Origin: Armatimonadota bacterium
Lineage (GTDB): Bacteria > Armatimonadota > HRBIN16
Reading direction: 5' to 3'
Assembly (NCBI GenBank): GCA_963677485.1
Contig: OY781964.1
Span: forward strand, 4,580,862 to 4,644,861
DNA: 64,000 nucleotides
A program made the position numbers and the translations under genes. How positions within the stretch are numbered: the first letter of the stretch is position 1; each line of letters opens with the position of its first letter. Below, one piece after another: positions 1 to 64,000 of the stretch. The notes beneath the pieces are model-generated. The model searched no databases. It saw nothing but the letters and a program-made list of their open reading frames with translations, and was not told where the DNA came from.

Positions 1-261
1 GAAGACAGTCTCATCACGGTCGAATCGCCGATCGCGGGACTGTTCTACAGGGCTGGGTCGCCTGAAGACCGCCCATATGTGGACATCGGTGATGAAGTGA
101 GTGTCGGACAGATTGTGGCTCTTATCGAGGCGATGAAAGTGTTCAACGAAATCGCATCTGAAGTGAGCGGCGAAGTGGTCACTGTCTGTGTAGAGAACGG
201 TCAGATGGTTCGTTCAGGCGATCCGTTGTACAAGTTGAAACCGGTGGAGGGAAAATCGTGA
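1..261 (+). CDS. accB: Biotin carboxyl carrier protein-type biotinyl domain (C-terminal part; 5' end lies upstream of the window)
   Basis: Frame 1 is open from nt 1. The translation ...ITVESPIAGLFY...VGQIVALIEAMKVFNEI... carries the EAMK biotinyl-lysine motif of biotinyl carrier domains. Stop codon at 259-261. Confidence 0.75.
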   Translation, partial: EDSLITVESPIAGLFYRAGSPEDRPYVDIGDEVSVGQIVALIEAMKVFNEIASEVSGEVVTVCVENGQMVRSGDPLYKLKPVEGKS

Positions 262-1568
262 ATAGAAAGCAGATAAATGTAGGCCTTATCGGTATGGGCA
301 TCGTCGGCACTGGAGCAGCTAAAGTTCTAGTGGAAAATGCCGATTTGATTACCGCCAAAGTCGGTATACCAGTCAAACTGACCAAAGTGGCCGATAAAGA
401 TATCGTCACGAAGCGTCCTGTGGAATTGGACCCGTCTGTTTTCACAACAGATGCCAATGAGTTGCTTAACGATCCTGATATCGACATCGTCATCGAACTG
501 ATTGGCGGCGTGCATCCTGCGAAGGAGTTCGTACATACCGCCTTAGCCAACGGGAAGCATGTGGTCACCGCTAACAAAGAGTTGATTGCTAAAGATGGTC
601 ATGAACTCATGGATATGGCTGACCAAAATAAACTCGACTTTATGTTTGAAGGTGCTGTCGGCGGAGGGATCCCGATCATTGGCCCTATGAAGACGGTTCT
701 GGCTGCGAACCGGATCAAACGGGTGATGGGAATTGTCAACGGAACGACCAACTTCATTCTCACGAAGATGGCGGAAGATGGTGCCGACTTTGACAGCGTG
801 CTGAAAGAAGCACAGGCGATGGGATATGCCGAGGCCAACCCAACTGCTGATGTCGAAGGATATGATGCTAAGTACAAAATCGCGATTCTGGCTTCGATAG
901 GGTTTGTCTGTCGCGTGAATGTGGATGACGTCTACTGCGAGGGCATTACGAAGATAGCTGCCGATGAAATGCGATGGGCGAAAGAACTTGGATATGTCAT
1001 CAAGCTGGTGGCGATCGCGTCTGCCTCCGATGACGGCAAGATGGCGATCCGTGTCCATCCAGTGATGCTGCATGAGACGCACCCACTAGCAAGCGTGCGT
1101 GGTGTCTCTAACGCCATCATGGTGAACGGTGATGCTGTCGGGGATGTGATGTTCTTCGGTCCTGGTGCTGGCAGTATGCCGACGGGCAGCGTAGTGGCCG
1201 GTGATGTGGTTGATATCGCACGAAACATGGTTAAGAATGCCAATGGACGCGTGGGATGCACCTGCTTTGAACACCGTGATGTCACTCCGATGGATCAGGT
1301 GGTCTCGAGCCACTACCTGCGGATGCGCGTCATCGATCGTCCCAATGTCCTTGCTCAAGTAGCCGGGGTGCTTGGAGCCAATGACATCAGTGTGCGTACG
1401 GTCGTGCAGCGCCAGCGTCTGGATGAATTTGCCGAGATAGTATGGATCACCCATCCCGCCACCGAGGGCGATTTCCGCAGAGCCGTTTCTGAGCTGAAGA
1501 GGGTACCTGTGGTGACGAGTGTATGTGCCACGATGCATGTGGAGTTTCCTGCAGGATCCAAATACTAA
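258..1568 (+). CDS. hom: Homoserine dehydrogenase
   Basis: GTG start overlaps the accB stop (GTGA). N-terminal Rossmann motif GLIGMGIVGTG, the NGTTNFILT block typical of homoserine dehydrogenases, and a C-terminal ACT-like segment. Confidence 0.9.
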   Translation: MNRKQINVGLIGMGIVGTGAAKVLVENADLITAKVGIPVKLTKVADKDIVTKRPVELDPSVFTTDANELLNDPDIDIVIELIGGVHPAKEFVHTALANGKHVVTANKELIAKDGHELMDMADQNKLDFMFEGAVGGGIPIIGPMKTVLAANRIKRVMGIVNGTTNFILTKMAEDGADFDSVLKEAQAMGYAEANPTADVEGYDAKYKIAILASIGFVCRVNVDDVYCEGITKIAADEMRWAKELGYVIKLVAIASASDDGKMAIRVHPVMLHETHPLASVRGVSNAIMVNGDAVGDVMFFGPGAGSMPTGSVVAGDVVDIARNMVKNANGRVGCTCFEHRDVTPMDQVVSSHYLRMRVIDRPNVLAQVAGVLGANDISVRTVVQRQRLDEFAEIVWITHPATEGDFRRAVSELKRVPVVTSVCATMHVEFPAGSKY

Positions 1569-1587
1569 TTATTAGCTAGGTGGCCTC

Positions 1588-2664
1588 TTGAGGCTCAAAC
1601 TTGTAGACCGTTTAGTTCTGAGTGAGCTGGTGGTGCCATTTCTGGTCGGCACAGCCGCCGTCACCATGATGCTAATCGGTAATATGCTGTTCTACTATGC
1701 GGAACCTCTTTTTGCTAAAGGGGTTCCGATATTAGCTGTGCTGCAGCTTATTGTTTACCATACGCCCTCTCTTCTTGTTCTCACACTTCCAGTTGGCACG
1801 GCTGTAGCCGTCAGCCTGGCCATCAACAGGCTTCAACGTGATTCAGAGCTGACGGTCATCCGCGGTACAGGGATCAGCCTTAGACGCGTATTCGTGCCAA
1901 TATTAATGGTAGGGATATTGATTGGAGCGATGAATCTGGTGCTGAGCGAGCTGGTTGTGCCTAAAGCGGAAGGTGCCTTCAGACGGCTTCGGGACCGCAT
2001 TTACATGATGCAGACCTCACCCCTTCTCCGCCAAAATGTTGTGTTTCGGATGCAGAACTACACGTTCTACATCGGCGAAATCTACCGCAACGATGAGAAG
2101 GTCACCGAAGTGGGCAATGTCATGATCATTCAGGACGGCCTACCATACCCACGGACTGTAGTGGCACCGCGCGCTGACTATAGAGACGGTGTGTGGGTGC
2201 TGCACAAAGCGGTCGTGCATATCTACGGTGAGGATGGCACCGCCATTGATGCCGTGGCCAAAGGCCTGATGAAAATAAACCTTCGGGTGGCCATATCCGA
2301 TATCGTCTCGCCCCCTGCTCCCGAGGAAACCAGCGCAATGGATTTGCGCAAGCAAGCCGTCATTGCTCAGAACTCCGGCATTGATGCCACCCGTTTATGG
2401 GTCAGCTATCACTTCAAGCTAGCGGTGCCATTTGCGTGCGTCGTGTTCGCTCTGTGCAGCATGCCGTTGGCCCTTAAATTTGCCAGAGCAGGCAGCTTTA
2501 TGGGCGTGCTTTTGGCTATCGTGCTGGTCTTCGTCTTCTGGAACACGCTGCTGTTGTTCAAACTATTTGGTAACCAGGGATTGGTACCGCCTGTGGTGGC
2601 CGCCTGGATACCCAACTCGTTTTTCGGCATCATAGGGCTGTGGTTGCTTGCCAAATCAGATTAG
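1588..2664 (+). CDS. LptF/LptG (YjgP/YjgQ) family LPS-export permease
   Basis: TTG start. N-terminus MRLKLVDRLVLSELVVPFLVG, multiple TM helices flanking a central periplasmic domain, and ~358 aa length fit the LptF/G family. Confidence 0.75.
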   Translation: MRLKLVDRLVLSELVVPFLVGTAAVTMMLIGNMLFYYAEPLFAKGVPILAVLQLIVYHTPSLLVLTLPVGTAVAVSLAINRLQRDSELTVIRGTGISLRRVFVPILMVGILIGAMNLVLSELVVPKAEGAFRRLRDRIYMMQTSPLLRQNVVFRMQNYTFYIGEIYRNDEKVTEVGNVMIIQDGLPYPRTVVAPRADYRDGVWVLHKAVVHIYGEDGTAIDAVAKGLMKINLRVAISDIVSPPAPEETSAMDLRKQAVIAQNSGIDATRLWVSYHFKLAVPFACVVFALCSMPLALKFARAGSFMGVLLAIVLVFVFWNTLLLFKLFGNQGLVPPVVAAWIPNSFFGIIGLWLLAKSD

Positions 2665-2734
2665 CTTTGGCGGCTACCTGGTTATGTGTGAGCACCTGCT
2701 CGTGCTGACACTGCAGCCCAGGCTGTAACTGATA

Positions 2735-2753
2735 CAAGGGGCGCCCCTACGAC
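2735..2753. repeat. Solo half-copy of the GC-rich palindromic element seen at 49702-49788
   Basis: caaggggcgcccctacgac matches 49770-49788 (caagggacgcccctacgac) at 18/19 positions. It contains the perfect 12-nt palindrome aggggcgcccct. It is intergenic, between lptF/G-like and glnD. Confidence 0.4.
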
Positions 2754-2791
2754 CGGGTACATGCAAGCGACGTGATTCATAGGAGGTTGGT

Positions 2792-5449
2792 ATGACAATA
2801 CAGGACGGGATGAGTGGCTATAACGCTCGACAAGAGATACTGCCGCATATGGTCATCTCAGCGGAGTGGCTGGGTGAACTACGGCGTTGTGAAACCGCGA
2901 TATCGGTCGGGCAGTGGTTAGCGCAATATCGTAGTAAGGTGATGGAAACAAGCCAGGAGCTGCCTGGCGGATTATCGCTTTGCCGCATTTTCACCGCGCT
3001 AGTCGATTCCTGTATCAGCCGTCTCTACGACTTGGCGATCAGTGAAGCTGGGATAGACCAAGCCCCTCAGATGTGTGTCGTCGCAACCGGCGGATACGGA
3101 AGGCTGGATCTGTGTGCGCATAGCGATATCGATGTGACCTTCATCCCGGCCAGTGATGCGGAGAGTTCGTGTGAGCGTGTGATCCGCAGCATGTACCGCA
3201 TGTTGATCATCGCCTTCATGGACCAGGCCAAAATGACGATCGGATATGCGTATCGATTAATTGATGACTGCGGCAGCCTTGACCATGGTACGCAGACAAA
3301 TCTGGTTGATGCGCGGATCATTACCGGTTCAAGGCATGTTTTTGCCTTATTTCTGCAGGAATACTGGAGCCAGTTCAACGCTGCCGACTTTGTGTTTCGA
3401 AAAATCGCCGAACGCAATGAGGTCATCAAGAAGTTCGGTATAAGCCTTTATAGCGTCGAACCTCACTTAAAAGAGGCCGTAGGTGGGTTACGCGACATAC
3501 ACATGATCCGCTGGCTTGGAGCCGGCAAGGCATGTCTGACGACCGGCGGTGACTGGGCTAATGTGGCAGGGCAGGGGTTGATCGACCCCGAGGATGTAGA
3601 CACATTGGTAGCCGCCCATGAGTTTATTACGACGGTGCGGAACCATCTGCATATACTGGCTGGTGAAGAACGTGACATACTCACTGCCGAAAAGCAGGAT
3701 GCCATCTGCCAGCGAATGGGCTACCAAACGCAGAATGAAACTCCGGCAGTTGAGTTGTTCATGCGCGAGTTCTATACACATTCAGCCCATGTTTCCCGTA
3801 TCAGCCGCAAGGCGCAAATGCGGGCCAAGAAGGCCAAGTATCTGGTGGGGCTCGGTCTGGATGTGGAGAATGAAGAACTCATACCCAATATCCCCCTGTT
3901 ACAGATGCAGGACTTGAGCTGGATGATCCAAGCTGTCAGCATCGCCCAAGAATACGAGTTGAACCTCAGTGAGCGGCTTATCGCAATCATTCGTAAGATG
4001 GTGGTAGAAAACCCAGATATCCGGAGTATCGCGGATGTAGCGGATGAATTTTTCAACATGTTGCGAAGACCCCATTCGGTGTGCCGTTCGATGCGGATGT
4101 TGTCAGATACCGGGTTGCTGGGATGGATTCTGCCCGAGTTCGAATATACGATGGCGTTGATACCGTATGATCCTTCGCACGAGTTTACAGTGGGCGAACA
4201 CAGCTTGCGAGTGCTAGAAAACATCGAAAAGTTCCATGACATTTCGGACCACAACTACATGGACTACCGTCGCATACTGCAAGAGATTCCCAACCAGGAG
4301 GCTATCTATATGGCCGCCTTGTTGCATGATATCGGCAAAGCCAGGATGGGGGATCACTGCGTCAATGGTGTGTTGATGTGTCGCGATGTCTGCGCCAGGC
4401 TGCTTGTATCTGAAGAGGTACAGAGTGATATTGAGTTTATCATCGATAACCACTTACTGATGGCCGAAACTTCGCGGATGTTTGACCTAAACTTGGATGA
4501 GACGATCGCGACCTTCTGCAAAAATATCGAGACCGTGGACCGGTTGAACCTACTATATCTTTTCACGTATGCTGATGAGAAAGCCGTGGCACCCGGATTA
4601 TGGAGCGAAATCAAAGCCAACTACCAGCGTGATCTTTATAAGAAATCCGTGAACTACCTGACCGAAGGGATGAATGAGGAGAGCGGTCCTCAGGATATCG
4701 GCAGATACTATAGGCGGCTGGTGAAAGATCTACAGTTGGAGAAGTTTGATGAAAACCAGGTGAAACTTCACTTGGAAGAGATGTCTGCGGCGTATCTTCT
4801 CAACACCCCTCAGGAAGTGGTGGCGCTACACATCAAGATGGCCTCTGCCGTGGCCGATGGACGCCCGCAAATCGCCTTTCATACACAGCCTGGTAGTGAT
4901 ACGACCGAAGTGATCATCTGTGCTCCTGATGATCCGCTGCCGGGACTGATGGCCAAAATCGCAGGTGTGTTTTACGCGGCAGGCTGTGTGGTGCATAATG
5001 CCACGGTATACACCCGGATTGGGGCCGTGAACATTGCGATCGATACATTCGTCATTGATTACCGAGGCCGGGCTATTCAGACCAGTAAACGATCTGAGTT
5101 AGAACAGAACCTGACGGATGTGCTCACTGGCGCCAAATCCGTGGAGGAGCTAATCAAACAGCACCGCCGACGTAACGCTGTCTGGCCAGAGTTGAATTCT
5201 GTCACGATACGTCATGACCTGGCTAAAGAGTTTAGTGTAGTGGAGATCCGTGCCAGCGATACCCCTGGAATCTTGTTCTGGGCCAGCAGAGGGGTTAGTC
5301 AGCTAGGATGGAATATCTACAGTGCTAAGCTCAGTATGTGGGCAGGAAATGCCGTGGTGGTGTTCTATGTTCAGGATCTGTCCGATATGAAGGGCAATGA
5401 GGCATCAGAACGGTTGCGTCCTATACTGATCGACCGTGACATTCTGTAG
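2792..5449 (+). CDS. glnD: [Protein-PII] uridylyltransferase/uridylyl-removing enzyme (GlnD family)
   Basis: SD aggagg lies upstream. Nucleotidyltransferase motif GGYGRLDLCAHSDIDVTFI, HD-domain motif LLHDIGK, two C-terminal ACT-like segments, 885 aa. Confidence 0.8.
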   Translation: MTIQDGMSGYNARQEILPHMVISAEWLGELRRCETAISVGQWLAQYRSKVMETSQELPGGLSLCRIFTALVDSCISRLYDLAISEAGIDQAPQMCVVATGGYGRLDLCAHSDIDVTFIPASDAESSCERVIRSMYRMLIIAFMDQAKMTIGYAYRLIDDCGSLDHGTQTNLVDARIITGSRHVFALFLQEYWSQFNAADFVFRKIAERNEVIKKFGISLYSVEPHLKEAVGGLRDIHMIRWLGAGKACLTTGGDWANVAGQGLIDPEDVDTLVAAHEFITTVRNHLHILAGEERDILTAEKQDAICQRMGYQTQNETPAVELFMREFYTHSAHVSRISRKAQMRAKKAKYLVGLGLDVENEELIPNIPLLQMQDLSWMIQAVSIAQEYELNLSERLIAIIRKMVVENPDIRSIADVADEFFNMLRRPHSVCRSMRMLSDTGLLGWILPEFEYTMALIPYDPSHEFTVGEHSLRVLENIEKFHDISDHNYMDYRRILQEIPNQEAIYMAALLHDIGKARMGDHCVNGVLMCRDVCARLLVSEEVQSDIEFIIDNHLLMAETSRMFDLNLDETIATFCKNIETVDRLNLLYLFTYADEKAVAPGLWSEIKANYQRDLYKKSVNYLTEGMNEESGPQDIGRYYRRLVKDLQLEKFDENQVKLHLEEMSAAYLLNTPQEVVALHIKMASAVADGRPQIAFHTQPGSDTTEVIICAPDDPLPGLMAKIAGVFYAAGCVVHNATVYTRIGAVNIAIDTFVIDYRGRAIQTSKRSELEQNLTDVLTGAKSVEELIKQHRRRNAVWPELNSVTIRHDLAKEFSVVEIRASDTPGILFWASRGVSQLGWNIYSAKLSMWAGNAVVVFYVQDLSDMKGNEASERLRPILIDRDIL

Positions 5450-5452
5450 GCG

Positions 5453-5998
5453 TTAGCCCTGCCATTCGGCCTCGTTGTGCTCGGCTACATGGTTCAGATA
5501 TCGGCTGAGCACAAAAAGAAAGTCGCTAAGCCGGTTCATATATGCTGTGACCGTGGAGATGCCTGTGGTGTTTACTTGCGCGGTATGGATTGCGATTTCT
5601 GCACGACGGCATACTGTCCTGCAGACGTGAGTTTGGCTGGCGGCTGGCGTGCCTCCGGGGAGGATGAAATGCACGAGTGGGGGAAGCTGCAGCTCCATAT
5701 CATCGATGTTCTTCTCAAGACGGCTTGCGTCGATTTTGTCCAGGTATTGCGTGTTGCTGGTGCTCAAGTTATGTGAGCTTGAAACCCAGGCTCCGATGCT
5801 GAATAAGTCAGACTGACAAAGATGCAGAGAGATCCGCGCCACATCTGGAATATCAGGCATGCTCAACAGCAATCCGAGGTGTGCGTTGAGTTCGTCCAGA
5901 CAGCCGCAGGCGGCGATCCGAGCATCAGATTTCGGCACGCGGAGGCCTGATTGCAGACTGGTGGTTCCGGTGTCGCCTTTACGAGTGTATATTTTCAC
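5453..5998 (-). CDS. PduO-type ATP:cob(I)alamin adenosyltransferase
   Basis: N-terminus (V)KIYTRKGDTGTTSL is the hallmark start of PduO-type adenosyltransferases. GTG at 5998 is preceded by AGGAG 7 nt upstream. The longer track ORF (to 6151) is treated as a spurious extension. Confidence 0.85.
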   Translation of the reverse strand: MKIYTRKGDTGTTSLQSGLRVPKSDARIAACGCLDELNAHLGLLLSMPDIPDVARISLHLCQSDLFSIGAWVSSSHNLSTSNTQYLDKIDASRLEKNIDDMELQLPPLVHFILPGGTPAASQTHVCRTVCRRAEIAIHTAQVNTTGISTVTAYMNRLSDFLFVLSRYLNHVAEHNEAEWQG

Positions 5999-6194
5999 AG
6001 TTGTTCTCCTGAGGTGTATACGCATAGTGTATGGAAAAACGGGGTAGATGACAACAAACAAGCAGGAATCGGCGTCTATAATATAGAATGATACTGAGAA
6101 TGGATGGCTTAAGTACATCACATTCATTTGCTGCTTGTGTTGCATTCGCACTCGGATACAATAAGAATAGCAGACCGCTACTATCGGAGGAGTT

Positions 6195-7748
6195 ATGATT
6201 ACTAACCGGCGTTTGGTTTACATTGCAGCCGTTGCATGTATGATTGCAGCCCTGAGCAGCCTTAGTGCAGCGCAGGATGTTACTGGATATCGTGGAGGAG
6301 TAGAGCACAACAGCTACTACGGAAACTCTGTAAAACTACCACTTATACCTGTGTGGGCTGTGACCAGTACCTACACGCCCTCAAACACATCCACTCCTGT
6401 GATGGCCGGTGGTGCCACATATCTTGTGGCGAAAGATCGACTTATTGCAGTAGATACCGCCAGCGGAGCGGAGTTGTGGAAATTCCTTGGGCCTACCGAT
6501 ACCAAAGTGCAGCTCAGCGGCACTCCAACAGTGGCTGGAGACCGTATCTACATCGGATCAGCCAGGGGCACACTGTATGCCATTGCGACCTCCGGTGAGA
6601 ACATGGGAAATATGCTGTGGGGCTTCAAAACTCAAGGCTCTATTCCTGGCCACATTTCGGCCTACGCTGGGAACCTGTATTTTGGATCTACCGATGGTTT
6701 CCTGTATTCGGTTGATGGAGCGTCCGGTACGGCCTCTTGGAAACAGCCTTGCGAAATCGGTGATGCTATCATCGGTGGTGTCGTGGCGACAGAAGACAAA
6801 CTCTTCTTTGTGGCTGAGAACCAGAACATATACGGTGTCACCCGTGCCTCAGGTAGTGTTCGTTGGAAAAGCGTGGTGACTGGCGTGCAGAGCGGGGTCA
6901 CACCTGCTTATGCCGATGGTAACCTGTATGTTACGATGGATGACTCTATCGTAGCTCTTCACCCTGAAACTGGTAGATTGAAGTGGAGAAAGTCCGCTGC
7001 CAATATATTGGTCGGTAATGTCGCCGCAGGCAACAACAAAGCCGTGGTAGTTGACGAATTGGGAAATGTCACCTGCTGGGACGCTAACGGCGTAAGGTTG
7101 TGGACAACACCGAAGCCTGTGTTTAACACAAAACCAGCCTCTGGTGCCACCATCATGGGTGATTACGTGCTTGTTGCCGGTTCTCAAGGTGGGATAATTG
7201 CCCTCAACTCCGATACAGGTGAGCGAGTATGGCAGTTCCGTATGATCAACCAGCCCACCGGCCAAAAAGTCACGGGTGAAGTAAATATGGGCTTTACAGC
7301 CAGCCCTGTGATATCGAATGGCACTATGGTCGTCGCTACCGATTTCGGTGGTGGCGTAGCCTTCAGGACAGACGGTACCGATTCGGTTGCCCCAGTGGTT
7401 AAAGAGCTGGCACCAACACGAGGTGCTGTTGTGTCAGGCCTCACGGAATTGAAGATCAAGGCTACCGTGTGGGACATGATATCTGGCGTGAATCCACAAA
7501 GCATAAAACTGACCATCGATGACCAGTCTGTCGAATATGACTATGACGACATCACGGGCATACTGACATATCCCGCTAAGCCGAAGGACAACTCGAGCGC
7601 AGGCAAACCTGCTAAGGCTGAGGCTGCTAAAACGGTGAAAGCGGTGTCAGCGGGTCGGCATAACATCATCGTCTCTGTCAAAGACTGGGCGGGTAATCTC
7701 GAAGATTATTCCTGGGGTTACTTCGTGAGCAACACCTCTGCAAAATGA
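6195..7748 (+). CDS. Secreted PQQ-like (BamB-like) beta-propeller repeat protein with C-terminal Ig-like domain
   Basis: SD ggagg. Signal peptide ...LSSLSAAQD. Repeated G.(L/I)Y(A/S/G)(V/I)D..(S/T)G...W blades typical of PQQ-like propellers. C-terminal beta-sandwich-like ~100 aa. Confidence 0.65.
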   Translation: MITNRRLVYIAAVACMIAALSSLSAAQDVTGYRGGVEHNSYYGNSVKLPLIPVWAVTSTYTPSNTSTPVMAGGATYLVAKDRLIAVDTASGAELWKFLGPTDTKVQLSGTPTVAGDRIYIGSARGTLYAIATSGENMGNMLWGFKTQGSIPGHISAYAGNLYFGSTDGFLYSVDGASGTASWKQPCEIGDAIIGGVVATEDKLFFVAENQNIYGVTRASGSVRWKSVVTGVQSGVTPAYADGNLYVTMDDSIVALHPETGRLKWRKSAANILVGNVAAGNNKAVVVDELGNVTCWDANGVRLWTTPKPVFNTKPASGATIMGDYVLVAGSQGGIIALNSDTGERVWQFRMINQPTGQKVTGEVNMGFTASPVISNGTMVVATDFGGGVAFRTDGTDSVAPVVKELAPTRGAVVSGLTELKIKATVWDMISGVNPQSIKLTIDDQSVEYDYDDITGILTYPAKPKDNSSAGKPAKAEAAKTVKAVSAGRHNIIVSVKDWAGNLEDYSWGYFVSNTSAK

Positions 7749-8845
7749 GCACGCTCGAATTTGAGCTAGATGAGCGCACCAACGTGCTGCTCCGGCTCAG
7801 TAGTTGCGAGCTGCCATCAAGACGTGCGGCGGACCTCATGCGGAGGTTCGCCGCCGATTTATCGGGTATCTTCACTGCGGGTGATGAAGAACTTCAACCT
7901 GATGAAGGCCGTCTTCCATCCGCAGTCCTCGATCGCATCCGAAGCAGCAAGTGGCCTGATGAAGCCATGCAGCGGCGGTTCATCCACAGCGGTGCGAAGA
8001 TCGTCACCTTCATGGATTCTGCCTATCCCAAGCGTCTGCTCGATACTTACGATTACCCACCTATACTCTATGTCAGGGGTGATATTTCCGATAACGACCG
8101 GTTTAGTATCGCCGTGGTTGGAACACGTAAGGGCAGCAGTTACGGTAAAGCTGTGTCAGAGAATCTCTGTAGAGAGCTGGCTCATCATGGATTGACCATT
8201 ATCAGCGGAGGTGCGCGTGGGATTGACATCGCAGGGCATATCGGCGCGCTGCGTGGCGGGGGTAGAACCATCTGTGTTCTTGGTTGTGGTGTTGATGTGG
8301 CCTACCCACTGGAAGCCGAACCACTATTTGACCAGATCGCATCCCAAGGCGCATTGGTATCTGAGTATATTCCCGGAACGAAGCCTGATGCCTGGCGGTT
8401 TCCGGCTCGCAACCGCATTGTGGCTGGCATGGCGATGGGAGTGCTGGTTATAGAGGCCCCAGAGGCCAGTGGGGCTATGATTACAGTAAACTACGCAGCC
8501 GAACAGGGGAAGCAAGTCTTTGCAGTGCCTGGGAGCATTCAAAGTGCAAATAGCAAGGGCTGCCATAAACTGCTGAAGGATGGAGCCACTTTGGTGGACA
8601 GTGCTGATGACGTGCTGCAGGCATACGGTATCAACAGTAACATCAACAAGCAAGACCAACCTAAAAGCTTGAACGAACGCCAAAGCACAATCTGCAGCCA
8701 ACTCAGCCTGGAACCCGTGCATATAGATCAGCTTGCCACTTTATGCAATATGGATGTGTCGGACTTAATGGCCGAGTTACTGATGATGGAAGTGAACAAT
8801 CTGGTTCGGAGACAGCCCGGTAACACCTACGTGATCGTGCCGTAG
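7745..8845 (+). CDS. dprA: DNA-processing protein DprA (Smf)
   Basis: ATGA overlap with the upstream stop. Motifs GTRKGSSYG, SGGARGIDIAGH, FPARNRIVAG, and a C-terminal winged-helix-like tail. Confidence 0.85.
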   Translation: MSTLEFELDERTNVLLRLSSCELPSRRAADLMRRFAADLSGIFTAGDEELQPDEGRLPSAVLDRIRSSKWPDEAMQRRFIHSGAKIVTFMDSAYPKRLLDTYDYPPILYVRGDISDNDRFSIAVVGTRKGSSYGKAVSENLCRELAHHGLTIISGGARGIDIAGHIGALRGGGRTICVLGCGVDVAYPLEAEPLFDQIASQGALVSEYIPGTKPDAWRFPARNRIVAGMAMGVLVIEAPEASGAMITVNYAAEQGKQVFAVPGSIQSANSKGCHKLLKDGATLVDSADDVLQAYGINSNINKQDQPKSLNERQSTICSQLSLEPVHIDQLATLCNMDVSDLMAELLMMEVNNLVRRQPGNTYVIVP

Positions 8846-8849
8846 TCGA

Positions 8850-9170
8850 CTAGAATTTCAACAAGATATCATGCGGCAGGTAGTAGTGCGCCGAAAACTC
8901 AGCGGGTTTGACTACGATGAGTGCAGGCGGAATATTTTCAAAGAACATGTCCGCAATCCGCTTTGCATCTAGGATATCTATTGTCGATCCATCTAGTCGG
9001 ACGATTTCGAGATGCAGAAGGTCATCTTCACCCTCGAATTGCACCTTGAAGTCTCCAATAGTGGTGGCATAACGATCCGACCCATCCAGCCGAATCATGA
9101 TGTTTTTCACCGTATCGTCGCGCAGGTTCTGCAATATCCGCGACACCTCGAGATTGGTATTATCTGTCAT
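8850..9170 (-). CDS. Hypothetical 106-aa protein
   Basis: ORF whose start overlaps the birA stop by 11 nt, so it is the last gene of the minus-strand operon. No recognisable motif. Confidence 0.4.
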   Translation of the reverse strand: MTDNTNLEVSRILQNLRDDTVKNIMIRLDGSDRYATTIGDFKVQFEGEDDLLHLEIVRLDGSTIDILDAKRIADMFFENIPPALIVVKPAEFSAHYYLPHDILLKF

Positions 9171-9924
9171 AGGAATCTCCTGTCTCTTGATCTATGTTTT
9201 GTATGGTAACCCATGATTTATGCAATGGTACGGCAGAGCTGATAGCTTCAAGTCTTCCTGACCTTTGTATTAGCAGGTGACCGTGGTGGTCAACACCTGT
9301 CGCTGCGACCATCTCGCCGCCTGGCAATGTGTATTGAACCCCTGATGTGCAACTGAAGCTGCTCCAGGATTCGATTACCTGGGATAGCGATATGCGTCTG
9401 GCCCAGAGAATACGCTGCAGAAGGGCAGATGACATAGCATGAACCGCTATTATGATATCATATGGCATACGATAACCTAATTGGCTGAGAGACACTGCAC
9501 GCTGATTCAACCCCAAAGGCCATTCCGTTTGTTGAAGGTTGACACCAATTCCTATGCAATAACTCCCGCGGGCGATTTGCTCGATGAGTATACCCGCCAG
9601 TTTTCGATGGCCGACAATGACATCATTTGGCCACAGAAATCCACATCTCAGGCCACACATATTATGTATGAAGTCACCTACTGCCAATGCAGAAGCGAAG
9701 GGAAGCTTATGCATCAGACTGCTATCTCCATCGGCAGGAACGCTTAGCATGAGGCTGTCCCCAACTGCGGATATCCATTTGTTTCCATAGCGTCCTCGGC
9801 CTGAAGTTTGCTCAAGGCAACATACCGCAGCTGGAGGGAGCCCCAACGCACTGCGCTGTTTCATTACGTCCATTGTGGATGTTGCCGATGGGAGCAGAAT
9901 CAAAGGCAGCGGCGATTTATCCAT
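9160..9924 (-). CDS. birA: Biotin--[acetyl-CoA-carboxylase] ligase (class I, no N-terminal HTH)
   Basis: Motif QTSGRGRYGNKW (the GRGRxGR.W biotin-protein-ligase signature) and the GIGVN block. 254 aa. Confidence 0.8.
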   Translation of the reverse strand: MDKSPLPLILLPSATSTMDVMKQRSALGLPPAAVCCLEQTSGRGRYGNKWISAVGDSLMLSVPADGDSSLMHKLPFASALAVGDFIHNMCGLRCGFLWPNDVIVGHRKLAGILIEQIARGSYCIGIGVNLQQTEWPLGLNQRAVSLSQLGYRMPYDIIIAVHAMSSALLQRILWARRISLSQVIESWSSFSCTSGVQYTLPGGEMVAATGVDHHGHLLIQRSGRLEAISSAVPLHKSWVTIQNIDQETGDSYDR

Positions 9925-11110
9925 CTTTCGCCGGTTGACGATTTATGAGGTACTGTCCATACATCATTGCTGTGGCAATGATTAGCAGATAGTCATACGG
10001 TGCTCGAAACCGCAAACGGGGGAAAAACAGACTATGGAAGACCGCTGCTAGAAGATAGACCGCTATCAGCATTTTTGTTTCAGAGGTGAGGTCTCTTTTC
10101 ATAAACAATAGGGCGACGCACGTTAATAGAAGCACATAGTAAGATATGGCGACTGCGACCGAAGCTAGCTTCTGTGATTTGACCTTAGTGTATAAGTCGT
10201 CACGGAAAGAAAAGAACTGAAGGAATTTGCCTGCAGTTAGGGTAGCGTAACGCTTATAGTCTGATCTGACATAGTTCAAGGCCCGGCGTCCAAACGCTCG
10301 GTCAACTTCAACCTCATTTAGCCTTCTATTGGACCCGAGTGCAGCATACTGACGCTTCATATCAACATTCGTGCCTGTCCTTGGCGTGGCGTCAGGAACC
10401 ACACCGATCAAGAAGTTAACCCCACCGTTTGTCGATATGGCTGGTGCATGAAACACAACCGTGTTACGAATGATCCATGGACTGATAGCCAGCAAGCAGA
10501 TCAGGCATGATAGATATACTTTAGGCCTTTCAGAGCGTGACTTGTACCATATCCATAGCATGAAACATGCAGGGACCAACGCCATACCCGGAACAGTTAA
10601 TATGAGCAGCGCAGAGAAAAGCCCAAACCAAATGCTGTTTCTGAAAGAGATTTTTCGCATCGCGATATATAAGAGAGCGAGAAGGTAGGTCGCACTGATG
10701 GCTTGCGGATACAAAAACAGGCTCGTGGTGACTATCAGCGGGTAGATAGCAGCATATATGCCTGCAGCTTGGGCGATCTTGGTGGTATACTTCAGAATAA
10801 CGATTTTCATGACAAGAACCACATTGATGATACATAACAGTGCATTGCACCATCGGCATAACATGATGCTGAGCCCCGCACTGCGCAACAATGATAAAAA
10901 CAGTGGGTATCCGATGGGGCGGTAGGCTGTGAGGTTCACACCATCGCTTGAATAGATACCTTTGTGAATCAGATTGTCAGCCAGAGCGATATAGATCTTC
11001 TCATCAAAAAACATTGGCTGATGCAACAGTAATAACCCTAATATCACTATCGATATCATGCACAAGACAACAGGCAATAACAATTGTTTTTTACTGATCA
11101 TATTCGGCAC
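9917..11110 (-). CDS. Polytopic membrane glycosyltransferase, GT39/ArnT-like
   Basis: About 10 predicted TM helices. N-terminal loop FFDEKIYIALADNLIHKGIY...YRPIGYPLFL resembles the DE..Y / rpPlyP loop of the ArnT/PMT family. Confidence 0.55.
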   Translation of the reverse strand: MPNMISKKQLLLPVVLCMISIVILGLLLLHQPMFFDEKIYIALADNLIHKGIYSSDGVNLTAYRPIGYPLFLSLLRSAGLSIMLCRWCNALLCIINVVLVMKIVILKYTTKIAQAAGIYAAIYPLIVTTSLFLYPQAISATYLLALLYIAMRKISFRNSIWFGLFSALLILTVPGMALVPACFMLWIWYKSRSERPKVYLSCLICLLAISPWIIRNTVVFHAPAISTNGGVNFLIGVVPDATPRTGTNVDMKRQYAALGSNRRLNEVEVDRAFGRRALNYVRSDYKRYATLTAGKFLQFFSFRDDLYTKVKSQKLASVAVAISYYVLLLTCVALLFMKRDLTSETKMLIAVYLLAAVFHSLFFPRLRFRAPYDYLLIIATAMMYGQYLINRQPAKDG

Positions 11111-11202
11111 TATACACCCGGTTTTGTTGGGATTTGATCATTTGTATCATAATGCATATTGTGACACAATGCAAATGGATTATGTGTGGTCGTAAGTGGA
11201 GG

Positions 11203-12282
11203 ATGATTCGATTTATGAGGAGTTTAGCTCTTCCAAAATTGGTGTGGGCGGGTATGATATACGTTGCGATTATTGTATCTCTGTTGTTTGTGGCCAGAGG
11301 TATGAATGGATATGAACGAGCAAACTTCGGGGATCTGGTGTATGGACGCTCATGGAAGCCGTATTGTTATCGCACTCTAGTGCCTCTAGTCGTAAGGTCT
11401 ATCACCTCAGCCATCCCTGCATCGGTGAGACAAAGCATAGAGCGCAGGGCGAATGACCGGCTGAACCAGCTACATCGAAGCCAGAGGGTCCGGCTTTGGT
11501 TCGAAGGCCTCCAGTGGGACCGGCACTACATAGTCGAGCACTTTGTGAGTGTGTTTGTGGTTTTCTGCTGCGTTTTAGCATATATGATTCTTATACTGAA
11601 AATATGTGACTATTGGATTGATATGGACCAAACAGTCAGATGCATTACGCCCGTTCTAGCGGGATTACTGCTGCCCTTGCATTTCAACTACTATAGTTAC
11701 CTGTATGACCCCGGAACCTGGGTGGTCTTTCCTTTGGCTGTGTTATTTATCAGCCGTAAACAATGGTGGCCTCTGTTGTTGTTGTTCCCAATTGCTGTGC
11801 TTCAAAAAGAAACAGCCATATTGCTTGTTTTGTTGTGGATGATCCGGGTACGCAGTATTCAGCAACCACTTAAGGTGAGCGGAGCGCAGGTTGCGGTGAT
11901 GCTCTGCGTGTACATAGCTGTAAAAGCTGTGATCACCCATATCTTTATCCATAATAGGGGATCATTTGTTGAGGTTCACCTGTTTGATCACAGTTTACCA
12001 ATGGTCGTTCATCAACCTGTTGTGTTTTTGAGCGTTGTGGCTGGTATCGCGGTAATAGTAGCCCTAATTCGTTCGTTACGTTTCGAAGCACCTGGTTTCT
12101 TGCTATTAGGGTTTGGTCTCTGCTTCGCTGCCCAATTTGGATTGGCCATCTTTTTAGGGTTTGTTGATGAACTTCGAGGTTACTACGAGTTGCTGCCACT
12201 CATAATGCCCTTAGTGGTGGTGGTCATTGTGAGAAGCATGGGGCTAAAAGCGAATTTCAAGGTTAGTAAAATGGCTGGCTAG
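11203..12282 (+). CDS. Polytopic integral membrane protein, function unknown
   Basis: Hydrophobic multi-TM translation. The start is uncertain: the track ORF begins at TTG 11134, and in-frame ATGs occur at 11203 and 11215. Confidence 0.5.
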   Translation: MIRFMRSLALPKLVWAGMIYVAIIVSLLFVARGMNGYERANFGDLVYGRSWKPYCYRTLVPLVVRSITSAIPASVRQSIERRANDRLNQLHRSQRVRLWFEGLQWDRHYIVEHFVSVFVVFCCVLAYMILILKICDYWIDMDQTVRCITPVLAGLLLPLHFNYYSYLYDPGTWVVFPLAVLFISRKQWWPLLLLFPIAVLQKETAILLVLLWMIRVRSIQQPLKVSGAQVAVMLCVYIAVKAVITHIFIHNRGSFVEVHLFDHSLPMVVHQPVVFLSVVAGIAVIVALIRSLRFEAPGFLLLGFGLCFAAQFGLAIFLGFVDELRGYYELLPLIMPLVVVVIVRSMGLKANFKVSKMAG

Positions 12283-12349
12283 CCATTATAATAGTGGATG
12301 TGAATAGAATAATGACCGATCACCTGACCTCAACCACACGGAGGCTAAG

Positions 12350-13216
12350 ATGACCGCTACGATAGTTAGTTGGATCCGCAAAAATAGGTATTACACGCTG
12401 TCGGCTGTCGTGGTGCTGTTGCTGGTCTGGTTCTCATACGACAACACATTTAGATATTGGTGGCGTATATGGGGCGATAAAGACGGATACTACAGTCATG
12501 GGTATCTCGTACCGTTTTTAGCAGGATACATCATCTATCTATGCAAAGACAAGCTCACAACAACCAACATGAAACCCAGTTTATGGGGGCTGCCATGGGT
12601 CATCGTTGCGGTTGGCTTAGTGGCTATATCTAAGCTTTCGCATTCATCGGCCATCGCCTCTCTCTCTATGCTGTTTTTAGCCACAGGATCAGTGTTGATG
12701 CTGTTTGGACGAAAATGGATGCGGATACTCTGGTTCCCAATCCTATACTGCGGATTGATGGTACCGCTGCCCAACACCTTGTTTGATGAAGTCTCCTATC
12801 CTATCCAACAACTGTCGACAGAGGTTGCTGCCCGTATTTTAAGTGTAATATACGACGTGACACGTCAGGGGATACTCATATCTCTACCCGGATATGAGCT
12901 ACTGGTGGGGGCACCCTGCAGCGGTTTCAAAATCGGCATCTCAATGCTCACTTTCGCTACATTCTTTGCTATATATACAGGTTTGCCTAAATGGAAGCAG
13001 CTGATGCTGGTAGTCATTAGTCAGCCATTGGCGTTGCTTATTAACGGCATCCGTATAGCTGCTATCGGCGTGGCCGGCGTAAAGTGGGGAAGCGATGTAG
13101 CTGATCAAGTGCATAACTATGGTGGATATGTGGTGATCATTCTGGCATTAGCTGTGTTATTTGTGATTGGGAGGTGGTTTGGATGGCAGAACGAAGTATC
13201 ACCGAAAAAGGGTTAA
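12350..13216 (+). CDS. Exosortase (EpsH/Xrt family)
   Basis: SD ggagg. Multi-TM protein with the family's catalytic-Cys block LLVGAPCSGFK and the downstream LINGIRIA (N..RI) block. Confidence 0.75.
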   Translation: MTATIVSWIRKNRYYTLSAVVVLLLVWFSYDNTFRYWWRIWGDKDGYYSHGYLVPFLAGYIIYLCKDKLTTTNMKPSLWGLPWVIVAVGLVAISKLSHSSAIASLSMLFLATGSVLMLFGRKWMRILWFPILYCGLMVPLPNTLFDEVSYPIQQLSTEVAARILSVIYDVTRQGILISLPGYELLVGAPCSGFKIGISMLTFATFFAIYTGLPKWKQLMLVVISQPLALLINGIRIAAIGVAGVKWGSDVADQVHNYGGYVVIILALAVLFVIGRWFGWQNEVSPKKG

Positions 13217-13851
13217 GACGTAATCTTGTCGTATTATTGGTTTGCTTGATATCTGCGATGTTATTCAACAAGCTGCTGCCTTCATGGCAGTCTGTCAAGG
13301 TCGATAGTATTAAGCCTGAGCTATTCCCGGTCATTGTGGGCGATTGGGTGGGGCACGACACTGATATTCCAGATGATGTGATGAAGTGGTTGAACCCGGA
13401 TGCGGTTCTCTCACGACGCTATATCAACTCCGCAGGCGACACTGTGGATTTCATGGTCATCGCTGGCAGCAGTATGGAATCATTCCATGATCCGCACCTT
13501 TGCTTCCCCTCACAAGGGTTTACCATTTTCAGTGAAGATCCCATCAAGTATAACGTGATGGCTGATCATCCCGTCAGTGCTTTCGAACTGCAATTTACTA
13601 ACCGCAGTGAAGGTGTACATGGACGCAGTATCTACTGGTACCGTACCCCGTATGGCACGACTCGTTCCATAGGTCTGCTGCGTGTTAGCCTGGGTGCCAG
13701 CCGGTTGTTCGGCACCGCTCAAAAGCAAGGATTCTTCATCCGGATGATCTCTATGGCGCCCATTGATCAACCTCTGCCGCAAAAGTCTATAGATGAGTTG
13801 ACTGAGGCCTTTTTCTCGGTCGTTCAGAAAAAGATGCCGGAGATATTCTAG
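13183..13851 (+). CDS. Exosortase-associated EpsI family protein
   Basis: Immediately follows and overlaps the exosortase gene. One N-terminal TM helix. The block SRRYINSAGDTVDFMVIAG...FHDPHLCFPSQGF matches the EpsI pattern (hsPe.ClpgaGw). ATG 13183 is preceded by gggagg. Confidence 0.6.
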   Translation: MAERSITEKGLRRNLVVLLVCLISAMLFNKLLPSWQSVKVDSIKPELFPVIVGDWVGHDTDIPDDVMKWLNPDAVLSRRYINSAGDTVDFMVIAGSSMESFHDPHLCFPSQGFTIFSEDPIKYNVMADHPVSAFELQFTNRSEGVHGRSIYWYRTPYGTTRSIGLLRVSLGASRLFGTAQKQGFFIRMISMAPIDQPLPQKSIDELTEAFFSVVQKKMPEIF

Positions 13852-13856
13852 AGGCG

Positions 13857-14939
13857 ATGCAGATCGCCTTTGTGTTACCGAAACTAGCTGTCGGTGGAGC
13901 GGAACGGGTCACCCTTTCGCTCATGAACATGCTGGCCGCTCGAGGGCATGATGTCTCGGTCATCACATTCTGGTCGTCTGGGTCATTGGCCACACTGCTG
14001 GATCCAAGGGTCAAGACCGTTGCGCTAGAAGTGAAGCGCAGCTATCAAGCCTCCAGCATGCTGGCTCAGGCATGGAAGGCGATAGCCCCTGATATAGTGC
14101 TGTCTGCTCTGAATACCGCCAACGCGGTCTGCTGTCACGCAAAGACTACCCACCGGCTCGAAACACCGCTGATCTGCGCCATTCATGCCAGGCTGTATGG
14201 AGAGGTGACAGGGCTCCCAGTGATCAGGCAGCGGATATGGGCTCAGATTACTCGTCGATACATTAAAGCTGCTGATATTATCACAACCCCATCGGAGGGA
14301 GTGACCGAGGAAGCCCGCCGATATTTCAAGGGTGCTGATGTGCGGACGATGCATAACGCCGTGATCTCACGAGAGAAATCAAAAGAGCCGCCTCACCGCC
14401 GCGATCGCAAACAGATTCTGTGGCTTGGGCGCCTTACTCCGCCTAAAAACCCCCAATTAGTCATCAACGCATTCGCTCAATATGCCCGCCAACTAGACTG
14501 GAGGCTACAGATAGCGGGAGATGGTCCGTTGAAGGGCTCACTGGTCAACCTCGTGGCAAAGCTGGGGGTTAGCGACAGAGTGTCAATGCTGGGCGAAGTG
14601 GCTGATCCTGGTGATTTGCTGTCAAAGGCTGGTTGTTTGGTGTTTGCTTCCCGCTCTGAAGCATTGCCAACCGTGATCATAGAGGCGATACAGTGCGGTA
14701 TTCCGGTCGTGGCGACGGATACGCCTTGTGGGGTCAAAGAGCTGTTAATAGGGGCCAACTATGGATATCTGGTGCCTTTGAACGACCCAGGCACAATGGC
14801 GGATGCCATCAAGCGGGCCTTGCCAACCAACCCAGCCGTTCCAAATGCATTTCTGTCCCGATATGAGCCAGAGACGGTGTGCCGCCGGTATGAAGAACTA
14901 TTTGACGAGGTTGTGAAAAAAAAGGCTTCAGGAGTTTGA
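13857..14939 (+). CDS. Glycosyltransferase family 4 (GT-B fold)
   Basis: N-terminus AFVLPKLAVGGAERV and C-terminal block ASRSEALPTVIIEAIQCGIPVVATD (E..G-type GT4 motif). Confidence 0.8.
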   Translation: MQIAFVLPKLAVGGAERVTLSLMNMLAARGHDVSVITFWSSGSLATLLDPRVKTVALEVKRSYQASSMLAQAWKAIAPDIVLSALNTANAVCCHAKTTHRLETPLICAIHARLYGEVTGLPVIRQRIWAQITRRYIKAADIITTPSEGVTEEARRYFKGADVRTMHNAVISREKSKEPPHRRDRKQILWLGRLTPPKNPQLVINAFAQYARQLDWRLQIAGDGPLKGSLVNLVAKLGVSDRVSMLGEVADPGDLLSKAGCLVFASRSEALPTVIIEAIQCGIPVVATDTPCGVKELLIGANYGYLVPLNDPGTMADAIKRALPTNPAVPNAFLSRYEPETVCRRYEELFDEVVKKKASGV

Positions 14940-14951
14940 ACTTCTGAAGCC
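14916..14951 (-). terminator. Candidate intrinsic terminator of pdxS, embedded in the 3' end of the GT4 gene
   Basis: 8-bp stem ggcttcag (14924-14931) / ctgaagcc (14944-14951). On the minus strand it is followed by U8, seen as the plus-strand A8 run at 14916-14923. Confidence 0.45.
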
Positions 14952-14971
14952 GAAGAGTAAGACAGACTGGT

Positions 14972-15871
14972 TTACCAGCCTCGTTTTGCCAGCCGTTCAT
15001 TTTCTGGGATGTCTGAGCAGTTAATACCCACCATAGGCTCACCAAGGTCTTCCGATATTTCAACCAAAATCTTGGGGTCATTGTAGTGTGTGACTGCCTG
15101 AACGATGGCCTTAGCCCGTTTCAGTGGATCGCCCGACTTGAAGATGCCTGATCCGACAAATACAGCTTGTGCACCAAGCTTCATCATCAGAGCAGCATCT
15201 GCAGGTGTAGCTACGCCACCGGCTGAGAAGTTAGGTACGGGCAGTTTACCGGTTTTGTGTACCTCGAGAACCAGCTCGTACGGAGCCTGCAAATCTTTAG
15301 CGGCGGTCATGAGCTCTTCAATCCGCATCCCCTGGATACGCCTGATATCGCCCATCACAGTGCGCATATGGCGGACTGCCTCAATCACATCACCGGTGCC
15401 TGCTTCACCCTTAGTTCGAATCATGGCAGCACCTTCACCACAACGGCGGAGTGCTTCACCAAGGTTGCGGCAACCGCAGACAAAGGGCACTTTGAAATCA
15501 TGTTTGTAAATGTGATACTGCTCATCTGCGGGGGTGAGAACTTCGGATTCATCCACGAAGTCAACGCCGAGTTGCTGCAGAATTTCAGCCTCTACGAAAT
15601 GCCCAATACGACACTTCGCCATCACAGGAATTGAAGCGACCTTCATGATCGACTTGATGATTTTGGGATCCGTCATGCGAGCTACGCCGCCTTGGACACG
15701 GATGTCGGCGGGAACTCTTTCCAGCGCCATCACTGCGGATGCGCCAGCTTCTTCGGCGATGGCCGCCTGCTCAGCATTCGTGACGTCCATAATGACCCCA
15801 CCTTTGAGCATTTCTGCCAGTCCGATTTTCGTACGCCAGGTTGAAGTTTGTGTATCGCTCATGCTTATCAT
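14972..15871 (-). CDS. pdxS: Pyridoxal 5'-phosphate synthase subunit PdxS
   Basis: Near-canonical PdxS sequence: [38 protein letters not shown]... 299 aa. Confidence 0.95.
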
Positions 15872-16007
15872 TGCCTCTGTATTCTTGTCAATCGGTGTCG
15901 TTCAATTCCATTATACTTTGCTTATCAATTTGAGGCAAAATCATGGGTTGATGCCAGCAGCGAGTGGGGTGTCCTTACGAGACACCCCTTCACCCCTCAT
16001 TGATCGA

Positions 16008-19000
16008 TTACAACTCCATTTTGACGCTGTTAAGAGATTTACTTATCTTGTCGATCGTTTCTAGTATGTGCATTTTCGTGAAGGCGTTCAGAGGAGCTTG
16101 GTTGATCGCCTTGAGTGCGCTGAGTATCTCCTTGAGCTTGGCTCTGCAGATGATCCGGCTGTCGACCGTCAAGCCGGTGGTTTCCTTGCTGGCTAGTGCA
16201 ATAAGTCTGCCAAACCAGGCTTGTTGGAGCATGGCCCGCAGTTCAGTTACATTTCGTCCAGCGCGAAGCTCAGTGCATATATTGTTGTCAAGTGTGGTGA
16301 TCAGTTCCATCACGTTGAATACATTCGCCTTAGGTGCTTGCTTGAAAGCATTATTGGATATCTTGCTGAGCACATCCGGTTGGGTCATCGCATTCAACAC
16401 GGTGATCTGTGTGCTGCTAAGCTGGTCACGAACAGGCTGATCCCACCTGTATGCGGGCGTCGTCGCCACTTCAATGTCCACGAACGGGTTAGGTGCCAGT
16501 TTTTGGTAGATGCTAGACGGGATGAAGTCGTAGGCGTCAGCAGCCAGGCAGCCTTTGGTTATTAGCGACACAACCCTGCGCTGATCGAGGTCAGAGACTT
16601 GAGTGAGGCTGGGCTTAGAGTCCATATCCCCCTTATAGTCCCGATAGGTATGACTACCGCCCAGGAAACCGGCCAGGCTGTAAAACTGGCTGTTGTAGAT
16701 GCGCAGGAAGCTAATAAACTTGCGTGTCAGTTGGTAGTAACTCTGACCCGGCAATATCGCACTGGTCTGTAGTTTCGGGATGGTCTTCTTGCAGATCGAC
16801 ATCATGGTGGAATAGAAATCGATGGGGTTCTTGGCCAGGTCGAATCTGACTATATGCGGGTCCAGGTTGTCGGCCATTTCATCGCCCTGCCACTGCAAAC
16901 CCGGCTTTGATGCTTCGGCCGCTATCGCCTTGAGATAGGGCAATTCGTCTGTTGGATTTTTTGCATCGTTGAATGAATAGCCATACTTGATGGCAAACAT
17001 ATCATATTCCCCGATGTTGTCGCTCCAATACATAGAGTTCTTGCTTATTAACGCACCGATGTTGAACGGTGTGTAGTCCATGACACTGCTTGTGATGCCG
17101 TGTATTTTCAGCCACTCAATGTCTTTGAGCTGCGTCATGGTGGGGTTAGTGGATGCAATGAAATTGTGTCGTAAACCAAGAGAGTGTCCAAACTCATGCG
17201 CCACAATGCTGCGGATATATTGCTGTACATAAGCGTCACGGCTGATAGGTGTGGCACCATCAGCCATCATCAACTCTGAGAACTCGCTGCCCATCCAGGC
17301 GTTGAACGCACTATCATGCTGATAGCAGCAGCCATATGGATTTCCGGTCTGTTTTGGCATGGGACTCAGTTTGGGGTCGGTGGGGACGGCACTCCCAGCG
17401 ATCATGACATCAAATTCGGTGCCTGTAAATCTAACCATATTGGCATCAATGCATATGCCTGCATTCAGTACCTCGCCGGTAATCGGATTACGCCTGAACA
17501 GCGATATGGCGTATGCCGCTTCGGGCGATGCCACCCAGCGCACGATATTGTAGCGCATATCTGCATAATCCCAGTCTGCATTATCAGGCATCTGGTTCAC
17601 CACTATGGCGTCTTTGATACCGACCTGTTCAAATGCGCGGTTCCACCACTTCAAACCGGATGCTATGCTCTCACGGTATTCTGAGGGTATCGCATTATCA
17701 AGCCACCAGACAATTGGTTTAACGGGTTCACTGATGGCGGCACTGGGATCTTTCTTTTTAAGGTCCCATCGAGAGATATACCTGACCATGGCATCATCCG
17801 TGCGGCGGTTTAAGTCCTGGTATTGCGTGAAGAAATAGCCGACTCGTCCATCTGCAATTCTAGGAGTATAGTTGCTCTCTGCTAAAAAGAAGAGGTTCCA
17901 GCAAATATTGATCGGTATGCTTCGCGGATCATATAGCGGGTTGCTGTTATATCCACTCATTGAACTAGTTTCCGGACCATCTTTCGACAGCTTCTGCATG
18001 TTGATGAGTGATTCCGCCACTATATTGTCAGGAAACACTTTCAGGTTCTTGATGTAACTCTTCTCACGGTCGATGCTGTAAGCACCTTGATTCAAGCTGG
18101 CGGTGGAACTTGTGATATCCGCTAAATCCGACAGAAATATGTCCGATATGTTGATCAATAAAGTTTTACGTTCGTCGCTCTTTGCTTCTATCTTGAACGA
18201 CTGGATGTAGGATCCGGGGAAGGCTCGATCGGCTGCTTTTGCCAATGGCAACGAGGGATCGACGCGGAATTTCAGATTCGGCACCACCCATACCAGCTTG
18301 TCATCTCCCAGCTTTTGCATTTCGAACATGATGTCATCTACTGGGTAGCCTGCGACAAGAGATCCTCCGCCAGCACCGCTGCTTAGGGTGCACTGCAGGA
18401 GCAGATTCTTTCCGAGCTTCGCCTCCGGCACTTCCAGGTATATGGTGTCTTTGTTTCCGGTCTCTGTCTTGCGATAAAGAGTCATGGCCCCATCTAGCTT
18501 TTTGAAATCCTTAGTGATCTCTTCGATGGTTTTGTCTTTTTTCTTTTCGTCAGCAGCGGTCGCAAGTTTAGCGTCGGTGCGTTCCCATTTCAACTTGGCA
18601 TCCGCGACCGCGTCTCCACCCATGGGGAAGTTCGTGATCACCACATCAAGCTTGATGATATCGCCACTTGATGCTTCGATGACCATGTCACCCTGGTAGC
18701 TGATGGGTTTGTTGCCAGATTCCGTGTATTTATACTTCAGTTGTACCGCTGGGATATCTCCCTGCTTCGCGGTATCAACGACTTCATACTCCGATGTGGC
18801 GGCCACTGAACCAGGCAGCAGACCGGCCTTGAGTTCCTTTTTCCACTTCAACCCCTTCACAATAGGTTTATCTGTAAAAATCGGCTGAAGGGCTAGTGCC
18901 TTGCGGGCTTGGATGGCCTTAGCCTGGTCGTTCATATCGCCGTAGCCTTCCCAGCTGGCCGAGACGAAGGTTCCATCGCGTTTGATGACAGTCATCGCCT

Positions 19001-19373
19001 TCTGCACCGGTGCATCGTCCTTCTGGGGTACCTTTTCGCCATTGACAGTCATCTGCACATTTTCGGATGTCGTCGTCCTGCTGATATCTCCGCCTTCGGC
19101 GACCGCCGTGACCAGGCGCACGATATCGTAGTGGTTCTCAATCGTGGCTTTGCCCTCAGGTGTATCTTGCGTGATCGTCAGCTCTGTCTTATACACCGTG
19201 CGCCAATTCGGTGCGTACTTATGGATCAACACAAGCGAGGTGGGCTGATCAGGCTTAGCATCTTTTGTGGCAGCCACCGGTTTAGCAGGTGCCGCCGGTT
19301 TAGGTGCCGGTTTGGCGGATACCAGGGAGCAGGCCATCACGATGGCACAGGAGACGGCGAAAAGTGACTTCAT
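16008..19373 (-). CDS. Secreted zinc-dependent metalloprotease (large, multi-domain)
   Basis: Signal peptide, an Ala/Pro/Lys-rich linker, and the zincin motif HEFGHSLGLRHNF in the C-terminal half. 1121 aa. Confidence 0.8.
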   Translation of the reverse strand: MKSLFAVSCAIVMACSLVSAKPAPKPAAPAKPVAATKDAKPDQPTSLVLIHKYAPNWRTVYKTELTITQDTPEGKATIENHYDIVRLVTAVAEGGDISRTTTSENVQMTVNGEKVPQKDDAPVQKAMTVIKRDGTFVSASWEGYGDMNDQAKAIQARKALALQPIFTDKPIVKGLKWKKELKAGLLPGSVAATSEYEVVDTAKQGDIPAVQLKYKYTESGNKPISYQGDMVIEASSGDIIKLDVVITNFPMGGDAVADAKLKWERTDAKLATAADEKKKDKTIEEITKDFKKLDGAMTLYRKTETGNKDTIYLEVPEAKLGKNLLLQCTLSSGAGGGSLVAGYPVDDIMFEMQKLGDDKLVWVVPNLKFRVDPSLPLAKAADRAFPGSYIQSFKIEAKSDERKTLLINISDIFLSDLADITSSTASLNQGAYSIDREKSYIKNLKVFPDNIVAESLINMQKLSKDGPETSSMSGYNSNPLYDPRSIPINICWNLFFLAESNYTPRIADGRVGYFFTQYQDLNRRTDDAMVRYISRWDLKKKDPSAAISEPVKPIVWWLDNAIPSEYRESIASGLKWWNRAFEQVGIKDAIVVNQMPDNADWDYADMRYNIVRWVASPEAAYAISLFRRNPITGEVLNAGICIDANMVRFTGTEFDVMIAGSAVPTDPKLSPMPKQTGNPYGCCYQHDSAFNAWMGSEFSELMMADGATPISRDAYVQQYIRSIVAHEFGHSLGLRHNFIASTNPTMTQLKDIEWLKIHGITSSVMDYTPFNIGALISKNSMYWSDNIGEYDMFAIKYGYSFNDAKNPTDELPYLKAIAAEASKPGLQWQGDEMADNLDPHIVRFDLAKNPIDFYSTMMSICKKTIPKLQTSAILPGQSYYQLTRKFISFLRIYNSQFYSLAGFLGGSHTYRDYKGDMDSKPSLTQVSDLDQRRVVSLITKGCLAADAYDFIPSSIYQKLAPNPFVDIEVATTPAYRWDQPVRDQLSSTQITVLNAMTQPDVLSKISNNAFKQAPKANVFNVMELITTLDNNICTELRAGRNVTELRAMLQQAWFGRLIALASKETTGLTVDSRIICRAKLKEILSALKAINQAPLNAFTKMHILETIDKISKSLNSVKMEL

Positions 19374-19476
19374 CTAGAAACCCCTCAATATGAGTTTGGG
19401 TGAATTGTTACATAGAAATGCTCTGTGCTTTATGTTACCGCGGAGAGGTGTTTGTAGACAACATGCCACGTCCAGG

Positions 19477-20535
19477 CTATACCTGATCGGTGTGCTGCCT
19501 TCGAAGTTGCCCACAGGCCGCGGCGATATCTGCACCACGCTCCTGCCGGATAGTGGTTGGGATGCCATGCGACTGCAGGTTTAACTGGAAGCTTAATGCC
19601 GATTTGGCTGACGGACTTCGAAACTGCGACATGCTGTCCACAGTATTCCACGGGATGATATTCACATTGCCTATCCATCCGTGCAGCCGTCTGGCCAGTT
19701 GGTCTGCTTGCTGAGGGGAGTTGTTCACTCCATCGATTAGTAGGTATTCAATGGTCACCTTACGGCCGGTCTGTTCAGTGTAGTATCGTCCAGCATCCAG
19801 AACCTCAGATATGCTCCAACGTTTCGCTATCGGTATGATTTCAGCCCGGGTCGCATCATCGGGAGCATGTAGAGAGATGGCCAAAGTAAATCGAGGCGAC
19901 ATATCTGCCAGCTCCCGCATCACAGGCACTATACCAACGGTGCTGACCGTGATGGAACGCTCACTGATGCCGACCTGCTGGTTCAGTATTTCAATGCTTG
20001 CTAATACTGCAGATAAGTTCCAAAGCGGTTCGCCCATGCCCATATAGACGACGTGAGAGATGCGTTCACCGGTGATCTGCTGTATCGACAGAACTTGATC
20101 AATGATCTCTCCCTGTGTCAGATTTCGGAGAAATCCCGACTGGCCTGTTGCGCAGAAACGACAACCGGCGGCACATCCCACTTGTGTGCTGACGCAAACT
20201 GAGTGCCGGTCGTGATAGGGGAGGTAGACCGATTCGACATTCGCCTTGTCCGCCAACCCAAATAGAAACTTGCGTGTTCCGTCGGTGGCTTGCTGGCTGT
20301 CGATCACCTGCAGCCTGTCGATGGAGGCGGTCTGTTTGAGTTTCTGTCGTAGTAATGCAGGAAGGTTAGTCATCGCATCAAAGTCACTAACCTGGCCGTT
20401 GTATATCCACTGGGCGAGTTGTTTGGCGCGGTACGCTGGCTCAGCAAGCTGTAAGCAAAACTCGCTAAGCTGGTTGAGTGAGTATCCGAAGAGGTTGTAT
20501 TGCATCAGAAAGGTGAGGTGCCTGCGTTCAAACAC
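19477..20535 (-). CDS. rlmN: 23S rRNA/tRNA (adenine-C2)-methyltransferase RlmN (radical SAM)
   Basis: CAAGCRFCATG radical-SAM cluster motif, the GMGEPL block, and a C-terminal ...AACGQL motif. Confidence 0.9.
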   Translation of the reverse strand: MFERRHLTFLMQYNLFGYSLNQLSEFCLQLAEPAYRAKQLAQWIYNGQVSDFDAMTNLPALLRQKLKQTASIDRLQVIDSQQATDGTRKFLFGLADKANVESVYLPYHDRHSVCVSTQVGCAAGCRFCATGQSGFLRNLTQGEIIDQVLSIQQITGERISHVVYMGMGEPLWNLSAVLASIEILNQQVGISERSITVSTVGIVPVMRELADMSPRFTLAISLHAPDDATRAEIIPIAKRWSISEVLDAGRYYTEQTGRKVTIEYLLIDGVNNSPQQADQLARRLHGWIGNVNIIPWNTVDSMSQFRSPSAKSALSFQLNLQSHGIPTTIRQERGADIAAACGQLRRQHTDQV

Positions 20536-20549
20536 CTCACCGTAAATAC

Positions 20550-21188
20550 CTACTTGGCTGGAGTGTTCAGTCTTTTTAATACGGGGTCAGTGATATCAAT
20601 AGCCCCGTAAACTACGTTTTGAGGGTTCATGCTGAAGACTAAGTTAATCTTTTGCTCTTTTGCGACAGAAGCAACTGCTACTTTAATGTCAGCAATCAGT
20701 GCGAGTCTTTTCTCATCTCGCATGCGAAGAATCGACTGGTTGGCGTCAGTCATCATTTGTTTGAAGGTGTTTTCATTGTTCGCAGCCTGAGCCCGCATCG
20801 TATCGAACTTCGTCTTTTCGTCGGCTGTCATCGCCTGACCCTTCGCGGCCAGTACGTTGAAATCAGCAACAAACTGCGTGGCTTTTGCTTCAAGCTCGGT
20901 AGATCGCTTTTTCTGAGCGTCATCCTTAGTGGCGGATGTGACGATCTTGGCGTATTCATCAATCTCTTCGGGAGTGAGCACCAATACTTTTTGCAATGAG
21001 TCGAAATTGGCAGTGACCTGATCGTTTTTAGCCTTCAGTTCCGCCTCCATCGTCTCGCGTTTGGAATATCCATTGATAGCTTTTTCCATATCAATGACGC
21101 CGAATACTGCCGATTGGGCAAAACTGGGGATTGAAATCGCCATCAAAGCGACAGCGATTAGGAGAGCGTGACGCATCATGCGGATCAT
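20550..21188 (-). CDS. OmpH/Skp-family periplasmic chaperone
   Basis: Signal peptide MIRMMRHALLIAVALMAISIPSFAQS followed by a long Lys/Glu/Gln-rich coiled-coil region. ATG 21188 is preceded by GGAGG 7 nt upstream. Confidence 0.65.
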   Translation of the reverse strand: MIRMMRHALLIAVALMAISIPSFAQSAVFGVIDMEKAINGYSKRETMEAELKAKNDQVTANFDSLQKVLVLTPEEIDEYAKIVTSATKDDAQKKRSTELEAKATQFVADFNVLAAKGQAMTADEKTKFDTMRAQAANNENTFKQMMTDANQSILRMRDEKRLALIADIKVAVASVAKEQKINLVFSMNPQNVVYGAIDITDPVLKRLNTPAK

Positions 21189-21278
21189 ACAGGTTCCTCC
21201 AAATGTCATTACCGGTGCATGTTACCATTCACCATAATACGTGACAGATGGCAATATAACAAGGTTACGCGGGGTTTC

Positions 21279-21307
21279 TTGACTTTGCTTACCATAGAAA
21301 GTATTAT
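21279..21307 (+). promoter_or_regulatory. Sigma70-like promoter candidate (TTGACT-17 nt-TATTAT)
   Basis: -35 TTGACT at 21279-21284, an exact 17-nt spacer, -10 TATTAT at 21302-21307. It lies ~44 nt upstream of the small ORF at 21351. Confidence 0.45.
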
Positions 21308-21350
21308 AGATAGTGTCAGATACGCATGATCACACCGGATGGAGTCAGTA

Positions 21351-21467
21351 ATGCAGGGTAAAACCAAAATTCTTCGTGTCCGTCACAAACGGCAACTGGA
21401 GATTCAGAAGGCTCGCAAGCGTGCAGGTACCATCGCCAAAAAGGCAATGAACAAGCACCTGAAGTAG
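21351..21467 (+). CDS. 38-aa highly basic small protein (MQGKTKILRVRHKRQLEIQKARKRAGTIAKKAMNKHLK)
   Basis: ATG preceded by GGAG 8 nt upstream. It has its own promoter-like element and a strong terminator. It is absent from the supplied track because it is under 60 aa. Confidence 0.45.
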   Translation: MQGKTKILRVRHKRQLEIQKARKRAGTIAKKAMNKHLK

Positions 21468-21475
21468 CAGAATTT

Positions 21476-21512
21476 GGGGAGGCGATGTTAATTCATCGCC
21501 TCCCCGGTTTTT
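21476..21512 (+). terminator. Rho-independent terminator between the convergent small ORF and nadC
   Basis: 12-bp GC-rich stem ggggaggcgatg / catcgcctcccc, 6-nt loop ttaatt, then ggttttt. Confidence 0.7.
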
Positions 21513-22372
21513 CAAGCTATCCGAAGGTCAAGCCCGATATCGCAAGCTATTGCAGAGTGGGTGAGAGCCCCAACTGAAATGATGTCTACCCCAGTTTCAG
21601 CAATGGACCACACCGTCTTCAGATTCACACCGCCAGATGCCTCCAGCTTGCAGCGTCCGTTCACGTATGCCACACACGCCTTCATCTGCGGGAGGCTCAT
21701 GTTGTCCAGCATGATGATATCGGCCTTTGAGCTTAGCGCCTCAGTCACCTGATCAAATGTGTCACACTCCACCTCGATGGTCATCGTATGGGGTATGTTT
21801 TCTTTTGCACGATTGACCGCGGCGGTGATGCTGCCGGCGGCAACTATGTGGTTGTCTTTGATCATCACTGCGTCATACAAAGCCATTCGATGGTTGCTTG
21901 CCCCGCCAACGCGCACAGCGTATTTTTCAAGGTTGCGCAACCCGGGAGTGGTCTTGCGGGTATCACAAATCTGAGCATTTGTGGAAGCCACGGCCTGAAC
22001 GTATTGCTGCGTCATGCTGCTGATGCCGCTTAACCGCTGCATGAAATTCAATGAGACTCGCTCACCAGTCAGCAGGCTGCGCGCCCTTCCTGAGATCCGA
22101 GCCAATACTGCACCTTTATAAAACACCGCACCGTCTGACAGAACTGCTTCTACCAACACATCCGGGTCGATTTGCTTAAACACTTCGTGGACAAGGGGAA
22201 TGCCACATAGTATGCCGGATTGTTTGGCAATGTAAATGCCTTCAGCCATAGTATCTTCATCTACTGTAGTGAGTGTGCTGATATCACCAGGCCCAACATC
22301 TTCAAGAAGGGCTAAACTTACTATCCGAGAAACTTCAAATTGACCAGGCGGAATAATCCAAGCCCTACTCAT
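21512..22372 (-). CDS. nadC: Nicotinate-nucleotide pyrophosphorylase (carboxylating)
   Basis: Start at MSRAW..., with ATGA overlap on the mgtC-like stop. Typical NadC blocks LLEDVGPGDIS, DTRKTTPGLR, HRMALYD, IMLDNM, EASGG. Confidence 0.9.
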   Translation of the reverse strand: MSRAWIIPPGQFEVSRIVSLALLEDVGPGDISTLTTVDEDTMAEGIYIAKQSGILCGIPLVHEVFKQIDPDVLVEAVLSDGAVFYKGAVLARISGRARSLLTGERVSLNFMQRLSGISSMTQQYVQAVASTNAQICDTRKTTPGLRNLEKYAVRVGGASNHRMALYDAVMIKDNHIVAAGSITAAVNRAKENIPHTMTIEVECDTFDQVTEALSSKADIIMLDNMSLPQMKACVAYVNGRCKLEASGGVNLKTVWSIAETGVDIISVGALTHSAIACDIGLDLRIA

Positions 22373-23037
22373 GATCGGGTGACCTCCAAGATGCCATCTA
22401 TAGCGATTAATAATGGGAAAGGATCTGAAACATGGGGCGGGATATCCAGTGATAGCCGATATTGGGCATGACCATCTGGAAGACGGTTCAGTTGTTTCCA
22501 CGACTGTACATGAAATCCTATGGCCTTCAGTTGGTCATTCATATCTTGCAGTGAGCCAACGACGTCGACGACAACCACCACATCAGCATGGTTTGTTTTG
22601 AGAATCCTTCGCTCAAGAATAGTCGCACTTGTCAGTGTTCCGACTGCCAATACAGAGCCGACTAGAGCAAATAGGTAATAATGAGTGCCAAATCCACAGG
22701 CTAGGCCCACGGCAGCACTCACCCACATACTGGCGGCAGTGGTAAGTCCTCTGACTTCCACACCCTGGTGTATGATGGTGCCAGCACCGAGGAAGCCGAT
22801 ACCAGTTACAACTTGCGCAGCGATGCGAGTGGGGTCAGCAGCCGATCCAGCCGCTTCATGGGACACAGTCGCAAACATCGCTGCACCCAGCGCCAATAGG
22901 ATGTGAGTGCGTAAACCGGCAGGGCGATTGGTCAGCTCTCGATTGAGACCGATCATGCCACCTAATAGCGCAGCCACGAATAAGTTGACTAAGTTCATTT
23001 CGTCCATAAATACATAGTACCTCTGACCTACTGCCAT
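22369..23037 (-). CDS. MgtC/SapB family membrane protein with C-terminal ACT-like domain
   Basis: LLGGMIGLNRELTNRPAGLRTHILLALGAAMF is the MgtC-family signature region. The start may instead be the internal ATG at 23007. Confidence 0.8.
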   Translation of the reverse strand: MAVGQRYYVFMDEMNLVNLFVAALLGGMIGLNRELTNRPAGLRTHILLALGAAMFATVSHEAAGSAADPTRIAAQVVTGIGFLGAGTIIHQGVEVRGLTTAASMWVSAAVGLACGFGTHYYLFALVGSVLAVGTLTSATILERRILKTNHADVVVVVDVVGSLQDMNDQLKAIGFHVQSWKQLNRLPDGHAQYRLSLDIPPHVSDPFPLLIAIDGILEVTRS

Positions 23038-23119
23038 TGTGTAGATACAAAGGGTAAACTGAATTGCTGACCGTAAATAATGGCTGTATAAGCAAAATAC
23101 TGGGTTTTACGCATACCAC

Positions 23120-23149
23120 TTGACAAAACCCCCTGATGCAGGATACAGT
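23120..23149 (+). promoter_or_regulatory. Weak sigma70-like promoter candidate for era (TTGACA-18 nt-TACAGT)
   Basis: -35 TTGACA at 23120-23125 and a -10-like TACAGT at 23144-23149, about 50 nt upstream of the era ATG. Confidence 0.25.
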
Positions 23150-23200
23150 TTATGGCGGTCTCTATCAGTTTCGGCTGGATAGATACAATAGACATAAGAG

Positions 23201-24127
23201 GTGGAATTCATAGCAGCAGCATCCAAAAATAGTGTTCCAACGCGGTGTGGTTTTGCCACGATCGTTGGAAAGCCCAACGTAGGCAAATCTACGCTCATCA
23301 ATGCACTCATGGGCATCAAAGTGGCACCGACGACCAATCGTCCGCAAACAACCCGTCGATCTGTCAGAGGTATACTTACTGATGGCACCCAACAGGTGAT
23401 CTTTGTGGATACGCCCGGATGGAGTCGACCTACTGATCTTCTCGGCAGCTATATGAGAGGGCAGATCACAGAGTCGATTCAAGATGTCGATGCGCTACTA
23501 TGGGTGGTTGATTTGCGAAAACCTCCAGGTGAAGAAGATGCCGCTGTGGCACAAATGCTGCAGCACATGATTGAAAATGTGCTGATTGTTGGGAACAAAC
23601 TGGACGCTGCAAAACGGCCGATGGATGCAGAAGCCGCTTATCGGGCACTCATGCCTGATACGGTGCCTTATATCGCCATTTCTGCTTTGAAAGACGCCAA
23701 GTCGGTCAATAGGCTAAAAGCGATGGTCTTTGGGTTGATGCCTGAAGGGCCGCTGCTCTACCCTGACGACATGAAATCGGACCAGAGCCGCACAGACTGG
23801 GCTGAGGACATCATCCGTGAGCGTCTGATGACTAACCTGGACGACGAATTACCATATTCAGTGGCCGTCAAGATCGCTGAATGGACAGAACGTGAAAATG
23901 GCATGCAGTTCATCGATGCTGTCGTCATTGTAGAACGCGAAACACACAAGGGCATCGTGGTTGGAAAACACGGTCAGATGTTGAAAGTGGTGGGTTCTGA
24001 AGCCAGAGAGCAACTGGAAATCATGCTGAATACTCGCATCTTCCTTCAGCTTGAGGTGATGGTGATGGATGACTGGCGTCGTGATGAACGAAGCATGGGA
24101 AAACTGGGATACGGCCTTTCCGAATAG
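23201..24127 (+). CDS. era: GTPase Era
   Basis: P-loop GKPNVGKST, DTPG, NKLD, and a C-terminal KH domain (...HKGIVVGKHGQMLK...). Confidence 0.9.
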   Translation: MEFIAAASKNSVPTRCGFATIVGKPNVGKSTLINALMGIKVAPTTNRPQTTRRSVRGILTDGTQQVIFVDTPGWSRPTDLLGSYMRGQITESIQDVDALLWVVDLRKPPGEEDAAVAQMLQHMIENVLIVGNKLDAAKRPMDAEAAYRALMPDTVPYIAISALKDAKSVNRLKAMVFGLMPEGPLLYPDDMKSDQSRTDWAEDIIRERLMTNLDDELPYSVAVKIAEWTERENGMQFIDAVVIVERETHKGIVVGKHGQMLKVVGSEAREQLEIMLNTRIFLQLEVMVMDDWRRDERSMGKLGYGLSE

Positions 24128-24150
24128 ATAACAACGGAGAGTTTACATAT

Positions 24151-26385
24151 ATGGCTAAGAAACTGATAATCGTGGAATCGCCTGCCAAGACGAAAACACT
24201 CAAGAATTTCCTTTCAGACGAGTATGTCGTGGAAGCCTCAATGGGGCATGTCCGTGACCTGCCGGAGAAGCGGCTGGGAGTTGATGTAGAGAACAACTTC
24301 GAGGCGGAATATGAGAACCTTGATAGTCGATCGACTGTTCTGACCACTTTACGACGTGCCGTCAAAGGTGCTGACGAAGTCTTCCTGGCAAGCGACCCTG
24401 ACCGTGAAGGTGAGGCGATTGCCTGGCACCTCCAGCAGGCATTGAAGCTAAAATCGCCCAAGCGCATTGAGTTTAATGAGATCACACGCAGTGCGGTGAT
24501 CTCCGCACTTGAGAACCCTCGTGAGATCAATATGGACCGCGTCGACGCTCAGCAGGCCCGGCGTATCCTAGACCGGATCGTGGGTTATAAACTCAGCCCT
24601 TTGCTTTGGAAAAAGGCGCGACGGAATAACCTCTCGGCAGGCCGAGTTCAGAGCGTAGCCGTGAAGCTGGTGGTCATCAGGGAACGCGAAATCCAGGCAT
24701 TCGTGCCCCAGGAATACTGGTCGGTAACTGCTAAGCTTAGCCCAGATGGAGAGACCCAAACATTTGATGCTCACCTGCGTATGTATCGCGGTGAGAAGCT
24801 TGAACTCGTCAGCCAGGAGCAGACTGACAAAGTATTGTCCGACCTGCACGATGCAGAATACCGTGTAGCCGAAATCCGCAAGTCTCAGCGCAAGCGAAAA
24901 CCGAGTGCTCCCTTCATCACCAGCACGTTGCAACAGGAAGCGGCCCGCAAACTGGGTTACAGTGCGCGCCGCACGATGCAGATAGCTCAACAGCTGTATG
25001 AAGGAATCGAACTGGGCGCGCAGGGTTCGGTTGGTATGATCACTTATATGAGAACTGACTCCACACGTGTCAGTAATGAAGCTCAGGTTCAAGCACGGGA
25101 GTATATTAAAAGCACATTTGGTGCCCAATATATGCCGAAGACGGCTCCGATATACAAAACCAAAGCCTCTGCGCAGGACGCGCACGAAGCGGTTCGTCCG
25201 ACGAGTGTATTGCGTACACCCGATGAAGTAAAGCAGTATATGAATGCTGAGCAGATGAAGCTTTATCGGTTGATTTGGATGCGGTTCCTGGCCAGCCAGA
25301 TGTCCGAATCGATCATGGATGTTGTGTCGGTTGACATACTAGCCAATGAATATCTTTTCCGTGCCACCGGCAGCACGATGAAGTTTGAAGGCTTCATGAA
25401 AGTGTATATCGAAGGCACTGACAACAACGATAAAAATGAAGATGACGGTCCCGCATTACCGGAACTCAGCGAGAAGCAGCTACTGCAGCTTCTGACACTG
25501 CTGCCTGTACAGCATTTTACTGAACCACCGCCCCGATATAGTGAGGCCACTTTGGTGAAGGCACTAGAGGAAAACGGGATAGGACGGCCCAGCACCTACG
25601 CCAGCATTTTGGGTGCGATCGTCGACCGAAAGTATGTCACCCTGGCCCAAAAGCGGTTCACTCCGACGGCACTCGGCGACGCGGTGACCGACTATCTCGG
25701 CATGTTCTTTTTAGATGTGATGGATATTCAGTTCACCGCTAATATCGAGAAGGAGCTTGACAATGTAGAGATCGGTCAGCAGAGCTGGCGGTCTGTATTG
25801 GCTTCTTTCTACGGACCTTTTGAGACACATCTAAAAGAGTGCGAAGAGAGCCCGGAGAGGGTTCGGATTATCCCCAAGGAAACCCCGTACATCTGCCCGA
25901 ATTGCGGCGGTAAAATGCTGCTGCGTGAAGGCCGATTTGGACCATTCCTGGGATGCGAGAAATATCCCGAGTGCACAACCATCATGAAAGTGACCGCAAC
26001 GGGGGAACCGGCTCCGCCCGACCGCCCAAGCGATCAGGTTTGTGAAAAGTGCGGTTCGCCGATGGTGATCCGTTATGGTAAATACGGCGACTTCCTTGCC
26101 TGCAGTGCCACAGGATGCCGGACACGCCGACCACTCGACTCTGGGATTGAAGTGCCCTGTCCGAAGTGCGGAAAAGGCCATATCGTTAGAAAACGCAGCA
26201 AGCGTGGCCGCTACCTTTACGGTTGCGATACCTACCCGGATTGTGAATTCGTGGTATGGAGCAAGCCGACGGGGGATATGTGTCCAAACTGCAACTCGCT
26301 GCTGGTTGAGAAAACCGCCAGAGGACAGGCGCCTACAATCATCTGCAGCAATGCTGAGTGCGGATACGAAAAAGAGACCGAATAG
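24151..26385 (+). CDS. topA: DNA topoisomerase I
   Basis: TOPRIM start KKLIIVESPAKTKT, the DPDREGEAI block, the active-site region ITYMRTDS, and several C-terminal CxxC zinc ribbons. Confidence 0.95.
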   Translation: MAKKLIIVESPAKTKTLKNFLSDEYVVEASMGHVRDLPEKRLGVDVENNFEAEYENLDSRSTVLTTLRRAVKGADEVFLASDPDREGEAIAWHLQQALKLKSPKRIEFNEITRSAVISALENPREINMDRVDAQQARRILDRIVGYKLSPLLWKKARRNNLSAGRVQSVAVKLVVIREREIQAFVPQEYWSVTAKLSPDGETQTFDAHLRMYRGEKLELVSQEQTDKVLSDLHDAEYRVAEIRKSQRKRKPSAPFITSTLQQEAARKLGYSARRTMQIAQQLYEGIELGAQGSVGMITYMRTDSTRVSNEAQVQAREYIKSTFGAQYMPKTAPIYKTKASAQDAHEAVRPTSVLRTPDEVKQYMNAEQMKLYRLIWMRFLASQMSESIMDVVSVDILANEYLFRATGSTMKFEGFMKVYIEGTDNNDKNEDDGPALPELSEKQLLQLLTLLPVQHFTEPPPRYSEATLVKALEENGIGRPSTYASILGAIVDRKYVTLAQKRFTPTALGDAVTDYLGMFFLDVMDIQFTANIEKELDNVEIGQQSWRSVLASFYGPFETHLKECEESPERVRIIPKETPYICPNCGGKMLLREGRFGPFLGCEKYPECTTIMKVTATGEPAPPDRPSDQVCEKCGSPMVIRYGKYGDFLACSATGCRTRRPLDSGIEVPCPKCGKGHIVRKRSKRGRYLYGCDTYPDCEFVVWSKPTGDMCPNCNSLLVEKTARGQAPTIICSNAECGYEKETE

Positions 26386-26406
26386 TCACACTGCAGTCAA
26401 TCGAAT

Positions 26407-26446
26407 AATGCCTGGCACATGCACTGTGTCAGGCATTTCTTTTATT
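26407..26446 (+). terminator. Rho-independent terminator after topA
   Basis: 12-bp stem aatgcctggcac / gtgtcaggcatt (one G-U pair), 7-nt loop, then tcttttatt. Confidence 0.65.
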
Positions 26447-26499
26447 GGCAGCATTAGCGTGGTATCTTAGCATTGGCGTAATATTCTGGAGGTGTCTGA

Positions 26500-26817
26500 A
26501 TGGCTAACGTGAGCGTACAAGCAGGGATATGTGGATTTGTAACCAAGATTAAGGCGACATGTGATGAAGAGCAGATGGTGTCTTTCACCATAGTGAGTGA
26601 CTGCCCCAATATCCAAAAGCTGGCTGAAGCGATGCCATCGGTTGATGCATACGACGAAATCGGTGCAGGCTATGATGGTGAACTATTGAAAACCACCAGG
26701 ATCTATTGCAAAGGATGCTGCAGCGCCTGCGTGGTGCCCAATGCGATATTCAAAGCGATGCAGGTGGTCGGTGGACTGGCTCTGCCAGCACCGATTATGA
26801 TTAACCTCATCAAATAG
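26500..26817 (+). CDS. Small (105-aa) cysteine-rich protein, function unknown
   Basis: SD ggagg 7 nt upstream. Seven Cys, including a CKGCCSAC cluster. No signal peptide. Confidence 0.5.
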   Translation: MANVSVQAGICGFVTKIKATCDEEQMVSFTIVSDCPNIQKLAEAMPSVDAYDEIGAGYDGELLKTTRIYCKGCCSACVVPNAIFKAMQVVGGLALPAPIMINLIK

Positions 26818-26879
26818 CAGACACAGCCTATAACTTATATGCCCAGTTGAGTTTCAAATCATCGCATGGAGACGGCATC

Positions 26880-29177
26880 ATGAAGGCCATCGCAATCTTG
26901 CTCATCTTAGCGTTGTTTGGCAGCGTTGTATGCATGGCTGCAGCACCACCAGTAGCCAGTTATACCCCGGCTGTTCATGTCGGAATCGATGTAGTCGATA
27001 GTGCTGATGGACGGTATATCCGAGGCGTATACGAAGGCCAAGACTCGTTGTCGCTAACAGACGGTGTCACGCCCCTGAGTTCATTTATATACTTCAAACT
27101 GACGGATGATGTCCGGCGAATGGTTGGCAGCCACTGTTTTGTAGTGGTCGACTTTTTCAACGAAGGCATGATGAATGCCTATCTGGAATACAACTCCACG
27201 AGCATGCTTTATCACATGTCGCCCTCGTTTCTGCTGACAAACACTCAAAAATGGGATAGAGTTTTCATTGAGCTTAACAATGTGGCGTTTACCGGCCAGC
27301 AGAACAGCGGAGCCGATTTCCGTATCTCCAGCATGCCCAGAGGTCGTATCGCTCGTGTGGAACTCTATACGGACGATCCTGGGTTACCGAAGAGAAACAC
27401 TGCTGAACTTCTCAAGAACATGAAATCCAAATACGACGCCAGCTCACATGGCATGTTCTACACATTCGGTAATGACGCGGATGAAGGCGTGGCCACGTTG
27501 TATAAAGCACTCGGTGTGACAAGTGTCGAGAGTTACGTCACCTGGGAGACGGTAGAGAAGAAGCAAAAAGGGTCATGGGACTGGTCGCAATGGGATAAGC
27601 AAGTCGCTTCCCTCAAAGCGGCGAATATGAAGTGGGTTCCGTTCCTCATTCTGGGTCCGGCGTACTCAACCCCTGGCTGGTTCCGAGAGAGCCGGGAGCA
27701 CTATCCCAGCGTATGCCTGGAACACAACATCGCCAGTAAGGTGGAGTCGCTCTGGAACCCAAACCTTCCGGCGTATATCGATCGGTTCATCGCTGAGTTT
27801 GCCAAACGCTATAAAGACACTGGCGTGATTGAATCTGTGCTATTAGGTATTCAAGGCGATTTCGGCGAGGCGATATACCCGGTATCCGGTGGGGGATGGA
27901 CGTTCCTGATACCCGGTGAATACCACGACCATGCCGGTTTTTGGTGCAATGATCCATATGCGCTCAAAGATTTTCAAAAATATACCCAAAAGAAATACGG
28001 TAGTATCAAGAACCTTAATAGGACTTGGAAAACCTCATATCTATCGTTCGAAGAGGTGATGTTGCCTGCTCAGAACGAGCAGCAAATCAGTGGCCTGATG
28101 AGCGACGCCCAAGCCAACAAACCTGGCATTCGCCGGAGATGGCTGGACTTCGTGGAATGGTACCGAGCCTCAATGACCAACTGGTCAGAATGGTGGATCA
28201 AGACCACTCGCAAGTATTTCCCAACGACGCCCATATACCTGTGTACAGGCGGTGATGCACCACCTGAGCATGGGTCCCAGTTTGCCGAACAAAGTCGCGT
28301 GGCTGCGAAATATAAGGCTGGTGTCAGGATTACCAACGAAGGGTCTTATTATCCCGGCAACTTCTCGATCACCCGGTGGGTGGCCTCCGCATGTAAGCAG
28401 TATGGCACCTATTTCGGCTTTGAGCCTGCAGGTGAGGAAAATGAAACGGGGATAGTCGCCCGGATATACAACGCCACCACCTCCGGTGCTAACCAGTTGC
28501 ATGACTACGCCACGAATGTGACAGCCTCACAGACTCGGACGGCCGCGCAACAGCAGAATCTGCAATGGCTGTTCCATGTGCAGAAGCCCGTGGTACCGGT
28601 TGCTTTATGGTATCCCAATGTACACATGACCATTAGTCGAGGTGGATTCTTCGAGACAGCACAGAAGCTGCGTGACTACACAGATTACGACTATATTGAT
28701 GAGACCATCCTGCGGCATGGTGGCTTAAATGGTCACAAGATACTGGTCATGGCTCACGGCAGCATCATTGAGCAGACAGATGCCCAAATCATCGCCAAGT
28801 GGGCGGCTCAGGGTGGGCGGGTGATCATCAAAGATATCCCAACATTTGAGAGTGTCGAAGGTGATCATAAACCTGATTCGCTGTTGAAGGCCAAAGCACG
28901 CAGTGTGTCCGGCTGGGATCAGTTTGCCGATGCGCTCAGAGAAGCTATGGCAAAGTTATCGCTGCCGGTTGTTGACCTTGCCGCTGATGAGCTCTTTAGC
29001 ACCCAGATATCACCGGACAAGTTCTTGTTCTACAATATGGGCCTAAAGGATGTTGTTGCGAAGGCCATTGTGCATGGCAAGTCATACAGCCTGCTGGTGA
29101 AAGCGGGCAGCATCAACGAGCTGACATTGCCTGTTTCTGACGTCCACAATGTAAAGGGTAAAGGAGCGGCGAAGTGA
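26880..29177 (+). CDS. Secreted glycoside hydrolase-like protein, GH14 (beta-amylase)-like TIM barrel
   Basis: ATG 26880 with GGAGA SD and signal peptide MKAIAILLILALFGSVVCMAAA. The segment LGIQGDFGEAIYPVSGGGWTF...FWCNDPYALKDF parallels the beta-amylase catalytic segment [21 protein letters not shown]...FQCYDKYLKADF, which I recall from soybean beta-amylase. Confidence 0.5.
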   Translation: MKAIAILLILALFGSVVCMAAAPPVASYTPAVHVGIDVVDSADGRYIRGVYEGQDSLSLTDGVTPLSSFIYFKLTDDVRRMVGSHCFVVVDFFNEGMMNAYLEYNSTSMLYHMSPSFLLTNTQKWDRVFIELNNVAFTGQQNSGADFRISSMPRGRIARVELYTDDPGLPKRNTAELLKNMKSKYDASSHGMFYTFGNDADEGVATLYKALGVTSVESYVTWETVEKKQKGSWDWSQWDKQVASLKAANMKWVPFLILGPAYSTPGWFRESREHYPSVCLEHNIASKVESLWNPNLPAYIDRFIAEFAKRYKDTGVIESVLLGIQGDFGEAIYPVSGGGWTFLIPGEYHDHAGFWCNDPYALKDFQKYTQKKYGSIKNLNRTWKTSYLSFEEVMLPAQNEQQISGLMSDAQANKPGIRRRWLDFVEWYRASMTNWSEWWIKTTRKYFPTTPIYLCTGGDAPPEHGSQFAEQSRVAAKYKAGVRITNEGSYYPGNFSITRWVASACKQYGTYFGFEPAGEENETGIVARIYNATTSGANQLHDYATNVTASQTRTAAQQQNLQWLFHVQKPVVPVALWYPNVHMTISRGGFFETAQKLRDYTDYDYIDETILRHGGLNGHKILVMAHGSIIEQTDAQIIAKWAAQGGRVIIKDIPTFESVEGDHKPDSLLKAKARSVSGWDQFADALREAMAKLSLPVVDLAADELFSTQISPDKFLFYNMGLKDVVAKAIVHGKSYSLLVKAGSINELTLPVSDVHNVKGKGAAK

Positions 29178-29590
29178 GCCAGCTAGAGCGGTTTGGAGTG
29201 TCGATGGATGGGGAGCTGCTTGACAGGTTTGACGCCTTGATCAAGCAGCGTCAGTATGGCAACAGATCAGAGGCGATTCGTGACCTCGTCCGGAAGGAAC
29301 TTGTTGAGGAGCAGTGGACCGATCCTGATGCTGAGGTGATGGCTGCCGTCACACTGGTCTACCATCACGATAGTAGTGAACTCGCATCGAAACTGACCGA
29401 GATTCAACATGATGTCCATCATCACATAGTCTGCACCACCCATGTTCATATCGATCACCACCACTGCATGGAGGTGATGATCGTCAGGGGGCCTAGTCAT
29501 ACCGTGCAGACTATTGCCAACGCCTTGATCAGCACTAAAGGCGTATTACATGGCCATTTGGTCAGCACCACTTCTGGCCGAGATATCTAA
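29174..29590 (+). CDS. nikR: Nickel-responsive transcriptional regulator NikR
   Basis: GTG start with AAGGAG SD and GTGA overlap with the upstream gene. N-terminal ribbon-helix-helix ERFGVSMDGELLDRFDALI...GNRSEAIRDLVR. C-terminal metal-site block THVHIDHHHCMEV (compare E. coli LHVHINHDDCLEI). Confidence 0.85.
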   Translation: MSQLERFGVSMDGELLDRFDALIKQRQYGNRSEAIRDLVRKELVEEQWTDPDAEVMAAVTLVYHHDSSELASKLTEIQHDVHHHIVCTTHVHIDHHHCMEVMIVRGPSHTVQTIANALISTKGVLHGHLVSTTSGRDI

Positions 29591-29700
29591 CAAGCATCCG
29601 CCGGTGCTGACGCGGCCGCCTTGGCTGTATCTTACGCGTCACGCTGAGGGACAGATCGATATGCGAATGGCTATTCGTCTTTATTGCAGCCAAATGTTGC

Positions 29701-29860
29701 CTATGTCCGGGGCGGTCTGACCGTAGGCTAATGGTTGCAGAAGGCTTAAGACCGCGCCGGTCTGGCGGATAGCCATGAAAGATATGTGTCAGGATCAAGA
29801 CCGGCGCGGTCTATAGACGGTGGCCTCCGCAGGCGTACTGACAGACCGCCCGGACATAGC
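29701..29860. repeat. Composite palindromic intergenic element: two ~70-nt units in inverted orientation (REP/MITE-like)
   Basis: The left unit (29701-29774) and right unit (29797-29860) share inverted termini ctatgtccggggcggtctg / cagaccgcccggacatag and an inverted internal core agaccgcgccggtct / agaccggcgcggtct. No coding capacity. Confidence 0.7.
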
Positions 29861-29926
29861 CAACTAAGTTGCGAAATGTATGCGTTACCTATTGGGCTGC
29901 CACTCAATAACGTGCTGTTGTGCAGG

Positions 29927-31336
29927 CTACCTTAGACTGCTGGGCTGGGAGCTGACTGGCCAGTTGTCCGATCGAAAAGGCATCGCCGGGAATCCTGCTC
30001 CGTTGTAGAGGTTAATATCGGGAGAATCCGCCCATCCAAACCTGACGGCTACCGGCATCGACACATACACGCTGCTGGCCCACACGCGGTCGCCCACAAT
30101 AAAAGCATCAGCAGGGTACCATTTACGGTCCGACCCGGCGATGAAGAAATCACGGACCGTGCCTGATCTGCCTACAAGTCCACCCACGGTGTTCACAAAG
30201 CTCACCATCGCCTGGTTTCCCATCAGGGACAATTGGCTAAATTGAGGGCCTGTGTAATCTACAGGTAGTTTGTAGTGCTTGTTGATGGCGGTGAGTGCAA
30301 TACGCTGGGCAATCAACTTCTTGTATTGCGGTATCGAATCCGGCAGCTCTGACAGGTCGATGATGTTGACCAGTGTCGTCGATTTGGCGATCCGGGCGGC
30401 TGCCGATTGCGAATCCCGCATCTCTGCCCACAGGCTATTGTTGATAGATAGGGAAGTGGTCGTCTCTGTGTCAGAAGGCAGTTGCACCACCAAGAACGGC
30501 AGATCGTTGTTGCCCCAGTCTGCGCGCCAACCCTTGATTAAATCCGCCAGGTGAAATCGGTAGCGGAAAGCATCACCGATGTCGGCTTTGCCCTGATACC
30601 AAACAACACCTTTGACGGTGTATGGAACAAGAGCCGCAATCAGGCTGTTATACAACGCGTACTGGTCGAAGCGGCTCATTCTGCTCTTGGCGAAGACGCT
30701 GATACTGGCCTTTGTCTTGGGGCTCATCCATTGGGTAATCGCACTGCTATCTGCCGACACCACGATGATGCCAACCGGCACATTGAGCTGCTGTCGGAGC
30801 TGCCGACCGAAGAAATAGCCAATGGCACTGGTGTTTGCAGCAAACATGTTCTGTGCGGACATCCACGTTGGACTCGCATGTTTTAGTTGGCTAGGTTGAT
30901 CGGTAGATACTGTGAACAGATGCAGGCTGGAATCCGGCGCAGTGTTCACGAAGCTGGCATAATCGGACGTCTTCAATACCGGCACGCTCAGGTTCTCGTC
31001 GCCACATAGAAGCCACACTTCGCCTACATACACGTCGGTGATGTTGATCTCGTTGTTACCAGCTGCTGTCAGGGTATACGGTCCGCCTGCGGGCATCTGC
31101 TTCAGTTTAATGGACCATCGTCCATCAGTGCAGATGGTGTTGGCCTGCTGACCGTTAAGGCTCACAGCTATCTTTTCACCGCGAGATGCGGCTCCCCAGA
31201 TGGTCACCGGTGCATTACGTTGTATGACCATGCCATTAGAAAACTGCGGGCCTAATGACACATCGGCCATGATCTGTCCAGAACACAGTAACGCAATAAT
31301 CATGGTTAAGCAGGTTTGTTGGTATTTATTCATCAT
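29927..31336 (-). CDS. SASA (sialate O-acetylesterase)-family protein with degenerate catalytic motifs
   Basis: Signal peptide. Full-length homology to the neighbouring esterase, but GQSNM is replaced by GDENL, WGG by ADS, GESN by GKAD, and DIHP by DSIP. Confidence 0.7.
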   Translation of the reverse strand: MMNKYQQTCLTMIIALLCSGQIMADVSLGPQFSNGMVIQRNAPVTIWGAASRGEKIAVSLNGQQANTICTDGRWSIKLKQMPAGGPYTLTAAGNNEINITDVYVGEVWLLCGDENLSVPVLKTSDYASFVNTAPDSSLHLFTVSTDQPSQLKHASPTWMSAQNMFAANTSAIGYFFGRQLRQQLNVPVGIIVVSADSSAITQWMSPKTKASISVFAKSRMSRFDQYALYNSLIAALVPYTVKGVVWYQGKADIGDAFRYRFHLADLIKGWRADWGNNDLPFLVVQLPSDTETTTSLSINNSLWAEMRDSQSAAARIAKSTTLVNIIDLSELPDSIPQYKKLIAQRIALTAINKHYKLPVDYTGPQFSQLSLMGNQAMVSFVNTVGGLVGRSGTVRDFFIAGSDRKWYPADAFIVGDRVWASSVYVSMPVAVRFGWADSPDINLYNGAGFPAMPFRSDNWPVSSQPSSLR

Positions 31337-31449
31337 GTCTCTCCACCCTATATGACCGTTTACCGTTCAAGGTGTTACGTGCAAACGCGAGGAAGCCCCG
31401 CTGCAGTGTTGTCACTGCGACGGGGCTATAAGATATCTTGGGTGCTAGA

Positions 31450-32862
31450 TTATGGTTGTGTGACCAATTTCCAATCATCTGTACGGAAAGGAGATGCTGG
31501 CAAATCCTTGCCGTTATATAGATTGAGTATTGGATACATTCGCCAGCCGTATCGGACTGCGACAGGAGCAGATACAGCTGAGCTGGATACCACAACTGTG
31601 TTGCCTACGATAGTTGCATCCGCCCAGACAAACTTCTTGTCTGCTCCGGCGATGGTGAAGCCCGTTAGTTTTCCACCTTTGGCCACCAGACCGCCATCAG
31701 TATGATTGAACTTCAGTATGATTTGGCTGCCCTTGACGCTCAGACTTTTATAATCTGGGCCTGACCAGGCAACGTTCTTCATACCATAGGTTTTATTGAG
31801 GGCGATATAGGCCAGGCGCTCGCCGACGGGTTGTTTGTTTCTGGGATGGATGTCCACAGCATCGCCTACATCAGTGATGACTGCCATGCCTGAATTCTTT
31901 ACATTTTTGGCCACCATGAGCTGTGACTCACGAGTGTCAGACCAAGCGCATTCTGCTGGATCGGCCGGATCACCCGCTGATAGGAATGGTGCCAGTTGGA
32001 CGCTGAGGAAAGGGAAGTCTCCCTGTTTCCAGTTTTCGCGCCAGTCTTTAATCATGTTGGTATGTTCATACCGGTAGTTGTAGCCGTTGCCAGCATTCGA
32101 TTCACCTTGGTACCAAATGGCTCCGCGAATGCCATAGGGGATCACGGGAGCGATCATGCCGTTATATAGACATGAGGGCACGTGTGGCAGCTGACCAGCG
32201 ATTGATGGGTCGATTTTGATGAGGTTTTGCTCTTGGTCGATCATGCGCTTGCTGGTCCATGCTTCGACCAGTGTGCCGCCCCAGGAACTGTTGATCACGC
32301 CTACAGGCACTTTCAGCACTTGCCGTAAGTATCGGCCGAAGTAGTATCCCACTGCACTGAATGGACCAGCCGTGTGATAACTGCTGCGGGTCCACTGCGA
32401 TTTGACGTCTGTTATCGGTTGTTCCTTGGCCGTCAGCGGCACTTGAAACAGGCGAAGCTCGGTATCCGTAGATGCCTTCATGGCCTTCTCGGCATCAAGG
32501 CAGACCGATAAGCTTAACTGCATGTTGGATTGGCCGCTGCAGACCCATACTTCGCCTACAAGAATGTCTTTACACTCTACATAGTTGGTGCCAATCACCG
32601 ATAGCGTGTAGGGACCACCTGCTTTCATGGCAGGCAATCTGACCATCCAGGTTCCATCCTTGGATACGGTATTCACTCGAGCATTACCTAGCTTTACCGT
32701 GATTTTTTCACCGACCGCGGCAGTACCCCAGACGGGGATGAGCCGGTCGCGCTGCAATACGGCACCATCGGTAAACATTCCACTTAGCTGCACATCAGCC
32801 TGCACCTGGGTGAAAAGACCGAGGGATGCGATAGCTAGCGCGATTGGTAGTACAAGTTTCAT
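31450..32862 (-). CDS. Sialate O-acetylesterase-family (SASA, SGNH-type) carbohydrate acetylesterase
   Basis: Signal peptide. Intact motifs GEVWVCSGQSNM, SSWGGT, WYQGESN and DIHPRNK. Confidence 0.8.
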   Translation of the reverse strand: MKLVLPIALAIASLGLFTQVQADVQLSGMFTDGAVLQRDRLIPVWGTAAVGEKITVKLGNARVNTVSKDGTWMVRLPAMKAGGPYTLSVIGTNYVECKDILVGEVWVCSGQSNMQLSLSVCLDAEKAMKASTDTELRLFQVPLTAKEQPITDVKSQWTRSSYHTAGPFSAVGYYFGRYLRQVLKVPVGVINSSWGGTLVEAWTSKRMIDQEQNLIKIDPSIAGQLPHVPSCLYNGMIAPVIPYGIRGAIWYQGESNAGNGYNYRYEHTNMIKDWRENWKQGDFPFLSVQLAPFLSAGDPADPAECAWSDTRESQLMVAKNVKNSGMAVITDVGDAVDIHPRNKQPVGERLAYIALNKTYGMKNVAWSGPDYKSLSVKGSQIILKFNHTDGGLVAKGGKLTGFTIAGADKKFVWADATIVGNTVVVSSSAVSAPVAVRYGWRMYPILNLYNGKDLPASPFRTDDWKLVTQP

Positions 32863-32883
32863 TCGATCGTCCTTCTAGTTATG

Positions 32884-34242
32884 TTAGTTTATGTATGTAA
32901 CGGTTCCGTTAGCATCGACCTTATATCCCCACTTGGCAATATAGTAGTTGCCAGGCAGGAATGAGTCACCGATGCTTTTCAACTTCGCCGTTAGCTCTTG
33001 ATCCAGCTTCTGTTGTAGTTTGGCATGGGCTGGGATGTTGGCCAGGTTGTTCATTTGATAGGGATCCTGGTGGTTGTCATATAACAGCCACGGACCGTCC
33101 AGTGTGCGCACATAGGTATACCGGCGCGTTCGCAGCCCGCGGTATTCGCGGCCGCCATTACGCCGTTCCCATTCACCAAACGGTGAAATGCACTCAATCA
33201 GTACCGGGTTATCGTCTTTCGACAGTCTGCCGGATATAACTTCCGAAAAGTCGTCGCCTTCAACGCTGGCAGGGATAGGAAGACCGCATAAACCAAGCAG
33301 GGTGGGCATCAAGTCAGGCGTGCCAATCGGCATGTCGATCTTCTTGCCGGTCCGGCCCAGGCGTTGCGGCCATCGGAGAAGCAGGGGAACCATGATCGCC
33401 TCGTCCCATGGACGTTGTTTGCGGACTTGGTTCTGTGAGCCCAGCATTTCGCCGTGGTCTGATGTGAGCACAAAGATGGTGTTCTCAGCCAGGCCTGTTT
33501 CCTCTAGAGTCTTCCTCAGAGATCCCACAGCGGCATCCATCGCGGCGATGTGACTGTAGTAGCCTGCCAGGTCTTTACGCAGGTCCTGGGTCACATTGGG
33601 ACGCTGCTGCAGTGCGGCTGGGTCGAACATATCTTGAAAGCCTTTAGGAGCTGTTTCAAACGGGTTATGAGGCGGTCCCCAAGATAGGAACATACAGAAC
33701 GGTTTTGTATCTTTGGCATAGTCATGAAGCAGATCGCAGGCATCTTTGGTCTGTGCCGTCAGGTCATACCCATCCCAGATGCGCGCTTTACGGTCGTTAT
33801 CTGCATAGTAAGGGCTGTTGTTATAGTCATGGGTACATTCCAGCACTTTCCAGTAGTCAAAGCCCTGGCGTCGTTCCTTGGGGATATAGTTGCTGCGGCC
33901 GTGCCCATCGATATGCCATTTGCCGATATACGCGGTCTTGTAGCCGCCCTGCTTGAATACCTCAGCTATGGAAGTGGCCCGGTTGCTCAGGCACACATCA
34001 TTAACAAACAGCCCGTGAGTATGTGGATACTGACCAGTGAGCAATGAACCGCGGTAGGGGGTACACACGGGGCATGTGCTGACAGCGTTCGCGAAATTCA
34101 CGCTCTCGGAAGCGAGTGCATCAATATGGTCCGTCTTACCCTTTAAGTTCGGGTCGCCTGCATATCCCGCGGCTTGCGCGCGCCATTGGTCAGCGAAAAC
34201 AAACACGAGGTTGGGCCTATTCGATTTGGATGCTAAAGACAT
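32884..34242 (-). CDS. Cys-type sulfatase (arylsulfatase family)
   Basis: ATG 34242 with GGAG SD. NLVFVFADQ start. Formylglycine motif CTPYRGSLLTG (C-x-P-x-R). Later blocks GKWH and SDHGE. No signal peptide at this start. Confidence 0.85.
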   Translation of the reverse strand: MSLASKSNRPNLVFVFADQWRAQAAGYAGDPNLKGKTDHIDALASESVNFANAVSTCPVCTPYRGSLLTGQYPHTHGLFVNDVCLSNRATSIAEVFKQGGYKTAYIGKWHIDGHGRSNYIPKERRQGFDYWKVLECTHDYNNSPYYADNDRKARIWDGYDLTAQTKDACDLLHDYAKDTKPFCMFLSWGPPHNPFETAPKGFQDMFDPAALQQRPNVTQDLRKDLAGYYSHIAAMDAAVGSLRKTLEETGLAENTIFVLTSDHGEMLGSQNQVRKQRPWDEAIMVPLLLRWPQRLGRTGKKIDMPIGTPDLMPTLLGLCGLPIPASVEGDDFSEVISGRLSKDDNPVLIECISPFGEWERRNGGREYRGLRTRRYTYVRTLDGPWLLYDNHQDPYQMNNLANIPAHAKLQQKLDQELTAKLKSIGDSFLPGNYYIAKWGYKVDANGTVTYIN

Positions 34243-34300
34243 ATATTCATCTCCATAATGCTGAAGAGCTGTTGGTATTAGTATAGCCAATCTAGTTTCG

Positions 34301-35272
34301 TTAAGTTTGCTCTGAATCCCTGCCTTGCATATAGTCTGCAGCACGTAAATAGCTTGTTTCATATGATGCAGGGGCGTCAAGCGGAATTTCAAACAACCGT
34401 CCACCTCTTAAGTCGTGCTTGTGCGGTTCTGGCAAGCCATAGGTACCCCAACCGATGCTGCCGCCATATCCCATTTTGATGCCATACCAATCACCCGCGA
34501 ATGTGTTAGTGTGGTCGTGACCGACAAACATTCCCATGATGTTTCCTTGCTCCAGCATGGCTGTAGCAAGGCCAGAGTTCAGTGCGGGTGCACAGATGGG
34601 CTCATTCATGGCATCCACAAACAGCGATTGGGCGGCCACTTCGTGGTATTCGGGTAAGGGGATATGGAAATATGCCAAGCCAGGGATAACTTGCTTGAAG
34701 CACTCTTCGTGCCATTTCGATTGGTCGATGAACCACTCAACCTGCTGATGACTAATCCAGCCGTAGCCGGATATCTCTTTGGCTTTCATATCAACGGGCG
34801 GATAATCCAAAGAATCAAACAGCCAGATCGCAAGGTCAGGGTGTTCAGCGTGCCGAGAGATAAATAGAACATCGTTGCCGCATCCCGGTATGCTGCTTAG
34901 TATGTCACGGTTGATGTTGCCTGGTAGGGCTCGGTATTGCTCCAAGAGTTCGCGTTTGGTCATACCCAACTTGTCGATACGCTCTGCATCATGGTTACCC
35001 ATGGTCATGGCCCAGGGTACATTCGCTTTGATGCATGGCCCGGCGGCTTGCTTCACCGCTTCAATCAACTGTTTCTTGCTGGTGCAGTCTGGTGCACATG
35101 CGCAGTCGCCCGTGAGAACTACCATGTCTGGCTTGACACCGTCTATCATGGCGGACATCCCGATGGCTGTCTGCGGATGTATCGCCGCTCCATGGTGGAG
35201 GTCCGTGAACTGAAGAAGCCGGAATGCTCGGTCGTGATGAAACTGGTAAGTACGTTGCTCGGTGATGACCAT
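34301..35272 (-). CDS. Calcineurin-like metallophosphoesterase
   Basis: Motifs FTDLHHG, LTGDC, GNHD and GHDHTN. The ATG 35272 start is preferred because of AAGGGGA 6 nt upstream. The track ORF extends to GTG 35329. Confidence 0.75.
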   Translation of the reverse strand: MVITEQRTYQFHHDRAFRLLQFTDLHHGAAIHPQTAIGMSAMIDGVKPDMVVLTGDCACAPDCTSKKQLIEAVKQAAGPCIKANVPWAMTMGNHDAERIDKLGMTKRELLEQYRALPGNINRDILSSIPGCGNDVLFISRHAEHPDLAIWLFDSLDYPPVDMKAKEISGYGWISHQQVEWFIDQSKWHEECFKQVIPGLAYFHIPLPEYHEVAAQSLFVDAMNEPICAPALNSGLATAMLEQGNIMGMFVGHDHTNTFAGDWYGIKMGYGGSIGWGTYGLPEPHKHDLRGGRLFEIPLDAPASYETSYLRAADYMQGRDSEQT

Positions 35273-35372
35273 CGGTTTTCCCCTTGGCATAGTATTGAGT
35301 TCACGGTACAATGTAGCACTATGGACCACAATATCTCAATGCTGCCTGAAGGTAATGATGAAGGAGTATCAA

Positions 35373-35894
35373 ATGGAGCTATCCGAGGCGATCGCAAAAC
35401 GACACAGCTATCGAGGCAAATATCAAGACCAACTTGTGTCGAGGGAAGACCTGGAAACTATTGTGAAGGCCGGCTTAATGGCCCCCTCAGGATGCAACTC
35501 GCAGAGCACCAGCTTTGTGATTGTTGACGATCCTGCGGTGCTTGATCCTATCAAGACTCTGCTGGCTGGTAAGCAGCGCTTTGACAGCCCCGCACTGATC
35601 GCGTGCGTCATCGACCCGAAAGTTCTCCCCAACGGTATGCATTTTGAGCTGGAAGACTGCTCCGCTGCCGTGGAGAACATGCTGCTGACCATCACCGCGA
35701 TGGGGTTCGCCACTGTGTGGCTGGATGGGGCCCTGCGAGGCGGTCTCGATAAACAGATCGGTGACTTGCTGGGCGTTCCTGAGGATAAGCAGGTGCGGAT
35801 ACTTCTGCCCGTCGGCGTACCGGTCACTGTTGGCAGACCAGCCCCTAAGAAGCCTTTCGAGCAGCGCGCCTGGTTCAACCGCTACGGCGGGTAG
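35373..35894 (+). CDS. Nitroreductase family protein
   Basis: ATG 35373 with AAGGAG SD 6 nt upstream. MELSEAIAKRHSYRGKY... is the typical nitroreductase N-terminus (R.S.R). ~173 aa. Confidence 0.8.
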   Translation: MELSEAIAKRHSYRGKYQDQLVSREDLETIVKAGLMAPSGCNSQSTSFVIVDDPAVLDPIKTLLAGKQRFDSPALIACVIDPKVLPNGMHFELEDCSAAVENMLLTITAMGFATVWLDGALRGGLDKQIGDLLGVPEDKQVRILLPVGVPVTVGRPAPKKPFEQRAWFNRYGG

Positions 35895-35914
35895 GGGGGG
35901 GTGGAAAGGCTTTG

Positions 35915-36045
35915 GCTGTGTCCGGGGCGGTCTGTGCGTAGGCTAGCGTCTGCAGAAGGTTCAAGACCGCGCCGGTCTGGCGGTTAGCCTGGACGATTCA
36001 TGACGGAAACAAGACCGGTGTGGTCAGCAGACTGCAGGCATTACC
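35915..36045. repeat. Second, partly decayed copy of the composite palindromic element
   Basis: 35915-35988 aligns to 29701-29774 without gaps at 64/74 identities (hand count), in the same orientation. 36010-36045 retains a degraded inverted unit (aagaccggtgtggtc...ctgcaggc) that lacks the terminal arm. Confidence 0.6.
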
Positions 36046-36102
36046 AACAATCGCCTGAGCATAACAAACCTTGCTACGCTCAAATGAAAGCGAGTATGCT
36101 TC

Positions 36103-37596
36103 GTGAGGAATGAGTTATTATCTCAGACGATAGCTGTGAAGTATGCACAGTTCTGCAAGGCCAAGCAACGGACTATCAAAGGCCTAAACATATCTGTGAC
36201 TGCAGGTCCGATATACCATCCGGCCTATCTGGAGCGAGCAGCAAAGCGCACCAACACCTATCGTCTGGATGATTTACTGCGCGGCTGCCTGTATGCACCG
36301 GCGCATGTAGCCAACGGCTATCGGGTCATTTTGAAGGAGCACTACCGACAAATCAGGCCCAAACCGAACTATCAGCAGCTTTCAGCGATGGCATACGGGA
36401 TATTGTGGAGCGGTATCGCTTACGAACTGTGCCGATTTTCGGGCTATACACCTCCTTTACCGGTAGATTGGCGTGACTTTCAACGTGCAGATATGGATGA
36501 TGGCGTTTATGATATCGCCGTAATCCGTCCGTTTGATATCTGGACGTTGTGGGGCCATTTTAGAGAGTTCCGGTTGTTGAAAAATGATGCGTTCACGCAA
36601 GCGGAACAGCACGCTATTCGGCGATTTGCAGTCGTGCCACTGCTATCTCAAGTTAATTCTTTGTCCGTGCCTTATCTAGACGAGGTCATGAGTGGTTTGT
36701 CAGCAAACACTACCACCCACAGACCGCGAGTGCCATTGATGACATGCTCACTAACACAAACGAAACGACCTCATCACAAAGCCGCTAGAGGCATGGTACG
36801 GGCTCACAAAACTAAAGCACCAATACTGAATGCTGATCTCGTCAATACGGTGACTGAAAAGTATGCGCAGTTCCAAAAAGCCAAGAACAAGACGCTTAAG
36901 CAAATGGGTGTTCATGTGCCACCTGGACAGATACTGCATCCGGCATACCTTAAGCGTGAAGCGGAGCGGACGGACTACTATCAGTTGAACGCGATGTTGA
37001 GAGGCTGCATGTTGGCACCGCTTGATGTTGCCAGCGGGTACTGGGAAATACTGGACCTGTATTACAGCAAGATCAAACCAGAGCCTACCTGCAAGCAACT
37101 AATGGCGATGTTTTATGGAGTGATGTGGAGCGGTTTTGCTGCCGAGTTGCTGGAATACTCAGGGATCCACCCATCAATGCCTTTCAGATGGCAAGACTAC
37201 CAACGTCAAGACATAAGTTTTAACGAGTTTGATGCAAACTACGAGATAGAGCCGTGGTCGCTGTTCATTGACATCCAACGGATCATCATGTGCCGGATTG
37301 ATACACTCACGCCGATGCAGCAAAGGCTCTACCAGAGGGTGTTGCTGGATTTGGTTTTATTTCAAGTGGTAGAGCTGGACATACCGATTCTTGCTCAATA
37401 TGTTTCTGTGCTACTGGAACACATGGATTTGTTCGATAATCTGATCACGTCCATAGATATCGAGCACATGCCTGCGAAGTGGTATAAATCAGAACTACAT
37501 CTATCGGTAGTGGAGCAGACGAGAGCCATCCTGGCCAAATATGAGCAGTATGCCCAAGCCGAAGAGCATTCGGGGGCTGGCCCAGCCCCTGTATAA
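36103..37596 (+). CDS. Hypothetical 497-aa cytoplasmic protein made of two tandem copies of an unknown ~215-aa domain
   Basis: GTG start. Residues ~5-215 and ~245-455 align colinearly, for example KYAQFCKAKQRTIKGL...YHPAYLERAAKRTNTYRLDDLLRGC versus KYAQFQKAKNKTLKQM...LHPAYLKREAERTDYYQLNAMLRGC. A basic linker joins the copies. No TM helix or signal peptide. Confidence 0.6.
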   Translation: MRNELLSQTIAVKYAQFCKAKQRTIKGLNISVTAGPIYHPAYLERAAKRTNTYRLDDLLRGCLYAPAHVANGYRVILKEHYRQIRPKPNYQQLSAMAYGILWSGIAYELCRFSGYTPPLPVDWRDFQRADMDDGVYDIAVIRPFDIWTLWGHFREFRLLKNDAFTQAEQHAIRRFAVVPLLSQVNSLSVPYLDEVMSGLSANTTTHRPRVPLMTCSLTQTKRPHHKAARGMVRAHKTKAPILNADLVNTVTEKYAQFQKAKNKTLKQMGVHVPPGQILHPAYLKREAERTDYYQLNAMLRGCMLAPLDVASGYWEILDLYYSKIKPEPTCKQLMAMFYGVMWSGFAAELLEYSGIHPSMPFRWQDYQRQDISFNEFDANYEIEPWSLFIDIQRIIMCRIDTLTPMQQRLYQRVLLDLVLFQVVELDIPILAQYVSVLLEHMDLFDNLITSIDIEHMPAKWYKSELHLSVVEQTRAILAKYEQYAQAEEHSGAGPAPV

Positions 37597-37604
37597 ACCG
37601 AACG

Positions 37605-38945
37605 CTACCTCGGCTTCACGAAGCCGACGCTCTTGAGCTTCAGCCAGCGGCCAGGGACATCCTTCGGTTCGGGCATGATGGCCAGACGGGTGATCAAGCC
37701 CTTATACTCCGCATTCGCGCCGAGGTGGACTTCATACACGTGATACTTACCGTCGTCGATCACGGGGATGCTGACGGTGGTCTGGGCACTAAAGGGTTGA
37801 CCATCTCTGCGCTGCCACATCACACTCGCGCTTTTCTGCCCGGGTGAGAACGCGGCTTTGATGTAAAGCACAGGGTTCTTCGCGGCTACCCAACACCACA
37901 ACTGACCGTTTATGGTTGCACTCGCTTTGCTGATGTCGATGTTCAGCTCACCCTTGATGGGCCAGCCGGCATCTGTGGCGTTTCGATAGGCCCAATAGTG
38001 GCGGTCGTTCTTGAACACCCAGTTGGGATGTTCGGCAGGCTTGCGTTGTTTATAGATATAGCCACGTATCTCGTCCACGGTGCCCAGTATGAGGGTGTAC
38101 TGGAAGCTCGTGTCGATATTCCAGTCGATCACCTGATCCTGCTGCGGAGCGATATAGCCGGTCGGGCCATCTTTTGGGCCGCCTGAGCCAGGCACTCCGG
38201 CAAATCCCGCGGAGAAGTTATAACATGTAGGCTCATACATCCCAAGACCCCAGCCATCTTTATCTACCAGGGCCGCCCAGTTCTCAGTAGCGTGCCAGTG
38301 TTTCGGCCACCAGATCACGGGGTTCTCGGTCACCTTGTCGCCAGTGAATGGCTTGTCGCCGTCGTAGGTAAACACACGGTACCAGGGGCCGTTGGTGTAG
38401 ATGGCGGGCAGCTCCTGGAAGCGGGCTTCATACTGCTTCTTGTCCGGGCGGTTGTTCAGCATCCGGCTTTTAATCTGCGCGGTGTTTCCTTTGAGTGTGA
38501 TCCAGCACTCGTAGATACACTCACCGGGCACATTGTCCAAAGGCCAGGGCATGGGGATGCACTTCACATACAGGCTGTTGCCAGATTTCTTGTGATCCAG
38601 CACCTTGGAGCCATGGCCGAAGCAGTCGCCAGCTTGGATTGGGTTCCAGCCAATGGTGACCCATGCTTCCTGCGCCTTCTTGCCGTTAGGTTCAAACGGC
38701 ACAGGACCAGCATAATGCGACATTTGAATTTGGCGTCCAAAGTCGAAGCTGTTGACCATGTTAAGCTCGGATCCAGATTTAGATAGGTAGGTGATCGCCC
38801 CGCCAAGGTCCAGGTTGATGCCCAGTTTGATCTTGCCGTTGTCGATGTAGCTCATGTTTTCTGCCATGACTGCACCCCCTGTGATATTAAGTATACAAAG
38901 TATAGCAGCCGCTATTAGGAAACGCTTATGCCAGGTGTCTGTCAT
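37605..38945 (-). CDS. Paralog 1 of an unknown exported protein family (Sec-type signal peptide)
   Basis: ATGA overlap with the paralog 2 stop. Signal peptide MTDTWHKRFLIAAAILCILNITGGAVMA|EN. Shares all family blocks (GRQIQMSHY, GWNPIQAGD, VPGEC..ECW, QELPAIYTNGPW, GGPKDGPTGYIAP). Confidence 0.7.
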   Translation of the reverse strand: MTDTWHKRFLIAAAILCILNITGGAVMAENMSYIDNGKIKLGINLDLGGAITYLSKSGSELNMVNSFDFGRQIQMSHYAGPVPFEPNGKKAQEAWVTIGWNPIQAGDCFGHGSKVLDHKKSGNSLYVKCIPMPWPLDNVPGECIYECWITLKGNTAQIKSRMLNNRPDKKQYEARFQELPAIYTNGPWYRVFTYDGDKPFTGDKVTENPVIWWPKHWHATENWAALVDKDGWGLGMYEPTCYNFSAGFAGVPGSGGPKDGPTGYIAPQQDQVIDWNIDTSFQYTLILGTVDEIRGYIYKQRKPAEHPNWVFKNDRHYWAYRNATDAGWPIKGELNIDISKASATINGQLWCWVAAKNPVLYIKAAFSPGQKSASVMWQRRDGQPFSAQTTVSIPVIDDGKYHVYEVHLGANAEYKGLITRLAIMPEPKDVPGRWLKLKSVGFVKPR

Positions 38946-40204
38946 TTTACAGCCAGCTTCTTGAACCCGACGCTCTTGAGCTTCAGCCAGCGTCCTGCAA
39001 CACCTTTGGGATCGGGTACCAGCGCCAGTCTGGTGATCAGACCTTTATACTCGGCATTGGCTGCTAGCTTCACAGCATACACGTGATAGTTACCATCTGC
39101 GATGACAGGGAAGCTGACGCTGGTCTGTGGGCTGAACGCTTGACCATCTTTACGCTGCCATGTCACGTTGGCTGTTTTCTGACCGGAGGAGAACGCAGCT
39201 TTGATGTAGAGCACCGGGTTCCTGGCGGCTTCCCAGAGCCAGATTGGACTGTATATGATGCCATTGTCCTTGCTGATGTCGATGTTCAACTCATCCTTGA
39301 TAGGCCAGCCTGTGTCGACGGCATTCTGGTATGTCCAGTAGTGCCTATCGTTTTTGAACACCCAGTTGGGGTGCTCAGAAGGACGTGGCTGTTTGTAGAC
39401 ATGGTCGCGGATCTCTTTCAACGAACCAAGTATAAGCACATAGTTGAAACTGGTGTCGATGTTGTGGTCAAGTATCTCATCCGCCTGCGGTGAGAGGTAG
39501 CCGGTGGGGTCATCTTTGGGACCGCCTTTGTAAGTCGTACCAACGAAACAACCGGCAATCGTATATATACCGGGCTCGTATATCCCGAGTCCCCAGTCAT
39601 TGTCATCGACAATTGCCGCCCAGTTTTCAGAGGACAGTCCGATTGTGGGAGGGAAGGTGGACGGATACTGAGTGAGTTTATCTTTACTGTATGGCTTGTC
39701 GCCTGTGTATGTAAAGACACGGTACCATGGGCCGTTAGTGTAAACAGCGGGTAATTCCTGACCACGGCCTTCATACTGGATCTTATCCGACCGATGGTTG
39801 ACGATGCGGCTTTTGACCTTTACCGTGATGCCTTCCAAGCTGATCCAACACTCATAGCTGCATTCGCCCGGTACACCGTTAAGTGCCCATTGCATAGGGA
39901 TGCATTTCACATACAAGCTGTTTCTAGATTTTCGGTGCGCAACCACCTTAGAACCATGGCCGTTACAATCGCCTGACTGGATGGGGTTCCAACCGGCTGT
40001 AATCCAATGAGGATTGGCTTTTTGGCCGTCTGCTTCAAACGGCACAGGCCCGCCATAGAACGACAGTTGAATCTGACGCCCCCAATCGTGGCTGTTGATC
40101 ACATTCAGATCGGAGCCGGACTTAGATAGGTAGGTGATGGCACCACCGATGTCCAGGTTGATACCCAACTTGATCTGGCCGTTGTCGATGTAACTCATGT
40201 TCAT
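38942..40204 (-). CDS. Paralog 2 of the unknown family, no signal peptide
   Basis: The ATG 40204 start (MNMSYIDNGQIKLG...) coincides with the mature N-terminus of paralog 1. The track extension to TTG 40273 runs through a terminator hairpin and is not hydrophobic. Confidence 0.65.
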   Translation of the reverse strand: MNMSYIDNGQIKLGINLDIGGAITYLSKSGSDLNVINSHDWGRQIQLSFYGGPVPFEADGQKANPHWITAGWNPIQSGDCNGHGSKVVAHRKSRNSLYVKCIPMQWALNGVPGECSYECWISLEGITVKVKSRIVNHRSDKIQYEGRGQELPAVYTNGPWYRVFTYTGDKPYSKDKLTQYPSTFPPTIGLSSENWAAIVDDNDWGLGIYEPGIYTIAGCFVGTTYKGGPKDDPTGYLSPQADEILDHNIDTSFNYVLILGSLKEIRDHVYKQPRPSEHPNWVFKNDRHYWTYQNAVDTGWPIKDELNIDISKDNGIIYSPIWLWEAARNPVLYIKAAFSSGQKTANVTWQRKDGQAFSPQTSVSFPVIADGNYHVYAVKLAANAEYKGLITRLALVPDPKGVAGRWLKLKSVGFKKLAVK

Positions 40205-40240
40205 TGATGGTACAGACGCCACTTTGATACCCCCAAGTTG

Positions 40241-40266
40241 AAAAGAAGGGGAGCGAAACGCTCCCC
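40241..40266 (-). terminator. Intrinsic terminator between paralogs 3 and 2
   Basis: The minus strand reads GGGGAGCG-TTT-CGCTCCCC followed by TTCTTTT, starting 10 nt after the paralog 3 stop. Confidence 0.55.
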
Positions 40267-40276
40267 ATCGCAATCG

Positions 40277-41650
40277 CTATTCGCCAGATGGTCTCTTGAA
40301 TCCAATGGATTTGATCTGAACCCTCTGCCCATCGGCACCAACAGGGCTGATGATGCGCAGGCGCGAAATGACGCCGCTCCAGTTGGGCTTGCCCTTCAGC
40401 TCGATGGCATACACTCGGTATTCGCCGTCGCCAGTCACGGGGAAGGTGGTGGTATACATCTCGCACGGGTCAGCCTGCCCCATATCGATGATTTCACTCC
40501 ACCGCTGCTTCTCCCAAACCAGTGTCATTTGCTTTTGCTCTGTCTTGAAGGCCGCCTTTATGTAAAGCACGGGGTTCTTGTCCGCCTGGATGAATATCTT
40601 CGGTCCATTAATACTCGCGTCACTTTTGCTGAGATCGACGTCGAGTTCGCCTTTGATAGGCCAGCCAGTGTCAATGGCGTTGCCATAGGTCCAGTAATAC
40701 CGGTCTTTGTCGAAGACCCATTGCGGCTGGGTTGCCGGGCGGGGCTGTTTGTAGACATAGTCACGGATTTCCTTCACCGTGCCCAGAATCAAAACATATT
40801 GGTAGGCGGTGTCGATGTTATGGTCAAGGATTTGGTCCATCTCTGGCGCAATATATCCTGTAGGACCGTCTTTTGGCCCGCCCTTGCCTGGCTTCCCTGC
40901 AAAACCGCCTGCGATGGTGTAGACGCCGGGCTCGTAGATACCCAGCCCCCAGCCCTCATTGTTGACCAGTGCTGACCAGTTCTCCGTCGGAGTGACGATC
41001 TTCCACAGAAACGCGGCGGGGGTCTGTGTGAGTTCGCCACCTGTATACGGCTTATCACCGATGTATGTCATCAGCCGCCACCATGGGCCGTTGGTATAGA
41101 CAGCAGGCAGTTCCTGGCCCCTGGCGGGGTAGAAGTTCGTGTCCGGCCGGTTATTAACCATACGGCTTTTGACTTGCACCGTGTTGTCCTTAAGAGTGAT
41201 CCAGCACTCGAAAGTGCATTCACCCGGCACATTGGTCAACGGCCAGTGCATGGGGATGCATTTCACATAGATGCTCTTGCCGTCGTTCTTGTATGCCAGC
41301 ACTTTTGACTTGTTCCCAGCCACATCACCGGACTGGATGGGGTTCCAGCCGATGCCTGTCCAGGTTGGGTCGGCCTTCTTACCATCTGGCTCGAATGGCA
41401 CTGGGTAGGAGTAGTGCGACATCTGTATTTGGCGCCCGAGGTCGGCACTGTTGACCAGGTTCAGGCTGGAGCCGGCTTTTGAGATATAAGTGATCGATCC
41501 ACCCATATCCAGGTCGATGCCCAGCTTGATTTTGCTATTCTGAATGAAGCTCATATCCGGCTTAGTATTACTCACGCTGCTGCACCCCACTAATAGAACC
41601 ATAATAGTCGAAGCGGTCAAGCTCCGAAGAATCGATGGTACGAAAACCAC
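40277..41650 (-). CDS. Paralog 3 of the unknown family (lipoprotein signal)
   Basis: GTG start with AAGGAG SD 7 nt upstream. Lipobox ...MVLLVGC|SS. Same conserved blocks as the other paralogs. Confidence 0.7.
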   Translation of the reverse strand: MVFVPSILRSLTASTIMVLLVGCSSVSNTKPDMSFIQNSKIKLGIDLDMGGSITYISKAGSSLNLVNSADLGRQIQMSHYSYPVPFEPDGKKADPTWTGIGWNPIQSGDVAGNKSKVLAYKNDGKSIYVKCIPMHWPLTNVPGECTFECWITLKDNTVQVKSRMVNNRPDTNFYPARGQELPAVYTNGPWWRLMTYIGDKPYTGGELTQTPAAFLWKIVTPTENWSALVNNEGWGLGIYEPGVYTIAGGFAGKPGKGGPKDGPTGYIAPEMDQILDHNIDTAYQYVLILGTVKEIRDYVYKQPRPATQPQWVFDKDRYYWTYGNAIDTGWPIKGELDVDLSKSDASINGPKIFIQADKNPVLYIKAAFKTEQKQMTLVWEKQRWSEIIDMGQADPCEMYTTTFPVTGDGEYRVYAIELKGKPNWSGVISRLRIISPVGADGQRVQIKSIGFKRPSGE

Positions 41651-41668
41651 AGTCAGACTCCTTGTAAG

Positions 41669-43021
41669 TTATTTACCAGTTGGTTTGGCGTAGCCAATAG
41701 ACTTGATGATGGCTCTGTTACCTGCGACGCCTTTTCGAGATGGCACCAGTTGCAGCCGTGTGATCATGCCGCTATACTCTGGTGACTTCGAGAGATCAAT
41801 GGAATAGATGCGCGATACTCCATCGCCTGTGATAGACATCGGCAGACTTTTGGTGTCGTTGAAACCCGGCGCGTCTTTGCGTTCCCATTGGATGGTCGCT
41901 GAGGTTTCATCTGTGGTAAAGGCGGCTTTGACATATAGAATTGGGTTCTTTACCGCGCTCCACAACCCTTCAGGGCTGATCAACTGTGGGTTGTCGTTAC
42001 TAAGGTCGATATTCAGCTCGCCCTTGATTGGCCAGCCTTTGTCAATGGCGTTACGATAAATCCAATGCTGCCTGTTGTTTTTAAAAACCCAATTGGGCGT
42101 GACATCCGGCTGTTTTTGCTTATACACATAGTCGCGGATCTCCTGTAGTGAGCCAAGAATCAACACATAGGAGTATGAGTAGTCGATATTGTGGTCAATG
42201 ATCTCTCGATGCAAAGGGGCGATGTAGCCGGTGGGACCATCTTTAGGCCCGCCTTTGCCTGGTTTCCCAGCAAATCCACCGATGGTGCGGTATACACCTG
42301 GCTGCCAGATGCCAAGGCCCCAGTCATTATCGTTCACCAAAGCAGACCAGTTTTCGGTGCTGATCCAGCCCTTCCATGGCATGACTGGTGGGATATGAGT
42401 GAGCTTGTCATTGGTGAATGGCTTATCGCCATCATAGGTCATCAGCTTCCACCATGGGCCATTGGTGTAAATGGCGGGCAGCTCCTGGTCGCGGCCGTCA
42501 TACTGATTTGTATCTATTCGGTGGTTCACCATACGGCTCTTCACCAGCACGGTGTTGTCTTTTAGCGTAATCCAGCACTCAAAGGTGCATTCACCGGGCA
42601 CGTTGTCTAGCGGCCACTGCATAGGTATGCACTTCACATACAGACTCGTTTTGTCGTTCTTGTGGGCAAGCACTGTAGAGCGGTGCTGATAACAGTCCCC
42701 AGACTGGATGGGATTCCAGCCAAGGCCTCTCCAGGCATCGTTTGCTTTGTGCCCATCTGGCTCAAATGGATTGGGGCCAGAATAGTGCGACATCTGTATC
42801 TGCCGACCCCAGTCGGCTGAGTTCACCAGGTTTACATTGGTGCCGGATTTCGATATGTAGGTGATAGAGCCTCCCAGATCGAGGTTTATGCCGACCTTGA
42901 TTTTCCCATTATCGATGAAACTGATGTTATCTGGCTTCTGTTGTGCGGTGCCTTTGCAACCGCATATCCCAACTGTCAAAAGGCCGATTAGCATCATGGT
43001 AGCTACAGGCTGGATGGTCAA
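41669..43021 (-). CDS. Paralog 4 of the unknown family (probable lipoprotein signal)
   Basis: TTG start with AAGGAG SD 7 nt upstream. Hydrophobic N-terminus ending GICGC|KG. Same conserved blocks as the other paralogs. Confidence 0.7.
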   Translation of the reverse strand: MTIQPVATMMLIGLLTVGICGCKGTAQQKPDNISFIDNGKIKVGINLDLGGSITYISKSGTNVNLVNSADWGRQIQMSHYSGPNPFEPDGHKANDAWRGLGWNPIQSGDCYQHRSTVLAHKNDKTSLYVKCIPMQWPLDNVPGECTFECWITLKDNTVLVKSRMVNHRIDTNQYDGRDQELPAIYTNGPWWKLMTYDGDKPFTNDKLTHIPPVMPWKGWISTENWSALVNDNDWGLGIWQPGVYRTIGGFAGKPGKGGPKDGPTGYIAPLHREIIDHNIDYSYSYVLILGSLQEIRDYVYKQKQPDVTPNWVFKNNRQHWIYRNAIDKGWPIKGELNIDLSNDNPQLISPEGLWSAVKNPILYVKAAFTTDETSATIQWERKDAPGFNDTKSLPMSITGDGVSRIYSIDLSKSPEYSGMITRLQLVPSRKGVAGNRAIIKSIGYAKPTGK

Positions 43022-43181
43022 CTTAATTCTCCTTGTCGTCCTACTAATGGGTGGTTATTTGCCCATTTAAGGACACGGTGACGTAGATTTCGCCATTTCA
43101 TGTGATGATACCTTTAGTCTTACTGCAATAACAGGGTAGAATCAGCTATAAGTCATACTTTTTCATACGGAGGATTACGAA

Positions 43182-43598
43182 ATGCCTGGTGTATCTTTAT
43201 CTCATAGGGCACCTGCGCCTGAGGAGTTGATACGGTTACGTGAGGCTGTAGGATGGGCCGTTCCAGACCTTGCCGAAGCCAAACGTGCCATGGACATGAC
43301 ATTGTTCGGTGTCACCTTAAGGCTAGACGGTCGATGCATTGGAACTGGTCGTGTAGTTGGTGATGGTTCACTGGCCTTTTTTATACAGGATGTCATTATA
43401 TTGCCTGCGCAGCAGGGACACGGCTATGGAACACTCATCATGGATGGATTGATGGAATACATCCAGCGCCACGCACGCCATGGTGCGTTTGTGGGGCTTT
43501 TCTCAGCCAAGGGCATGGAAAAATGGTATGAAAAATACGGGTTTGTTTCTCGGCCAACTGAGGAACTTGGCTGCGGGATGATGTTCCAACGCTCGTAA
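43182..43598 (+). CDS. GNAT family N-acetyltransferase
   Basis: SD ggagg. Acetyl-CoA-binding block ILPAQQGHGYGTLIM (Q/R.xGxG). 138 aa. Confidence 0.75.
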   Translation: MPGVSLSHRAPAPEELIRLREAVGWAVPDLAEAKRAMDMTLFGVTLRLDGRCIGTGRVVGDGSLAFFIQDVIILPAQQGHGYGTLIMDGLMEYIQRHARHGAFVGLFSAKGMEKWYEKYGFVSRPTEELGCGMMFQRS

Positions 43599-43762
43599 CT
43601 TACTGGACATGACCGTGGGGCCCATAGATTTTTATGGCATGTCATCAGGATGTTACACGGTATGTCGGGTGTATAATGTCATAAATGGTATTAGGTTACC
43701 ATCAGCAATATGATAGGGGTGGCGTATATGCCACCCTTTTGTTCGGAGGGACAGTAGAATTT

Positions 43763-44620
43763 ATGGGATCACATAATCGTGCAGATGGACTTCTCCACAT
43801 CGTCTTCATCAATGTCAACAGGGATACGATTGGGGACAGCACCCTTGTCATCTACCCAGATGGATATGCGATGCTGGTGGACGCCGGTGTGCCAGGCGAA
43901 GGGTTACGCACCGTACTCCCGGTTCTACAAAAGAATGGTGTGAAGTCTGTCGACCGGTTTGTCATCAGCCACATGCATAACGACCACTTCGGCGGGCTCA
44001 TGGAATTGTTGAAGTCACCTGAGATCAGCTTTGGTGAGGTATGGTGGTCGCCGGTACCGCTGGCACTGTACAAAAAATACGAAAGCCAGTATGCCAAGGA
44101 GCTAGAGGATTTTGAGCCGGAATTTTCGGCATTCATGAAGACATCTCCTATCAAACTGATCCGGCCAGCAGTTGGTCAGGCTGAAGTGCGGGCCGATGTG
44201 TTGATGCGTGTTCTGGACATCGCTCAGCCTACCGTACCTTTACCCAACTACATCAACAACAACAATATTGTTCTGCATTTACAGCATCGCAGCATCAGTG
44301 TGATGCTGACTGGTGATTTGGGCTTTGAAGAGGAGACCCGCGTACTGCGCCGATGGCCTAGCGTAAGGTCAACTATCTTGAAGCTGGCCCATCACGCTGG
44401 AGCCAACGCCAATGGTCCTAAATGGATGCGGCAAGTCACACCGGAAGTCGCCATCGCACCCATGCCAGCCTGGCTTTCGCCTGACCCTCGCGGAATGAGC
44501 TGTGCAGAGCGGATACGGCCATATATCGGCCGGTTCCTGCGAACATGGGAGTCTGGGCACATCGAAGTGATCAGCGATGGCCGATCATATCACGTCGTCA
44601 CAGAGAAGAATAAAGCCTAG
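43763..44620 (+). CDS. MBL-fold metallo-hydrolase (ComEC/Rec2 C-terminal-domain-like)
   Basis: Metal motif ISHMHNDHFGG (HxHxDH), then LTGD and KLAHHG blocks. The start is taken at ATG 43763. Confidence 0.7.
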   Translation: MGSHNRADGLLHIVFINVNRDTIGDSTLVIYPDGYAMLVDAGVPGEGLRTVLPVLQKNGVKSVDRFVISHMHNDHFGGLMELLKSPEISFGEVWWSPVPLALYKKYESQYAKELEDFEPEFSAFMKTSPIKLIRPAVGQAEVRADVLMRVLDIAQPTVPLPNYINNNNIVLHLQHRSISVMLTGDLGFEEETRVLRRWPSVRSTILKLAHHAGANANGPKWMRQVTPEVAIAPMPAWLSPDPRGMSCAERIRPYIGRFLRTWESGHIEVISDGRSYHVVTEKNKA

Positions 44621-44781
44621 AACCAAGAATCGCACCGTAGTTAAGAATCCTCAGAAGGGTTTTTGCATGTCCCTCTCGAAATGGTGATATATGCATGGTT
44701 CTGCGCATGTCTCTATATAAGCAGCTCGCAGAAGCATCTTGTCATTCTGGACGATTCTAGTTACCGCTCAAGGAGGAACCT

Positions 44782-45786
44782 ATGCGACGCTGTTCTGCTA
44801 TACTTCTGCTGATCTCACTGTGTGTACTCAGTGTAGGGTGCGCTAAGAGGGAATCGACCGGCACTACAGGAAACACAACCAAGTTAAAAATCGCTGTGAT
44901 CCCTAAAGGCACCATCCATGAGTATTGGAAGTCTGTTCACGCCGGGGCTGTGAAAGCAGGCAATGAACTGGGCGTAGAGATCATCTGGAAAGGCCCACTC
45001 AAAGAGGACGACCGAGACGCACAGATATCGACGGTTGAAGACTTCATCTCCAAGGGTGTGTCGGGCATCGTGCTGGCTCCGCTCGATGACACCGCCTTAC
45101 GCGCTCCTGTGACCAATGCACAGAACAATAACATTCCTGTGGTGTTGTTTGACTCTGGTATGAAGGGCACAGCCGGAAAAGACTTCGTGAGCTTTGTCGC
45201 CACTGATAACTTCAAAGGTGGACAGATCGGCGGGGAATTCCTGGCCAAAGAGCTCAAGGGTAAGGGAACTGTCATCGTGCTGCGATACAATGAAGGCTCG
45301 GACAGCACCACAAAGCGTGAAGACGGCTTCCTTGACGCGGTGAAGAAGTCACCGGGCATTAAAATACTCAGTGCGGACCAGTATGCTGGCGTGACCACTG
45401 AGACGGCGTACAAGGCTGGCGAAAATCTGCTTGCCCGTTTCAAGGGCCAGAAGATTGACGGAATCTTTACGCCTGCTGAACCAGTCACCTTTGGAATGCT
45501 GCGCGCGCTGCAAGATGCCGGTTTGGCTGGCAAGGTCAACCTAATTGGCTTTGACAGTTCGGAAACTATGATCAAGGCGATCAAAGATGGTCAGGTCAAA
45601 GCTATCGTCGTTCAGAACCCAATGCAGATTGGGTATATGGGCGTAAAGACGCTGGTGCAGCACCTCAACAAGCAAACTGTGCCAGACCGTATCGACACAG
45701 GTGCCACGCTCATCACCAAAGAGAATGTCGAGACCCCTGAGATCAACACTCTGCTTCACCCAGACCTTGGAAAATATCTGAAGTGA
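44782..45786 (+). CDS. Sugar ABC transporter substrate-binding lipoprotein (RbsB-like, CUT2 type)
   Basis: SD aggagg. Lipobox LSVGC|AK. Periplasmic-binding-protein type I pattern KIAVIPKGT.HEYW...GVSGIVLAPLD. Confidence 0.8.
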   Translation: MRRCSAILLLISLCVLSVGCAKRESTGTTGNTTKLKIAVIPKGTIHEYWKSVHAGAVKAGNELGVEIIWKGPLKEDDRDAQISTVEDFISKGVSGIVLAPLDDTALRAPVTNAQNNNIPVVLFDSGMKGTAGKDFVSFVATDNFKGGQIGGEFLAKELKGKGTVIVLRYNEGSDSTTKREDGFLDAVKKSPGIKILSADQYAGVTTETAYKAGENLLARFKGQKIDGIFTPAEPVTFGMLRALQDAGLAGKVNLIGFDSSETMIKAIKDGQVKAIVVQNPMQIGYMGVKTLVQHLNKQTVPDRIDTGATLITKENVETPEINTLLHPDLGKYLK

Positions 45787-47309
45787 GCGATTCACCTGCA
45801 CCCAGACTGGAAATGCACGGTGTGTGCAAGCGGTATGGGGCCACTATAGCACTTGATGATGTGAGTTTGAGCATCATGCCGGGCGTTGTTCATGCACTCG
45901 TCGGAGAGAACGGCGCAGGTAAAAGCACGCTGATGAAGGTGCTTTCAGGTGCGATATCTGCAGATAGTGGGGAGATGCGGCTCGATGGTGAGCCGTATCA
46001 TCCCCGAAACCCTATGGATGCCCGGAAATCCGGAGTTGCCATGATCTACCAGGAGTTGTCCCTGGCCCACCATCTGTCGGTTGAGGACAACATCATCCTG
46101 GGCATGGAGCCCAACCGGTTCGGGATACTGAAACGCAGCGTGATCCGGCAACAGGCGCTTGATGCTCTCAACCAACTGGGACATCCTGAAATTCAACCTG
46201 AGACCCTTGTCGGGCAGCTCACTGTAGCCGCTCAGCAGCTTGTAGAGATCGGCAGAGCGATAGCGGTAGGTTGCCAGGTGTTAGTGCTTGATGAGCCGAC
46301 CAGCAGTCTTTCGCGTGAGGATGTCGACAGGCTTTTCACACTGATCGCTAAATTAAAGCAGCAAGGGAAGTCGATCGTCTATATCTCGCATTTTCTAGAG
46401 GAAGTAAAGCAGGTCGCTGACAGTTTCAGCGTTTTGCGAGATGGACGGTCGGTATCTACCGGGGAGATCGGATCGGTGAGTACCGAGCAGATAGTCAGCC
46501 TGATGGTTGGACGTGACCTCAAGGAGCTTTACCCTCGTTCACAAAAAACACCGGGTGAGGTTGTGCTGGAGATCACGAATCTAGCCGGAATCATCAAACC
46601 GAGCTCCGCCAGCTTAACGCTGCATCGCGGCGAGGTACTGGGCATTGCCGGTCTGGTGGGAGCCGGACGGACCGAGCTACTACGCGCGCTATTTGGTTTA
46701 GACCCTGTGAAGAGCGGCTCTATCCGGCTGGGCTCGTATACCGGACCAGCATCACCGGCAAGACGGTGGGATCAGGGAGCGGGATTGCTGAGCGAAGACC
46801 GCAAGAACGAAGGGCTGGCTCTGAATCTGAGCATCGCGGATAACCTCACGCTTTCCAAGTTGGAGGGTTTGGGGCCAGGCGTCACTATCATGCCGAATCA
46901 GCAATCTGCGGTGGCGACCAGTTTGATTGAAAAGCTGGCCATCAAATGCAAAAATCCCGGGCAACCGGTGTCGGACCTTTCGGGCGGTAATCAGCAGAAA
47001 GTGGCCATCGGCCGTCTGCTGCATCACGATGTCGATGTGCTTCTTCTAGATGAACCGACGCGGGGGATTGATGTGGCCAGCAAGGCGTTGATCTACAAAC
47101 TGATCGATGAGCTGGCCATGGGCGATGCATCAAAGGGGATCGCTCCCAAAGCGGTGTTGATTGTGAGCAGCTATCTTCCCGAGTTAATGGGGATATGTGA
47201 CCGTATAGCGGTGATGCACCGCGGCGTTCTCGGTGCTGCGAGACCGGTGTCCGAACTGCATGAACAGCAGATAATGCTAGAGGCTACAGGAGCTGAGGAG
47301 ACTGTATGA
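45783..47309 (+). CDS. Sugar ABC transporter ATP-binding protein (duplicated ATPase, RbsA/MglA-like)
   Basis: GTGA overlap. Two nucleotide-binding domains: Walker A GENGAGKST, signature LSGGNQQK, Walker B LLLDEPTRG. Confidence 0.9.
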   Translation: MSDSPAPRLEMHGVCKRYGATIALDDVSLSIMPGVVHALVGENGAGKSTLMKVLSGAISADSGEMRLDGEPYHPRNPMDARKSGVAMIYQELSLAHHLSVEDNIILGMEPNRFGILKRSVIRQQALDALNQLGHPEIQPETLVGQLTVAAQQLVEIGRAIAVGCQVLVLDEPTSSLSREDVDRLFTLIAKLKQQGKSIVYISHFLEEVKQVADSFSVLRDGRSVSTGEIGSVSTEQIVSLMVGRDLKELYPRSQKTPGEVVLEITNLAGIIKPSSASLTLHRGEVLGIAGLVGAGRTELLRALFGLDPVKSGSIRLGSYTGPASPARRWDQGAGLLSEDRKNEGLALNLSIADNLTLSKLEGLGPGVTIMPNQQSAVATSLIEKLAIKCKNPGQPVSDLSGGNQQKVAIGRLLHHDVDVLLLDEPTRGIDVASKALIYKLIDELAMGDASKGIAPKAVLIVSSYLPELMGICDRIAVMHRGVLGAARPVSELHEQQIMLEATGAEETV

Positions 47310-48328
47310 TTTCGCCAGATAAGGTTACTGCGGCTAAACGTCCGATAGGAAGCCGTCTCGGATTTCTGAATAAGTTCGGTGCGTTATTGGGGCTGTTTAT
47401 CATCTTTGGGTTATTTACGGCCATTACATCAAGTGACTTTGCGTCTATACGTAATATCGAAACTATCGCAAGGCAGACAACTGTGGTCGGCACCGCTGCC
47501 CTCGGTATGACTATGGTGATCATCCTTGGCGGGATTGACCTGTCGGTTGGGTCAGTCGTGGCCTTGACTACGGTTGTGATAGCTCTGGTGCTGGGCTACC
47601 ATTCCGACACAGTGGTTACCGTGTCACCCATGCAGGGACTGCTCGCAGGCCTGGCGGGGATTGGCGCAGGTGCGTTGTGCGGTTTGGTCAACGGGCTGTT
47701 GATCACCCGCTTGAAAGTGGTACCATTCATCGTGACTTTGGGCACGATGCTGGCGGTCACCGGTGTTGCCAAAGGGTTGGCTAATGATATGAAAGTCAAC
47801 TGCGATGACTCTTGGTTAAACAGCGTGCTGGCCGCATTGGGGCCTGACAATCGGTGGCTGCTGCTGCCGGTCGGCGTGTGGATCATGTTGATACTAGCAG
47901 TGGTAGTGGCGTTTATCCTGAAGTACACTCGTTTTGGACGGCATGTTTTTGCGGTGGGTTCTAATGAGCAGACCGCCCGTCTCTGCGGCATCTCGGTGGA
48001 ACGGGTGAAGCTGCTTGTTTATGTCAGCAGCGCAGCGTTGGTCGGTTTAGCTGGCTTGATGCAGTTTTCGAGGCTGACCATCGGCGATCCGACTGTGGCG
48101 AAAGGTCTGGAACTGCAGGTCATCGCCGCGGTGGTGATTGGCGGGGGCAGTCTTTCCGGCGGGGAAGGATCCATATTCGGCACGCTGGTGGGAGCACTCA
48201 TCGTCGGTGTGATCGGTTCAGGATGTTCACAAATGGGGTTACCGAACTGGGTTCAAGAGATCGCGACCGGCTGCATCATCGTAGTGGCTGTGGCACTGGA
48301 CAGACTTCGTCACAGGCGTGCGATATAA
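47306..48328 (+). CDS. Sugar ABC transporter permease (RbsC-like)
   Basis: ATGA overlap. Multi-TM protein with GGIDLSVGS and FGRHVFAVGSNEQTARLCGI blocks typical of CUT2 permeases. Confidence 0.85.
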   Translation: MISPDKVTAAKRPIGSRLGFLNKFGALLGLFIIFGLFTAITSSDFASIRNIETIARQTTVVGTAALGMTMVIILGGIDLSVGSVVALTTVVIALVLGYHSDTVVTVSPMQGLLAGLAGIGAGALCGLVNGLLITRLKVVPFIVTLGTMLAVTGVAKGLANDMKVNCDDSWLNSVLAALGPDNRWLLLPVGVWIMLILAVVVAFILKYTRFGRHVFAVGSNEQTARLCGISVERVKLLVYVSSAALVGLAGLMQFSRLTIGDPTVAKGLELQVIAAVVIGGGSLSGGEGSIFGTLVGALIVGVIGSGCSQMGLPNWVQEIATGCIIVVAVALDRLRHRRAI

Positions 48329-48364
48329 CCATATTCGAATCATTTCTTCATATGGAGGAGAACC

Positions 48365-49570
48365 GTGGCAACTAAGAGTTTCATAGAACAGAGTTTTGAA
48401 CAGGGCAAGGGCGTGCTGCGTCTGTCACCCGTGTTCGTACCTCGGCGTTTCGGCGCACCAGGGTATCGACTACGTCTTCACCCCGATGACTATTTCGCAC
48501 TCGGCACAGAGCGGGGTGCCATGAAAGAGCGTTGGCTGGCAGCCGTCATCCCCGCCATGAACGGCCCTCTGGCTCCACCTGATGAAGGCATGAGTTATGT
48601 CGCACCTACCGATAACCCGAAAGACAAGTTCACTTTAAAAGATGCTGTGGATGCGCTTGGCAAGGACATCATCGGCGAGGAACTGATGCGGGATTACGGC
48701 GGCTGGCCGATGTATTCCAAGTTCTTCGATTATGGCACCCCGCTGTTTCATCACCTGCACCTTGGGTTTGAAGAGGCGGGTCGGGTTGGCCGATTGGGCA
48801 AACCGGAGGCGTATTATTTCCCGGCTCAGCTCAACAACCACATGGGCACTTTCCCGCACACTTATTTTGGGTTTGACCCTGATGTGACCATCGACGAAGT
48901 GCGCGAAAGACTGCTTGACTACGAAAAGCGAGACACGCGCATCACGGAACTCTCGCGCGCTTACCGCATCGCACGCGGTACCGGCTGGTATGTTCCCCCG
49001 GGTGTGCTTCACTCCCCAGGGTCGGTTCTGACCTATGAGCCTCAGTGGGGCAGTGACGTGAACTCTGTCTACGAGAACATCACCGCTGGTGAGGTCTACC
49101 CATACGAATTCCTGGTAGAAAACTGCCCTGAGGAGAAGAAACGCGACGTCGACTACGTGCTTTCTTTGATGGACTGGGAGAAGAACATTGATCCACACTT
49201 CAAGAAGACCTATTACCGCCCACCTGTGGTCTGCCACAGTGATGCCGGTTATGAAGAGAAGTGGATTGCGTATGCCAACCCATACATCGCGGCCAAGGAG
49301 TTGACGGTGCATCCCGGCCAGACGGTCACCGTGAAAGACGGAGCCGCCTACGGATGCATTTTGCTGCAAGGACATTGCAAGGTCGGTGTGCATGATGCGG
49401 AAGCCGCTATCATGCTGCGATACGGCCAGCTATCGGATGATGAGTTCTTTGTAGGCGAACCGGCCGCCAAAGAGGGTGTGGTGATCAGTAACCGCTCGAA
49501 ATCCGAGCCGCTGGTAATGTTGAAGCACTTTGGGCCAAACCATCCCGATATGCCTCGCCAGAAGAAGTAG
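48365..49570 (+). CDS. Cupin-fold protein resembling type I phosphomannose isomerase (putative sugar isomerase)
   Basis: GTG start with ggaggag SD. Colinear resemblance to E. coli ManA landmarks: ERWLAA (ELWMGAHP), PLFHHLHL (LSIQVHP), GKPEAYYF (HKPELVFA), VPPGVLHSPG (AETPHAY). This is pattern-level only. Confidence 0.4.
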   Translation: MATKSFIEQSFEQGKGVLRLSPVFVPRRFGAPGYRLRLHPDDYFALGTERGAMKERWLAAVIPAMNGPLAPPDEGMSYVAPTDNPKDKFTLKDAVDALGKDIIGEELMRDYGGWPMYSKFFDYGTPLFHHLHLGFEEAGRVGRLGKPEAYYFPAQLNNHMGTFPHTYFGFDPDVTIDEVRERLLDYEKRDTRITELSRAYRIARGTGWYVPPGVLHSPGSVLTYEPQWGSDVNSVYENITAGEVYPYEFLVENCPEEKKRDVDYVLSLMDWEKNIDPHFKKTYYRPPVVCHSDAGYEEKWIAYANPYIAAKELTVHPGQTVTVKDGAAYGCILLQGHCKVGVHDAEAAIMLRYGQLSDDEFFVGEPAAKEGVVISNRSKSEPLVMLKHFGPNHPDMPRQKK

Positions 49571-49600
49571 CGGAGCAGACGGATATCGTAGAATCTCCAT

Positions 49601-49631
49601 GTGTCGGGGTGGCAATTGTGAACCCCGGCAC
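49601..49631 (+). terminator. Weak terminator-like hairpin after the cupin gene
   Basis: 9-bp stem gtgtcgggg / ccccggcac (one G-U pair), 13-nt loop, and only a short T-run (atttcc) after it. Confidence 0.3.
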
Positions 49632-49701
49632 ATTTCCGTTACACTGAATCTTTGGGAAACATCTGCGGATGCCTGCCTCTGCACAGCCTTTTTAGTAACT
49701 G

Positions 49702-49788
49702 GTCGTAGAGGCGTCCCTTGTGGGCGCCCTAAACAAGAACCATCGAATGATCAACGATTAGGGCGCCCACAAGGGACGCCCCTACGAC
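49702..49788. repeat. Long GC-rich inverted repeat (31-nt arms, 25-nt spacer), REP-like
   Basis: The left arm gtcgtagaggcgtcccttgtgggcgccctaa (49702-49732) matches the reverse complement of ttagggcgcccacaagggacgcccctacgac (49758-49788) at 30/31 positions. Each arm also has internal dyad symmetry (gggcgccc). Confidence 0.75.
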
Positions 49789-49860
49789 AGTATCAGTCGC
49801 AATACGGGCTGCCTTGAACTCAAGAGCGGTGCTCCCCCTTGATCATCAAGGATATCACCT

Positions 49861-51006
49861 ATGATAGGAGCCTGTGACATCGTGAGTGCCATCCATACAA
49901 CCAAACGTGAACAGTTCATCGAGTATGTCCGCATTGGCGGTGCTCCTATTTGTTCTCCTCAGATTGGAGCCGGAGCCGGTTTTGATACCAAACTCGCCGG
50001 CAAACGCTGGATAGGTGAGACCACACTCGACGACACGATCGCTGCTTGCGAGCGGTTCGATATGGTGCCGCTGTTAAATGCTGGAATGCCCGACGCCGGG
50101 TTTGTTCAGCCAAAGCTGGCGTGGCAGACCGTGTCGCGTGAAGAGCAGCCGGACAAAATCCGCACCCGCATGGCTTTGAAGCTTCCTGGTGGAACGCTGG
50201 AACAAGAGATTGTAGAGGAACCTGTCCGGGGTGGGGTCAGGGTCAAGAGCCCCATCACACAAGCCGATGAGCTTTATCTTCTTGATGAGTTCCTTGATTT
50301 GTCGCTTAAGGAAGACTTGAACCCAATTGTTGAATATGTCCGAAACATCGTCAAACAGATCGACGGCAGGGGAGCAAGCTCCTTTCAATGGGCTGTACAG
50401 CCTTATGAGCTGCTCTGCTTTCCGGATACGGTCAACACGGTGGTTTTTGCCATGGAAGACCAAGAAACCCACTACCGCTTGATGGACAAGATACTGCTTC
50501 TGAACGAAAAGTTATTTGATGTCGTAGCTGCCGGTGGTGGCGACTTTATCTTCCTGGGCGGACCTGGCTCTGAGATGATATCCCCTCGCTTCTATAAAGA
50601 GTTCTTAATCCCATATAGCCTGAAGGCCACTCAGATTGCTCATGAACGGGGATTGCTGGTCTATTCGCATATCTGCTCACCAATTGAGCCGTTCTTGAGT
50701 ATGGGCTTTTACAACCAGATGGGGATTGATCTTTTTGAAACGCTCAGCCCTCCGCCTGTGGGGAATGTGCAAAGTTTGACTGACGCATTTCAGAAACTAA
50801 ACCCGGCGATTTGCACTCGAGGCAATGTTGGCCTTGATCTACTGCTCAATGGCACAGAAGCTGAAGTATATGAGCGCACAGAGCAGATACTGCGTGAATC
50901 TGCAGAACGAAAACACATGGTGGCCGCCAGCGACTATCTATTCTATGACGTCCCCGAGCAGAACGTCCATGCTATGTGTTCTGCGGTCGCGAGATATAGG
51001 GCTTAA
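49861..51006 (+). CDS. Uroporphyrinogen decarboxylase (URO-D)/MtaA-like family protein
   Basis: The central block FIFLGGPGSEMISPRFYKEFLIPY....IAHERGLLVYSHICSP resembles the URO-D-family core. An alternative GTG start at 49882 has an AGGAG SD. Confidence 0.45.
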   Translation: MIGACDIVSAIHTTKREQFIEYVRIGGAPICSPQIGAGAGFDTKLAGKRWIGETTLDDTIAACERFDMVPLLNAGMPDAGFVQPKLAWQTVSREEQPDKIRTRMALKLPGGTLEQEIVEEPVRGGVRVKSPITQADELYLLDEFLDLSLKEDLNPIVEYVRNIVKQIDGRGASSFQWAVQPYELLCFPDTVNTVVFAMEDQETHYRLMDKILLLNEKLFDVVAAGGGDFIFLGGPGSEMISPRFYKEFLIPYSLKATQIAHERGLLVYSHICSPIEPFLSMGFYNQMGIDLFETLSPPPVGNVQSLTDAFQKLNPAICTRGNVGLDLLLNGTEAEVYERTEQILRESAERKHMVAASDYLFYDVPEQNVHAMCSAVARYRA

Positions 51007-51076
51007 CGCTTTTTGAAGGAATTGCCGGGTTACATAGCTAATCTATCAATAAATCTGTAAATAGGGAGAATGACAT

Positions 51077-52600
51077 ATGGGCTCCTCTCGCCCGTTCATA
51101 GAGATCGACCACATAAGCAAGTCATTCGGCGGAGTTCATGCTCTGCAGGATGTCAGCTTTGATATACGCCCCGGGGAACTACACGCACTGGTAGGTGAGA
51201 ACGGAGCCGGTAAATCCACACTCATCAAAGTGCTTGGAGGGAACTACCTCCCTGAGCAGGGAACTGTGAAGGTGGAAGGCCACGAGCTCAAGCTAGGCGA
51301 TGTGAAAGCCAGCGAAGCTGTGGGCATCAGCGTGATCCACCAGGAACCAACCGCTTTCCCGCACCTTTCCTCGGAAGACAGCATCTTTATCGGTGCGGAG
51401 CTTACTACGTTCGGCGGATTGCTGTTGAATCGGCCGGTGATGAGGGCACGCACCAAAGAGTTGCTGGCGAGGGTAGGTGCCACGTTCGATCCCAGTCTGC
51501 CATTAGAGAAGCTCTCCGTGGCGCAGCGTCAGTTGGCTGCTGTTGCGCGGGCGTTGGCTCACAAAAGCCGATTGCTGATCATGGATGAACCTACCGCCTC
51601 GTTAAGCCAGCGTGAGACAGATGCCCTTTTCCTCATCGTCAAGCAGTTGCTTGAAGAAGGGGTGAGCATTCTATACGTCAGCCACCGCATGGAAGAGATT
51701 TTGGCCCTGGCCGATCGTGCCACTGTGTTCCGGGATGGAACCTATGTAGGCACCCTGGAGCGAGAGCAGATCAACCGCGCTGAGCTCATCAAAATGATGG
51801 TGGGCCGTGAGATCACGGAATACGAACGCTACGAAGCCTCTGAGACGGTGGGGGATTCGGTTCTGCAGGTGCGCAACCTGACTCAGGCTGGCACTTTCAG
51901 CGACGTCAGTTTTGATGTTCACTCCGGTGAGGTGATGGGCCTTGGTGGTCTGGTGGGTGCGGGACGCACCGAAGTGGCCCGAGTGCTGTTTGGCCTTGAT
52001 GAGGCGGATTCAGGCACAGTGACCATGAGTGGTAAACCGCTGGAGCTGGGTGATATCCAAAAGTCAATGGAAGCGGGTATCGCCATGGTTCCTGAGGATC
52101 GGCAGACTCAGGGTGCGGTCTTGCAGATGTCAATCGCCGACAACATGGTGATGGCGGTCATGCGGGGCTGGAGCAAGTCCAGTTTTCGGGATTTCAGCCG
52201 AGAGAAAACGCTGATCACCGAGATGATGAAGCGCATGTCTGTGAAGGCCAAAAGCTCGCGCGATGCCGTGGAGAGCTTGTCCGGTGGTAACCAGCAAAAG
52301 ATTGTGCTTGGCAAATGGCTGGGCACCACTCCTAAGCTGCTGATCCTGGATGAGCCAACCCGTGGTGTGGATGTCGGTGCTAAGGCCGAAATCCATCGGT
52401 TGATTCGCGAACTAGCCAACGATGGCGTGGCAGTGCTGCTGATCAGCAGCGATCTGCCGGAACTGCTGGCGATCAGTGACCGCATTGTTGTGATGCGGCA
52501 CGGCTGTATCGCAGGTGAATTAACACAGAAGCAGGCCACTCAGGAGGCGGTGATCGATCTTGCCCTGCAAGATGAGTCTGTGGAGGGTAAGAAGCAATAA
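51077..52600 (+). CDS. Sugar ABC transporter ATP-binding protein (duplicated ATPase)
   Basis: GGGAGA SD. Walker A GENGAGKST, signature LSGGNQQK, Walker B LILDEPTRG. Two NBDs. Confidence 0.9.
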   Translation: MGSSRPFIEIDHISKSFGGVHALQDVSFDIRPGELHALVGENGAGKSTLIKVLGGNYLPEQGTVKVEGHELKLGDVKASEAVGISVIHQEPTAFPHLSSEDSIFIGAELTTFGGLLLNRPVMRARTKELLARVGATFDPSLPLEKLSVAQRQLAAVARALAHKSRLLIMDEPTASLSQRETDALFLIVKQLLEEGVSILYVSHRMEEILALADRATVFRDGTYVGTLEREQINRAELIKMMVGREITEYERYEASETVGDSVLQVRNLTQAGTFSDVSFDVHSGEVMGLGGLVGAGRTEVARVLFGLDEADSGTVTMSGKPLELGDIQKSMEAGIAMVPEDRQTQGAVLQMSIADNMVMAVMRGWSKSSFRDFSREKTLITEMMKRMSVKAKSSRDAVESLSGGNQQKIVLGKWLGTTPKLLILDEPTRGVDVGAKAEIHRLIRELANDGVAVLLISSDLPELLAISDRIVVMRHGCIAGELTQKQATQEAVIDLALQDESVEGKKQ

Positions 52601-53602
52601 ATGGGTATCACATCAACGCCTCGAACGAATATTCTAGCCAAGTGGATACGTACCCGAGAGGCAGGGGTTCTTTTACTTCTGGTTGTCGCGATCGCCATCG
52701 TCGCCTTGCGTGACGTCACGTTCCTAGCTCCACGCAACCTGCAAGATATTCTTGTCGGATGCGCGCCATTTGCTATCTTGGCATGTGGTATGACCTTCGT
52801 AATCATCACCGGTGAGATTGATATCTCGGTCGGCTCGATGGTTGGATTACTCTCGGTGGTGATGGGCTTAAGCTGCACAGCGGTCAACTGGGGCTTATCG
52901 GTGCCGGTCACCATCGCCATCATCGTCGTGGCAGGAGCCCTTCTAGGGCTGCTCAACGGTGTGTTAATGGAATACGGCAAGATACCCTCCATGATCGTCA
53001 CGCTGGGTATGCTGACGGTCTTTCGGGGTGTCACCCAGCTGCTCAGCAAGGGTGAGACGATCACCAACCTGCCGGCAGCGCTGAGGTTCTTCGGAACTGG
53101 CACGATCATGGGCATTCCGGTGTGTATCGTCACCGCTATCATCATCGTGATACTCTCGCATGTGATGCTGCAATATACGCCATTTGGGCGTCATGTTGTG
53201 GCGGTGGGAAGCAACCCCAGAGCCGCGAAAGTGCTGGGTCTGCCGACCAGGCGCATCAAAATCTGCGTGTTCGTGCTGATGGGGGTGCTGACCGCTATCG
53301 CAACTCTTGTGGGCGTACCCCAGCTTGCAGTGATCGAAAGCGGTATCGGCGTGGGCTGGGAAATGCTTATCATCACCTGCGTGGTGGTCGGCGGAACCTC
53401 GACCGCAGGTGGCCGAGGCAGCATCATCGGTTCGCTGCTGGGTGTCTTACTGCTGGTATCTGTCCGCACCGAGTTGATCTTTTTGAAATTGTCTGAAAGT
53501 GCCACGTATTGGGAACGAGCCATACAAGGCGCATTCATCTTAATGGCGGTTCTGGCAGATCATTTCGGCGCGATGCGTAAGCGAAAGGCGGTGAAGGCAT
53601 GA
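52601..53602 (+). CDS. Sugar ABC transporter permease (CUT2 type)
   Basis: The ATG directly abuts the upstream TAA. Multi-TM protein with GEIDISVGS and FGRHVVAVGSNPRAAKVLG blocks. Confidence 0.85.
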   Translation: MGITSTPRTNILAKWIRTREAGVLLLLVVAIAIVALRDVTFLAPRNLQDILVGCAPFAILACGMTFVIITGEIDISVGSMVGLLSVVMGLSCTAVNWGLSVPVTIAIIVVAGALLGLLNGVLMEYGKIPSMIVTLGMLTVFRGVTQLLSKGETITNLPAALRFFGTGTIMGIPVCIVTAIIIVILSHVMLQYTPFGRHVVAVGSNPRAAKVLGLPTRRIKICVFVLMGVLTAIATLVGVPQLAVIESGIGVGWEMLIITCVVVGGTSTAGGRGSIIGSLLGVLLLVSVRTELIFLKLSESATYWERAIQGAFILMAVLADHFGAMRKRKAVKA

Positions 53603-54543
53603 AATTCCTGAAAGAGTATATCCATGAGGCCGTGCTTTTAGTAGTGCTGATTGTGTTGATGACGGTCATTCGGTTCATCGATCCATCTTTCCTCACCGCT
53701 AATGCTCAGGCGGAACTCAGCACGCACGTGTGGCAACTGGCACTCTTAGCCATTCCGATGACAATGATTATAGTTACCGGCGGTATCGACCTATCTATTG
53801 GATCGACTATGGCACTGGCAGCGGTGACGCTGGGGCTCAGCTATAAAGCGGGCATCAGCCCGTGGATTGGCTCATTGATGGCTTTAGTCGTAGCCACTGC
53901 AGCAGGCTGGTTGAACGGAGTGTTCGTCTCGAAGGTCAAGGTTCTTCCTTTGATCGTAACCCTGGCGACCATGTCCGCCTACCGTGGTATCGCAGAAGGG
54001 GTCAGCAAGGCGGCACCCGTCTCTGGATTCCCACCAGGTTTTGCTGTAGTCGGTCAAGGTTATGACAAGCTCATCGGACTGCCCTGGTCTGGCTGGGTAT
54101 TCATCGCAGCCTTCGTGCTGGCACTTTGGGTGTGGCTCAAAACACCATTTGGCACATCGCTTACCGCGATAGGACATAATGAATCCGCGGCACGGTTCAG
54201 CGGATTGCCTGTCGCGCGGTTAAAGACATGGATATACACGATCAGCGGTTTCCTGGCCGGAATTGCCGCCGTGCAGTATGTCTCACTACGAAATACCGCC
54301 AAAGCAGACATCGGCACAGGCATGGAGCTTGATGTGATCACGGCCGTTGTGCTTGGAGGATCAAGTGTCACCGGCGGACGCGGCAACCTGCTGGGCACGC
54401 TACTCGGTGTGATCCTCATTCATGAGGTTCGCGAGTTTGTAAGCTGGTACTGGCAGAGCGATGAACTGAATTTACTGGTCATTGGATCTTTGCTGATCAT
54501 CAGCGTATTGCTGAACTCTTTCATTAATCGCAAATCTCGGTAG
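53599..54543 (+). CDS. Sugar ABC transporter permease (CUT2 type), second subunit
   Basis: ATGA overlap. Multi-TM protein with GGIDLSIGS and FGTSLTAIGHNESAARFSG blocks. Confidence 0.85.
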   Translation: MKFLKEYIHEAVLLVVLIVLMTVIRFIDPSFLTANAQAELSTHVWQLALLAIPMTMIIVTGGIDLSIGSTMALAAVTLGLSYKAGISPWIGSLMALVVATAAGWLNGVFVSKVKVLPLIVTLATMSAYRGIAEGVSKAAPVSGFPPGFAVVGQGYDKLIGLPWSGWVFIAAFVLALWVWLKTPFGTSLTAIGHNESAARFSGLPVARLKTWIYTISGFLAGIAAVQYVSLRNTAKADIGTGMELDVITAVVLGGSSVTGGRGNLLGTLLGVILIHEVREFVSWYWQSDELNLLVIGSLLIISVLLNSFINRKSR

Positions 54544-54597
54544 CATATCGTATTATAAGTTCAGAGCAGTATTCGAACCCAAGGAGGGTCTTTCACT

Positions 54598-55635
54598 ATG
54601 AATCGAAACCTGTTATTAGCTCTCGCAGCCGTGATGGCAGCGGGTATACTGGCAACCGGATGTGCGAAACCATCGGGCGAACCCGCAGGCAAGACCGAAA
54701 TCGGCAAGCCTGGTAAAAAAATCACCATCTGCATGCTGCCTAAGAAAAAAGGAATCCCTTACTTCAGCAGTTGCGCGAATGGTGCCAAGAAGGCTGCAGA
54801 AGAACTTGGTAACGTAGAGTTCATCTATGATGGCCCCACCGACGGTTCACCCGAAAAAGCCGCCGCCATGATCGAAAAATGGGTGCTGAAGCGTGTGGAT
54901 GTGATCTGCGTGAGCCCCAATGACCCGGATGTGCTTGCCCCCGCCATGAAGGCTGCAAGAGAGAAGGGCGTCAAGGTCATCACATTTGACTCAGATGGGA
55001 AGCCTGACAGCCGTGAACTGTTTGTCAATCAAGCCACAGCAGAGCAGATCGGTAATGCGCTGGTCGATACGCTGATAGATGACATCGGCGGTAAAAATGC
55101 AACCGGTCAAGTGGCGATCGTCACCGCAACCCTGACGGCTGCGAACCAGAACATCTGGATGAACTACATGAAGACCCGTATCAAGAACAACTACCCGAAG
55201 ATCGACCTGGTGGCTGTCAAACCCAGTAATGAAGACCAAAAGCTGGCCTTCCAGGTTTCCCAAGACCTGCTCAAAGCCTATCCTGACCTAAAGGGTATCT
55301 GGGGTATCAGCTCTGTGTCTTTCCCCGGTGCTGCTGAGGCGATCAAGCAGGCTGGTAAGTCGGGCAAGGTTCAGGTCACCGGTCTGGCGACTCCTAATGA
55401 CATGAAGACATATGTCAAAGAGGGCACCGTGCGCAGCGTGGTTCTGTGGAACACCGAAGACCTTGGCGGACTGACAGTGAAGGCTGCTTACGCGCTGGCA
55501 ACCGGCAAATGGGATCCCAAGGCCAAAGAGTTTGATGCTGGCACGCTGGGCAAGAAGAAGATCGTTGGCGACAACCTGCTTCTTGGCGACATCCTCGTGT
55601 TCCGTAAAGACAACATCGACAAATACAACTTCTAG
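54598..55635 (+). CDS. Substrate-binding lipoprotein of the LsrB/RhaS family (AI-2/rhamnose-type)
   Basis: SD aggagg. Lipobox LATGC|AK. Colinear with E. coli LsrB as I recall it (IPK..G..YF, YDGPT, TFDSD, C-terminal ...NIDKYNF versus NIGKYDF). Confidence 0.75.
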   Translation: MNRNLLLALAAVMAAGILATGCAKPSGEPAGKTEIGKPGKKITICMLPKKKGIPYFSSCANGAKKAAEELGNVEFIYDGPTDGSPEKAAAMIEKWVLKRVDVICVSPNDPDVLAPAMKAAREKGVKVITFDSDGKPDSRELFVNQATAEQIGNALVDTLIDDIGGKNATGQVAIVTATLTAANQNIWMNYMKTRIKNNYPKIDLVAVKPSNEDQKLAFQVSQDLLKAYPDLKGIWGISSVSFPGAAEAIKQAGKSGKVQVTGLATPNDMKTYVKEGTVRSVVLWNTEDLGGLTVKAAYALATGKWDPKAKEFDAGTLGKKKIVGDNLLLGDILVFRKDNIDKYNF

Positions 55636-55647
55636 TTGGTATTCAGT

Positions 55648-55691
55648 ACCGCCTCCACGCAGCATCGTTGTGTGGAGGCGGTTGTTGTTTT
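55648..55691 (+). terminator. Rho-independent terminator after the ABC operon
   Basis: 11-bp stem accgcctccac / gtggaggcggt, 13-nt loop, then tgttgtttt. Confidence 0.65.
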
Positions 55692-55780
55692 ACCCTCCCC
55701 TGCGTTAATGATATTTCAACTCACAACTGCCATACTGTAACTGTAAAACACGGCAACGAATATAGTTGGAGGCTTTAGGC

Positions 55781-56473
55781 ATGACCAAATCACATCTAAC
55801 CATTGCGGCATCCCTCTGCACTCTATTTATGACGGCCTCAGCCATGGCGCTGACACTCAAGGATGTCAAACCGGATTACTGGAAGGCAGTGGCCAGTATA
55901 CCTGCGCCTCAAGGCAGCTCACCACTGAAGAGTTTTGCTTACACCCAGATGTGCCAGGATACCCAAGCCTTATTCAACCAGTGGCTTGGTGTGACCAAAA
56001 CGGAACTCAGCAAACGAAAGCCGCGGTTCCCATTCGATCTGTCAGTCACCACCACATATGGCGTATGCAATGACCGGCTGGTGAGTGGACTGCGTGTGAT
56101 GACCTCCGAGTTCGGTGGAGCGCATCCTACCGCCGCGCTTAAGGCCTATAGCTTCGGCCTGGTAAAGGGACAACCCAAACGGCTCATCTTGCGCGACTTA
56201 CTGTCCATTGGTGTCACTCCCGATACCGTGGTGACGGAATTAGTGCTGCCGGCGTTAAACCTAATGAAGGCGATACGCGGTGGCGAAGCAGCGCAGGAAC
56301 TGACGGCCAGCCAAATCAACAGCATACTGGTGACTAAGAGTGGAATCACCTGGGTGTTTGGTCCCTATGAAGTAGGTCCTTGGGTAGAAGGCGACTATCA
56401 AGTCAAGATCCCATGGAGCAGGCTGAAGGGGTATCTGAACCCCACAGGGCCCGTGGGGTCCTTGTTGAAATAG
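55781..56473 (+). CDS. Secreted DUF3298/RsiV-like domain protein
   Basis: ATG 55781 with GGAGG SD. Signal peptide ...TASAMA. The block SEFGGAHPTAALKAYSF resembles the GGAH motif of DUF3298-type domains. Confidence 0.45.
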   Translation: MTKSHLTIAASLCTLFMTASAMALTLKDVKPDYWKAVASIPAPQGSSPLKSFAYTQMCQDTQALFNQWLGVTKTELSKRKPRFPFDLSVTTTYGVCNDRLVSGLRVMTSEFGGAHPTAALKAYSFGLVKGQPKRLILRDLLSIGVTPDTVVTELVLPALNLMKAIRGGEAAQELTASQINSILVTKSGITWVFGPYEVGPWVEGDYQVKIPWSRLKGYLNPTGPVGSLLK

Positions 56474-56485
56474 CAGCTTGGCTGC

Positions 56486-56534
56486 CAGACCCACAGATCA
56501 CACCAACATTTTGTGTGTGTGATCTGTGGGTCTG
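56486..56534. terminator. Bidirectional terminator-like hairpin between convergent genes
   Basis: Perfect 18-bp stem cagacccacagatcacac / gtgtgatctgtgggtctg with a 13-nt loop, filling the 68-nt convergent gap. Confidence 0.55.
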
Positions 56535-56541
56535 AAGATAT

Positions 56542-57756
56542 CTATTTCATCTTCTTCAGTTCGTTGTAGAGCTTGTCAATCTCGGCAGAGGTGATGGTGC
56601 GGCGCATCACACGGATTTTGTCGTAGCGATAGTTGTATTCGGGCGATGCACCATCGGCAGCTCCACCGATCTGGGTGGCGTAATAGAGGTAGATGGTGTA
56701 GTTCTTGCCCACTTTTTCCACATATGCTTCGGGTACGTGGACGGCGGGTGCTTCTGGTTCAGAGTTGATATGCCCCAGCACTTTCCACTTCAGACCATCG
56801 ATGGAGACCGCCTCGGTGAACTTGCGGCCACGCCAGGGGTCTTGGATACCTTCCACACTTGGATCACCATAAGCAAAAAGCAGTTTGCCTACGCGTACCA
56901 TATCAGGGTTCGGGAACCATATCAGTGCCGGATTCTCGTCGGCCGCGATGAGCTTCCATTGTTTTGGGTCGGTGAACTCACCTTTGCATTCAGCATAGCC
57001 CATCGAGATGCCTTTCGTGTAGAAATAGTCGAACCAAAGCCGGAACTTGCCGTTTTCAAACATGATTGACGGGCGTGCATACATCCCCATCAGGCAGGCT
57101 TCGCCCAGCGGATCAACGCCTAGAGCGCCATATTCCTTCGCGTAGGTCATCAGAGGTGCATCCATCTGCTTCCAATTCACGCCGTCCGCGCTGACCGCAC
57201 CCGCCACACAGCAGTAAGCACCATCAATGTCCTTGTCGGCATCAGCCGGATTGCTGAACTTGTAATAACCGTCTTTGTCGTATCCGGTCGAGGTGTAGAC
57301 CATGTAGTATTTGCCTTTTGCGAAAACCACGCTGGGATCACCGTTATGCCAGCTATCCCAGAAGAGGTTTCGAGCATAGACACATGGTCGCCACAATGAG
57401 GCCGTCATGCTGCCATCCCACACATTGTCGTGGCTCCATATCTCCCATGGGCCATCTGGCGTTTTCGCGCGCGCAGCGAAGATGGCGTCGCCGCCAGTGT
57501 AACCAGGGATGCTGCGGTTGAGATCGGCTGTCGCCCAGCCGAAGAACCAGCCGCGATATGGGTAGGATTTGTCTTTGACCTTGATCACATGCAGGTTGTA
57601 CATGTTGTTGAAGTTGGTGATCAGTGTCTTGCCGTTGCGCTGCCACTGCGCAGTGATATCGCGGTTGAAGTCTTCGGGGTGGGGCATTTGGGCTATTGAC
57701 ACACAGCAGAGTGCTAACATCAATGCAGTCGCTACGAAGGTGGTTTTGGTGCGCAT
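56542..57756 (-). CDS. Secreted beta-propeller glycoside hydrolase-like protein (GH43/GH117-like fold)
   Basis: Signal peptide. Blocks such as WHNGDPSVVFAKGKYYMVYTS and AYGDPSV resemble the DP.v...g.YYm blades of 5-bladed propeller GHs. Family not resolved. Confidence 0.4.
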   Translation of the reverse strand: MRTKTTFVATALMLALCCVSIAQMPHPEDFNRDITAQWQRNGKTLITNFNNMYNLHVIKVKDKSYPYRGWFFGWATADLNRSIPGYTGGDAIFAARAKTPDGPWEIWSHDNVWDGSMTASLWRPCVYARNLFWDSWHNGDPSVVFAKGKYYMVYTSTGYDKDGYYKFSNPADADKDIDGAYCCVAGAVSADGVNWKQMDAPLMTYAKEYGALGVDPLGEACLMGMYARPSIMFENGKFRLWFDYFYTKGISMGYAECKGEFTDPKQWKLIAADENPALIWFPNPDMVRVGKLLFAYGDPSVEGIQDPWRGRKFTEAVSIDGLKWKVLGHINSEPEAPAVHVPEAYVEKVGKNYTIYLYYATQIGGAADGASPEYNYRYDKIRVMRRTITSAEIDKLYNELKKMK

Positions 57757-57907
57757 AGGTTTCTCCAGTGGATGGTTGTTACTCAGATTGTATAACTATT
57801 CGGAAAGAACTTCTACAAAGGAATATCGAAAACCGCTGTGGCATGAGCATTCCAGCCAAAAAGACAGTATCATCACGGTAATGAACATTTCATTTCGAGG
57901 TGAATCC

Positions 57908-60532
57908 ATGACTCGTAGTTGTCAGTTCTCAGTGATTGCTGTGGCGGTGCTGTCTACCTGCTTGGCTCAGGCCGCACCGTTGAGCGTACGTGTGGAAAGT
58001 CGATCGGGTGCCCCACGGATTTTGGTCAATAACAAACCGGTACGCGCTCGCATATTCTACGGCCAACCACAAGCGGGCTTACTACCCATCAAGGCGAAAG
58101 CACAGATGGTTGAATACGAGTTTGTGGCCAGTCAGACCGCGAGTGAGATCGCCACGATGCATCTTCGGTATGGACACCTGGCTGGAGAGTTGTATGTGGA
58201 CAACATCCATGTCGTTGATACGGGCACGGGGGCAGATGCTTTTCCTGAGTGCACCTTTGAGGGTGGGCTCACCTCATTTACCAACTCATGGGGGGTGTGG
58301 CCTCAAGCCGAGAACAACACGGTGGGTCAAATTAGCGTTGAGCCTGGCGTGGGGCAGAACGGATCGGCTGGGCTGCACATCAAGATCAACAACCCGCCGA
58401 ATAACAACTGGCCTGATTTTCACATGTATTATACCGGGAAGATGAGCATTATTGAGGGTCACAGTTACAAAGTCTCCTTCTGGGTAAACTCGACTACAGA
58501 GCGTGATATTACAAACACGTTTTATCGGCCAGGCGACTCATACACGATGCTCGGAGGGCCTCCTGGGCACTTCGAATCACAAGTCAAACTGGCGGCTTCA
58601 GCCGGAGTGGACTTTGTGAGCACAGCCATACCGTTGCCTTGGCCGAAACACGGTCAACCGGAGGACTGGCTCAGCGTAGAATCTGTGCTGAACAATGCCA
58701 TCAAGGCTAACCCCAAAGTCTTGTTGATTCCGAGGATCGGTGTCACAGCACCAAACTGGTGGTTTGAGGAACATCCTGACGAGCAGATGAAGTGGGAGAG
58801 CGGCAGCCATCCTCTGACGGCCTCACCAGTGTCTGACCTGTTCAAACGAGAAGCGTCTGTCAGACTTCAAAAGCTCATAGAGCATCTAGAAACCTCTATG
58901 GGGCAGCACATCGCGGGATACCATTTGAACGGCCAAAACACCGGTGAATGGTTCTATATGGATAGCTGGGAGCGGCCTCTGAACGGCTATTCCGAATGCG
59001 ACAAGCTGTCGTTCCGTCAGTGGTTAACAACAAAATACAAGACCGATGCAGCACTGCGAAAGGCCTGGAATCAAACCGACGCCAGTTTGATGTCCGTTGA
59101 AGTTCCCAGTGCGGCCGCGCGTCACAGCAGCCCGGGCGGAATCTTCCGCGACCCGAGGACCGAACGATCTGTGATGGATTTCGTGGAGTTCCAGCAGAAG
59201 AGCATGGCAGACACGGTGTGCGACTATTCGGCGGTGGTGCGTAAAGCCACTGCTGGACGCAAGCTGGTGCTGGTGTTCTATGGCTATGTGTTTGAATTCG
59301 CGCCGATGTCCACTGGTGCTGGGTCATCTGGACACTATGCTCTGCGGCAGATTCTGAATAGCCCGAATATCGACATCGTCTGCTCTCCAATATCGTATGG
59401 TGACCGCGGTAGGGGACAGTCTGGTCCGTGTATGACCACTGCGGAGAGTGTGACCATGGCCGGTAAGATGTGGCTGAACGAGGACGACACTCGCACCTAC
59501 TTAACGAAAGAGGAAAATTTCCCCGGAGCCGAACACATTTTGACTTCAGCCGAACAGACTAACGAGTTGCTGACCCGCAATGTGGCCCAAGAAGCGACCC
59601 GCAACTTTGCCACCTGGTGGATGGATCTGCCCGCAACGGGATGGTATGACGATCCGGCCTTGTGGGCTCGAATGAAGCAGTTGGCTCCTCTGGATGATTA
59701 TTTCGTTAGAAATGCCATACCATATAAACCGGAAATCGCATTGGTACTCGACGAAAAGAGCATGCTGATGTTATCCGACGGGGCGGACAAGGTCGCAGGA
59801 CCACTGGTCGCGGAGGTTCGCCGTGAGTTGAGCCGCGTAGGAGCACCATACGGGCAGTATCTACTGGATGATGTGGTGAACGGTAAGGTCAAGGCGAAGA
59901 TGTATGTGTTTGCCGCGGCCTGGAGGCTGGACTCTAAACAGAGAGCGGCTCTGCTGAAGGCTACCAAAGGCAGCGTATGCATCTGGGCATATGCTCCTGG
60001 GTATTTCGACGGGCTCTCGCCTTCGATCCAGTCGATGAAGCAGCTAACTGGGTTCGCAGTCAAGAAGATCGAGCTGCCACAATCCTATGCTATTCCTGCG
60101 AGCAAGGAACTTAAGGGCAGCATGTTCTATGTACGGCCTGAGAAGATGTCACCGACCTTCGCGGTGACAGATGCTAAACAGCCGGAAATTCAAGCGAAGT
60201 ATCCTAATGGCTCTGTGGCTGTGACCGTGCGTAAGCGCGAGGGCGGTGTCTCGGTGTTCTGGGGCACGCCAGGCTGGAACAGACTGCTGCTGCGTAAACT
60301 GGCCGCTTCAGCCGGGATACACCTCTATGCACAGCAGGATTGCGTGGTGTATGCCAACGGCGACGTGCTGGCGGTGCATTCGGTCAAAGACGGCAAAGTT
60401 CAGATTGATACAGGCCGTAAGGATCCGGTATTCGATCTGCTGACCGGAGCAAAGTTAGGCGTGGGGCCGAAGATCACCTTGACGATGGACTATTCACAAA
60501 CACGTGTGTTGAAGATTGGCCCCATGAAGTAA
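57908..60532 (+). CDS. Secreted glycoside hydrolase-like protein: N-terminal CBM-like beta-sandwich plus GH42-like TIM barrel
   Basis: ATG 57908 gives signal peptide MTRSCQFSVIAVAVLSTCLAQA. The track extension to 57569 overlaps the divergent gene. The middle region (PNWWFEEHPDEQM...AGYHLNGQNTGEWFY...FRQWLTTKY) resembles the GH42-type layout. Confidence 0.45.
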   Translation: MTRSCQFSVIAVAVLSTCLAQAAPLSVRVESRSGAPRILVNNKPVRARIFYGQPQAGLLPIKAKAQMVEYEFVASQTASEIATMHLRYGHLAGELYVDNIHVVDTGTGADAFPECTFEGGLTSFTNSWGVWPQAENNTVGQISVEPGVGQNGSAGLHIKINNPPNNNWPDFHMYYTGKMSIIEGHSYKVSFWVNSTTERDITNTFYRPGDSYTMLGGPPGHFESQVKLAASAGVDFVSTAIPLPWPKHGQPEDWLSVESVLNNAIKANPKVLLIPRIGVTAPNWWFEEHPDEQMKWESGSHPLTASPVSDLFKREASVRLQKLIEHLETSMGQHIAGYHLNGQNTGEWFYMDSWERPLNGYSECDKLSFRQWLTTKYKTDAALRKAWNQTDASLMSVEVPSAAARHSSPGGIFRDPRTERSVMDFVEFQQKSMADTVCDYSAVVRKATAGRKLVLVFYGYVFEFAPMSTGAGSSGHYALRQILNSPNIDIVCSPISYGDRGRGQSGPCMTTAESVTMAGKMWLNEDDTRTYLTKEENFPGAEHILTSAEQTNELLTRNVAQEATRNFATWWMDLPATGWYDDPALWARMKQLAPLDDYFVRNAIPYKPEIALVLDEKSMLMLSDGADKVAGPLVAEVRRELSRVGAPYGQYLLDDVVNGKVKAKMYVFAAAWRLDSKQRAALLKATKGSVCIWAYAPGYFDGLSPSIQSMKQLTGFAVKKIELPQSYAIPASKELKGSMFYVRPEKMSPTFAVTDAKQPEIQAKYPNGSVAVTVRKREGGVSVFWGTPGWNRLLLRKLAASAGIHLYAQQDCVVYANGDVLAVHSVKDGKVQIDTGRKDPVFDLLTGAKLGVGPKITLTMDYSQTRVLKIGPMK

Positions 60533-60542
60533 GAACAGATCA

Positions 60543-60581
60543 CACCACCAGCCTTTGGATATTGTTCTTAGGCTGGTGGTG
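60543..60581. terminator. Hairpin between convergent genes (possible bidirectional terminator)
   Basis: 12-bp stem caccaccagcct / aggctggtggtg with a 15-nt loop. There is no strong T-run on the plus strand. Confidence 0.4.
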
Positions 60582-60588
60582 GACACTC

Positions 60589-61992
60589 TCAGCCGCTTGC
60601 GGTATCTGCAGCCGTTGTGGCGAGTGGGTGGCGTTTGTGCCCCAAGTCCAGCGTGTTTTCGAGCAATCCTTGAAAATGGGGAAGCAGTCCAGCCCGGATA
60701 ACAGCCGTCCAGAACCATTCACTGCGCTTCCAGCCAACCGCGTAAGCTAGATGCTGGATTCGTCCTGGCAGGCTATTTCTCGTAAGACAGCTCTTCCAGA
60801 TACTCGATAAAGAATAGAACCGGCGGTAGCTTCGCCAGTAACCCTCCTCCAACTGACTAGGTGTCATGTGCAGCGGCTGGTATACACAATGTCTTGTGTC
60901 GTACATGTCCCAATCGTCAGTCAGTATACGCCCTTGCTGTTTCATCTGTTGGTATATGGCGCTGCCCGGATACGGTGTCAGTATATGAAAAGTGGCGGTC
61001 TCTAGACCCATCTCAAGAGCCCAGTCTACTGTGGCATCAAAGACATCCGTATCTTCAGCGTCAGCACCGAAAACAAAACTGGCGTTCGCCATCACCCCGC
61101 ACTCTCGCAGCCTTCTCACAGCCCGGTGGTAGTCCGCAACGGTGTTCTGGTATTTGTGATGCTCCCTCAAGCTTGCTGGGTTAATACTCTCAAATCCGAT
61201 GAACAGACTACGCAGTCCTGCTTCTGCGGCAGATTCGAGCAGCCCGGGCTGCAAAATAGACGCGACCGTCGCAGCCCCCTGAAACACACGGTTCATCCTG
61301 CGCATCTCCGTGAAAAGCTGTTTCGCAAATGCCGGTGCACCGAACAAGTGGTCGTCCAGAAAGAACAGGTGCCGGCCAGGCAACTGTTGGATCTGCTCTA
61401 GAGCATCGTCGACCCGCTGTGTGTAAAAGGAGGCTCCACCGTCGTAGAAGGAGTGCTTATAACAAAACTCGCAGTTGTGAGGGCAACCTCGGCTGACGAC
61501 CAGTGAGTTAGGCGTCAGATACCGCTCGCGTTTGATCAGGTCACGCCGTGGCTGAGGCATCCCACCCAGTGTGCGTGTGGTCGACCGATAGAGGCGCTCA
61601 GGAGTTCCCCTTAGCAGGTCCTGTAGATACCTTGGCCACGCTTCCTCCGCCGGACCCAGTATCACGGTGTCGGCGTGTTGCAAGGCCTCATCGGGCAGAG
61701 CTGTGGTATGCAGGCCTCCCAACACCACCCGCACACCGCGTCGTCGATAATGGTCGGCTATCCGGTACGAGCGGTTGGCTGATGTAGCATAGACCTCGAT
61801 GCCAACGAGCTCAGGTGTGTCGTCTAGAGTAAGTTCCTCCACATGTTCGTCAACAATTTCTACGGTGTGTGGGTCGGTGATGTAGCTGGCTAACGTAGCT
61901 AGTCCGAGTGGTGGGAACAGCGAATACTTCAGTGGTCGCCATTCGGGGCTATTGGCTTCTTTCAAACGGGGAAGGATTAACTTAACGTGCAT
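60589..61992 (-). CDS. B12-binding-domain radical SAM protein
   Basis: ATG 61992 with GGGAG SD. N-terminal B12-binding-like fold (MHVKLILP...LGLATLA). Radical-SAM motif SRGCPHNCEFC. Confidence 0.8.
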   Translation of the reverse strand: MHVKLILPRLKEANSPEWRPLKYSLFPPLGLATLASYITDPHTVEIVDEHVEELTLDDTPELVGIEVYATSANRSYRIADHYRRRGVRVVLGGLHTTALPDEALQHADTVILGPAEEAWPRYLQDLLRGTPERLYRSTTRTLGGMPQPRRDLIKRERYLTPNSLVVSRGCPHNCEFCYKHSFYDGGASFYTQRVDDALEQIQQLPGRHLFFLDDHLFGAPAFAKQLFTEMRRMNRVFQGAATVASILQPGLLESAAEAGLRSLFIGFESINPASLREHHKYQNTVADYHRAVRRLRECGVMANASFVFGADAEDTDVFDATVDWALEMGLETATFHILTPYPGSAIYQQMKQQGRILTDDWDMYDTRHCVYQPLHMTPSQLEEGYWRSYRRFYSLSSIWKSCLTRNSLPGRIQHLAYAVGWKRSEWFWTAVIRAGLLPHFQGLLENTLDLGHKRHPLATTAADTASG

Positions 61993-62054
61993 GGTATCAT
62001 CTCCCTGGCTTTCGTGATACATATCATACGATACCAGAGCATACATACGTTACA

Positions 62055-63911
62055 TCATATTCGTTTGAATTTCTGATCCAACTCCTGGTTTGTCATGGTG
62101 AGTATCACGGGACGGCCATGGGGGCAGAGGTAGGGGTTCTCGGTTTCTGCCAGGTCGGAAAGCAGGCGTTCCATTTCGGGTGTCTCAAGGATGTCGCCAG
62201 ACTTGACCGCCATCTTGCACGCGGTGGTGGCGACTAACTGCTCAAAGCTGAGGGGGAGGCGTCTCTGTACGCTTAGCTCCGTCATCTCCTCCAGCATATC
62301 CTTAACTGTCTTCACCATGTCGGCGGATTTAATCCAGGCCGGTACGCCGCGTATGGCAAAGGCGTCCACACCAAACGGCTGCAGGAGAAAGCCCAGAGTG
62401 CGCAGCGATTCCAGCTTGCTGGCTGACAGCGCCGCGGTCCGCCGGTCCACATAGATCACCTCAGGGCTCAGCAACTGGGTAATGGGAATCGGGTTGGTCT
62501 CGCGTAATACGGTCAGTTTCTCGTAAAGAACCCTCTCATGGGCTACGTGTTGGTCGATGATCAATAACCCTTCATCGGTGGCGGCGATGATATAAGTCGT
62601 TTTGACCTGCCCAAGGATTCGGAAGCCCTCCAACATCTTCTTGTAGGGTTTCCGTAAAGATTCACTCGGTGCAGCAACGGCGAATGGGTCATACTCTTCG
62701 TCGCCTTGGGTAGTCTGAACGGCTGGGATAGATATGGTGCCCAACTCAAGGCCTGTCTTTTGTTCAAGCGCATCGTGGAACTGGCTCATATTCGGCAGAG
62801 AGATCGGGTTAGGCGATAGTTGCGGCCGCATGTAGCCTGGCATCGGATTTGAGGCAGGCTGGTCAAATTGCATCGGTTCCGTCTGCATTGCGGTCGGCAT
62901 CATGCCCCCGTCAATTAAAGCGGATCGGATGGCTTGCCTGACCAGGTGGTAAATCTGGTTGTCCAGTTCGAATTTCACTTCGGCTTTGGACGGGTGTACA
63001 TTCACATCAACCGCCTCTGGAGGCAGGTTGATAAACACCGCGCAGGCCGGAAACCTGTTCTCCGGGGTGATCGACCGAAATGCGTCGTCCAGTGCGCGGG
63101 TCAACACGCGATGACGCACCAGCCGCTTATTGACAAAGAAGCTCTGCATCGCACGATTGGCCCGTGACACATGGGGAGGTGAGACATAGCCGTCCACACT
63201 CATGTGTCCCATTTGAAACATGATCGGCCGCATTTCACGTGCGACCTCTCGTCCAAACACAGCCATGACTACGTTCTTGGGGTCTGATGCTCCCTGGCTG
63301 GTTAACAACACCGTTCCGTTGTGTTCCAGCTTGAACCGCACAGCCGGGTTGACCAGAGCCAACCGTCCAACGACCTCAACGATGTGCCCAAGTTCGGTAG
63401 GGGTTGACTTTAGAAACTTCTGTCGGGCTGGAGTATTGAAAAACAGCTCCTTCACGGTGATGGTGGTTCCCACCAGCGCAGATAGCTCCTGAGCCGTCAC
63501 CACCTCGCCGGCCTCAATAACAAGCTGGAAAGCCACGGCATCATTAGGACGGCGTGTCAGGATCTCAAACCGCGAGACGGAGGCTATACTGGGCAGTGCT
63601 TCGCCGCGGAACCCTAATGTAGTGATATGGGGCAGATCATCTGCATCTGATATCTTGCTGGTAGCATGACGCTGGATGGCAAGCAGTGCGTCAGCTGGAC
63701 TCATGCCTGTTCCATCATCTTGAACACAGATGAGCTGTTTACCGCCGTCCTGAAGCACGATGCTGATGCTTGTGGCACCAGCATCCAGGCTGTTTTCTAC
63801 CAGTTCCTTGACTACAGAAACCGGCCTTTCGACAACCTCGCCAGCGGCTATCCGGTTGGCGGTATGCTCATCTAGCAGTCGTACGAGGCACTCCGAATTC
63901 TGAGTATCCAC
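62055..63911 (-). CDS. mutL: DNA mismatch repair protein MutL
   Basis: GHKL ATPase N-terminus IAAGEVVERPVSVVKELVENSLDAGA, the GFRGEAL block, and a C-terminal dimerisation domain with QHVAHERV and CPHGRP motifs. GTG start. Confidence 0.9.
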   Translation of the reverse strand: MDTQNSECLVRLLDEHTANRIAAGEVVERPVSVVKELVENSLDAGATSISIVLQDGGKQLICVQDDGTGMSPADALLAIQRHATSKISDADDLPHITTLGFRGEALPSIASVSRFEILTRRPNDAVAFQLVIEAGEVVTAQELSALVGTTITVKELFFNTPARQKFLKSTPTELGHIVEVVGRLALVNPAVRFKLEHNGTVLLTSQGASDPKNVVMAVFGREVAREMRPIMFQMGHMSVDGYVSPPHVSRANRAMQSFFVNKRLVRHRVLTRALDDAFRSITPENRFPACAVFINLPPEAVDVNVHPSKAEVKFELDNQIYHLVRQAIRSALIDGGMMPTAMQTEPMQFDQPASNPMPGYMRPQLSPNPISLPNMSQFHDALEQKTGLELGTISIPAVQTTQGDEEYDPFAVAAPSESLRKPYKKMLEGFRILGQVKTTYIIAATDEGLLIIDQHVAHERVLYEKLTVLRETNPIPITQLLSPEVIYVDRRTAALSASKLESLRTLGFLLQPFGVDAFAIRGVPAWIKSADMVKTVKDMLEEMTELSVQRRLPLSFEQLVATTACKMAVKSGDILETPEMERLLSDLAETENPYLCPHGRPVILTMTNQELDQKFKRI

Positions 63912-63916
63912 CAGGC

Positions 63917-64000
63917 TTACTTTTTACTTTTTGTTTTTGAAGTACTAGCCTTGGATGCGGCTAACTGTTTTGTCTCCGCAGGGGATAAGCGTGTGGTGAT
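63917..64000 (-). CDS. 3' end of an unidentified gene (Lys/Ser/Thr-rich tail), partial
   Basis: The minus-strand frame is open from the window edge (...ITTRLSPAETKQLAASKASTSKTKSKK*). The TAA stop lies 5 nt upstream of the mutL start. Too short to identify. Confidence 0.3.
   Translation of the reverse strand: MTTRLSPAETKQLAASKASTSKTKSKK

Follow-up and report, generated by a model that had tools for sequence, protein, structure and literature searches.

The window analysed here, a stretch of 64,000 nucleotides from an Armatimonadota bacterium (contig OY781964.1), carries an array of four consecutive minus-strand ORFs at 37605-43021. Their coordinates were checked on the window sequence and agree with the four genes of the original prediction. 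The first gene of the array, P4 (41669..43021, minus strand, 450 aa), has a TTG start codon preceded by the Shine-Dalgarno sequence AAGGAG, and the N-terminus of its product is lipoprotein-like (…LLTVGICGCKG). P3 (40277..41650, minus strand, 457 aa) starts with GTG, also preceded by AAGGAG, and carries a lipobox-like LVGC at its N-terminus. Between P3 and P2, a terminator-like hairpin (GGGGAGCG-TTT-CGCTCCCC, then TTCTTTT; 40248..40266, minus strand) falls within the ORF of P2 (38942..40273, minus strand, 443 aa), in its nominal 5′ extension. The TTG start of this ORF at 40273 is probably spurious, the true start probably being GTG 40222 (about 426 aa, giving 38942..40222 as probable gene) or ATG 40204 (420 aa), the one used by the public gene call; from either of these P2 has no signal peptide. 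The stop codon of P2 and the start codon of P1 overlap (ATGA). P1 (37605..38945, minus strand, 446 aa) carries a probable Sec-type leader, MTDTWHKRFLIAAAILCILNITGGAVMA, and the public gene call places its start 26 codons further downstream.

In an alignment of the four paralogs, P2, P3 and P4 are 56-66% identical to P1, with a mean column identity of 72% and about 190 invariant columns. Neighbouring pairs share 65% (P1/P2), 55% (P2/P3) and 58% (P3/P4) identity, far above chance. An initial estimate by eye of well over half of the positions is borne out by measurement. The conserved sequence blocks listed at that stage are all present, except that the NG of the first block reads NS in P3. Differences between paralogs concern mainly one loop (residues 209-220), the C-terminal domain and targeting, while the invariant core is kept; substitutions specific to individual paralogs cluster in the C-terminal domain at residues 390-420. 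At the DNA level, a 24-nt identical run was indeed found at the 3′ ends of P1 (37626..37649, plus-strand coordinates, encoding RWLKLKSV) and P2 (38969..38992, plus-strand coordinates). It occurs exactly twice, compared to 0 expected, and belongs to an identical run of 26 nt. Such a run is not unusual: identical runs of 20-26 nt are common to many paralog pairs, including pairs from different genomes, and two copies in a sister genome hold the same 24-mer with one mismatch.

This sister Armatimonadota genome carries six family copies at the syntenic site, against four in the window. P4, P3 and P1 are orthologs of sister copies A, B and E, with 90, 90 and 91% amino acid identity, respectively. 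In P2, a body of the D type (77% identity to sister copy D, supported by 99% bootstrap) is combined with a 5′ end and leader region like those of sister copy C, consistent with an old unequal crossover. A sequence similar to the P3-P2 hairpin sits upstream of copy C. The proposed amplification by tandem duplication is supported, here as a lineage-specific one. All copies form one clade with deep internal branches. The duplication was also thought to be recent. This is contradicted by saturated paralog dS (above 1.5 or undefined), by orthologs of about 90% identity for three copies in the six-copy sister array and by the deep internal branches. Between orthologs, dN/dS lies at 0.036-0.067 for each of the four copies. 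The four genes are thus old paralogs under purifying selection, each individually constrained.

None of the four paralogs matched a Pfam family at E<=1. NCBIfam gave nothing at E<=1 but a spurious match of 16.8 bits (cutoff 218.65 bits), and a profile search of PDB sequences returned 0 matches at E<=10. Among the 240 homologs listed, none has a Pfam domain over the family region and the named ones are all 'hypothetical protein'. The proteins therefore cannot be placed by sequence, as first supposed, and constitute a real, uncharacterised family without a name in the databases searched. This family is large: it comprises 3,672 representative clusters, and relatives were found in about eight phyla, including Armatimonadota, Planctomycetota, Verrucomicrobiota, Hydrogenedentota and FCB-group bacteria, on at least 570 genome stretches. 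Identity across phyla is 45-60%. In a 62-sequence alignment, 60 columns are invariant and 82 nearly so, and charged or aromatic residues occupy many of them. Asp, Glu, Arg, Tyr and Gln are frequent among the invariant ones, and histidine is absent from both sets.

A confident AlphaFold2 model of P4 (pLDDT 89.3, pTM 0.88) predicts a galactose-mutarotase-like β-supersandwich followed by a C-terminal β-sandwich. The all-β N-terminal domain, of about 260 aa (residues 33-291; 42149..42925, minus strand), holds most of the invariant residues of the family: D70, R73, Q74, Q76, Y80, W102, N103, Q106, D109, E148, R168, Q179, E180, Y185, E223, W225, D261, Y266 and D276 in P4 numbering. Helix 292-301 links it to the C-terminal sandwich of about 135 aa (residues 310-443; 41693..42094, minus strand), where F313, R317, D327, G329, W330 and P331 are invariant. 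In a Foldseek search against the PDB, the best matches of the N-domain fold reached probability 1.0 with E-values of 1e-8 to 1e-10. They are at the fold level only and include GH38 C-terminal domains, mutarotases, GH36 N-domains, YidC P1 and OpgD/MdoD, with BT SGBP-B as a further neighbour; dozens of carbohydrate-enzyme supersandwich domains were matched at probability 1.0. The initial view that the N-terminal domain belongs to no recognisable family thus holds for sequence and profile searches but not for structure, and the proteins form a new family of known fold. The galactose-mutarotase-like fold is built to hold carbohydrates. As a point against a catalytic role, many supersandwich domains, such as GH38-C, GH36-N and YidC P1, are non-catalytic.

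Extra domains were surveyed in about 79 longer members, 72 of which were Pfam-scanned here and the rest taken from precomputed annotations. They include CBM96, F5/8-C (CBM32), CBM_4_9, CBM_6 and Laminin_G_3, and one member is fused to a SASA esterase. The others are dockerins, Por_Secre_tail (T9SS), PEP-CTERM, PATR and Ig-like domains, with many adhesin-like cadherin, Ig and PATR repeats. A known GH or PL catalytic domain was found in none of these members. Among them, the family domain is therefore not used as an accessory module on catalytic GH, PL or CE domains, the single SASA esterase apart. Instead, fused to CBMs, an esterase, dockerins and secretion tails in the absence of a known GH or PL, it behaves like a secreted catalytic unit. 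By a crude heuristic, the N-terminus is hydrophobic or contains a lipobox in 89/103 single-domain members. Within the array, two copies are lipoprotein-like (P3, P4), one is probably Sec-secreted (P1) and one is leaderless (P2). Sister copy C is also leaderless by its annotated start, with no upstream extension found. The leaderless copies are odd for an extracellular enzyme.

Could the proteins instead be non-catalytic, glycan-binding surface proteins (SGBP- or lectin-like) that capture polysaccharide for other enzymes, each paralog recognizing a different epitope? The lipoprotein-like leaders of P3 and P4 fit such a role, as do the clustering of paralog differences in the C-terminal sandwich, the lack of a recognised catalytic motif or Pfam match, and an all-β structure whose nearest neighbours include the non-catalytic GH38-C, GH36-N and YidC P1 as well as BT SGBP-B. 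However, binding proteins usually evolve fast, whereas here identity between phyla is still 45-60% and the 60 invariant columns hold many Asp, Glu, Arg, Tyr and Gln residues. The long members of the family add CBMs and anchors, and 0 of about 79 are joined to a known GH or PL; moreover, a leaderless copy is conserved. We therefore regard a binding function as unlikely.

The gene neighbourhood was examined for further clues. The stretch 29927..34404 (minus strand) encodes an S1 sulfatase and two acetylesterases of the SASA type that share 38% identity; a functional link to the array may be suspected. Together with GH42/GH14-like proteins and two sugar ABC importers, they make up the acetylesterase, sulfatase, GH-like and importer surroundings originally described, all of which were found. 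SASA esterase and sulfatase genes also flank the six-copy array of the sister genome, near which GH42-like genes and sugar ABC systems occur. At other loci, sulfatase is the commonest adjacent Pfam family (8/110 ORFs). Counted by distance, with crude ORF calling in sulfatase-rich phyla, 8/125 adjacent ORFs encode sulfatases, compared with 9/355 at least three genes away (Fisher p=0.053; p=0.03 within two genes), a marginal enrichment and a modest excess. GH2, GH51, GH38, PL4-like and 3-keto-disaccharide-hydrolase genes are scattered among the neighbours elsewhere. Homologs of the two window SASA esterases were found in none of the other loci by phmmer with both proteins. Neighbourhoods are heterogeneous, many being housekeeping or unrelated, and no operon is conserved. 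The suspected co-occurrence with sulfatases and esterases is thus present in this lineage, but the link is weak elsewhere, where adjacent sulfatases are in modest excess.

These non-glycan contexts, among them a PHA/glyoxylate locus, sigma factors, FG-GAP/BNR T9SS cargo and housekeeping genes, could indicate secreted proteins unrelated to carbohydrate turnover: adhesins, structural proteins of the envelope or enzymes for a different polymer. The resemblance in fold would then be that of generic β-sandwiches, as TM-scores of only about 0.5 and identities of 8-13% would allow, and the many Ig, cadherin and PATR repeats among the fusions would suit adhesins. Against this stand the four CBM families and the carbohydrate esterase fused to the module, the Foldseek probability of 1.0 to so many carbohydrate-enzyme domains, the nearby sulfatase excess and a window locus rich in glycan-processing genes. 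On balance, a role outside carbohydrate metabolism appears rather improbable.

Taken together, the carbohydrate-associated fold, the fusions to CBM96, CBM32, CBM4_9, CBM6 and SASA esterase and the secretion tags make a carbohydrate-active role plausible. The proposal of an undescribed carbohydrate-active family is plausible on these grounds, and less so on its sulfatase and esterase context, which is weak outside this lineage. The explanation that we prefer, by analogy with GH186 and with about an even chance of being correct, is that the array consists of old, constrained paralogs of a secreted family whose supersandwich is a catalytic glycan-processing module, hydrolase or lyase. The array would represent a lineage-specific tandem expansion of a large, mostly secreted, two-domain family. 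An active site would be formed by invariant Asp, Glu, Arg, Tyr and Gln, with invariant Trp and Tyr stacking on sugars. In the degradation of one complex glycan, the paralogs would probably differ in the linkage that they attack or in the compartment where they work; this glycan may be sulfated or acetylated since a sulfatase and acetylesterases adjoin the array. What the analysis establishes is the paralogy, the size and predicted fold of the family, its fusion partners and its absence from the databases, together with the age of the duplications and the purifying selection on the copies. From these features we infer that the substrate is a carbohydrate, that the proteins are enzymes, which residues form the active site and how the paralogs divide the work.

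Among the major degraders of recalcitrant glycans are Armatimonadota, Planctomycetota and Verrucomicrobiota, in which a large part of the secreted proteome lacks annotation. Here, a strongly conserved family with thousands of members is missing from Pfam, NCBIfam and PDB, and one activity assignment would annotate thousands of genes together. It could also provide a second case, after GH186, of a mutarotase-like sandwich serving as a glycan-cleaving catalytic domain. The arrays of 4 and 6 copies offer ready-made natural variants for specificity mapping, with an invariant core against a variable loop and C-terminal domain. A bolder version, which we advance tentatively, is that of a new CAZy-type GH or PL family, with a catalytic, histidine-free mutarotase-like supersandwich, acting on a glycan that is common in the environment and may be sulfated or acetylated; the array of 4-6 copies would then form a series of specificities. 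It is common to find uncharacterised secreted families with folds of carbohydrate type; this one is a solid lead more than a surprise, and plausibly a new family of carbohydrate-active enzymes.

Among known systems, aldose 1-epimerases and galactose mutarotases share the fold class of the N-domain and provide its best single-domain structural matches: 3mwx, 3dcd, 4bze, 3k25, 2htb and 3nre, with probability 1.0 and TM 0.46-0.58 by target length. E-values are 3e-8 to 5e-7 for the mutarotases or putative epimerases 3mwx, 3dcd, 4bze, 2htb and 3nre; 3mwx/4bze are B. subtilis GalM and 2htb is YeaD-like. That such stand-alone enzymes rank among the best matches, that sugar ABC importers lie close by and that one copy lacks a leader would fit divergent aldose-1-epimerase-type enzymes acting on released mono- or oligosaccharides in periplasm or cytoplasm. 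Yet identity is 8-13%, no Pfam Aldose_epim match was obtained at E<=1, and hhalign gave a probability of 0.1% when the 62-sequence profile was compared with E. coli GalM and YeaD. Canonical mutarotases use a catalytic His/Glu pair, plus a second His and an Asp, in the sugar pocket; their catalytic histidines have no counterpart among the conserved columns of the array family. Mutarotases also lack the extra conserved C-terminal domain, and the array family is exported, lipidated or modular, with T9SS tails, dockerins, PEP-CTERM and CBM fusions that point to extracellular polymers. An epimerase activity is thus very improbable.

The top Foldseek E-values (1.7e-10) were obtained with GH38 (7ufu/7ufr), about 450 columns being aligned over both domains, and YidC P1 reached a TM of about 0.55 to the array protein. 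GH38-C, GH36-N and YidC P1 are, however, accessory to a larger protein, either an enzyme or a membrane insertase, whereas the array module is stand-alone, highly conserved and itself decorated with CBMs and anchors.

The closest parallel to the preferred catalytic explanation is GH186, the E. coli β-1,2-glucanases OpgD and OpgG. Sequence kinship was not detected, as judged by the absence of a Pfam MdoG match at E<=1 and an hhalign probability of 0.3% against OpgD and OpgG. Foldseek aligns both domains with 8ip1 and 9e08 (E 6e-6 to 2e-5, 446-486 columns). As a whole, the structures superpose poorly (TM 0.28, rmsd about 17 Å), so domain geometry differs, and the N-domain of the array family (about 260 aa) is shorter than that of GH186. 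Nevertheless, both are exported all-β proteins of two domains, the N-domain large and of supersandwich type and the C-terminal one a smaller β-sandwich, an architecture found in the array family by AlphaFold2 model, Foldseek and leaders. As for the array family, the best structural neighbour of OpgD among glycoside hydrolases is the non-catalytic GH38 C-terminal domain, and its catalytic general acid is D388 in EcOpgD (PMC10514313). OpgD and OpgG serve as the precedent here, a stand-alone supersandwich that turned out to be a glycanase.

The four minus-strand ORFs were found where they had been predicted, namely P1 at 37605-38945 (446 aa), P2 at 38942-40273 (443 aa), P3 at 40277-41650 (457 aa) and P4, the first gene of the array, at 41669-43021 (450 aa). 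Their products align over the full length, with 56-66% identity to P1, a mean column identity of 72% and about 190 invariant columns. Between neighbours, identity is 65% for P1/P2, 55% for P2/P3 and 58% for P3/P4. All conserved blocks quoted in the original prediction are present, except that the 'NG' of the first block reads 'NS' in P3.

The starts of P4 and P3 are both preceded by an AAGGAG Shine-Dalgarno sequence and the two proteins have lipoprotein-like N-termini (…VGICGC… and …LLVGCSS…, respectively). A terminator-like hairpin, GGGGAGCG-TTT-CGCTCCCC, followed by a T-rich tail, TTCTTTT, separates the conserved P2 core from the P3 stop (40248-40266, minus strand). The TTG start of P2 at 40273 is therefore probably spurious and the true start is likely to be either the GTG at 40222 (VASVPSMNMSY…) or the ATG at 40204, where the public gene call P0023 (420 aa) begins. 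Whichever of these is used, P2 carries no signal peptide. The P2 stop and the P1 start overlap in ATGA. A leader typical in type, MTDTWHKRFLIAAAILCILNITGGAVMA, is probable for P1 and not certain, since in the public gene call P0032 (420 aa) translation begins 26 codons inside this ORF.

A second Armatimonadota genome (OW818647.1, 5.3 Mb), here the sister genome, has six copies, designated A to F, at the corresponding syntenic position (7203-15490 of its stretch L001), between counterparts of the window's GNAT gene and 497-aa ORF. P4, P3 and P1 correspond to copies A, B and E with 90%, 90% and 91% amino acid identity, respectively, uniform along each gene, and P2 groups with D at 77% identity (99% bootstrap). 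The window has no equivalent of copies C and F. Over its leader and initial ~150 nt, P2 shares 77% identity with C versus 61% with D, and the hairpin upstream of P2 is common to copy C, which also lacks a signal peptide. P2 therefore combines a C-like leader/terminator region with a D-like body (window 40204-40273; L001 ~9950-10030), which suggests an origin by old unequal crossover of C with D and the loss of one repeat unit. Leaderless P2 is under purifying selection (dN/dS 0.04) although the family is otherwise exported. In the public annotation, sister copies D and E start at an internal ATG; since signal-peptide-like leaders (MKSSSISGIYITALAILVSMAGGSA… and MGIWQRHLLQAASVLCLLNITGSEV…) are encoded in frame upstream of them, these starts are probably mis-called.

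In a 129-sequence NJ tree, all copies of both genomes fall into a single clade, supported by 100% bootstrap and deeply structured internally. Since they share this one clade, the array expansion is specific to this Armatimonadota lineage. Synonymous divergence between paralogs exceeds 1.5 or is saturated. For the ortholog pairs P4/A, P3/B and P1/E, dS is 0.8-1.0 with dN/dS of 0.05-0.07, and the P2/D pair shows saturated dS (about 4) with dN/dS of 0.036. As judged by these low ortholog ratios, all four window copies look maintained by selection. The tandem expansion is thus old, with each copy kept under constraint.

A recent duplication or gene conversion had been proposed from a 24-nt run shared by the 3′ ends of P1 and P2. 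This string does occur twice exactly (37626-37649 and 38969-38992; 0 expected), within a 26-nt identical stretch. However, identical runs of 20-26 nt exist between many paralog pairs, cross-genome pairs included, and sister copies E and F contain the 24-mer with a single mismatch, so it was rejected as a sign of recent duplication. Together with the saturated paralog dS, the ~90% identical sister orthologs and the deep clade, these common runs led us to reject a recent event. Sites that are specific to a paralog type and conserved between orthologs cluster at residues 209-220 (P4 numbering) and in the C-terminal sandwich, where 8 of the 20 comparable sites in 390-419 differ between paralog types; the invariant core is free of such differences.

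A Pfam-A scan gave no match for any of the four paralogs at E<=1, an NCBIfam scan gave a sole match of 16.8 bits, equivalent to chance, and searching every PDB sequence with the family profile gave none at E<=10. We found no description of the family in the literature, the databases covered being Pfam, NCBIfam and PDB sequences. A word-indexed search returned 1,738 relatives; among those listed, none has a Pfam domain over the family region and every existing name is 'hypothetical protein'. Outside the window, the best match carries the annotation 'Armatimonadota bacterium' (91% identity). When 1.84 billion representatives were searched exhaustively with the profile, 3,672 clusters passed E<=1e-3 and 764 passed E<=1e-30. 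Relatives are encoded in at least 570 stretches from one-genome-per-species contigs of Armatimonadota, Planctomycetota (Phycisphaerae, Pirellulales, Thermoguttaceae), Verrucomicrobiota, Hydrogenedentota, Sumerlaeota and Victivallales, and a further search started from a T9SS-tailed member extended this to Bacteroidetes, Krumholzibacteriales-like and Chloroherpetonaceae members. Proteins from different phyla share 45-60% identity, and an alignment of 62 sequences contains 60 columns that are invariant and 82 that are nearly so. This is a real family, large and uncharacterised, and we regard it as a clean, testable lead that reaches far across the phylogeny. Uncharacterised families of secreted beta-sandwich proteins are common, and this one overturns no expectations. 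One of the few cultured carriers, 'Anaerohalosphaeraceae bacterium U12dextr' (stretch L074, JBOGCL010000024.1), is a possible experimental host for work on expression.

Members of the family are mostly exported, a hydrophobic or lipobox leader being present in 89 of 103 single-domain members by a crude N-terminus heuristic. Domain partners were examined in ~79 longer members, 72 by Pfam scan and the remainder from precomputed annotations. These carry secretion or anchor tags (Por_Secre_tail in 6, FlgD_ig tails in many, PATR, PEP-CTERM, and dockerin in 2), Ig-like and cadherin-like repeats, Laminin_G_3 (3), and the carbohydrate-binding modules CBM96, F5/8-C (CBM32, at least 3), CBM_4_9 and CBM_6. 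CBM96 was defined as a lyase module specific for alginate (PMC9971899). A distant member, P0135, has a SASA acetylesterase fused N-terminally. No known GH or PL catalytic domain was detected in the ~79 longer members checked. Since CBMs and anchors decorate the family module, and the module does not in turn serve as an appendage to catalytic domains, we infer that it behaves like a catalytic unit. This pattern is our main argument, an indirect one, for favouring an enzyme over a non-catalytic glycan binder; the latter seems unlikely, as binding modules and anchors are added to the module in members that contain no GH or PL domain. We put the chances that the family is a glycan-processing enzyme at about even. 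Such an enzyme would act catalytically on carbohydrates, with an active site built from invariant acidic, Arg, Tyr and Gln residues, and the paralogs would share out the work on one complex glycan, possibly sulfated or acetylated.

The array neighbourhood in the window agrees with the acetylesterases, sulfatase, GH-like genes and sugar importers originally described. Two SASA-type (PF03629) acetylesterases form a tandem paralog pair on the minus strand (29927-31336 and 31450-32862; 38% identical over 454 aa), and an S1 sulfatase is encoded at 32884-34404. Further neighbours are a metallophosphoesterase, GNAT, an MBL-fold protein and two sugar ABC systems. A GH42/GH14-like protein of 776 aa (26847-29177, plus strand) and a second, GH42-like protein of 987 aa (57569-60532, plus strand) show weak matches to GH42/GH14-type TIM barrels (E 1e-8 to 7e-11) and are possibly further poorly described glycosidases of the region. 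The 497-aa ORF (36103-37596, plus strand) has no Pfam match and is built from a tandem pair of ~245-aa repeats that share 41% identity (E 3e-50); it converges on P1, with a gap of 8 nt between the two, and is kept at the same position beside the sister array (L001 15499-16992). Three other ORFs of ~380-400 aa are also without a Pfam match (48365-49570, plus; 56542-57756, minus; 11134-12282, plus), the first of which is conserved next to an ABC transporter in the sister genome as well. A secreted Met-zincin of 1,121 aa with DUF4953/DUF5117/DUF5118 architecture (16008-19373, minus strand) is unrelated to the array.

Elsewhere, the family gene is single-copy in 71 other loci, and tandem amplification, seen in this Armatimonadota lineage only, was rejected as a general trait of the family. 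At these loci, ORFs were called by a greedy longest-ORF heuristic, which lost the family gene in 12 of them. Among 110 immediately adjacent ORFs, Sulfatase was the commonest Pfam family (n=8), followed, as pairs, by 3-keto-disaccharide hydrolase, PL4 domain III, GH38N, GHL6 and GFO/IDH/MocA, and also by DnaA, PFK and ETF; immediate neighbours spread across 134 Pfam families. Compared with distant positions of the same loci (>=3 genes away), sulfatases account for 8 of 125 adjacent ORFs versus 9 of 355 (odds ratio 2.6, p=0.053), with an excess within two genes at p=0.03. Two settings are clearly linked to glycans, one containing a beta-helix protein, PQQ propellers and GH2, the other GH51 and 3-keto-disaccharide hydrolase, and a third locus lies inside an EPS glycosyltransferase cluster. 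Several others have unrelated genes around the family gene, and no information is gained from the contexts in Bacteroidota, Krumholzibacteriota-like and other members. A phmmer search detected no homologs of the two SASA esterases of the window in the other loci. With single-copy loci, such dispersed neighbours and no SASA homologs, no conserved operon or PUL was found. The carbohydrate link drawn from gene context is weak to moderate, because contexts vary, the sulfatase excess is borderline and no SASA homologs were detected elsewhere. A role as a secreted protein outside carbohydrate turnover we consider quite improbable; a glycan-processing enzyme is the reading we favour.

The AlphaFold2 model of P4, computed from the 62-sequence alignment, was confident (pLDDT 89.3, pTM 0.88). 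It comprises an all-beta N-domain (residues 33-291), a helix (292-301) and a C-terminal beta-sandwich (310-443). Foldseek against the PDB gave 88 matches at E<=1e-3, and the best 50 of these 88 were mostly galactose-mutarotase-like supersandwich domains. They include the GH38 mannosidase C-terminal region (7ufu/7ufr, E 2e-10) and the stand-alone mutarotases 3mwx, 3dcd, 4bze, 2htb and 3nre (E 3e-8 to 5e-7; TM 0.46-0.58 by target length); YidC P1 (TM about 0.55) and GH36 N-domains were also among the matches listed. OpgD/MdoD aligned over both domains (E about 1e-5) with an rmsd of about 17 Å. Sequence identity across these alignments is 6-13%. From the model, we confidently assign a galactose-mutarotase-like supersandwich followed by a beta-sandwich, at the level of fold and nothing closer. 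The family had been considered impossible to place: this holds for sequence, but a confident structural match exists, at superfamily level only. It is a new sequence family with a known fold.

Canonical mutarotases (GalM) use His/Glu chemistry. The 62-sequence family alignment contains no invariant or nearly invariant histidine, and this chemistry is therefore not conserved in the family. In hhalign comparisons, the family profile showed no relationship to E. coli GalM+YeaD (probability 0.1%) or OpgD+OpgG (0.3%). A mutarotase-type enzyme is thus very improbable in spite of the shared fold, given the missing histidine and the GalM+YeaD result. Because of the histidine and profile-profile results, membership was rejected both for the aldose-1-epimerases and, on the OpgD+OpgG comparison, for GH186. 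GH186 nevertheless offers the best analogy for the mode of action of a glycan-processing enzyme of this kind, being an exported two-domain beta protein in which the supersandwich itself proved to be the glycanase. Among GH enzymes, the one structurally nearest to it is the non-catalytic GH38 C-terminal domain (PMC10514313), which is likewise the closest GH structural neighbour of the family studied here.
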